Part shown: positions 1 through 43,896 of the stretch, in pieces
Layout of the letters: every line of letters starts with the position of its first letter
Numbering within the stretch: position 1 is the first letter of the stretch
IMG/VR virus record: IMGVR_UViG_3300033149_001657
Location: 64,001 to 107,896 of that record
Length of the DNA stretch: 43,896 nt
Strand: one strand, 5' to 3'
From: a virus
Lineage: Duplodnaviria; Heunggongvirae; Uroviricota; Caudoviricetes
Made by a program: the position numbers and the translations under genes
Notes under the pieces: model-generated
Told to the model about the DNA's origin: nothing
The model's input: only the letters and a program-made list of their open reading frames with translations
The model's database searches: none

Positions 1-34
1 GAGAAAGGAGTATTTAAAAATAAATATAGATAAC

Positions 35-1105
35 CTAAAGGTCAGAAGCACTGAAGCTTCCAGACTTAGCATTAACAATTATACCGATTGCATTATCATC
101 TGTAACTGCAAATTCTCTCTCTGTCCATAGATGATACCATGTTCTATCTATTGCTGGTTTGCTCTCTTCCTCAGCTTCCAGGTCTCTCTTTATAACGTGA
201 TACCCAAGTCTGCTGGAGTCAACCATAATAGCTACTCCCTCTGGAACAAGTGGTGATTCTACTATCCTCAGATCAGCTATCATACCTATCTCTCCACTTA
301 TCAGATCTTTGTTGTAGAGTTTGGCATTTACAAACAGAGATGAAACATCTGGATCATATAACAGTGTAGATACTTCAGTGCTATTTACCAAGACTATATC
401 TGGATTTACAGTAGCAGCTAGCAAAGTGGATCTAAGATTGAATATGTCCCATGCAGTAAGAGATGATTTCTCACTAACGTCAACTACTAGACCAGATGAC
501 TTGCATCTGTTTGAGTATAAAAATGTAACTGTAGCAGCTGAAACAGAGTTTGATAGGAGAACCTTGCCATCATAATAGTCTACTGCATTTATAGTAGCTC
601 CAGGTGATACAGAAGAGATAGTAACTATCGGTGTCAGTGTTGTACTTCCAAGTGTACCACCACTCCAACTAGATATTGTACCAGATTTCAGATCAAGAGA
701 TATAGTTTGAGCTCGAAGATCCAATTCTTCAGCTAGTTTTTTACCAGCTTCATATAGAAAGTCCTTAAGAACATCTCTCACTGGCATCTCAAGAGCTTCA
801 TTATCTATTTCAAGTCTTATACCAAACTTAGATACTTCAACAGTTGTACCAGTATATGAAATTGTACTGGAGGATGAGATAGTACCTCCTTCAGAAAGAG
901 TCTCAACTGTTATACTTTCAGTAACATTAGGAAGAACAATACTTCTGGCTTTTACTTTCTCAAGATCTTTATTCTCTCTAAATATTTGAGATATTACAGT
1001 TTTACTTCTAGATACAAAATCAACAGTCTTAGATATTATTCTAGGAGTGATTTCCTGAACATCAGCTGTACCTAAAGCTAATTCAACCAGATCTTTCTCT
1101 CTCAT
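35..1105 (-). CDS. Major capsid protein, HK97 fold (paralog 1), with inserted beta-rich domain
   Basis: 356 aa, last gene of the protease/scaffold operon. HK97-like segments VEVSKFGIRLEIDNEALE, IVLVNS and GEIGMIADLRIVESPLVP. Clearly homologous to 9474..10535. Confidence 0.85.
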   Translation of the reverse strand: MREKDLVELALGTADVQEITPRIISKTVDFVSRSKTVISQIFRENKDLEKVKARSIVLPNVTESITVETLSEGGTISSSSTISYTGTTVEVSKFGIRLEIDNEALEMPVRDVLKDFLYEAGKKLAEELDLRAQTISLDLKSGTISSWSGGTLGSTTLTPIVTISSVSPGATINAVDYYDGKVLLSNSVSAATVTFLYSNRCKSSGLVVDVSEKSSLTAWDIFNLRSTLLAATVNPDIVLVNSTEVSTLLYDPDVSSLFVNAKLYNKDLISGEIGMIADLRIVESPLVPEGVAIMVDSSRLGYHVIKRDLEAEEESKPAIDRTWYHLWTEREFAVTDDNAIGIIVNAKSGSFSASDL

Positions 1106-1356
1106 CCAGATACCCTCCTTTTAGGTGGTTCTACTTCATAATGCTTGATAGCTAAGTTAGCAGCTAAATCAAGTCTTTCCCGTAGATCCAAGTTACTAGT
1201 TAAATCTTTAGTGATCTTGTTCATAGATAGTTCCTCTGAAGTCTTCTTCAAGGTCTCCATTTCTCTCTCTAGATTTTCGACTCTCTTAGTAAGTTCCTCT
1301 ATTTGTTTAAGACGTTCAAGTATCTGCAAAAGAGTATCTATTTCTGTCATTCTCAT
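1102..1356 (-). CDS. Small coiled-coil protein, putative scaffolding/accessory head protein
   Basis: 84 aa with heptad-like L/I/E/K pattern. C-terminal AANLAIKHYEVEPPKRR is shared with 1353..1610. Overlaps the capsid gene start by 4 bp. Confidence 0.55.
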   Translation of the reverse strand: MRMTEIDTLLQILERLKQIEELTKRVENLEREMETLKKTSEELSMNKITKDLTSNLDLRERLDLAANLAIKHYEVEPPKRRVSG

Positions 1357-1610
1357 CTCCTCTTCGGAGGTTGAACCCTGAAATGTTCTATAGCTGCATC
1401 AGCAGCTTTTTCAAGTAATGGTCTTACTTGAGCTCTTACATCTTCCAATCGATTTGATAGCTCTTCTACCTTCCTTAGAGAAGCAAAAACAGCTTGTTTA
1501 TTTTCCTCTTGAGTTAGTTTCTCCTCTTCTTTCTTCTCAAGAGTTTCTATTCTATTCTCTAGATTCTCTAGCTTTGTAAGTATCTGCATTAATATCTGAA
1601 CTTGATCCAT
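1353..1610 (-). CDS. Small coiled-coil protein, paralog of 1102..1356
   Basis: 85 aa. N-terminal ILMQILTKLENLE resembles TLLQILERLKQIE; C-terminal AADAAIEHFRVQPPKRR. Confidence 0.55.
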   Translation of the reverse strand: MDQVQILMQILTKLENLENRIETLEKKEEEKLTQEENKQAVFASLRKVEELSNRLEDVRAQVRPLLEKAADAAIEHFRVQPPKRR

Positions 1611-3658
1611 TATATCTGAGCCTCACGTCTCTTTTTAAAATCAGCTATCAACATATCAGCTATTAAACCTTTCTCAGCTATCATCTTAGCTATCTCAGCT
1701 GGTGATGGGATGGTTTTTTCATGGCTCTGTTGAGGAGCTTGCTCTTGTGTAATAGTAGATTCTTCTTCTTTAGACTCCTCTACGTCTTCGGATTCTTCTT
1801 TATTAGAATCGGATGACTCTTTTTCTTGCTCCTGTTTCTGAGTCTTTGTGTCATCCTCTGGTTTCTGTTCTTCTGTCTTAGTTTCCTGAGTATCTTGTTT
1901 CTGTTCTTGTTCCTGAGAAGGTTCTTCCTGTGAAGAATCTTGTGCAGATTCCTCAGTATCATTCTCTTCGTTAGTAACTATCTCTTTATCAGACATTTCC
2001 TCACTTTCATCTGTCTCAGAGTTCTCATTCTCTACATCAATATCTGCATTTAAAGACTCTTCAGAATTCTCTTTCTCATTCTTAGACTGTTTCTCAGGTT
2101 CTGGATACTTACCCTCTCCATACTTACCATACTTATCAGCATGTTCTTTATTGAAGTGATCTATCATTTCCTCTTTAGTGTCGAATTCTTCTCCACACAC
2201 TGGACATTTAAACTTCTTAGATTGTTTCTCTGTTTCTCTGCTTAAGTTACCAGCTGCAATATTAAGACTAGCTATGTACTTCTCAGCTTCTTCCTTAGAA
2301 TCAAACTGTTTGAGAATCTTCATCCTTCCATCTTTTTGCTTCTCCATTACAATGTATTTACCAGTCTGTTTATTTCTAACTATTTTGTACTCACCAAGTT
2401 CTTCTATATCCTCTAGCTCTTCAGTTAAATGAGCTCCCCCTGTACCTCTAGGTGGTAAGAGCTTGTAAGCTAGATCACCAATTAGATCTAGAAGTTTTTC
2501 AGCTGTCTCCCTTCCAAAGTGAGCTATCAATCTCTCCTTATCTGATCTTGGACCAGATGGATATTCATTGTGATAGGAGTAGTAGTACTGAGGAACTGGA
2601 TATTGAGGATAGTAAGGATACTCGTATTTCTCAGGATATCCATATTGTGGATAGTAATAATACTTTGGATAAGATTTCTCTTCTTCACCTTCTTTGGGAG
2701 ATTTTGGATAGTAGTATGGATAACCGTAGTGTGGATAACCATACGTTGGATAATAATAGTAGTAAATCTTCACTTTAGCTCTCTTCTTGGATACTGGATA
2801 TTTTCCAGCTGGATAGAAACCATATATTACTCTATGATTCTTGATAGCTTCATCAGCAGGCATAAACTCAAGTTCAACTTCTCTTTCCCTGGGTTTCAGT
2901 ATAGGTAAAACAGCTACCATATCCTGTTTAAGTTCAAATATTTCCTCAATAGCTGAGTTTTCTTGAGATTCTTTTTCTGTATTTTCTTCACTCATATTTA
3001 TTTCCTCCTTATTCTCTGTATGAACATCATCATTTTTATTCATTTCTTTTATTACTCCAAAAAATTTAAACATAGAGCTTTCTGAGCTTTTATTCAGCTC
3101 TTCAGCATTAACTATAATACATGATTCACAAGCTGGTGCACTTGTAAGAGAGTTGTCTACTGGTTCAAGATCTATTCCTTTATCAACACCACCAACATTC
3201 TCTTTCTTTAAATATAGTTTCAAACTAGTACCTACAAATCTACCGTTCTTTAGCTCTTCTATAGCTTTAGGATCTGTTATCTCGGCTTCATACAAAATAG
3301 CTCCAAGAGTATCAGACCACTCAACATTAGTATGTTGTCCTACAGCCTTTGAACCAAAATCATCATCTCTCTCATGCTCTATTCTTACTGGAAGCTTAGA
3401 AAGCTTATCCTTGAATATCTTGTACATCTTTTTAATCTCTTCCTTAGAATAAAGAACACCATTCCATACACCCTCAGCTAATAGAATGCCTGAAATTCTG
3501 AGCTTGTCTGCAAGCTCTTCTACTACAGAGAAATCTGATAGTGTCTCAACCTCAACTGTGTCTGATATATTCCTCTTGGTAAGCTTTTCTATTTCTTGTC
3601 TGAGATAGGTATTTTCAGCTATTAGCTCATTAACAATACTATCACTCATTGAAACCAT
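1610..3658 (-). CDS. Prohead maturation protease fused to Tyr/Pro-rich region, C2H2 zinc finger and acidic scaffold-like tail
   Basis: N-terminal ~180 aa resembles caudoviral prohead proteases (ISGILLAEGVWNG, IEHERD, GTSL, DNSLTSAPAC). C2H2 finger CPVCGEEFDTKEEMIDHFNKEH, E/Q-rich C-terminus, position upstream of a capsid gene. Confidence 0.7.
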   Translation of the reverse strand: MVSMSDSIVNELIAENTYLRQEIEKLTKRNISDTVEVETLSDFSVVEELADKLRISGILLAEGVWNGVLYSKEEIKKMYKIFKDKLSKLPVRIEHERDDDFGSKAVGQHTNVEWSDTLGAILYEAEITDPKAIEELKNGRFVGTSLKLYLKKENVGGVDKGIDLEPVDNSLTSAPACESCIIVNAEELNKSSESSMFKFFGVIKEMNKNDDVHTENKEEINMSEENTEKESQENSAIEEIFELKQDMVAVLPILKPREREVELEFMPADEAIKNHRVIYGFYPAGKYPVSKKRAKVKIYYYYYPTYGYPHYGYPYYYPKSPKEGEEEKSYPKYYYYPQYGYPEKYEYPYYPQYPVPQYYYSYHNEYPSGPRSDKERLIAHFGRETAEKLLDLIGDLAYKLLPPRGTGGAHLTEELEDIEELGEYKIVRNKQTGKYIVMEKQKDGRMKILKQFDSKEEAEKYIASLNIAAGNLSRETEKQSKKFKCPVCGEEFDTKEEMIDHFNKEHADKYGKYGEGKYPEPEKQSKNEKENSEESLNADIDVENENSETDESEEMSDKEIVTNEENDTEESAQDSSQEEPSQEQEQKQDTQETKTEEQKPEDDTKTQKQEQEKESSDSNKEESEDVEESKEEESTITQEQAPQQSHEKTIPSPAEIAKMIAEKGLIADMLIADFKKRREAQI

Positions 3659-3694
3659 CCCACAATTAATAGTGCATTTTCTATAATTTAAATA

Positions 3695-4030
3695 TTAACT
3701 AACATAGAACTCTGCATTAGTATCAACATCATGCTCCTCACTTTTCGTATTAAGCTTCTTCATCACGTGTTCAGTCCATTTTACATCGTTCTTAAGAATT
3801 TTAGTTGCTATCTCCTTGAATTCAGACAGTATCTGTTCAAGTTCACTCTCATCAAAATCATTCATAATAGATGGATTGGTAAGCCATGTGTTCCATCCCA
3901 TGTAAGAAGCTAATATAGCTTTGTTGCATTTGTTTATTCCATTAACATATCCAAGTCTATCTTTGGGAAACATAGATTCTATTTCTTTTATTGTTGCCTT
4001 AACTCTATTAATCCATTTATCCATACTCAT
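3695..4030 (-). CDS. DUF2153-like archaeal helical protein
   Basis: KDRLGYV and GWNTWLTNPSIMNDFDESEL match my recollection of the DUF2153 pattern (DRL..., GW..WL.NP.IM..F...EL). Confidence 0.6.
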   Translation of the reverse strand: MSMDKWINRVKATIKEIESMFPKDRLGYVNGINKCNKAILASYMGWNTWLTNPSIMNDFDESELEQILSEFKEIATKILKNDVKWTEHVMKKLNTKSEEHDVDTNAEFYVS

Positions 4031-6021
4031 TTCCTCTTCTCCCTTATCTGAGATCTAACAAACTCATGTAGCTTGTTTTTCTTAATCCAATTAACTGCCT
4101 TATCATAATCCCATTTGTCAGATTTAAACGTTACATAAGCTACTCTAGCATGATGAATCTTGCCTGGTACAGAATATAGCCCTATAGCTATTTCCACTCC
4201 TTCTGGAATTTCTAGATCTGGTAGATACTTCTTTACTCTCTCATCTGGTTCTACTCTAGTAAACTTACGTATATCATAGATATGTACTATGAAATGATCC
4301 CATCCTCTCTTCTCTTCTATTTGGAATGGATCAAATGGTTCTCCTGTTCTAGGATCACCAGCTGATAATAATTCATAGTATAGCTCCATTAACCTGAATT
4401 TCTTAGATAGTTCTGGACTTGGAAGTTTACTCTTCATAAATTTCCACTCACCATTAGTCTTTCTTATAATGAAGTAACCTTTGAGTTTGCTACCTTTTAT
4501 GTTCATTGAAATAAAGTTTGGACTAGTCTCTAGCAGTGTAAGTTCACCATGATCCACAGTCTCTACTTTTGACCATACACCATAAGATCTTATCCTTGTT
4601 CCTGGTTCTTTTATAGACATCCATTTATCCACATCTACACCACAAGTTTTGTAAACAGCTTTTATTGGCTCTTCTATTTTAGCTTTTATTGGATTACCAT
4701 ATAGATTAACTTCTTCAAGATAGTTACTATCTTTTAGCTTCCATCTCAAGTCATAATGATAGTCAGGATCATCTTCAGGGAACCAGTGTTTATCTAATAC
4801 GAACTTTGCAATTCTTTCTTCTAGTTCTGATAGTTTCTCAAATGTGTAAGTATCTGTATCTGGATCTTCTTGTATTAACTGCCATCTACCACGTAGCTTC
4901 TTACCTTTAAATTCGATAGTTACTATCTCTTCCCCTGTTTCAGTTCTCTCTGTAGAATATTTAGCAGTACCACTATCTACAGTAGTAAAGTCAGCTGCCA
5001 TTCTCTTGTTCTCATTGAACTTAGTATCTGGACCAATCACACCATCATATGACATCCACTTTCTATCTGATCTGTCCATTTCATAAGCTCCCATTACTTC
5101 GTCTCTCAATGGATAGCCATCTAGTAGAAATGTACGCACTCTTCCCTCTCCTTTATCGTCAATGAATAAATACCATCTAAACTGAGGCACCTGTCTTCCA
5201 GACTTTGCTCTAAATCCCATCCAGCTCACTAAAGCTAGTGAAAACTTTACATTTTTTGATAGAAGCTCATCCTTCTTAGAGACATAGAGTTTTTCTAGCT
5301 TGTTAATATCTTTCTCATCAGACTTAGTAATCCACTGTAACCATTTTCTATATTGATCTTCAAAGTTCTTCTTAACCCATTCTTTAGGAAATGGAAATGG
5401 ACATTCCTTAGGTGGCTTCCATTTCTCTCTAATTGCTCTATTAGAAATAGTATATGGCAATTGAGTCTTTGGTATCATAAATCTCCACATCCTCTCATAC
5501 TTACCAGGAATAGGTTTCTTAGTTTCAGGATCTATCTTAGCTACTTTAATGCCTCTGATCACCACTCTAGTCCAGTCTTTAAAATACTTGTTATCTTTAA
5601 GGAAGTATTCATGGAAATAGACTTTCTGAGCTCCAGTCATATGCACACCAGTAGTTAGTATCTCAAACTTACCTGGAGCATCTTCTCCAGCTCCGACTTC
5701 ACCAGGTGGCACTTCACCCTCTACTTTTAACCATTGTAATGGTTGCCTAGCTTTAGTCTCAGCTCTAAATCCTTTACCAATATTGTCTAAAAGATTCTGG
5801 ACAGAAAATGGATCATCCTCACTAAACCCAACTATAGACCATCCAATCAAATATCCATTAACCTTCAATCTTAAATCTCCATGATTAGACTTCCCTATAC
5901 TATGTCTCTGAATAACAAATGGTTTTGGCTCCGTTACATACTCCATATACTTAGCAACTAATTTAGCTGCTATATTTTCTGAAACAACTAGCTCATCCAA
6001 CATATACTTATATATTTTCAT
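4027..6021 (-). CDS. Protein with three tandem LigD-type 3'-phosphoesterase (PE)-like domains and a C-terminal domain
   Basis: FVIQRHSIGKSNHGDLRL and FVLDKHWFPEDDPDYHYDLRW match the PE motif FV.Q.H......HYD.R. C-terminal PE-like strands TVDSG...FKGKKLRGRWQL and TVDHG...IKGSKLKGYFII. Confidence 0.75.
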   Translation of the reverse strand: MKIYKYMLDELVVSENIAAKLVAKYMEYVTEPKPFVIQRHSIGKSNHGDLRLKVNGYLIGWSIVGFSEDDPFSVQNLLDNIGKGFRAETKARQPLQWLKVEGEVPPGEVGAGEDAPGKFEILTTGVHMTGAQKVYFHEYFLKDNKYFKDWTRVVIRGIKVAKIDPETKKPIPGKYERMWRFMIPKTQLPYTISNRAIREKWKPPKECPFPFPKEWVKKNFEDQYRKWLQWITKSDEKDINKLEKLYVSKKDELLSKNVKFSLALVSWMGFRAKSGRQVPQFRWYLFIDDKGEGRVRTFLLDGYPLRDEVMGAYEMDRSDRKWMSYDGVIGPDTKFNENKRMAADFTTVDSGTAKYSTERTETGEEIVTIEFKGKKLRGRWQLIQEDPDTDTYTFEKLSELEERIAKFVLDKHWFPEDDPDYHYDLRWKLKDSNYLEEVNLYGNPIKAKIEEPIKAVYKTCGVDVDKWMSIKEPGTRIRSYGVWSKVETVDHGELTLLETSPNFISMNIKGSKLKGYFIIRKTNGEWKFMKSKLPSPELSKKFRLMELYYELLSAGDPRTGEPFDPFQIEEKRGWDHFIVHIYDIRKFTRVEPDERVKKYLPDLEIPEGVEIAIGLYSVPGKIHHARVAYVTFKSDKWDYDKAVNWIKKNKLHEFVRSQIREKRK

Positions 6022-8981
6022 TCTAGTGTCCTCCTCTCATAGATTCTATAACCATAATAATATGATTTGAGATACACACATCTGAATATACTAGCTAATG
6101 GACATGCTACTGGAAACCTAAGAGACTGAATCTTTAACTTTGTCATCTCTTCATATCTAGGTCTACCAAATATCATTTTCAATGGGCAAACCGACTTGTC
6201 CTCACTAAATGGACATAATTCCAAATCAAGTACTATTTCCTTAGAAAGCTCAGCTGGTCCAGTTCCTAGCTTAGCTATTCTCTCTACAGTCGTAAGAGTA
6301 TCTGGCTCTTTCTTGTCCAGTCTCTTCTCTTTAAAATAAGGAAACATCCATGTGTAATAATATTTGCCATCTTTAGTTTCATACCGTCTGATTCTAATTG
6401 GCATCACAGTGATGATGTCTCCTCTCCTACACTTGACATCTGTAGCATAACTTCTTCCTATAATTGCATAGTGCTTACCCTTGTACTCTACAACCTTATT
6501 CTTTGGAAAGTCATCTACTTTATCCTCTGGTATCAAATAGACAGAGACATACATATAGTTCCCTAATGGTTCACCAGTCTCCTTTCTCTTCTTTTCTATT
6601 ACATCCCATACCATTACATCTATTTCTTTGAGATTCTTGAGCTTAGCCCATCCTTCAACTCTGTTCTCTCCCTTATACTTGACTGGATATGTTGAATCAG
6701 CTGCTTTAGCTACTACTCCTTCAGAACCATTTACACGTCTCATCTTCTCAACAGCTGCTAAGAACTCTCTTGGAGAATCAACATAAATTGATCTTACCAC
6801 ATCAAGATATTTTGTATTCTTTGGAACTATCTTCTCCAATAGTTTAAATCTCTCAGAATATGGCAGATTCACTACAGGTTTCCCATTGTAATACATGATA
6901 TCATAGAACACATAGACAATTCTCTTCTCCAGATCTGGAGAAACTCTTCCAATTGTAATAGCAGCTGTATCTTCTCTTTCCATCAAGTCATAATTATTTC
7001 TCTTTAGCTTAGCAGATTTAACAGAGACATTTGAAGGTATCTCAAAAGCTACCATCTCTCCATCAAGAATACAACTATCACACTTAAGACTATCTTTGAT
7101 TTCTTTAATTATATTTGGGAACTGTTTAGCTCTATCTCTCTGTCTATCTTCTGTAAATATCTTAATAAGGTCCTTATCTTTGTCAACATGAAGTTGCATT
7201 CTGCGTCCATCAACCTTTTCCTGTACGAAGATTCCTTTATCTATGTATTCTTTAGCCCAATTCTCATACATCTCTTTGGAATCCCAGAACTCATATTTCT
7301 CGAACCCACTCTTTGGTTTGGCACCTATTATCGGTTTTCCTATCTTTATCTCTTTAGATAAATGTTCAAAACGGAATGGACCAAATCCTCTAACCATTTG
7401 ACTGTAAGGGATCTTAAAGAATCCTTTTCTATAGACATTTAGAGAATATCCAATTAAAGGACCGTATTTGTCAAAGACTGGATGTATTCTTCTCCCTAAC
7501 CATCTAGGAGAAATTGATTTTAATGCTCTAACTATCCTTGGATCATATTCTCCTTTTATGATGATATCAATATCATGATCCTTAGGGATTTTCCCCTCAT
7601 TCACTAATCGTCCAGCTATATACATATCATATGGTTCATCATTTAATATGATATGTATTGGAAGTGATTTCATTACATCTTCTAAAGTTATGTAGTCTCC
7701 TTCTGGTTCTGGCATCTCTTCTGATTGGAAAATAGCTTTTGGTGTTGGATATTCAGACACTTCTAACTCCACAGCTTTCTCCAGAATATTATTTCCTTTG
7801 TTCTCTTCCCATAGACCTCTCTTATAAAGTTCAATACCCACGAATACAGCTGCATCGTGGATATTTTCTGGTATCTTCTCTGGAGTATCAGCTGAGTGTT
7901 CCGCCATATCTACTAACAATCTCCATAGTGAAATTAGATCTTCATCTGTAAGTGATATAACAAACTCTGCATCTATATCTTCTATTCTCATTCCTTCTGG
8001 AAGTGAGAATAGTAACTGTGATTGTTCTTCTTTCCAAGGAATATTCTCTTTACCTATTTGTTTCACAATCCACTCAAATAATTCTCTAGCATGTTTCTTG
8101 TATGTCTCTGGTTTATTGAACGTAAACTTAGTAATCTCTTTCTTCTTGTATTCATTGTATCTCCTAATCATTTCTTTAGCAATAGATAATCCAAGCTTTT
8201 TGGTATCATCTATAGTAATTGGAGTACCATCCTTTCTTTTAAGAGCCTTACCTTCTTTAATCGAAGAGTACCAAGCTAATACTATTCTCCAGTCATCAGC
8301 TAGAGATCTATCATCCACATTCTTTATATTCCTAATATAATCTTCAACCGATTCTCTGATTAGATAAACAATTCTATCACAAGCTGTTCTAGATAAATGA
8401 ATCATACCTCTATCTAACATTTCATTTGCTATTATAAAGTGTGCTTCACAACATGGTGAGAATAATTCTGTGTATGAATGATAGAAAGCATGATACTTCT
8501 CCAGTTCTTCATTCATCATTTCACTTGGTTTGATAAATTCTATATTTTCAGCTCTAACAAATGTCTGAATTCCCTTTGGTATTCTTACTGGCTTAGGAAC
8601 TGAAAACGGTTTGAACATGAATTCATAAACATATAATGGTTCAGACCAATCCCATTCTTTGTATTCTTCTTCTGTTATCTTATGTTGATCTCTTAGCTTA
8701 TCAAATTCTTCTTTAGTTATCTTCTTAGGTTCTTTTAACCAAATTATCCCATAACATAGATCACCAGAAATAAGATACAGTGGTTCATCAATATGTTTCT
8801 TAAATTTACGATGTTTAACAATTAGTGTTTTCTTACCTTTCCATATAAGTTCACTATGAGGTTCTGTCAAATACAAACCCATCTTAGGTTCTTTAGGAAA
8901 CTCTTTAGGTATAATTGGTTCTATATCCTCAGGCTTAAGCTGTAACATTTCTTTCTCACTCATAGTAACTAAATCCCTCAC
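6018..8981 (-). CDS. lig: Multidomain ATP-dependent DNA ligase: ASCH-like domain, three helical repeats, Pol-beta-type nucleotidyltransferase-like domain, ligase core with OB fold, Cys-rich tail
   Basis: Ligase motifs QEKVDG (I), ILDGEM (III), FYDIM (IIIa), EGVVAK (IV), WAKLK (V). NTase-like YIAGRLVNEG...DHDIDIII. ASCH-like LYLTEPHSELIWKGKKTLIV. Confidence 0.85.
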   Translation of the reverse strand: MRDLVTMSEKEMLQLKPEDIEPIIPKEFPKEPKMGLYLTEPHSELIWKGKKTLIVKHRKFKKHIDEPLYLISGDLCYGIIWLKEPKKITKEEFDKLRDQHKITEEEYKEWDWSEPLYVYEFMFKPFSVPKPVRIPKGIQTFVRAENIEFIKPSEMMNEELEKYHAFYHSYTELFSPCCEAHFIIANEMLDRGMIHLSRTACDRIVYLIRESVEDYIRNIKNVDDRSLADDWRIVLAWYSSIKEGKALKRKDGTPITIDDTKKLGLSIAKEMIRRYNEYKKKEITKFTFNKPETYKKHARELFEWIVKQIGKENIPWKEEQSQLLFSLPEGMRIEDIDAEFVISLTDEDLISLWRLLVDMAEHSADTPEKIPENIHDAAVFVGIELYKRGLWEENKGNNILEKAVELEVSEYPTPKAIFQSEEMPEPEGDYITLEDVMKSLPIHIILNDEPYDMYIAGRLVNEGKIPKDHDIDIIIKGEYDPRIVRALKSISPRWLGRRIHPVFDKYGPLIGYSLNVYRKGFFKIPYSQMVRGFGPFRFEHLSKEIKIGKPIIGAKPKSGFEKYEFWDSKEMYENWAKEYIDKGIFVQEKVDGRRMQLHVDKDKDLIKIFTEDRQRDRAKQFPNIIKEIKDSLKCDSCILDGEMVAFEIPSNVSVKSAKLKRNNYDLMEREDTAAITIGRVSPDLEKRIVYVFYDIMYYNGKPVVNLPYSERFKLLEKIVPKNTKYLDVVRSIYVDSPREFLAAVEKMRRVNGSEGVVAKAADSTYPVKYKGENRVEGWAKLKNLKEIDVMVWDVIEKKRKETGEPLGNYMYVSVYLIPEDKVDDFPKNKVVEYKGKHYAIIGRSYATDVKCRRGDIITVMPIRIRRYETKDGKYYYTWMFPYFKEKRLDKKEPDTLTTVERIAKLGTGPAELSKEIVLDLELCPFSEDKSVCPLKMIFGRPRYEEMTKLKIQSLRFPVACPLASIFRCVYLKSYYYGYRIYERRTLE

Positions 8982-9342
8982 ATTAAATTCAACATTATCT
9001 TTAAATAATAATATTATCTTTACATTATATTCTTGTTCTAACAGCTTAATATATTCTCCTAACTTATTGCCTAGTTTGATGAATTTGATAAAAAAAAAGA
9101 TATGAAAAAAAAAACAGAGATTTCTTCTTTGATTTGAGTCATCGAAGTCTCTACTTATCAGTGATTCTAGTTTAGAAACATTGATTGAAGAGTGTATATG
9201 ATATTTTTATGCCATTATATTGGAAGAGAAATTATTCATCTTTATGTAAATCTCCAAAGTTAGTTACTATTTTAGTCTTACCTATAGTAGCATTGATAAT
9301 ATATTTTATGTATTTGAATATCCATACTCCTAATGATTATTG

Positions 9343-9432
9343 TAATTACGTATCTCTCTACTAAATATAAGTTAAATAGTATAGCTATACGTAATTAAAT
9401 AGCTATAATACGTATTATTTAATCTTTAAATA
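9343..9432. promoter_or_regulatory. Divergent control region with TATA-like boxes, palindromes and an inverted repeat
   Basis: Lies between the oppositely oriented head operons. TTAAATAG occurs three times (~9372, 9395, 9426). Palindromes GTATAGCTATAC (9379-9390) and ATAATACGTATTAT (9405-9418). 11-bp inverted repeat at 9343-9353/9387-9397. Confidence 0.6.
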
Positions 9433-9473
9433 GCACTGTTCATATTTATTAGTAGATAGAGGTGAAATAAAGA

Positions 9474-10535
9474 ATGAAAAACATTACAGAACTAGCTGTT
9501 GGCACAGCAGATGTAGCTGCAATTACAGCTAAGGCTATATCTGATTCTATAGAAGAGGTCACAAGACAGACCAATGTGTTTGCTCAACTATTTAAGCCTA
9601 ACAGAGATCTTGTTGGAGCCAATAAACCAAGAGAGATAGTTTTTCCTAAGAAATCTACTGGAATATCTGTTACTTGGGGAGTTTCTCCTGGATCTTCAGT
9701 ATCTCCTAGCTCATTCTCATATGATTCAGTGACTATTGCAGTTCAAAAAGTTGGTATTCAGCTTCAATTCACAAATGAGGCTCTTGAAATGGCTCTTAGA
9801 GATGTTATTCAAGATCATATCTATGAAACTGGTCTTGAATATGCAGAAGCTGTAGATGCTCGTGCTCAGACTGTCCTTCTTGATCTAAAGAGTGATACCA
9901 TTACTTCATGGACTGGTGGATCCATAGGAGCTGCAACTGCACCTGTAATCAGTATTACATCTGTGTCTGGAGCCACTATAGAGAGTGTCAAGTATGATGA
10001 AGGAAGTGTCATATTAACTGGCTCAGTGGCAGCTGCTACAGTGGTTTATACTTATGCTAACAGACTTAAGTCAACTACACTATGGGTTGGAGCTTCCTCA
10101 GCTGGCAGCTTATCACCTAAAGACATACTCAGAGCTAGAGCCAAAATGATTGGTCAGTACAGAGATCCAGATGTCGTTATTATCAATCCAGTCGACACTA
10201 CGACACTATTCTTTGATTCTAATGTTAAACTTGTAGATGCTTCTCAGTATGGTGGAAGAGAACCTCTTCTAAATGGCGAACTTGGAAAACTCTTTGGCAT
10301 GAAAATTGTAATGTCCACTGGTGCTCCTGAAGGATGTGCTATATTAGTCGACACCAAGAGACTTGGATATGATGTTAGAAAGAGAGAACTAGAAGGTACA
10401 AGAGAAGTCAAGCCTGGTCTTGACTCAGTCTTCTATTACTTCTGGGCTGAGAGAGACTTTGGTGTTGTTGATGACTATGCAGTAGCAGCTGTAGTGAATG
10501 CAGCTAACTCAGATTCAACATATCCAGCTTCTTAA
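9474..10535 (+). CDS. Major capsid protein, HK97 fold (paralog 2), with inserted beta-rich domain
   Basis: 353 aa. GAGGTGA RBS upstream, hairpin downstream, followed by neck genes. Motifs IAVQKVGIQLQFTNEALE and NGELGKLFGMKIVMS. Confidence 0.88.
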   Translation: MKNITELAVGTADVAAITAKAISDSIEEVTRQTNVFAQLFKPNRDLVGANKPREIVFPKKSTGISVTWGVSPGSSVSPSSFSYDSVTIAVQKVGIQLQFTNEALEMALRDVIQDHIYETGLEYAEAVDARAQTVLLDLKSDTITSWTGGSIGAATAPVISITSVSGATIESVKYDEGSVILTGSVAAATVVYTYANRLKSTTLWVGASSAGSLSPKDILRARAKMIGQYRDPDVVIINPVDTTTLFFDSNVKLVDASQYGGREPLLNGELGKLFGMKIVMSTGAPEGCAILVDTKRLGYDVRKRELEGTREVKPGLDSVFYYFWAERDFGVVDDYAVAAVVNAANSDSTYPAS

Positions 10536-10563
10536 ACAGCTAGTATCTAGTTCATGTGAATTT

Positions 10564-10594
10564 GCCTATTATCTCTGTCTTCGGGATAATAGGC
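10564..10594 (+). terminator. Stem-loop after capsid gene 2 (terminator or RNA processing/stability element)
   Basis: GCCTATTATC-TC-TGTCTTC-GG-GATAATAGGC: perfect 10-bp stem extendable by 2 pairs, about 30 nt after the stop codon. No clear U-tract follows. Confidence 0.55.
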
Positions 10595-10659
10595 GTATTG
10601 TATTTCTGTAAAAGAATTAAAATAGCAGTTTACACTATCTTTTAATTGGTGACTATTTA

Positions 10660-11301
10660 ATGGGTTATGCAACAATAAATGAGGTTAGGAATTTAACAGG
10701 ACTAACTGACACTGATATAGACGATACTGACTTGTCTGATCTCATTGACTTAGCAACTAAGATGATAGTTGAAGATATGACAATTTCAGTTATAGATGAA
10801 GAACCATCTGGCAAAATAAATGGCTCAAACACTACGTTTACTGTCTATCACTATCCTATTGCAGACATAGATGGAGATGGACAAGTGACTGGTTCTGATA
10901 TAACCGTTTACACTTGGACAGATGATGACGATCCAAGTACCAAGAGCACAGTTTCTATAAACACTGTTTATCCACGTAATGGAATCATAATCCTACAGAA
11001 TCCACCATCTACTTCCATAGAGAAAATAACAATTGATTATGCCTACACATGGGAAGAAAACATCGATTGGGATCTTGTTAAGATAGCTTGTTCCTGGTTA
11101 ACAGCTTATCTGTTCTGTGTCAAGAAGTTTACCACTGTACCAGAGTCCGTTGTAAGAGGTCCAGTAAGATTCAGATATTATACAAAACCATACAATGAAT
11201 ATCTAAAAAACTACTATCATGTCATGTCTCTGATTAAGAGCAAGAACCATGTTAAGAAGACACATTCAGAGATGACTCTCAGGAGGACTAAACTAACATG
11301 A
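10660..11301 (+). CDS. Head-tail adaptor (gp6/gp15-like) with inserted beta domain
   Basis: N-terminal YATINEVRNLTG...LIDLATKMI and C-terminal LVKIACSWLTAY are typical of adaptors. Directly follows the capsid gene. Confidence 0.7.
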   Translation: MGYATINEVRNLTGLTDTDIDDTDLSDLIDLATKMIVEDMTISVIDEEPSGKINGSNTTFTVYHYPIADIDGDGQVTGSDITVYTWTDDDDPSTKSTVSINTVYPRNGIIILQNPPSTSIEKITIDYAYTWEENIDWDLVKIACSWLTAYLFCVKKFTTVPESVVRGPVRFRYYTKPYNEYLKNYYHVMSLIKSKNHVKKTHSEMTLRRTKLT

Positions 11302-11678
11302 GTTCTGTGATGGATACCTCATGGCATCAGAATAAACTAATAGATACTTATGGTCAGGACATAGCTATTTACAAATACACAATATCTACAGATGAGAATG
11401 GTATTGTTGAAAGCGAGATTTGTTATGATACGATAGTAACTAAAGGCTGGATAATTCCAGTTACTGGTCTTATGGAAGTATGGGAGATCATTGGTTATAG
11501 AGTAGAAGGAGACTATTCAATATGTATTCCAAACACAGTCACTGTCTCCACACAAGACAGAGTCAAACTCCCTGATGACACTACCTGGAGAATACGTTCA
11601 ATAGTCAAACACTGGGACTTCAACAACGTAGCTTACATTGAACTCATAGTGGGAAGAGATAGTGGTGAGGTCGAATGA
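11298..11678 (+). CDS. Head closure/stopper protein (SPP1 gp16-like)
   Basis: 126 aa, beta-rich, YGQDIAIY...QDRVKLPDDTTWRIRSI. Canonical position after the adaptor. Confidence 0.6.
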   Translation: MSSVMDTSWHQNKLIDTYGQDIAIYKYTISTDENGIVESEICYDTIVTKGWIIPVTGLMEVWEIIGYRVEGDYSICIPNTVTVSTQDRVKLPDDTTWRIRSIVKHWDFNNVAYIELIVGRDSGEVE

Positions 11679-12091
11679 TAAAAGCAAGTTTTGAATTTAC
11701 AGATAAAAAGCTTCATAACTTAATTACTGGTTTAAGCAGAGCTAGTGTTGACGGAATATTCGATGGATGTACCCCTATGATAGATGAAATCAATGAACGA
11801 TCTGAAAAAGAATATGTAATCACTGCCAGCTACACAGATATGGAAGTACTGGTCAGACCTATAGATGAAGATTTTGAAATTGAAAGAGGTAAGAAGATTC
11901 TACTTTCTGAAGAGACAATGACATATCGTTCAAAGTGTTACATAGCTCCCCTAATAAAAGAGAGAGGGCGAGAGGGAGGTACTCAACCAATAGGATGGAT
12001 AACTAGATCTGAACTATTGAGCATATTTAGAAAATGGAAACGATATATATCTTCAACTGTAAAAGACAATATTCTAAGTAGTATGAGGTGA
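11675..12091 (+). CDS. Putative neck/minor tail protein (HK97 gp10-like position)
   Basis: Synteny between stopper and terminator; sequence evidence is weak. Confidence 0.35.
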   Translation: MIKASFEFTDKKLHNLITGLSRASVDGIFDGCTPMIDEINERSEKEYVITASYTDMEVLVRPIDEDFEIERGKKILLSEETMTYRSKCYIAPLIKERGREGGTQPIGWITRSELLSIFRKWKRYISSTVKDNILSSMR

Positions 12092-12987
12092 ATAAAATGC
12101 CATTTAGTCTAGAATCCATTAAAACCAGTATCAGAGATACATTAAGAGCCTATCTCTATCCTCAGTGTCTATATGGTTCTGAAGAACATACATTATCTAC
12201 TACCTTGAATATTATAGAAGTAGCTCAGTCATTCAAACCATACTCAAAGTTTTATAGAAACGTAACTCCATATTCAAATACAGTACCAATAACTATCAAG
12301 CTTAAGAAAATAGGAGATCCAGATGATGATATAGTTGTTTCACTACAATCTAGTTCTAACAATCTTCCATCTGATTCTACCTTGGGAGCTTACACAATTT
12401 CAGCTTCTGATGTTTCAAGTACTTTAGATACTGTTTCAGCTAATATTCCTATAACTTCAATGCTTGGTTCAAATACTGAATACTGGATAGTAGTTTCTCC
12501 ATTAAATACACCTTCTACTACAGATTGCTATGCAATTGGTAAGGACAGTGTTGATAGTCACTATTGGATTGGTACTAGTCTATATAGAGAATCGGGTGAT
12601 TCATGGTCAAGTTTGAATGTTGATTTGTATTTTGATGTGGATACTCCAAACTGGATCTATACATCATATCCAAGATCTGATCTAAGTCTGAATTCGTATC
12701 CAAGAATAGCTGTTGATGTAATAGGTAGAAGAGTTAATCAGAGATGGATAGATAAAAGACTATCAGAATACTGGTTAGAAATACTAATAATGGTTTATAG
12801 CAGATATCCAAACGAGCTTGATGACATAGTGTCTTATGTTGATAGATCTCTATTCAAAGAAAGAGTCAATATCTCTGGTATTAAAAGGATAGACTCTTCT
12901 GTAATTAGTCCTATAAGCAATGTAAGGAACATCATCTATGCTCGTGGCATAAGATACACTGCTATTTATCAAATGATTTCTGATTGA
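12088..12987 (+). CDS. Tail terminator/completion-like protein with large inserted S/T-rich beta domain
   Basis: N-terminal helix SLESIKTSIRDTL and C-terminal IYTSYP...YPRIAV...LEILIMVYS resemble tail terminators. Central ~165 aa insert (ITIKLKKIG...LGSNTEYWIVV). Confidence 0.55.
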   Translation: MNKMPFSLESIKTSIRDTLRAYLYPQCLYGSEEHTLSTTLNIIEVAQSFKPYSKFYRNVTPYSNTVPITIKLKKIGDPDDDIVVSLQSSSNNLPSDSTLGAYTISASDVSSTLDTVSANIPITSMLGSNTEYWIVVSPLNTPSTTDCYAIGKDSVDSHYWIGTSLYRESGDSWSSLNVDLYFDVDTPNWIYTSYPRSDLSLNSYPRIAVDVIGRRVNQRWIDKRLSEYWLEILIMVYSRYPNELDDIVSYVDRSLFKERVNISGIKRIDSSVISPISNVRNIIYARGIRYTAIYQMISD

Positions 12988-13107
12988 TTTCTTGTTTCTT
13001 TTAGACCACTTATAGTGACATGATCTACACTCATATACATATCTTAGAATCTTTACCTTCTTGCAGCCACATCTTGGACATCTAACTTTATTCTTCATGG
13101 TAACCAC
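12850..13107 (-). CDS. Small zinc-ribbon protein
   Basis: CPRC...YECRSCHYKW. The 3' end overlaps the convergent gene by 138 bp. Confidence 0.55.
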   Translation of the reverse strand: MVTMKNKVRCPRCGCKKVKILRYVYECRSCHYKWSKRNKKSIRNHLINSSVSYATSIDDVPYIAYRTNYRRVYPFNTRDIDSFFE

Positions 13108-14078
13108 TTCAGTATCTTCAGATCTATTGGAGACAGATGTACAGACGCTTTATGTGAAACATTAAATGTTTTGTAAGATTCCAGTAACATATCAAGATTT
13201 GAATACTTCGGATTCCATTTTAGCTCATGCCTAGCAGCTGAAATATCAAAATAGAAATTCCTATCAAGAGTCATGTAATGCCATTTGGCTACTGGAATAA
13301 ATGGATCCACCAATCTGCCAAAATATTTAACACAAGATGGAAGACATACTATCCTTGACTCTGAACCAACACCAGATATTAAATATGAAATATCTTCTTT
13401 GAGAGTACCAAATCTATTTGTGCCTAGATTAAAATCCTGGTAAAATCCTCTATAAATCATCAATTCTAATGCATCCACTAGATCATCTAGAGATAGTAGC
13501 TGAAATCTGTTGTTTCCATTCCCTATTAGATAGACATTCTTATTATTTCGTATCCAATACATCAAAAGATATAAAATTCCTAATCTATGTTTTCCTATTA
13601 CTGTTCTTGGTCTAACTATGGTAATATTGAAGTCTTCTACCTCCCTAGCAATCTCACAACATTGTTCAGCCAGTAGTTTTGATTTACCATATGGCTCTAT
13701 GGGTATGCGTTCTGAATATTCAGATAATGGACCTGGAGTTCCAGCGTATACAGCTGATGATGACACAAATATAAAGCGACTGACATCAGCGTTAACTGAC
13801 TTTGTAACAAGATCATCTGTTCCATAGGTATTGACTTTAAGATAGTCACCAAACTTCAACTTCTCGACTGGAAGCCTAGCTGCCAGATGATAGACCACAT
13901 CTATTTTCTCCAAGAGATCTTTGCTTATGTTTCTAAAGTCCGTCTTATAATGAGTAAGATTTGGGTGAGCAAAGGGTTTGTCTAGTAGATCCACTGTTAT
14001 TACACTGTGCTCGGTTACTAACTTTCTAGCAAGACTTGATCCTATAAAGCCTGAACCGCCAGTAATCAATATTCTCAA
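13095..14078 (-). CDS. NAD-dependent epimerase/dehydratase (extended SDR)
   Basis: ITGGSGFIG, HLAA, SSSAVY, YGKSK. Confidence 0.9.
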   Translation of the reverse strand: MRILITGGSGFIGSSLARKLVTEHSVITVDLLDKPFAHPNLTHYKTDFRNISKDLLEKIDVVYHLAARLPVEKLKFGDYLKVNTYGTDDLVTKSVNADVSRFIFVSSSAVYAGTPGPLSEYSERIPIEPYGKSKLLAEQCCEIAREVEDFNITIVRPRTVIGKHRLGILYLLMYWIRNNKNVYLIGNGNNRFQLLSLDDLVDALELMIYRGFYQDFNLGTNRFGTLKEDISYLISGVGSESRIVCLPSCVKYFGRLVDPFIPVAKWHYMTLDRNFYFDISAARHELKWNPKYSNLDMLLESYKTFNVSHKASVHLSPIDLKILKWLP

Positions 14079-15070
14079 ATTAGTTCTTTTCTCCTACACC
14101 ATTTGATGGATTCTTTCATTCCCTCTCTCAACGAGAAACTTGGACTGTAACCCAGCTCTCTCCTAGCTTTAGAAATATCACATGCTATGTTGAGAGCCAT
14201 TTCTCCAGCTACATGAATATATGATGAGTATAATCTCATCTTTTGTAAGATCCTGTCTAGTAATCTACATCCAGATGAAATGAAAGATGGAAGATAAATA
14301 GGATCTATGTTAACATCAAGTAGCTCAGCTATAGTCTCATAGATTTCGAGTGTAGTGTACGGTCTCTCATCTGCTATCCAATATGTAGTATTCCATCTAT
14401 CCGTCTCTGATGCTAGGAGAATAGCATCTATTAGATTATCTATGTAAGTCATAGATCTAATATTCCTCCCATTACCAAAGATTATTGGTCTTCCAGACTT
14501 TATCATCCTAAACAGTTTGGTTTGTCTTTCTGGTTGATTTGGACCATAATACCAACATGGCTTCAATATTATTCCATCAATCTTTCTAGACTCCCAATAT
14601 CCTCTCAAATATTCCTCAGCTAACCATTTACTTCTACCATAAGCCAAGTATGGCTTCCTGAATGTTCCTTCATTCATAAGTATCTCATCTTCGGTATATC
14701 CAACAGATGAATTACTTGAGATAAAAATAAATTTCTTGACATTGTTGTGTTCACATGCCTTTAGCATGTTTAGAGTTCCCTGAGCATTTACTTCCATTAA
14801 TGTCTTTGGTCTAGCATGAATAACACCAGCTGCATGTATAACTAAATCAATATCCTTGGTTGCTTCAACCAAGGTATATATTTCTCTAACATCACCATTA
14901 ATCACATCAGCTTTCAATGGATTTGAAGAATTTCTTAGTACTAAGCATCTAAGATTCCAATCTTTATGTTCCTTAAGTATCCTCTCAACCAATCTTGTAC
15001 ACAACCAACCAGGATATCCTGTTACAAGAACTCGAAGATTCATTCTTTCACCTCCTAATGTATTTCTCAT
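14075..15070 (-). CDS. NAD-dependent epimerase/dehydratase (extended SDR); likely start near 15040
   Basis: VTGYPGWL, HAAG, ISSNS, YGRSK, YYGP. Confidence 0.88.
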   Translation of the reverse strand: MRNTLGGERMNLRVLVTGYPGWLCTRLVERILKEHKDWNLRCLVLRNSSNPLKADVINGDVREIYTLVEATKDIDLVIHAAGVIHARPKTLMEVNAQGTLNMLKACEHNNVKKFIFISSNSSVGYTEDEILMNEGTFRKPYLAYGRSKWLAEEYLRGYWESRKIDGIILKPCWYYGPNQPERQTKLFRMIKSGRPIIFGNGRNIRSMTYIDNLIDAILLASETDRWNTTYWIADERPYTTLEIYETIAELLDVNIDPIYLPSFISSGCRLLDRILQKMRLYSSYIHVAGEMALNIACDISKARRELGYSPSFSLREGMKESIKWCRRKELI

Positions 15071-16139
15071 ACTCTCTAAGAGACCTGAACTGTTCTCTGG
15101 TTAGATATGCCTGAGGATGTCTATCCTTTAGAAACTTGTATGATTGAATCCATGACATTCCTAGAAACTTTATTAAATATCCACACACAACCATTACAGA
15201 TCTTCCCCTACCTTTATCACAAAATACCAATACATCTTTCTTGTATACTAGATTAGTAGTTAACACATCAACATACTTGTCCAGAATGAGTGGATGTATA
15301 TAAGATCCCTCTTCCATATGAAGTCTAGCATCTATCTCTATTGGAAATTCTTCATGTCCTTTCCCACCAACATATAAATGATTTAGAACTCTTGAATAGT
15401 TACTATTTGTGATATTTCGTATTCTTGAAACTAAGAATCCAAATATCAAATCTTTCTTATCCTCGTACCAAATCTTCAGTAATCCAATAAATGTAGATAT
15501 CCCAGACTTTAATAAATTAGTAAATATTTTGCTCTTGCCATATTGTCTAGAATAGTGATGGATAGGAATCTCTTTGATGTCATATCCGTACTTATCTGCC
15601 ATAAGACAAAGTTCTGTGAGTGGAGTATACTCGAGTTTATTAAGGCTCATTATAATCCAAAGTAGATCTTTCTTTATTAGTTTATAACCACAGTTACTAT
15701 CTCTAAGATTTATACCAAATAAAAATCTAGTTATCAAATTCATAATTCTTGAAAATAGGATTCTAAGGAAACTGTCTTTTCTATCAACCTTAGCTCCAGT
15801 AACTAGATCTCCGTCAATTTCAAATATAGATCTGTCTATCTTATACTGACCATCACCATCCATAACTAGAATTTTATCATAAGAAGCAGCTGCACATCCA
15901 TCCTGAATTGATCTCATATATCCAAGATCTCTTTCGTGTTTAATTAGAACAGCTGGATACCTACTAGCTATCTCCACTGTTCTGTCTGTAGATGCATTGT
16001 CAACTACTATAATTTCTTTAATTTTATTGTATTTCATAGCATCTTCTATTACACTATCAATGCTCTCCTCCTCATTCTTGACTGGTATAACCAAAGATAT
16101 CATACAATACCTCCTATTCCCAACAAGATAATTGAACAA
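15048..16139 (-). CDS. GT2 (Dol-P-Man synthase-like) glycosyltransferase fused to a dual-specificity phosphatase; likely start 16103
   Basis: VIPVKNEE, VVDNASTD, MDGDGQ, DSNCGYK. C-terminal VLVFCDKGRGRS is a CX5R P-loop. Confidence 0.85.
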   Translation of the reverse strand: MFNYLVGNRRYCMISLVIPVKNEEESIDSVIEDAMKYNKIKEIIVVDNASTDRTVEIASRYPAVLIKHERDLGYMRSIQDGCAAASYDKILVMDGDGQYKIDRSIFEIDGDLVTGAKVDRKDSFLRILFSRIMNLITRFLFGINLRDSNCGYKLIKKDLLWIIMSLNKLEYTPLTELCLMADKYGYDIKEIPIHHYSRQYGKSKIFTNLLKSGISTFIGLLKIWYEDKKDLIFGFLVSRIRNITNSNYSRVLNHLYVGGKGHEEFPIEIDARLHMEEGSYIHPLILDKYVDVLTTNLVYKKDVLVFCDKGRGRSVMVVCGYLIKFLGMSWIQSYKFLKDRHPQAYLTREQFRSLREYEKYIRR

Positions 16140-16933
16140 GTAATAATGAACATATATCTAAACATTTTGTCTTTAAACAGAGCTTGTGGATTTCTTATCT
16201 TATATGGATCTCTACTCATTAACATAAGGTACCTTCCTATTAAATATGAAATCAAAGGCAGAATATAGATCGAAGTTTGTCCAAGAACAATCAACATAAA
16301 AACCATAAACATAGCACAATTGACAAGTAGTAACTTCTCTAACAATACAACATATTCTCCAGTAAGAATAGCTCTATGTTTATACGATCTATCTTTAAGT
16401 AACTTATACTCTCCTATTCTCTTACCAGATGACATCATCATAGCAAATAAAAAGATACATGCCAACAAATAATTATCTGGTTCAATATTAGTAACTAAGT
16501 ATCCTTGAAGTACTCTAAAGACATAATTGTTAGAGAGAGATATGATATCCAACAATTCATATTTCTTAAATATGAAGTTATACAATGAACCATTAATGAA
16601 AATACAGAAGACAAATGTCAATGGTACCTTTATACTAATAATCAATAAAGGCAAAAGCAGAATCATTAAATAAACAAGAGCTCTGTCTTGTAATATCTCT
16701 CCAGAAGCTATAGGTCTATGTTGTTTCTCTGGATTTATTCTGTCACTATCGTAATCACATAAATCGTTTATAATATAGATAATTCCAGACATAATACATA
16801 ATGAGATAAATGACAATATAAGTAAAGGATAGTTACTAACATTCAGAATGTCTCCTGATAATAAAAGAGGTAAAAATACCAGAACATTCTTGTACCATTG
16901 TTCTGGTCTGAGGACTCTGAGATACTTGTTCAT
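16100..16933 (-). CDS. UbiA-family membrane protein, polyprenyl-phosphate phosphoribosyltransferase-like
   Basis: LRPEQWYKN, YIINDLCDYDSDRINPEKQHRPIASG, GKRIGE; multiple hydrophobic segments. Confidence 0.85.
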   Translation of the reverse strand: MNKYLRVLRPEQWYKNVLVFLPLLLSGDILNVSNYPLLILSFISLCIMSGIIYIINDLCDYDSDRINPEKQHRPIASGEILQDRALVYLMILLLPLLIISIKVPLTFVFCIFINGSLYNFIFKKYELLDIISLSNNYVFRVLQGYLVTNIEPDNYLLACIFLFAMMMSSGKRIGEYKLLKDRSYKHRAILTGEYVVLLEKLLLVNCAMFMVFMLIVLGQTSIYILPLISYLIGRYLMLMSRDPYKIRNPQALFKDKMFRYMFIITCSIILLGIGGIV

Positions 16934-17674
16934 CTATTCACCACCAAACAACCAGTTTACAAATCCATTATCATCAATCTCATATGACTTTGATACCTCC
17001 CGTTCTCTACGTTTCTCGCTATATCTTGAAGTTAGAACTGTATGCCCACAAGCTTCAAATGATCTCTCTTTCTCTCTTATATGAAATATTTCACGAGTTC
17101 TACCTATATGATAAAATTTATACCTAGAGACTTTACACTCAATCTGTTTCGTGAAAATTGGAATCTCATCATGTGCAGAACCTTCCTTAGCATGAAAAAG
17201 AATAGAACCAGTTGGAAAAAATCTTACAAAAGGTCCTTCTGTCCCTAAAGTTCTAAATGGTTTTAAAGAGACTATTTCTTCTCTCGGTATCATCCACACA
17301 CAATCACTCTTCATTAGTTCTTCAAAACAATTCTTTGGATCTGGATATATTATTTCGTCTAAATATCCCAATAGCGTCCATTCTCTATCTGACAATAGTA
17401 GTAAATAATTCCAGTTAGCCCAGAATCTCTTGTGATATCCAAAATTAAATGATGGTCTTGAAATTAACATTATGTCTAATTCTTTTCTGTCTTGTAGTCT
17501 TTTAATATATGTTACACTGCCATCTACACTTCCATCATCTAAAATTATCCATGTATCAGCAAACTTTCTAAGATATTTGTAATATATTGGAAGAATTGAA
17601 ATTTCATTATAACATAAGCTAACTACACATATACCAGGTTCAATTCTTCCTGGTACTCTGTAATTAAAGCTCAT
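16934..17674 (-). CDS. GT2-like (GT-A fold) glycosyltransferase
   Basis: YNEISIL, ILDDGSVDGS, YLDEII, YHIG. Confidence 0.7.
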   Translation of the reverse strand: MSFNYRVPGRIEPGICVVSLCYNEISILPIYYKYLRKFADTWIILDDGSVDGSVTYIKRLQDRKELDIMLISRPSFNFGYHKRFWANWNYLLLLSDREWTLLGYLDEIIYPDPKNCFEELMKSDCVWMIPREEIVSLKPFRTLGTEGPFVRFFPTGSILFHAKEGSAHDEIPIFTKQIECKVSRYKFYHIGRTREIFHIREKERSFEACGHTVLTSRYSEKRREREVSKSYEIDDNGFVNWLFGGE

Positions 17675-18720
17675 TCACATACTTCCCTCAGTATGTTCTC
17701 TACTTTTTGTCCATATATTTCCCATGTAAGATTTTGCTTTATCCAATCCCTATTCTTTGGTAACTCTATTTCTCCTTTATAGAGATTATAAATTACATTC
17801 TCGTATGCGTCAGATACTAAAGCCAATTTGTGTCTAGTTACTAAGTCTGTAAATGGAGCTTCTGGTGATACAATAACATTACACTCCATAGCCATAGCTT
17901 GAAATGCAGATAGAAATCCTCCCTGTTGCCTATATGGAATCACTACTACATTTGATCTAGCATAAATATCACGTAATGTCTCCCTTCCAATTTTGTTGTG
18001 AATTATAATATCATTGATGTTGTGTTGTTTTACAGTATTAATTATCATTTCTGCATATTTTGTATTTGTCATCCCAGTAAACACTATCTTTATGTTAGGT
18101 ATCTTATCTTTGAGTCTATAATACATTAAAAGTGTTCTAAACTGATTTTTAAACGGAGAGAACCATCCTGGATGAACCACTAGGAAATCATTATTTGAGA
18201 TTCCAAGCTCATTCTCAGCATTCTCTATATTAGCCTTTGACCTATCGAATAGATCTGAATCTATTCCAAATGGAATGACTACTGAATCCATGCCATAGAA
18301 CTCTTTAACTCTTCTCCTATTAAACTCAGAAAACACTATTATCTTATCTACAGACTCGACTACTACGTTCCTGTCATAGTGTGACAAGTATGATCCCCAT
18401 AGTACATATTCTGGCAGCTCATTGTGATTCCATACGTGTGGATGAATCTTAGGATACAATAGTGTCTCTACTGGGTGATTATGAGAATTGATTACATCAT
18501 AGTCACTGAAATTGTTCTGTACAAACTGATTCATCTGTTTAAGTGACTTTGAAATACTTAGTTTTATCCCATTCAGATCATCTTTAACATTTTCAGACAT
18601 CGCTAAAGTATTAATTGTTACTTCATGTCCTCTAGACAAAAGATAGTTACTAAGTTTTACTATAGCTAGCTCAGCTCCTCCATAAATCTCAAATGAAGGA
18701 TGTAATATTAATAGATTCAT
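17671..18720 (-). CDS. GT4 (GT-B fold) glycosyltransferase
   Basis: YGGAE, VIPFGIDSDLF, FSPFKNQ, GFLSAFQAMAMECNVI. Confidence 0.85.
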   Translation of the reverse strand: MNLLILHPSFEIYGGAELAIVKLSNYLLSRGHEVTINTLAMSENVKDDLNGIKLSISKSLKQMNQFVQNNFSDYDVINSHNHPVETLLYPKIHPHVWNHNELPEYVLWGSYLSHYDRNVVVESVDKIIVFSEFNRRRVKEFYGMDSVVIPFGIDSDLFDRSKANIENAENELGISNNDFLVVHPGWFSPFKNQFRTLLMYYRLKDKIPNIKIVFTGMTNTKYAEMIINTVKQHNINDIIIHNKIGRETLRDIYARSNVVVIPYRQQGGFLSAFQAMAMECNVIVSPEAPFTDLVTRHKLALVSDAYENVIYNLYKGEIELPKNRDWIKQNLTWEIYGQKVENILREVCE

Positions 18721-20627
18721 TTCTCATCAACTGCCTTATGTACTTTATGACCTCTCCATTCATATACGGGACAATCAATACAATATTCAGGTAATCTGTT
18801 CTGAATTAGCAGCTGTCTTAAATGTCTGTATCTTGAACCATACCATATCTTTCTAAAGTCCTTAGCTTCAAATATGTTACCCATTCTCATAGACTGTTCC
18901 CATCTCCTTCTGTTGCCTTCATGCTGAGCACAGCATGTAATGACATCTCCATTAACTAAGAAGAATGGCTGAAAAAGAGCCACACATCTGTTCAGTGGTG
19001 GTAGTCTACCGAGAGCTGGTTGATTAACAGATACTCTGATCCCTTCCTCATTAGCTTTCTCAATTATGTCTTGCCTTAGAGATTCTGGTATTTCCATGTA
19101 AAAATCCTCTATCTCTGGATATTTATGGAGCAGTCTGTTATAGAACACAAAGTCAACGTTCAACTGCTTAGCAAGCTCTATTGCTTTCAATGCCTCATGT
19201 TGATTTATCTTGTTGATGACAAAGTGAATACCTATCGATGGGAATGCAGACTTCATCTTTTTCCTAGCATTCTGTAAATGTCTTAGTCCGTCCAGCATCT
19301 TGTCCCATTTGTGTCCTACCCTGAAGTTTTCATATGTCTCTTTAGTAGCTGCATCTAATGATATTATGATCCGTTCCACTCCATACTTTACCAATTTCTC
19401 AGCTCTCTCTTTGGTAATAAACTGCATGTTGTCGTATTGCTCAAAGAATACTCCTCTCTCCTTGATGTATCTAATACAGTCTAGAAAAATTGGATTTGTC
19501 CAAGCTTCACCTATTCCTGTGAATGACATCTGAGCTAGATCTGGAAAATTGTTCATAATAAGAAGAAACTCTTTCCAACTCATCAATCTAGGTTCTTCTT
19601 CAAGATAGGTTCTCTCACACATTCTACACTTGAATGGACATATATTGGATAATTCAACTTCAATGTATCTTGGATACATTTCAGTAGCATACATCAACTT
19701 TATCTTCATCCTATCAGTTGTACAAAAAAACATGTTCATGTCATGAAATTTATAACACCATTCAAGTCCTTTCCTTGTATGTACTGGATTGGAATTGAAT
19801 TCTTTAAGAGCATTAATATCTATCATAGTACTGAAATTGTTGTAGATTAGATGATAGTAACTATCTTTTTTACGTCTTTCATACGGGACTAGTGGAAATG
19901 AATTGTCTACCCATCCATCTGGATAATAGCCAAGCTCTCTAGGAGGAGGTAGCTTAGCTATTCCATAACTCAATAGATCTACATGTTTAACATCTAACTT
20001 TGGATTTGCAACTATGTCGTATCCCATACTTCTAGCATTATAGAAAAAACTAAGGATATTGGCATTTACTGGAGTCAAAAGAAATGGTTCTCTAGCAGCT
20101 AACCATGAAGTTCCTACACAATCTACCTCAAATGGAAAGCTAGCTATAGGTGGAGACTTAGGAGAGAATCTAGCATTGTCTATCCTGAAGCTCCAAGTAT
20201 CATAAAAGTAACTATTATCTTCATTCCAAATATATGGAGCTACTATGTCAGCATCTACCATTAGAAGTCTTTCTATATAGTCATCTGGAAATTCACACAT
20301 ATGAGTATCCATCATAAGAAAGTAATCCTCACTGTCACTCATCAAATTCTGGAAATCATCTATAACACAACCAGCTCCATGAGTACCATATAGTTTCAAC
20401 AGATTGTTTCTTGGTTCCTTGTACACCTCGATCTTGAAGTCAGAATTACTCTTGAAGTCCTTTATTTTATTCAGAGTATGATCATTACTATCTCCATATA
20501 TGAATACAAGTCTAAGATTATTGTGTGGATAAGATAAAGTCATTAGATTACCTGTGAAGTCATCTAACCATTGCTCTGCATTCTTAACCATGATTCCTAC
20601 CATTATATCTGCTTCTTTGGAACTCAT
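18717..20627 (-). CDS. GT-A glycosyltransferase-like domain fused to radical SAM/SPASM domain
   Basis: N-terminal MVKNAEQWL...DSNDHT...MMDTH...EVDCVGT. CPFKCRMC (CxxxCxxC), FTGIGE, SPASM-like CVALF...GDVITCC...GNI...CIDCP. Confidence 0.85.
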   Translation of the reverse strand: MSSKEADIMVGIMVKNAEQWLDDFTGNLMTLSYPHNNLRLVFIYGDSNDHTLNKIKDFKSNSDFKIEVYKEPRNNLLKLYGTHGAGCVIDDFQNLMSDSEDYFLMMDTHMCEFPDDYIERLLMVDADIVAPYIWNEDNSYFYDTWSFRIDNARFSPKSPPIASFPFEVDCVGTSWLAAREPFLLTPVNANILSFFYNARSMGYDIVANPKLDVKHVDLLSYGIAKLPPPRELGYYPDGWVDNSFPLVPYERRKKDSYYHLIYNNFSTMIDINALKEFNSNPVHTRKGLEWCYKFHDMNMFFCTTDRMKIKLMYATEMYPRYIEVELSNICPFKCRMCERTYLEEEPRLMSWKEFLLIMNNFPDLAQMSFTGIGEAWTNPIFLDCIRYIKERGVFFEQYDNMQFITKERAEKLVKYGVERIIISLDAATKETYENFRVGHKWDKMLDGLRHLQNARKKMKSAFPSIGIHFVINKINQHEALKAIELAKQLNVDFVFYNRLLHKYPEIEDFYMEIPESLRQDIIEKANEEGIRVSVNQPALGRLPPLNRCVALFQPFFLVNGDVITCCAQHEGNRRRWEQSMRMGNIFEAKDFRKIWYGSRYRHLRQLLIQNRLPEYCIDCPVYEWRGHKVHKAVDEK

Positions 20628-21856
20628 ATCAATCGCCTATCAGCAACATTCCTACTGGAATGTAGATCCTCCATGACATTATCAAAGAACGGAACCCACT
20701 CCTTCTCAACTAGTTTGTTCCAATCAAAGCGTCTAGCAAACTTTATGGATTTCTTAGAATATCTACTTCTTTGCTTATCATTGAAATAAGACTTCTCTAG
20801 AGCTTCAGCTATATCATAAGGATCCACCATTGACGAGATGGCACCTATGGGAGTGTAAGTATACATCTTTGGCTTAACCAACCATCCACGTCCTTTGACT
20901 AGTTCAGTCATACTTGAGAAGTCATTAGATATAGCTGGAGTACCACATGCCATTCCCTCCAATATTGGAATGCCAAAACCTTCTCTTCTAGAACAATAAA
21001 GCTGAACATCCATAGCATTGTATATTGTACATAGATTCTCCTCTTTAATACCAGTCTCGAATATCATTGGATTCTGGAGGATAACTACGTTTCCTAGCTT
21101 ATATTTTCTTACCAACATTCTAATGTCTATTCCTCTTGGATCTGAAGGATTGGTATATATAAAATATTTTACATCCGATTCTTTTACATCTGGGTTGTTG
21201 TCTAGAAATATTCTTAGAGCCATTATGTGTTCTCCCCATGACTTTCTACTTTCCTTGTCAGAGTTAGCTGCTGTTGTTCCAAACAAGAACACATCTGGTG
21301 GTAGTCCTACTTCTTCCTTAGCCAGTCTCTTGTTCATTGGTTTGTACACAGATGTATCTACACCATGATAGATTACTTTATCATATTTTACTGGTGGATC
21401 ATATGATTCCCATTCATTCTTCTGGAAATAAGTAGGAGACACTCTATAATCATAGGCTCTAATTAAGTTCTGTATTTCTTCTGGATAGTTTACATGATCC
21501 AATGGTCCATATGTCATTGTTGTAGGTAGCTTAGTAGGGAACCAATCGAATGCCCAAGGATCACTCATTAGACAAGCTATGTTAGCTTTTATTGAATTGT
21601 AGTAATGTATACAACTATTCTCTCCAAACCTGCCATTCTTGGATGGAAAGTGAGGTACTCCATTTATTACTATTACTCCACCTGGTTCTATTCCATAGTA
21701 AGCCGATACATATACATTGAATCCATGTTTTACAAGTCCACTTGTAATGTACCTAGTAACTATCCCGTAGCCAGACCTTATATGACTTGCCACACTATGC
21801 CATAATATTCTAAATCTTGATCTCTTCTTTAGCTGAGATTTGTTCTCCTCACTCAT
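20624..21856 (-). CDS. GT4 (GT-B fold) glycosyltransferase
   Basis: SGYG, IYHGVDTSVYKP, RKSW, REGFGIPILEGMACGTPAI. Confidence 0.9.
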   Translation of the reverse strand: MSEENKSQLKKRSRFRILWHSVASHIRSGYGIVTRYITSGLVKHGFNVYVSAYYGIEPGGVIVINGVPHFPSKNGRFGENSCIHYYNSIKANIACLMSDPWAFDWFPTKLPTTMTYGPLDHVNYPEEIQNLIRAYDYRVSPTYFQKNEWESYDPPVKYDKVIYHGVDTSVYKPMNKRLAKEEVGLPPDVFLFGTTAANSDKESRKSWGEHIMALRIFLDNNPDVKESDVKYFIYTNPSDPRGIDIRMLVRKYKLGNVVILQNPMIFETGIKEENLCTIYNAMDVQLYCSRREGFGIPILEGMACGTPAISNDFSSMTELVKGRGWLVKPKMYTYTPIGAISSMVDPYDIAEALEKSYFNDKQRSRYSKKSIKFARRFDWNKLVEKEWVPFFDNVMEDLHSSRNVADRRLI

Positions 21857-21954
21857 TTACTCTTCACTCTTGTTCAGTATTAAATTATCTTCTAAAGGAT
21901 AACTTTATAAAGGTAGTCTTAGAAAAATAATAGAAATTTGGAAAGAAAGGAGGA

Positions 21955-22659
21955 ATGAAGTTGAGTAGACGAGTCTACTCGAATCTAGATAAAGAGGAAT
22001 TCCTTAATAAAGCTATCGTAAGAGCTCTGAAAATGTTGAGCATTCCTTTCCAGGACATTCACACTAGATATAATTTCTACAAGAGACCTGGGGAACAATC
22101 AGCTGACTTTGTATTGTATGGATGTTTCCTGTTGGAAGCTAAGAACTGGAACTGTGTGAAATACTATGTTGACAGAAGGAAATCTCGTAGAGAGATTCTC
22201 TACAGATTCATAGATGTCAACAATCCAGATCTGTTTCTGAGAAAGAAGATTCTTGTCATAAGCAATCCAAGATGGACTGAACATTCTAGAGAGTACCTAA
22301 TGAGTCATGGAATTGAAATAATAGAACTTGGATATTTTGTGGATGAAAATCGAATTGAAGAAGCAGCTTTCGACATAGCGACTAGACTGAAGAACCTAGT
22401 ATCCACTCTTTCTGAGTCGATACAACAGAAAACAAGACAGAAGCTACTGTCCTTCTTCGACAGAATCAGAACACAATACTACAAATCCAACTCTGGAGAC
22501 AGCAGCTACAACTCTCATAATAACTCTATAAGCTTAAGCTTAGATTTAATATTTACATACCCAAAACACAAAACAAGTGAAAAAGAATATGGGAGCTTAG
22601 AGAGAAACAATTCTCTTGTATTTTTCAATGTCAATAAAGATAGGAACATCGAAGTATAG
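21955..22659 (+). CDS. PD-(D/E)xK-family nuclease-like protein
   Basis: SADFVL...LLEAKNW motif. Has its own AGGAGG RBS and a TTTATAAA box at ~21908. Confidence 0.6.
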   Translation: MKLSRRVYSNLDKEEFLNKAIVRALKMLSIPFQDIHTRYNFYKRPGEQSADFVLYGCFLLEAKNWNCVKYYVDRRKSRREILYRFIDVNNPDLFLRKKILVISNPRWTEHSREYLMSHGIEIIELGYFVDENRIEEAAFDIATRLKNLVSTLSESIQQKTRQKLLSFFDRIRTQYYKSNSGDSSYNSHNNSISLSLDLIFTYPKHKTSEKEYGSLERNNSLVFFNVNKDRNIEV

Positions 22660-22860
22660 GTCTGGATCATCTCCTAGACATGTTTTGATGTATCGTTCTC
22701 TAGCTACTCTGTAGGCTGTTCTTATGGATGAGTACTCGTTTAGTTCATCTGGTTCCAGTATCTCTAGACATATCTCTAGTCTTCTTCTAGCTGTTTGAGA
22801 AAGACTATTCAACCATTCTTTGTTCTTTATCTTCCTGGATAGTGGATATCGTTTCATCAT
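22597..22860 (-). CDS. Hypothetical protein
   Basis: 87-aa ORF continuing the minus-strand gene string; no recognisable motif. Confidence 0.4.
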   Translation of the reverse strand: MMKRYPLSRKIKNKEWLNSLSQTARRRLEICLEILEPDELNEYSSIRTAYRVARERYIKTCLGDDPDLYFDVPIFIDIEKYKRIVSL

Positions 22861-24058
22861 CCTGAGTCATCTCGTATTGTTTGAAATGTTCTCTTAGGAT
22901 CTGAGCATAGTAAGCCATGTTCTTGTATTCTAGGTTTGGTTCGTTTCTCTCGTACATCTCTATTTTCTCTATTGGATGTATGGGAACTACTGAACATTCG
23001 TTGCCTGCATATATCAGTAGTAAGATTCCAGATGGTCTCTGTTGTATGCTGTATTGCCATTTCTGGAATCCACCTGTAACAGAGATCTTGGTACTTTCAA
23101 ATATTATCTCAGGATTCAGCCAGTGTGAATGTGCAGTTACTACTCTTTCAACTATTACTCCTCTATGTCTGTAGTCTGATATTGTCTTTAGTATGTCTCT
23201 GATGAATGATGGAGCTACTGGATAATAGTCGGATCTTCCGTATCCATGTGTGAATAGTACATTGTAGTGTCCTATTGGAATGCCAATGTCAATAATGGAG
23301 TATCTACTACAGTATCTAGCTCTACTTCCTATGGACTTCTTTAGATACAGCATATAGTTGGACTCTGTATCTTCATGGTGTCCCTTCAACATGTATATTC
23401 TGTGAACTGGAACTATCTTCTCTATCTGCTCAATGGTCTTCTTTATCACACGTTCAGCTAGGAACACTTGCCAGTGTCCTCTCTGTACTAGATTCTCCAG
23501 CTCTTGTCTTCTATAGATGTTTCTACCAGACACTATGTCTCCATTCAGTACTATTCTGGCTCTTTTGACATTGTGGTTGGAGTCTAGATATTTCAGTACT
23601 CTTTCTAGATTATAGATGCAGCTCCAGTAGGTTTCTGGTAGATGGGACTCATGACCCAGATGTAGATCGGAGATAACTACAGTAACTGTGATGTCTGTTT
23701 TTCTATTGGATTCCAGGACCTTGAGTGGTAGTGAGACATTGATGTTCTCTCTTTCTCTGTATTTGTATCTTATCTCTGGCATCTTGTCAACTAGTTTATC
23801 AGCTATCTTGTCTATTATTTTCATAAAAAATTCATCTTCTACTTCATCAAGATCAATATCGTTGTGTCTAATCATGTTCTCTTTGGCTTCACTATAGGTT
23901 CTCCTTGGGATGTCAAACTTTCTCATCCATCTTCTTATGGTTGACTCATTTCTTCCAACTATCTTTCCTATCTGTCTGATAGATAGTCCCTTATTCCAGT
24001 ATAGATCATATAATGTGTCTCTATCTAGCACAAGATCGTACCTCCAAGGTTCTGTCAT
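22805..24058 (-). CDS. HTH domain fused to calcineurin-like metallophosphoesterase
   Basis: N-terminal LYWNKGLSIRQIGKIVGRNESTIRRW (HTH). MPE motifs SDLHLG, NGDIV, KGHHE, FTHG, AHSHW. Confidence 0.8.
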   Translation of the reverse strand: MTEPWRYDLVLDRDTLYDLYWNKGLSIRQIGKIVGRNESTIRRWMRKFDIPRRTYSEAKENMIRHNDIDLDEVEDEFFMKIIDKIADKLVDKMPEIRYKYRERENINVSLPLKVLESNRKTDITVTVVISDLHLGHESHLPETYWSCIYNLERVLKYLDSNHNVKRARIVLNGDIVSGRNIYRRQELENLVQRGHWQVFLAERVIKKTIEQIEKIVPVHRIYMLKGHHEDTESNYMLYLKKSIGSRARYCSRYSIIDIGIPIGHYNVLFTHGYGRSDYYPVAPSFIRDILKTISDYRHRGVIVERVVTAHSHWLNPEIIFESTKISVTGGFQKWQYSIQQRPSGILLLIYAGNECSVVPIHPIEKIEMYERNEPNLEYKNMAYYAQILREHFKQYEMTQDDETISTIQEDKEQRMVE

Positions 24059-24084
24059 AGATTCTCTTTTTCTCTTATAAATGT

Positions 24085-24249
24085 TTATCTATTGAGGTTT
24101 CTCTTTAGTCCTCTGAACATTTTGCTAATACAGGTTTCACATAGTCCTCTTTTTAGTGTGAATATCCAGAAGTTCACTATCAAAATGAATCCTTCATCAG
24201 TTCTTCCACATACAGAACACTTAACTTTGTTCTTGTAGTAATATCTCAA
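24085..24249 (-). CDS. Small Zn-finger protein not in the ORF track (TTG start, 54 aa)
   Basis: Read manually after an AGGTGA RBS: MRYYYKNKVKCSVCGRTDEGFILIVNFWIFTLKRGLCETCISKMFRGLKRNLNR, with two CxxC pairs. Confidence 0.65.
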   Translation of the reverse strand: MRYYYKNKVKCSVCGRTDEGFILIVNFWIFTLKRGLCETCISKMFRGLKRNLNR

Positions 24250-24260
24250 ATCTATCACCT

Positions 24261-26348
24261 CTATACTTTAAATGTCTTTCTAGATTTAAATTCAGCTTGT
24301 TTGCCAGGATGCCATGCATCTACTGGTCTTAGGTATCCAACTATTCTTGAGTATACCTCTGTCTTAGATCCACATTGTGGACATCTGTGTACTTCACCAG
24401 CTATGTATCCATGATTCTCACATATACTGAATGTAGGGGATAGAGTAAAGTATGGTATTCTAAAGTTGGTGAATACTTTCTCTAGGAGTACTGGAACTAT
24501 GCTTGGATTCTGTATTCGTTCTCCTAGGAAGGCATGAAAGACTGTTCCACCAGTGTATCTGGTCTGTAAATCCTCTTGAAGCTCAAGAGCTTCAAATATG
24601 TCGGCAGTATAGTCTACAGGTAGCTGAGTGCTGTTAGTATACATTGGATGTTCTATGTGCTTGAGGTTTCCGTTCATGAAATGACATTTACTGAACTTTG
24701 ACTTGTCTAGAAGAGCGAGTCTGTATGAGCATCCTTCAGCTGGTGTAGCTTCCAAGTTGTACATATGTTCAGTTTCTTTCTGATACTTCAGTAGCTTGTC
24801 TCTCATAAAGTCGAGTACTTTCACTGCAAACTTTATTCCCTCTTTGTCAGCTATGGTACAATCCATGAAATTGAGTAGTGATTCATTCATTCCAACCAGA
24901 CCAATGGTGCTGAAATGGTTGCTCCAGTAGCTACCAAAGTGTTTCTTAACATCTCTAAGATAGAACTTGACGTATGGATAGAGTCCTCTCTCTGTGAGTC
25001 TCTCTAATACTTTACGTTTGATTTCTAGTGATGTCTTAGCTATGTCCATTAGTCTTTCCAGTCTCTCAAAATACTGGTCATCATCTTTAGCAACTAAGCC
25101 TATTCTTGGCATGTTGATAGTCACTACTCCTATTGAACCAGTTCTGGAATATGCTCCAAAGTATCCACCACCTCTTTTCTTGAGTTCTGTCAGGTCGAGC
25201 TGGAGATGACAACACATTGACCTTGCATCCTCAGGTTTCATGTCACTGTTGATGTAGTTGCTAAAGTATGGTATTCCATATTTAGCTGTCATCTTCCATA
25301 GACCATTGTAAGATTCATTGTTCCAGTCGAAGTCTTTGGTAATAGAGTAAGTGGGAATAGGGAATGTGAATACTCTACTAGCTCCGTCTCCATTGTAATA
25401 TACTTCATAAAGAGCTTTGTTGATCATGTCAGCTTCATCCTGAAAGTCACCAAGTTCCTCAACTGGACGCCCTCCTACGACTCCAGGAGTCTCTTTCAGA
25501 TAGTCTGGAACTTCTAGATCTAAGCTGATATTGGAGAAGGGCGTCTCACCAGAAGTTCTGGTTGGGACATTCAAGTTGAAAATCAGTTCTTGGACACATT
25601 GATGTACTTCCTCGTAGCTGAGACCATCGTATCTAACAAACGGAGCTAGAAACGTATCTAAGTTGGATACTGCCTGAGCTCCAGCTGCTTCAAGAGACAT
25701 GCTGAAGATGAAGTTTACTAGTTGTCCCATAGCTGTTCTTAGATGTTTTGGTGGTTTGCATGTTACTCTTCCAGAGACGCCTCTGAAGCCAGTGGATAGG
25801 AAATCGTATAAGTCATGTCCTTGACAGTACACAGACAGCATATTCAGGTTATGTATGTGAAGATCACCATTTAGATGAGACTCTCTTACCTCAGCTGGAT
25901 ATATCTTGTTCAACCAGTAGTTCTTTGTTAGTTCTGAGCTTATGTAATTGTTTAGTCCCTGGAGGGAATATTGTCTGTTTGCATTCTCCTTTACCTGCCA
26001 GTCAAGCTGATTGAGGTATTGATCCATTAGGTCAATACCGTTTAGAGACATAACCATGTCTCTAAGCTCTTTATGTTGATGTCTATATATAATGTAAGCT
26101 TTAGCTATCTGAGTAAGGTTTCTCTTTATTAGAACTCTCTCTACAATATCCTGTATTTCCTCAACAGTAGGAACTCCATCCTCTCCATACTTCTCCTGTA
26201 TTATTCTGTCTGTTTGTCTTCCTATTTGGAATGCAAAGTCCTTACTGTCGTTTCCCACAGCTTGAGAAGCTTTCCATATTGCTTCACATATTCTGTTAGG
26301 ATCATAACTTTCTAGTTTACCATCTCTTTTTCTTACGTACATAACCAT
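24261..26348 (-). CDS. nrdD: Anaerobic (class III) ribonucleoside-triphosphate reductase with ATP cone
   Basis: ATP cone VRKRDG...EEIQDIVE, HLNGDLHIH, SMCC, EATPAEG, YTGGTVFH, CPQCG, glycyl-radical motif SRIVGYL. Confidence 0.95.
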   Translation of the reverse strand: MVMYVRKRDGKLESYDPNRICEAIWKASQAVGNDSKDFAFQIGRQTDRIIQEKYGEDGVPTVEEIQDIVERVLIKRNLTQIAKAYIIYRHQHKELRDMVMSLNGIDLMDQYLNQLDWQVKENANRQYSLQGLNNYISSELTKNYWLNKIYPAEVRESHLNGDLHIHNLNMLSVYCQGHDLYDFLSTGFRGVSGRVTCKPPKHLRTAMGQLVNFIFSMSLEAAGAQAVSNLDTFLAPFVRYDGLSYEEVHQCVQELIFNLNVPTRTSGETPFSNISLDLEVPDYLKETPGVVGGRPVEELGDFQDEADMINKALYEVYYNGDGASRVFTFPIPTYSITKDFDWNNESYNGLWKMTAKYGIPYFSNYINSDMKPEDARSMCCHLQLDLTELKKRGGGYFGAYSRTGSIGVVTINMPRIGLVAKDDDQYFERLERLMDIAKTSLEIKRKVLERLTERGLYPYVKFYLRDVKKHFGSYWSNHFSTIGLVGMNESLLNFMDCTIADKEGIKFAVKVLDFMRDKLLKYQKETEHMYNLEATPAEGCSYRLALLDKSKFSKCHFMNGNLKHIEHPMYTNSTQLPVDYTADIFEALELQEDLQTRYTGGTVFHAFLGERIQNPSIVPVLLEKVFTNFRIPYFTLSPTFSICENHGYIAGEVHRCPQCGSKTEVYSRIVGYLRPVDAWHPGKQAEFKSRKTFKV

Positions 26349-26353
26349 AGTAA

Positions 26354-27736
26354 CTATCTCTCCTCAAGGGTGTCTTCCATTACTTCCCTAATAACATCTT
26401 CATCAACATTTACATCAGACTTAGGTTTGGATCTTTCAGGAATCTTAGACTCATCATTGTTCCATTTTTCTAACTCTCTTTCAACAAATCTAGATGGTAG
26501 TCCAAGTTCTCTTCTTATCTTGAGCTCAAGCTCTGGATCTCTCCTAATCATGTCTCTTCTTCCAAGTCTTGACACCAGGTTTATTGTTGTCTCTAGAGTG
26601 GCATGGGACTTGGATCTAAGGACTATTCTAGGTACTTCCTTGTAGCTCTTTATCTTCCTCCTAGCTTTGAACAGTCTATACAGAAGCTTTTCTCTTACCT
26701 GTTCAGCTAGCCTGTCTTGAAGAGCAACTATCCTACGTTCAAAGTCGAGATCAGAAGACTCTGTAGCTCTAGCAGCTACTCTTGATCCTGGTAAAAAGTG
26801 TCTTGAGGGAGGAATACCCATTCCTAGGCTCTGGATAGATGCAAAATACAGAATCAGTCCCTCAGTACCAGTTATATCAGGAGATGGCATCCGTTCAATC
26901 TTTACATCTATTGGAAATCCGAACACTGACTCTATGGAAACATTCTGTAGATCATCAACTATCCTGTCTATTAGCTCTGGTGATGGTCTAGGCATCTGTT
27001 CTGAACCTACGTAAGCTATTAATGAACCAGATCTGAAGGCTCCCTCTCCAACTGTCTCCTCCAGATTCAATCTGATAAGAGCTTGCTTGTACACAGATTC
27101 TAGTGGAGTTATACCAAGAAATGCACCTCCTATGCTAAATAACTTGAAGTGAGCTATTCTGTCTCTACCATCTTCATTCTTGTTCCTGGATTTCCATATA
27201 GTCTTGCCATCTCTTGTTATTGTATCCTTTCTCCACTCTGTCAAAGAGCCTGTATCTTTATGTTGGAAACCTACTGGTTCAAAGTTCTCATCTAGTTTTA
27301 CATCCTTTGTAAGTGGATCTCTAATATAGTCTGTTTTGGAAGGATCAAGTATCCTTAGAGCTAGAATGTCGTTTCCGTTCTTGGAGTATCCAAGCTCTAC
27401 AAAAGCATTTCCAGCTCCACCTACAAATATATCTCTTAGGACAGATTCCAGGATTCTCTTAAGCTTTACGTCTTCAGCCCATTCCTCAGCTTCTTTGCAT
27501 AGTTCTTCATCACCTTCAAAATAGAATCCCTCTCCTATCACAAAGTCTATGTAGTCATTAACTTCTCTGAATGTTAGACCATCTATACGATACAGAGTCT
27601 CTAGAGATTCACCAGTAACCTTCTGTTTTTCTCTGGTATCCTTACCTACAGCTAGCAATGGCTGAGTATTTATCTGTCCTACCCTAACTAGTTCTTCTAC
27701 AGATGGCTCTGGTGTCTTTCTTCTGATAATTCTCAT
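26354..27736 (-). CDS. Portal protein
   Basis: 460 aa. LETLYRID...VNDYIDFVIGEG, GNAFVELG, ILDP, IAHFKL...GITPLESV and ALQDRLAEQVREKL follow the pattern of tailed-virus portals. Confidence 0.75.
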   Translation of the reverse strand: MRIIRRKTPEPSVEELVRVGQINTQPLLAVGKDTREKQKVTGESLETLYRIDGLTFREVNDYIDFVIGEGFYFEGDEELCKEAEEWAEDVKLKRILESVLRDIFVGGAGNAFVELGYSKNGNDILALRILDPSKTDYIRDPLTKDVKLDENFEPVGFQHKDTGSLTEWRKDTITRDGKTIWKSRNKNEDGRDRIAHFKLFSIGGAFLGITPLESVYKQALIRLNLEETVGEGAFRSGSLIAYVGSEQMPRPSPELIDRIVDDLQNVSIESVFGFPIDVKIERMPSPDITGTEGLILYFASIQSLGMGIPPSRHFLPGSRVAARATESSDLDFERRIVALQDRLAEQVREKLLYRLFKARRKIKSYKEVPRIVLRSKSHATLETTINLVSRLGRRDMIRRDPELELKIRRELGLPSRFVERELEKWNNDESKIPERSKPKSDVNVDEDVIREVMEDTLEER

Positions 27737-27742
27737 AGATTA

Positions 27743-27952
27743 TCACTTCTTTACCAATTTCAATATTGCTGATATCAAACCATCGCTTATCAGCATCTTT
27801 TCAAATAGCTCTGGTGATATCTTTCCACAGTATAGTAGACCAGCTAACACTAGGAATATGGAGAAAAACACTACTACTGGAGCTTCTGCATTAGTTATCT
27901 TTTCTATTACTAGCTCAGTCAGACTTTTCTCTTCTACTATTTCCTCAGACAT
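27743..27952 (-). CDS. Small membrane protein (holin-like size)
   Basis: 69 aa, hydrophobic VVVFFSIFLVLAGLLY plus a second apolar segment, basic KK end. Confidence 0.45.
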   Translation of the reverse strand: MSEEIVEEKSLTELVIEKITNAEAPVVVFFSIFLVLAGLLYCGKISPELFEKMLISDGLISAILKLVKK

Positions 27953-27971
27953 TCTCTCAACCTCCTATATT

Positions 27972-29024
27972 TTATTTGTTTAGTACAACTTTAACTTTAG
28001 CTATCTGCTCTATTCTTTGGTGTTTACAATATATCATGTGACCTTGATCGGATCCAGCAAATAGAGCTCCTAGAAAAGCAAATTTGCCATCTGCCAAGTG
28101 CTTATCATCTGTTAAGGGTGTAACAACTGGAGATCCACTGTCTCCACCAGCACATTCACACAGACACAGAACTACATCTTCATAGTAAGCTATACCTCGG
28201 CTTCCATAAACATATCCATTATAGTGTGCATCCTGTATTGTTCCATATGTCACACCAGTAGTCCTACCAGACTTTATTACAGTAGCTCCTTCTTTATGTT
28301 CACCTTTAGCTACTATCTCTCCATCAATCCCGAGAATCCTAAGTTCATAATTCACTGTTGGTTTTCCAAATGAAATGTCTACATAGTTTACTGGAGCATC
28401 ATTTCTAGTGACTATTCTATAAATTCTATGTAGAAAGTTCCTATACTTACAGTTGAAATAAGCAAACTTGGTTTCAACATAGAAAGTTAGCCTAGCCACT
28501 ATGTCATTTGGAAATGTTCCATTATCATATGGACTTGGTTGTAGCCATTCGTCTCCTATCCTAGCTTTGTTTGATAAGCTTCCACAATGATTGTTAAGTC
28601 CTATCAAGATCTTTCCATCTTTCTCATAGAACCAATTCAATGTGCAAGCTGTACCATCTCTGTGAATACATGAGATTCCAGCTACTAATGGTCTGTAACG
28701 TTTCTGATGATCATTAGGAGAGTCAGTCTTTACTGTCATACATCTACATGGTAGCTCCTCTACATAATACATTCTCTCTAGTTCCACTACATCTGTTTCC
28801 ACTACATTATTTCCAATATCCAGATGTCTTGGTATAATGTCTTTAGCTGCAAGAGAATCAAATGGCTCCTTCTTCTCAACATAGATCCTTACACAGCTGG
28901 TTCCAGGCAGCTCCTTTCCATTCTTTATTCTAGGTCTTAGAATACCACTGAATCCATGCACGTTCTTCTTTTTGTATATAGATTTCCAGTGTCTTTTCTT
29001 AAATTCTTCAATTACACTATCCAA
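27972..29024 (-). CDS. Trypsin/chymotrypsin-like serine protease with N-terminal pro-domain
   Basis: Candidate triad H (LNNHC), D (YVDIS), S (GGDSGS); KSGRTTGVTYG. Confidence 0.85.
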   Translation of the reverse strand: MDSVIEEFKKRHWKSIYKKKNVHGFSGILRPRIKNGKELPGTSCVRIYVEKKEPFDSLAAKDIIPRHLDIGNNVVETDVVELERMYYVEELPCRCMTVKTDSPNDHQKRYRPLVAGISCIHRDGTACTLNWFYEKDGKILIGLNNHCGSLSNKARIGDEWLQPSPYDNGTFPNDIVARLTFYVETKFAYFNCKYRNFLHRIYRIVTRNDAPVNYVDISFGKPTVNYELRILGIDGEIVAKGEHKEGATVIKSGRTTGVTYGTIQDAHYNGYVYGSRGIAYYEDVVLCLCECAGGDSGSPVVTPLTDDKHLADGKFAFLGALFAGSDQGHMIYCKHQRIEQIAKVKVVLNK

Positions 29025-29583
29025 GATTCATCTCACCTCTAATTACAAAGTTTCCTTTCTTAAGATTCTTAATTACTTCATACTTATTAAACTCATCAAT
29101 TTCCATCTCTATCCAGTTCTTACCTATCATACTGGGAGAATGAACATCATCCACACCAAATCCTATCACATCTGGAATCTTATCATCGTACTGTCTGATT
29201 CCACTGTTGCAGATCTCAGCTCCATCAAGCTTGTAAGCTCTACAAATTTCTCGAATCTGATCCACACTAAGTCCCTGTCTACCTGGATGAGCTAGCCAGT
29301 CTACTGAAGCCAGATCCAACCTGTCTCTCCAATCCAAAGATCTCTCCTTCTCATCCATTGGGAGATCCAGCTTGATTATGTGATATCTGAATGTCCATTC
29401 CACGCCGTTCAGAAAAATAATGTCTCTAGGGATCTGAAGCTCATGGGGTATGGTCCATGTATTGTGATCTGTAATAGATATGACTCTAAATCCTCTGTCT
29501 CTCAGAGTGTGAAGTAATTCATGAGGACTTAACTGTCCATCACTAAGAATTGTATGGTTATGTAATGAACACTTTGCTAGAAT
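29017..29583 (-). CDS. PHP-family phosphoesterase, extended 60 codons upstream of the track ORF
   Basis: The in-frame upstream sequence encodes SLHNHTILSDG and ITDHN; also GVEW, LAHP, GVDDVH. The frame opens at ATT 29583 after an in-frame TAG. Confidence 0.8.
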   Translation of the reverse strand: MLAKCSLHNHTILSDGQLSPHELLHTLRDRGFRVISITDHNTWTIPHELQIPRDIIFLNGVEWTFRYHIIKLDLPMDEKERSLDWRDRLDLASVDWLAHPGRQGLSVDQIREICRAYKLDGAEICNSGIRQYDDKIPDVIGFGVDDVHSPSMIGKNWIEMEIDEFNKYEVIKNLKKGNFVIRGEMNLG

Positions 29584-29595
29584 CTATATTCCCTC

Positions 29596-29832
29596 CTATC
29601 TAATCCATACTCTTCCTAATATGCTCTCCCATACGGGTTCAATATCTATATACGGACAGTCTATCTCTATGAATCGTAGTTTCTTTCCACACTTAGGACA
29701 GTAGTTCCACTCTGGTATAACAGGATAGTTACATCTAGGACATCTCATGCTAGCATAAGGTGAATATGGTATTGTTATCACCATTCTAGGTTCCCTAGCT
29801 GTAGTCTCATTGTTGTTGGTATAATCTCTCAT
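29596..29832 (-). CDS. Zinc-ribbon protein
   Basis: CPRCNY...YCPKCG; AGGTGA RBS upstream. Confidence 0.65.
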   Translation of the reverse strand: MRDYTNNNETTAREPRMVITIPYSPYASMRCPRCNYPVIPEWNYCPKCGKKLRFIEIDCPYIDIEPVWESILGRVWIR

Positions 29833-29886
29833 ATTTTTATTTCACCTCAGACATTGATTATAATATATTCCTAATCCTATAAACTT

Positions 29887-30128
29887 TTAGATAGTAACTA
29901 TCCTATAAGTACCTTTTATTTTCAGGTAAGTATAATATTCATAGTCTTTACCTAACAAATAAGATTTAAACTTATCAGAAGCTAATCTCATCATTTCCTT
30001 GTAAAATTCCATTTTAAAATAGCTTCATTGTAATTTTCCTCAAATCGCTTGACAGCTACTTTCATTGCATATTCTTTGTCGTTTATTTTATTACCTGGAA
30101 TTGCAAGACCACACTTCTTACATTTTAG
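29887..30128 (-). pseudogene. Frameshifted, N-terminally broken third paralog of the 30160/30498 Zn-ribbon-helix family
   Basis: KCKKCG...RFEENYNEAILK in one frame continues in the -1 frame as MEFYKEMMRLASDKFKSYLL, similar to YHKILMNKASKDLRKYLL. Confidence 0.5.
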
Positions 30129-30159
30129 CTACTGAGACAAAGAAAAGATTACTATGAAC

Positions 30160-30495
30160 TCAAAGTCTCCTAGCTAACAGATACTTTCTTAGATCTTTAC
30201 TAGCTTTGTTCATCAAAATCTTATGGTATTTAGCCATTTGAACATGAGTTTCATATCTCTCTTCAAGTCTGTTATAATACTCAATAGATTTCTGAAGTAT
30301 CTCATCGTTGTTTAGATCGGCTTTAAATACAAACCTACATTCAGGACAAAAATATCTTCCATCATTAGTAGCAATAATGGTTTCTAAATAAGATATATTT
30401 CCACAGAATGGACATTTCCTTGTTCTAGGATATTTCTCAAGAAGCTTCTTCATAGCTTTTCTATAAAGATCGTCAAAGTCAACTTCATCGTTCAA
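30160..30495 (-). CDS. Zinc ribbon plus helical C-terminus
   Basis: CPFCG...CPEC, then IEYYNRLEERY...LLARRL. Confidence 0.7.
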   Translation of the reverse strand: MNDEVDFDDLYRKAMKKLLEKYPRTRKCPFCGNISYLETIIATNDGRYFCPECRFVFKADLNNDEILQKSIEYYNRLEERYETHVQMAKYHKILMNKASKDLRKYLLARRL

Positions 30496-30497
30496 TC

Positions 30498-30896
30498 TTA
30501 TAGTCTCTCCTTGAGTAATATAGATTTTACATTTGTACCAGCTTTGTCAAGTATATTCTTGTAATGTAAAAGATACTCATTCAGCTTCTCTATTTCATCA
30601 CGTACTTTGTTGTATTCACGTTCTATCTTTTCATAATACTCTATGGCATAATCAGTCAATAGATGAGTAGGAGTATTAGGATAGAACTTGAACTTACAGT
30701 TGCTACAATAGTATTGTTCGATAAATTGACCTGTCTGTCTTAGTCTAGCTGTCATCTGTTCACAGTACGGACACTTAACTACTCTCTTGATAAATAGATC
30801 TCTAGAAAGAGTAATATTGACGTTTACTCCACCTATCATACTATCGTAGCTACTCATCTTTGGTCCAGTAGCTCCATCCACATTTCTTACATTCAT
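30498..30896 (-). CDS. Zinc ribbon plus helical C-terminus, paralog of 30160..30495
   Basis: CPYC...CSNC, then IEYYEKIEREY...LLKERL. Confidence 0.7.
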   Translation of the reverse strand: MNVRNVDGATGPKMSSYDSMIGGVNVNITLSRDLFIKRVVKCPYCEQMTARLRQTGQFIEQYYCSNCKFKFYPNTPTHLLTDYAIEYYEKIEREYNKVRDEIEKLNEYLLHYKNILDKAGTNVKSILLKERL

Positions 30897-31032
30897 ATGT
30901 TATTTCAGTAACTATCTTTTTACTTTTGAAGACTCCATCTGTTATCTTGTAGTATCTAACAACATTCTCCACTACTTCATCTCTACATACTGGACAGTAT
31001 AGTTTCCCATCTATCTCAATTGGTCCAGGCAC
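30850..31032 (-). CDS. Zinc-ribbon protein
   Basis: CPVC...YECKKCGW. Confidence 0.65.
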   Translation of the reverse strand: MPGPIEIDGKLYCPVCRDEVVENVVRYYKITDGVFKSKKIVTEITYECKKCGWSYWTKDE

Positions 31033-31037
31033 TCAGT

Positions 31038-33596
31038 TCACCTCCCAAAGAATGAGGATATAGAAGTCTGACCTCTAGCACTTCTCATTACCTCGTTCCA
31101 TGATAAGCCTATAAGAGCTAATAAGTCTTCTGTCTTCTTCTTAATAGTACGTTCAAGGAGTCTATCTCTGTCTATAATAATACCAGAAGCTTTCTCTAGA
31201 TCAGAAGCTTCTCTAAATCCAGCTACGTCAGAATAAACAGTCTTTGTTATATGATAAATTATCTTGTTCTTGTCAGTCTTTGGATCTTTCTTGTTGATCT
31301 CTAGTGGTTCCTTTAGCTTTACTATTACGGTTATTGGCTTGTAACGATATTCCTTTATTGGTACGTAGAAGAACCTCTCTCCTTCCTGAATATCTAAATC
31401 AAGTATTTGGTTAGCAAACTCCATTGCTTTGAGCTGTATAACCATACTTGTGTATTCTGTTCTAGGTTTGGTCAAAGTTACAGCTATACCTATTTTCTCT
31501 AGAGGATACTTGTCGAGTTTCCTAATCTGTTTCTCTATGAAGTTCTTTATTTTCTGTTTATCAGCTCCATTTAACATCAGATCAATTAGTCCCTCTTGAG
31601 TCTCTATGGTTAGTTCAGACTGATCTTTCCTTACTATCTCAAGTCCCTTGAAGACCTTTCTACCATCTAGAGTCTTACCAGCATATCGTTTCTTAGCTAG
31701 CACAATAAGTCTTTTGTAGATCTCGTCTATCTCTAGAATTATTAAGCTTGGATCCACTCCATAGTGTCTGCTGATATAGTCATGTAGTCTTGACTGAATC
31801 TTGTCTCTTATCTGTTCAGCTTCGTTTTCAGAACCAGTCCTCATCTTGACAAATAATGAGTCAGTGTCGCCCATTATAGCCTCATATCCTATTTCTTTGC
31901 ATATCTCAATTGACTTTTTTAGTACATTTCTAGCAGCTATAGTTATACTTTCAGCTATAGCTATTGAGTAGAATCTAGACGCTGGTAGGTGACGTTCTGG
32001 ATCACCAGGAAACCCAAAGAACCCATATATTCCATTTACTATAGATTTGTACGCAAGTCTTCTACGTTTGAGAGCATTCAAAAGATCCCAGTCCCTTTTC
32101 TCTCTAGCTAACTTCTGTTGTCTCTTGTTTTCATCCAGTATAGGAGCCATCTCCTCTAGTAGTTGTACTGTCCAGCTCTTGGTACTTGATACATATCTGG
32201 CTCCTTCCAGTGAGATGTCACCAGAAGCATCATAAGTATCCCATCCAATATTGAATGTTCTGATTATGGATGGATACAGAGACTTAAAATCTACACATAC
32301 AACCCAGTCATGTATTCCAGGTATAGCTTTTAGAACTATGGCTCCTGAATATCTTCTTCTGACTTTCTCTACTGGTCTGGTTCTTAGAATCATCTTACCA
32401 TGTAGTAGTCTAAGATATGAAATGTCAGCTACTCTAGCTGCATACATGGCATCGTTGAATGAACATCCGACTTTGCGTCTAATAGGATCTAGATATTCAT
32501 CGATGAGCTTGAGCTTTCTGTCTATCTGCTTGATTAGATGAACATCTCTAAGGTTGTAATATAGAACATTTCTATAGTCACGTTTCCACGTTTCTCCTAT
32601 ACTACCATGTTTCAGAGGAATCTTTCCATGTCCAAGTACAACTTTGGAGATAAAGTCCAGAGTCTGGAATCTCTGTCCTCCTTCCACTTTTTCATATACC
32701 TCCTGTAGATCTATGTACTCAATACCACCTATGCTTAGATAGTCGGATCTCTTGGATTTCTTATCAGGATCTCTTTCTGAACTGACATACACTTTGAATA
32801 TATCGGAGAGTCCTCTGTATGGTATTTTGAGGTCTCTCATTCTACGTAAAAGAACCATCATATCGAACTTTGTAAATGAAACAAAAATATCTGGTCTTAT
32901 CTTTCTAATATAGTCGATGAAAGCATTCAGTACAGATACTTCGTCTCTGAAATATCTAATGTATTCATGATCTATTCCCTTGGTCTCTCTCCAGTATAGC
33001 TGGAGATACTGTTTTGAGAATGAATCCCACATCCCTATGATGGAGATTTGTTTGGAGCTTTCTGACACAGTCTCAACATCTAGAAACAATACTCGCTTAG
33101 ACGAGTATGGACACTCAGCTCCTTTACAATATGTGTCATCCCATGGAATGTATCTGTCAAGTTTATGCAGACTGAAGTAAAGATCATTCACTTCGATCCC
33201 GTTGCGAATATCCTTATCTATCAAGTATCGATATACAAATAATACATCTGCTTCGTAAGTATCAAAACCCCTAGGTCTGTACTTGCTCTTCTTATTATGC
33301 AACCATTTCTTAAGTTTAGCTACATCACTTGGAATTTTAGTTACTATCTTAGCAGCTAAGTCTCCACCACCCATCATAGGCATTCTAACAGTTTCTATTC
33401 TTTTAATCATAGATTTGTAGTCTTCAGGAAATTGAATATATGATAGATCCTGTCTTTGAATATAGAAGTATGGCTCAAAGTTTGGATCTCTGAAAATAAA
33501 TCTATTTCCATCTTTGTCTCTAGTAAACAGATATACAACTGGAGTTCCTTTCTCTATTCTATATGTAGCTGTTACAAGAGACAATAACAAGTTCAA
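31038..33596 (-). CDS. polB: Family B DNA polymerase, archaeal type, with proofreading domain and PIP box
   Basis: FEPYFY, FLDVET, KFD, YNLRD, DFKSLYPS, KSIVNGIYG, GDTDS, KKRYAG; C-terminal QTSISSFF. Confidence 0.95.
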   Translation of the reverse strand: MNLLLSLVTATYRIEKGTPVVYLFTRDKDGNRFIFRDPNFEPYFYIQRQDLSYIQFPEDYKSMIKRIETVRMPMMGGGDLAAKIVTKIPSDVAKLKKWLHNKKSKYRPRGFDTYEADVLFVYRYLIDKDIRNGIEVNDLYFSLHKLDRYIPWDDTYCKGAECPYSSKRVLFLDVETVSESSKQISIIGMWDSFSKQYLQLYWRETKGIDHEYIRYFRDEVSVLNAFIDYIRKIRPDIFVSFTKFDMMVLLRRMRDLKIPYRGLSDIFKVYVSSERDPDKKSKRSDYLSIGGIEYIDLQEVYEKVEGGQRFQTLDFISKVVLGHGKIPLKHGSIGETWKRDYRNVLYYNLRDVHLIKQIDRKLKLIDEYLDPIRRKVGCSFNDAMYAARVADISYLRLLHGKMILRTRPVEKVRRRYSGAIVLKAIPGIHDWVVCVDFKSLYPSIIRTFNIGWDTYDASGDISLEGARYVSSTKSWTVQLLEEMAPILDENKRQQKLAREKRDWDLLNALKRRRLAYKSIVNGIYGFFGFPGDPERHLPASRFYSIAIAESITIAARNVLKKSIEICKEIGYEAIMGDTDSLFVKMRTGSENEAEQIRDKIQSRLHDYISRHYGVDPSLIILEIDEIYKRLIVLAKKRYAGKTLDGRKVFKGLEIVRKDQSELTIETQEGLIDLMLNGADKQKIKNFIEKQIRKLDKYPLEKIGIAVTLTKPRTEYTSMVIQLKAMEFANQILDLDIQEGERFFYVPIKEYRYKPITVIVKLKEPLEINKKDPKTDKNKIIYHITKTVYSDVAGFREASDLEKASGIIIDRDRLLERTIKKKTEDLLALIGLSWNEVMRSARGQTSISSFFGR

Positions 33597-33604
33597 TTCA
33601 CCAT

Positions 33605-33628
33605 AAAAAAAAAGAGGAAATTTTTAGT
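33605..33628 (-). terminator. Oligo-T tract after the ParB-like gene (archaeal-type terminator candidate)
   Basis: T9 run (33605-33613) on the minus strand, 16 nt after the stop at 33629. Confidence 0.35.
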
Positions 33629-34537
33629 TTAGAACATTAGTCCTAGCTCTTTAGCTCTTTTGTTTACATATTCCCATAGTATTTGAGCTACTATATCGTC
33701 CAATGTATCATTAGGAAAATCGAACTTAGCTATAGTTATTAACTTAGTTACTAGATCTGATGGAAGTCTCACTGGTCTCATTAGATATTTACGTTCATTC
33801 TTTGGCTTTCTTAGCTCTTCACTCATCTGCTTATATTTCTCTAGCTTAATCTCTGGGTTGACATCCAGATGACCCATCTTTGCATCTTGTACTAGTTCTT
33901 CTACAAGTCTCAATGGAGCTTCATTAGCTATCTCAAGTGTCTTGACAGCTACTTCTGGATTCTCCTTGAATACATCAAGTGTTTGAAGACTATTCCTGAG
34001 CAACTGTTTCTTCTTGATTGGAAGCTTCTTATATTCCTCTTCCTTCTCAGCTTGCTTCAATACATCTGGTACTTTATGAAGTCCCAACCATTCTCTTATA
34101 GTACTTGGAGATCTACCAGTAATAAGTGCTATCTGTTCCACAGACAGATTTTTGTCTCTAAGTGTCTTTGCAAATTGATATCTGTCCTCCATAGTCATAT
34201 CGTACTTTAGTTCATTCTCAAGGAATGAACGTACTATCTTTTCATTCTCTGACATGCGTTTCTTTAGACACCATATTTTTGGAATATCAGCTAATAATGC
34301 AGCTCTATATCGTCTTCCACCAGATACAACATACAGTTCCTCATCAACTATTATTGGTTCAGTGTTTATTCCAGTCTCTCTCAAAGATACTACTAGAGAA
34401 TCCAGGTCTACCTCTGGCTCATCCTTACGAGCATTGTAAGGAGATACTCCTTTTAGCTCTTTAGGATCAATATAGAGTATCTCCCATTCTTCATCTAGAA
34501 AATCTAGAAGCTTCTCAGGTGTAGTGTTCTCTGACAT
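33629..34537 (-). CDS. ParB/Srx-domain protein with HTH
   Basis: YNAR, PIIVDE...VVSGGRRYRA, ENELK; HTH SVEQIALITGRSPSTIREWL. Confidence 0.85.
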   Translation of the reverse strand: MSENTTPEKLLDFLDEEWEILYIDPKELKGVSPYNARKDEPEVDLDSLVVSLRETGINTEPIIVDEELYVVSGGRRYRAALLADIPKIWCLKKRMSENEKIVRSFLENELKYDMTMEDRYQFAKTLRDKNLSVEQIALITGRSPSTIREWLGLHKVPDVLKQAEKEEEYKKLPIKKKQLLRNSLQTLDVFKENPEVAVKTLEIANEAPLRLVEELVQDAKMGHLDVNPEIKLEKYKQMSEELRKPKNERKYLMRPVRLPSDLVTKLITIAKFDFPNDTLDDIVAQILWEYVNKRAKELGLMF

Positions 34538-34547
34538 TTAATTCACC

Positions 34548-35570
34548 TCATAAATTGACAAACTCTGACTCTAGTGGAACATTGATGTATCCTCTCATGT
34601 TCATCACTATCTCTTCTTCGCCAGAGCCATATCTCTTGAGCTTTGATAGAGTTCCAAAGGCTAATATCCTGTTGTTCTCTGAGAAATTGATGGTCAGATA
34701 TTTTGGCACAAAGCAAGTAAGTTCATTCTGAGTATCAAAGTCTGTAAGTCTAACAACATTTTGCTTGTTCTCTCCTGTGAATATGATGTTCACTACATCG
34801 CCCTCAATGAACACTGGATCTCTCCTCCAGTATCTTCTCTCCTCTGAATCCTCTGGTGGTACAAACTTTATCTCATATATGCTCTCTAGTTCGTTGATAC
34901 TGTAGATGTCAAATGTTTTCCTAACCAGTCTCTCCTGCTCAAGAGGATCTATCTGTTTGAGGGTTGGTCTGAACCTAGTAACTGTACAAGCATTTAGATG
35001 ATAGTATGGCAGCTGTTTATCAGTCTTTTTTGGTAGAGCCCTGAAATTGTAGAGAACGTGAAGATTCTTTGGTCTTGTCTCTGTGATCAGGTCTCCCCAC
35101 ACTTCGAGTTGACCAAACTTTAGACGTTCCTCTTCCAACTCTCTTCCAGTGGAACCAATAAAGTAGTATGTTCTATGATCTATTCCCTCTATCGGTTTCA
35201 GATAGTTGTCAGATCCCTCTCTATAGTCAAGCCATACCTCTGGCTGTGGATGATATTTTGACTGTAGTTCTGGTGACATTCTTTTTATCTTAGAAATCAT
35301 ACGATCAGCTGTGTTTTCAATTGGGGAACATCCAAAGAAGAACCCTGTGTGCATAATAGCTCTGGAGTTAGCTCCACCCTCTTCTCTCTGAAGCTGTAGC
35401 TTAAGCAATCTTAGACACAACACTAGTCGTTTTTCTTGTTTCATTCTTGGATGTTCTTCTCGTATTCTAGGTAGATACTCAAGCATTTCATTCCTCAATA
35501 CTTCTATTGGTATTCCATACATCTCAGAGAACTGATTCAATCTTTCTTGTATTTTAGATGGTATCTCCAT
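34548..35570 (-). CDS. Putative OB-fold single-stranded DNA-binding protein (RPA-like)
   Basis: N-terminal helical bundle then beta-rich segments (VFIEGDVV...VVRLTDF...ILAFGTL); replication-module context. Confidence 0.45.
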   Translation of the reverse strand: MEIPSKIQERLNQFSEMYGIPIEVLRNEMLEYLPRIREEHPRMKQEKRLVLCLRLLKLQLQREEGGANSRAIMHTGFFFGCSPIENTADRMISKIKRMSPELQSKYHPQPEVWLDYREGSDNYLKPIEGIDHRTYYFIGSTGRELEEERLKFGQLEVWGDLITETRPKNLHVLYNFRALPKKTDKQLPYYHLNACTVTRFRPTLKQIDPLEQERLVRKTFDIYSINELESIYEIKFVPPEDSEERRYWRRDPVFIEGDVVNIIFTGENKQNVVRLTDFDTQNELTCFVPKYLTINFSENNRILAFGTLSKLKRYGSGEEEIVMNMRGYINVPLESEFVNL

Positions 35571-35654
35571 ATTTATCCCTCCTTGTTTGTGTTTTAAATA
35601 AGTCCGTTAAGGACCATGATCCAATTCAAACTTATAGATAAGATTTTTTTATGA

Positions 35655-35810
35655 CTAAAGACTTGCAGCTAGAGCACACTCCTTTGAACAATAAACATGT
35701 CCAATTGAAATCTTACCATCTTTCCAAACAGTCTGTATAATTGGATTATTAATTTTCCTACCACAGTATTGACATCTATATTCTCTTTCTTTAGTTATAG
35801 TACTACTCAT
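35655..35810 (-). CDS. TRASH/MYM-type small Zn-finger protein not in the ORF track (51 aa)
   Basis: Read manually: MSSTITKEREYRCQYCGRKINNPIIQTVWKDGKISIGHVYCSKECALAASL; overlaps the ERCC4 stop by 4 bp. Confidence 0.7.
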   Translation of the reverse strand: MSSTITKEREYRCQYCGRKINNPIIQTVWKDGKISIGHVYCSKECALAASL

Positions 35811-36457
35811 TCTCTAAGTACCTCAAATATTCTTTTTCCTTTCTTACCAAGTCTTCTATTGTTTATAACTATAGATGAGAGCTCATCCTCATCCATGTCA
35901 CATAGCTCAGCTATTGTGTATGTACGTCCAAGATAGTTAGCTGTTTTCTTACCAAGACCAGGAACACATCCAAGCATCTCTATTCTTATCTCCTCATTGG
36001 TAACACCACGTTTCGGTCTCAAAGGTTTAAGGCTTGGCTCTGTTTTTAAGCTTTTCTTATAATATTCCAACAGATCCTTTATGAAATCATCATCTGAAGC
36101 TACATGGATAACTGGTATTCTAAAGGAATAGTAACTAATGATTCTATGTAGTCGTAGTTCTCTTTCAATATCAACTGGTACAAGCTTATTTCCTACTCTT
36201 TTCTGAGGTGGTCTTTTAGGATAGACTCCAGTAATATAAACTATTGGTCTCTTAAGATCCTTCATTCTATACAATTGAGAATAGTATCGTTGTTCAACTA
36301 TACTGTTGAAGAAGTCATCAATTGTCTTTCTTTCTATTACAAGCTCATCTCCTAGTACATAATCTCCTATAGGTAGTCTAATTTTCTTAACTTCCACTCC
36401 ATAGTTACGTATTTTTTCCATCATTATGCTAGGTTCTCTATCGTCAACATATATCAT
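35807..36457 (-). CDS. ERCC4-domain (XPF/Hef-like) structure-specific nuclease with HhH
   Basis: IYVDDRE, IGDYV, IERKT; HhH LGCVPGLGKKTA. Confidence 0.9.
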   Translation of the reverse strand: MIYVDDREPSIMMEKIRNYGVEVKKIRLPIGDYVLGDELVIERKTIDDFFNSIVEQRYYSQLYRMKDLKRPIVYITGVYPKRPPQKRVGNKLVPVDIERELRLHRIISYYSFRIPVIHVASDDDFIKDLLEYYKKSLKTEPSLKPLRPKRGVTNEEIRIEMLGCVPGLGKKTANYLGRTYTIAELCDMDEDELSSIVINNRRLGKKGKRIFEVLRE

Positions 36458-36458
36458 T

Positions 36459-36674
36459 TTATAACACCTTAGCTAACTCTAATCCATCTATCCATTCTAT
36501 AAAACATTTTCTACAGTATACACTTCCTTTGGGTCTATTACTTGGTATGGTAGGAAGAAAGAATATGAGATGTTGTTCTGAAATGAACTCATTACACTTG
36601 TCACACCTAGTTGGTCTTGTGCAATCTCTTATGAAGACAGGAATCCATGATGATCTCCTCTTCTTAGAGCTCAT
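36459..36674 (-). CDS. Small Zn-finger protein
   Basis: RCDKC...YCRKC. Confidence 0.6.
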   Translation of the reverse strand: MSSKKRRSSWIPVFIRDCTRPTRCDKCNEFISEQHLIFFLPTIPSNRPKGSVYCRKCFIEWIDGLELAKVL

Positions 36675-37041
36675 TAGCTAGTCCCCATTCATCAATATTA
36701 ATTGTTACGGTGTATCCACAGTTCTTACACTCTAGAACAAGCTGAACAAAGTCTCTTAGTAATGACTCAAGCATAATATGTTTAGCAGCTGTAGAGCTTG
36801 AAGGATTAGAGGCATTAATTGTTATAGTACCTGTCGGGTAGATTGAAAACCAATCAGTCCATACAGTTCCATTGACAATTGTACCTTCATAGGTGTTTTC
36901 CTGAGATTCTCTTCTAAGTATTTCTCTAGCATAATCTCTAAATGAGAAAGTACTCTTTTCTTTTTTATATCTTTTAACCCAGGTAATTCTAAAGTCAGTA
37001 TGTTTGCAATTTGGACATAAAGGAATTCTTATCATTCTCAA
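36664..37041 (-). CDS. Split zinc-ribbon protein with long insert
   Basis: CPNC at the N-terminus and LECKNCGY at the C-terminus. Confidence 0.6.
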   Translation of the reverse strand: MRMIRIPLCPNCKHTDFRITWVKRYKKEKSTFSFRDYAREILRRESQENTYEGTIVNGTVWTDWFSIYPTGTITINASNPSSSTAAKHIMLESLLRDFVQLVLECKNCGYTVTINIDEWGLANEL

Positions 37042-37271
37042 AGATCACTTCTAGTATAGACTTCTGTATATCCACATCCCTTACAATATATCACTATTTG
37101 AAGTATTTCATTGCTAGTAGCGGGGTATGGATAGAGCTGCATTTCGAGAGAGATTCTTTTTGATATTTCTTCCTTGCTATAATCAAGAGGATCTACTAGA
37201 TCTACTTCTCGTTTAGTTACTATCCTTGAAGAGATAGCTACAGATCCACAGTTAGGACATCTAGTATTCAT
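37038..37271 (-). CDS. Split zinc-ribbon protein, probable paralog of 36664..37041
   Basis: CPNCG...QIVIYCKGCGYT. Confidence 0.6.
   Translation of the reverse strand: MNTRCPNCGSVAISSRIVTKREVDLVDPLDYSKEEISKRISLEMQLYPYPATSNEILQIVIYCKGCGYTEVYTRSDL

Positions 37272-43896: not shown

Follow-up and report, generated by a model that had tools for sequence, protein, structure and literature searches.

Two paralogous HK97-fold capsid genes are retained in a clade of large tailed viruses with probably archaeal hosts

To our knowledge, a single shell protein supplies both the hexamers and the pentamers of the head in nearly all tailed viruses. Two shell proteins are rare in this group, the T4-like phages being the textbook exception. 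Two precedents for a dual shell are available. In T4, HK97-fold paralogs can divide the hexon and penton roles (PMC13185644), gp23 forming the hexamers and gp24 the pentameric vertices. The other, and the only archaeal case found in the literature, is the Ekchuahviridae (Kukulkanvirus GBV301 and GBV302, viruses of ANME-1 archaea), which carry two HK97-fold capsid genes next to otherwise single morphogenesis genes; their second capsid gene has been interpreted as a transfer from haloferuviruses (PMC9894754).

We analysed a window of 43,896 nucleotides that forms the terminal 44 kb (positions 64001-107896) of a complete 107.9-kb uncultivated virus record with terminal repeats, here called G000. 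Its host is probably archaeal and may belong to the DPANN/Woesearchaeota; Woesearchaeota/DPANN genomes are only about ten times the size of this virus genome. The complete genome holds exactly two HK97-type capsid genes, along with one portal-like gene (phrog_9232, E 3e-9) and one terminase (phrog_2, E 3e-31). Open reading frames, BLASTP, profiles and AlphaFold2 define the pair as MCP-1 (35-1105, minus strand, 356 aa), a diverged paralog, and MCP-2 (9474-10535, plus strand, 353 aa), the counterpart of the single capsid gene of smaller relatives. The end-to-end alignment of the two proteins described in the initial annotation was reproduced by BLASTP at E 1e-96, with 337 aligned residues, 7 gap positions, 45% identity and 66% positives. 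The three motif pairs quoted in that annotation all fall within this alignment, and the proteins are collinear with indels of only 2-3 residues. MCP-1 matches PF25209 with 36.7 bits (cut-off 27) and MCP-2 with 24.9 bits, below the cut-off, and PHROG 'major head protein' families match both copies (E 2e-10 and 4e-14); the only other Pfam match for the pair is a weak one to PF05065. Both copies are confidently predicted to adopt the HK97 fold, with AlphaFold2 pLDDT values of 83.5 (MCP-1) and 83.3 (MCP-2) and Foldseek probabilities of 1.0 to the capsids of NF5, DT57C, HK97, HFTV1 and lambda. In model and sequence, MCP-1 is full length and keeps the N-arm, E-loop, spine helix, and P and A domains.

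Several features are shared with T4: two paralogous HK97-fold shell genes share a genome, one copy is more conserved, and there is one protease for both. As in T4, the capsid genes of relatives are adjacent and lie downstream of protease/scaffold-type genes, an arrangement split here by an inversion. Unlike the T4 pair, the paralogs are of the PF25209 type with no match to Gp23 (PF07068), are much closer to each other and have the same length. The derived copy lies upstream here, whereas T4 gene 24 follows gene 23; in addition, a small upstream protein is also duplicated and the host is probably archaeal. Ekchuahviruses share the combination of two capsid genes with single copies of other morphogenesis genes, but each of their capsid genes has its own protease, in contrast to the one protease domain found here. 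The copies studied here also belong to one family (45% identical), most commonly in tandem, and reside in genomes of 107-128 kb rather than 70-80 kb. A tblastn search with MCP-1 against 50,697 GenBank phage and archaeal-virus records returned no match at E 1e-3, and hence no sequence relatedness to Nakonvirales. The terminase found only distant matches in this collection, 26% identical and from enterobacterial phages, so the searches identified no named relative. A literature search based on the source metagenomes likewise yielded nothing on these viruses.

In G000, MCP-1 and MCP-2 point away from each other as parts of divergent units. MCP-1 had been placed at the end of the minus-strand operon, an impression created by the window edge: in the full genome the same strand runs on through a 126-aa gene, the tail tube, a tape-measure-like gene and fibre genes. 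The TATA box and hairpin attributed to MCP-2 could both be located. An AT-rich divergent intergenic region of 492 bp (8982-9473), a putative promoter, contains the TATA-like TTTAAATA about 45 nt before the MCP-2 ATG and a GAGGTGA ribosome site, and a perfect 12-13-bp hairpin with a T-rich run follows the gene (10563-10595, plus strand). No comparable perfect hairpin was found after MCP-1, and an Rfam scan of positions 1-11000 gave no family match. The MCP-1 start, preceded by an AGGAGGG ribosome site, overlaps the stop of the small gene B84, and by this arrangement of the sequence MCP-1 is translationally coupled to the head-assembly genes. Because the ribosome sites of both capsid genes are strong and do not differ between the copies, no dosage difference is visible. 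Four plus-strand genes (213, 126, 138 and 299 aa; 10660-12987) follow MCP-2 and are presumed from their position to act in head completion or the neck, with one very weak match to Phage_connect_1 (E 0.47). They always lie downstream of MCP-2 or of the single capsid gene, and their order is conserved in all relatives.

Upstream of MCP-1, the minus strand encodes a 682-aa protein (1610-3658) with an N-terminal prohead-protease-like domain. Residues 66-155 match phrog_976 'head maturation protease' (E 9e-6), and 10 homologues without exception carry His95 and Ser145. Beyond this domain comes a region that is Tyr/Pro-rich and acidic and contains a C2H2 zinc finger, and the C-terminal tail of the protein is conserved. 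Profile searches found no PDB match for the domain and nothing relevant in Pfam at E up to 1, so its assignment as a prohead protease, from the PHROG match, the invariant His/Ser pair and gene position, is of moderate confidence. The domain was detected at one place only in a profile search of the complete genome, which argues that one maturation system serves both capsid copies. Still further upstream, and co-oriented with the protease, are genes for a DUF2153 protein, a LigD_N-like 664-aa protein and a 987-aa ATP-dependent DNA ligase (3695-8981, minus strand); this block adjoins the head genes in relatives too and is here inverted along with MCP-1.

Two small coiled-coil proteins are encoded between the protease and MCP-1. 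A85 (1353-1610, minus strand) resembles the single small protein of single-copy relatives and, judging by its location between the protease and a capsid gene, may be a scaffold or assembly factor. B84 (1102-1356, minus strand) is a derived paralog of A85, with 33% identity (E 2e-8) and a common C-terminal motif, AA..AI.H(F/Y)...PPKRR. B-type proteins occur only in viruses with two capsid genes; their clade (support 88/96) has a long stem branch (1.05), the same asymmetry as in the capsid pair.

Related viruses keep both capsid genes. They occur together in five more genomes or large contigs (G001, G002, G003, G004 and G005; 107-128 kb) and in at least three short contigs (L037, L038/L054 and L043). 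On L043, two small genes and MCP-1 are followed by the contig end. Of the terminal-repeat genomes, four of 107.0-113.9 kb have two copies, as does one 128-kb contig; one copy is present in a 69.0-kb terminal-repeat genome (IMG/VR 3300033150_000701) and in contigs of 65-81 kb (among the single-copy relatives, 3300005573_000089 and JABAOC010002581.1). The two-copy viruses form a clade in the tree of the 213-aa neighbour gene (support 100/99); this gene is the only source of a supported clade, as neither the protease nor the 299-aa neighbour gave a resolved tree. Single-copy relatives have the same protease-like protein, small coiled-coil protein, capsid gene, hairpin, four neck genes, tube and tape measure, but only one capsid gene and one small protein, in genomes of about 65-81 kb. 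Their capsid proteins are 51-56% identical to MCP-2. When both copies were compared with single-copy capsid proteins, identity was 54-56% for MCP-2 and 41-42% for MCP-1. The hairpin behind MCP-2 recurs in G003, G004 and G005 (11-13 bp, with different sequence), and the single capsid gene of G006 and G007 is followed by a hairpin of 9-11 bp. By position, hairpin and sequence, MCP-2 matches the single-copy type; MCP-1 is the diverged copy.

The commonest order in two-copy viruses is protease, two small coiled-coil genes, MCP-1, MCP-2, hairpin and neck genes, with the capsid genes in tandem and co-oriented (G003, G004, G005, L037 and L054; 77 nt to 2.3 kb between them); in G002 a distance of 22 kb separates the two. 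The tandem layout is probably ancestral. The back-to-back layout of G000 and G001 is derived by one inversion, and separate control is therefore not the ancestral design.

Both capsid genes are under purifying selection. Between G000 and G001, dN/dS was 0.116 for MCP-1 and 0.034 for MCP-2, a 3.4-fold difference at a dS of about 0.44 for both, and neither copy is relaxed. MCP-2 was the more conserved protein in 20 of 21 ortholog pairs; the capsid tree recovered an MCP-1 clade (100/100) on a stem of 0.45, compared with 0.086 for MCP-2, and gave no sign of gene conversion between the copies. Synonymous sites are saturated between the paralogs (dS 1.0-2.9), so the pair is old, and this saturation together with the low dN/dS rules out a recent or decaying duplicate. 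The 27 members of the capsid family were too diverse for one pattern search and were divided into two sub-alignments. Only 7 conserved, clade-specific differences separate MCP-1 from MCP-2; these are scattered and uninformative on pentamer or hexamer roles, and no pentamer-former signature was identified in either sequence.

The reading that we favour, at slightly better than an even chance, is that the two genes specify functional subunits of one and the same shell. Two shell proteins probably make up the heads of the larger viruses, since all relatives of 107-128 kb keep both copies and their smaller cousins keep one. Checks of the fold, of the selection on each copy and of the retention in relatives all failed to refute a real system of two capsid genes, and the heteromeric capsid suggested in the initial annotation is therefore its best reading. 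Its history would begin with a head operon of a protease/scaffold-like protein, one small coiled-coil protein, one capsid gene, a hairpin and neck genes. Addition of one more capsid gene and one more small protein would have produced the order protease-A-B-MCP-1-MCP-2-hairpin-neck, in which MCP-2 would have kept the ancestral place and character. MCP-1 appears to have diverged fast and then been held by purifying selection, a course that points to a novel, more restricted structural role. If T4 is a guide, the likeliest split would make MCP-2 the bulk (hexamer) subunit and MCP-1 a specialised vertex or pentamer subunit, and mixed capsomers are equally allowed by the data. In G000 and G001, one inversion from the ligase through MCP-1 and its 126-aa neighbour would then have split the tandem into back-to-back units.

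Instead of sharing one shell, the two proteins might be alternative or redundant, with one or the other used according to host or conditions, or with two particle types being made. The divergent units of G000 and G001, the AT-rich region upstream of MCP-2 and the 22-kb separation in G002 would fit such a scheme, as would MCP-1 alleles that seem independently mobile (82% identity, where the B and protease genes upstream reach 37-50%). We nevertheless consider it quite unlikely. The arrangement seen most often, and probably the ancestral one, has the genes co-oriented in tandem ahead of a common hairpin and fits co-expression; the protease, portal-like gene and terminase are single, and redundant copies would hardly be expected to remain under such strong purifying selection in all lineages once synonymous sites were saturated. 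The initial proposal of alternative capsid types under separate control is accordingly weakened, at least five related lineages having both genes in tandem on one strand with a shared hairpin. Also unlikely, if a little less so, is that one copy, most plausibly MCP-1, is not a lattice subunit and serves instead as a decoy against capsid-sensing host defence, a protein that nucleates assembly at the portal vertex or the coat of some other compartment. The long stem branch and 3.4-fold higher dN/dS of MCP-1 point this way, as do MCP-1-like and small-protein genes found in an unrelated context without protease or neck genes (L036, L039-L042 and L051). MCP-1 is, however, full length with every HK97 element kept, is translationally coupled to head-assembly genes and is always protease-linked.

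A further alternative concerns origin only and is compatible with any reading of function: MCP-1 and B may have been acquired by recombination from a related virus or element rather than duplicated in place. We regard this as a serious contender that falls somewhat short of an even chance. Insertion of one B-MCP-1 cassette between A and MCP-2 would explain both the nested order and the two long branches, MCP-1-like capsid genes are known in other contexts, and the second ekchuahvirus capsid gene offers a parallel in its interpretation as a transfer (PMC9894754). The best tree also places MCP-1 beside the single-copy clade rather than as sister to MCP-2, with weak support (91/76), although an AU test leaves MCP-1/MCP-2 sisterhood unrejected (p 0.27). 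Against acquisition, IMG/VR and metagenome contigs yielded no complete single-copy genome whose capsid gene is of the MCP-1 type, and the candidate donor elements have the capsid gene first and the small gene later, not B before MCP-1.

Under the favoured reading of a shared, two-protein shell, the capsid pair may be tied to a larger head, as it is confined to the clade with genomes about 1.6 times larger, a correlation between size and copy number that rests on one evolutionary event. A second capsid protein is not required for a large head, since one is enough for T=13 phages such as T5. That a second shell protein and a second small assembly protein let this lineage move from a head for about 70 kb to one for about 110-130 kb, as a heteromeric HK97 lattice in an archaeal virus with each of the two subunit types at set positions, is a conceivable but doubtful extension. 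The clade provides a natural before/after comparison, with the same head operon, one or two shell genes and about 70 or about 110 kb of genome. If both proteins are in the shell, it could link capsid-gene duplication to capsid size and to specialised lattice positions.

The clade could, on the same premise, reveal whether small scaffold-like proteins duplicate alongside their capsid partners. Strict cognate pairing of B with MCP-1 was unsupported: between G000 and G002, MCP-1 is 82% identical and B only 37%. A predicted complex of MCP-1 with B84, run without controls, scored 0.00, a value that speaks neither for nor against binding. Distances of B and MCP-1 were uncorrelated (r 0.08), and those of A and MCP-2 were correlated (r 0.63).

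The complete genome of this virus (107,896 bp, with a 114-bp direct terminal repeat) contains exactly two capsid-gene matches: MCP-1, a 356-aa ORF at 35–1105 (−), and MCP-2, a 353-aa ORF at 9474–10535 (+), both numbered within the window, which corresponds to genome positions 64001–107896. The initial annotation had called these full-length paralogues, and we confirmed this: they are 45% identical end to end (E 1e-96), and all 3 of the quoted motif pairs were found. Against the PF25209 profile (cut-off 27 bits), MCP-1 scored 36.7 bits and MCP-2 24.9 bits; capsid protein matches to PHROG major-head families reached E 4e-14. AlphaFold2 models based on a 27-sequence alignment (pLDDT 83.5 for MCP-1 and 83.3 for MCP-2) both matched the capsids of NF5, DT57C, HK97, lambda and Haloferax tailed virus 1 with a Foldseek probability of 1.0, placing the HK97 fold in each predicted copy. 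The two proteins are collinear, with dispersed differences that are largest at the E-loop tip, A-domain helix, N-arm and C terminus, and only 7 sites carry a different conserved residue in the MCP-1 and MCP-2 clades.

Searches of proteins and contigs yielded about 30 family members and many loci. The capsid gene occurs twice in relatives G001 (109.8 kb), G002 (107.0 kb) and G004 (113.9 kb), all with terminal repeats, in G003 (128.2 kb), in the 38.5-kb fragment G005 and in short contigs L037 and L038/L054; contig L043 carries two small coiled-coil genes and MCP-1, then ends. Every member of this two-copy clade keeps the pair. One capsid gene each is found in G007 (69.0 kb), which is complete because it has terminal repeats, in G006 (68.4 kb), G009 (65.2 kb) and G010 (48.8 kb), and in contigs of 71 and 81 kb. 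The remaining gene content of the two-copy genome studied here is that of an archaeal-type tailed virus. It includes family B DNA polymerase, RadA/Rad51, anaerobic ribonucleotide reductase, ERCC4 nuclease, DUF2153, ATP-dependent ligase and many glycosyltransferases, along with large terminase, portal-like, tube-like and fibre genes. No sequence relationship to deposited viruses in the GenBank phage/archaeal-virus collection was detectable. A protein with 96% identity to MCP-2 is encoded on a 4.2-kb contig (L072, CAYTYH010000048.1) that was assigned to a 'Candidatus Woesearchaeota archaeon' MAG, and the binning of this one short contig weakly hints at a DPANN archaeon as host.

Upstream of MCP-1 on the minus strand lie the small coiled-coil genes B84 (1102–1356), which overlaps the MCP-1 start, and A85 (1353–1610), followed by a gene for a 682-aa protease-like protein (1610–3658) whose first 200 residues match a head-maturation-protease PHROG (E 9e-6). 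This domain occurs once in the whole genome; its His95 and Ser145, 50 residues apart, are invariant in ten homologues, a spacing similar to that of the HK97 protease pair, His65/Ser114. Beyond this domain the protein has long runs rich in Tyr and Pro (YYYYPYY-type), a C2H2 zinc finger at residues 483–506, a highly acidic stretch of low complexity and, at the C terminus, a conserved ...ADLLI... tail; among relatives the whole protein is 367 to 787 aa long. MCP-1 had been described as an operon end; the window edge falls there, and in the full genome the minus strand runs on into a 126-aa gene and then tail genes.

Single-copy viruses share the order protease-like gene, one small (~90 aa) protein, capsid gene, four neck-type genes, tube and tape measure. 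Two-copy viruses have protease, A, B, MCP-1 and MCP-2, then neck genes as in the single-copy relatives, and the gap between capsid genes is 77–125 nt in L054, G005 and L037, 0.64 kb in G004 (where it contains a 110-aa gene) and 2.3 kb in G003. G004 runs from tube (−) to a block of ligase through protease, A, B, MCP-1 and the 110-aa gene (+), then MCP-2 and neck (+); our genome runs tube (−), 126-aa gene (−), MCP-1 (−), B, A, protease through ligase (−), then MCP-2 and neck (+). With 53% identity, the 126-aa gene is a homologue of the 110-aa gene, so our genome differs from G004 by a single inversion spanning ligase through the 126-aa gene. G002 shows another rearrangement, with capsid genes 22 kb apart; in all layouts MCP-1 stays with protease–A–B and MCP-2 with the neck genes. 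A perfect 11–13-bp hairpin of variable sequence lies 3′ of MCP-2 in our genome, G003, G004 and G005, and a 9–11-bp hairpin lies 3′ of the single capsid gene in G006 and G007; we found no comparable perfect hairpin 3′ of MCP-1. The separate control of the two genes, earlier proposed from their back-to-back layout, is a late development in this lineage, not part of the system's design. In G002, the first neck-type gene encodes 560 aa (L020:11173–12855) versus about 213 aa elsewhere and the ligase region is a single 1694-aa ORF (L020:14739–19823), fusions or insertions that the other genomes lack.

A single branch (length 0.45, support 100/100) leads to every MCP-1 sequence in the capsid tree, with MCP-2 and single-copy sequences near the base on short branches; identity to single-copy capsid proteins is 54–56% for MCP-2 and 41–42% for MCP-1. 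The two-copy viruses form one clade (support 100/99) in the tree of the 213-aa neighbour, the first neck gene, and trees of two other neighbouring genes did not resolve them. A85 and B84 are themselves paralogues (33% identity, E 2e-8, with a common C-terminal motif); B-type proteins group in one clade with a long stem, and the single small protein of single-copy viruses resembles the A type. Two genes have thus doubled, with the inner copy diverged in both cases. The second copies could stem from duplication in place or from a B–MCP-1 cassette inserted from a related element: MCP-1 and MCP-2 are not sisters in the best capsid tree, and an AU test did not reject the sister arrangement (p 0.27). 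We also observed a separate kind of element (L036, L039–L042, L050, L051 (4710–6936) and L057) with an MCP-1-like gene (mostly 44–46% identity; 31–32% in L036 and L057), then two unrelated genes and a small coiled-coil protein homologue. Neither protease nor neck genes lie close to these MCP-1-like genes, and a search for long contigs of the element found none; it could be the B–MCP-1 source, could be satellite-like, or could represent a different virus group.

Relaxed selection was evident in neither copy. In the sole unsaturated pair, our genome and G001 (dS 0.44 for both genes), dN/dS was 0.116 for MCP-1 and 0.034 for MCP-2, that is, purifying; dS between MCP-1 and MCP-2 inside the same genome was 1.0–2.9. 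Of 21 ortholog pairs, 20 showed MCP-2 as the more conserved copy; only the pair of our genome and G002 did not. Here MCP-1 (35–1105) is 82% identical and, with the 126-aa gene (L003:19609–19989), forms a segment 82–85% identical to L008:10007–11491, versus 36–50% for the upstream protease domain, A and B, which suggests a recent exchange of this two-gene segment alone between the lineages. Distances correlated between A type and MCP-2 (r 0.63) and did not correlate between B type and MCP-1 (r 0.08); because the pairs are non-independent, this is weak evidence.

Long retention of both copies in all clade members, strong purifying selection on each, a full-length HK97 architecture in each predicted model, and one protease with a tandem layout before one common hairpin together argue that MCP-1 and MCP-2 would both be structural parts of the same head. 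The interpretation first proposed is thus partly supported: retention, selection and fold favour a heteromeric capsid, and separate control as a design is weakened. MCP-2 is ancestral-like and tightly constrained, MCP-1 diverged and under less constraint; this asymmetry parallels that of T4 gp23 and gp24 (PMC13185644), so we favour, as a sub-hypothesis, that the two may be split between bulk and vertex. The capsid pair coincides with a genome-size step, from about 65–81 kb to 107–128 kb. N4 has 70 kb and T=9, and T5 122 kb and T=13; by this comparison the two-copy viruses could have a larger triangulation number, the size association being a single evolutionary event and no more than suggestive. 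The sole archaeal precedent that we found in the literature is the ekchuahviruses, which have two capsid genes, each with its own protease, the second interpreted as a transfer (PMC9894754); unlike them, our virus has one protease, capsid proteins of a single family and a second copy of the small protein.

Directly past the neck genes lies a long block of sugar-modifying genes (13095–21856 (−)), which encodes two epimerase/dehydratases, a UbiA prenyltransferase, a radical-SAM/SPASM enzyme and four glycosyltransferases, one of which carries a fused dual-specificity phosphatase domain. In both capsid proteins the spine helix is followed by a beta-rich stretch (about residues 139–200), and virion glycosylation is therefore a possibility. 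A 13-bp palindrome, GATAGTAACTATC, recurs across the genome and falls within the MCP-1 coding sequence (617–629) and not in MCP-2; with ≤1 mismatch it has 16 strand-matches in the window versus a chance expectation of 0.18.
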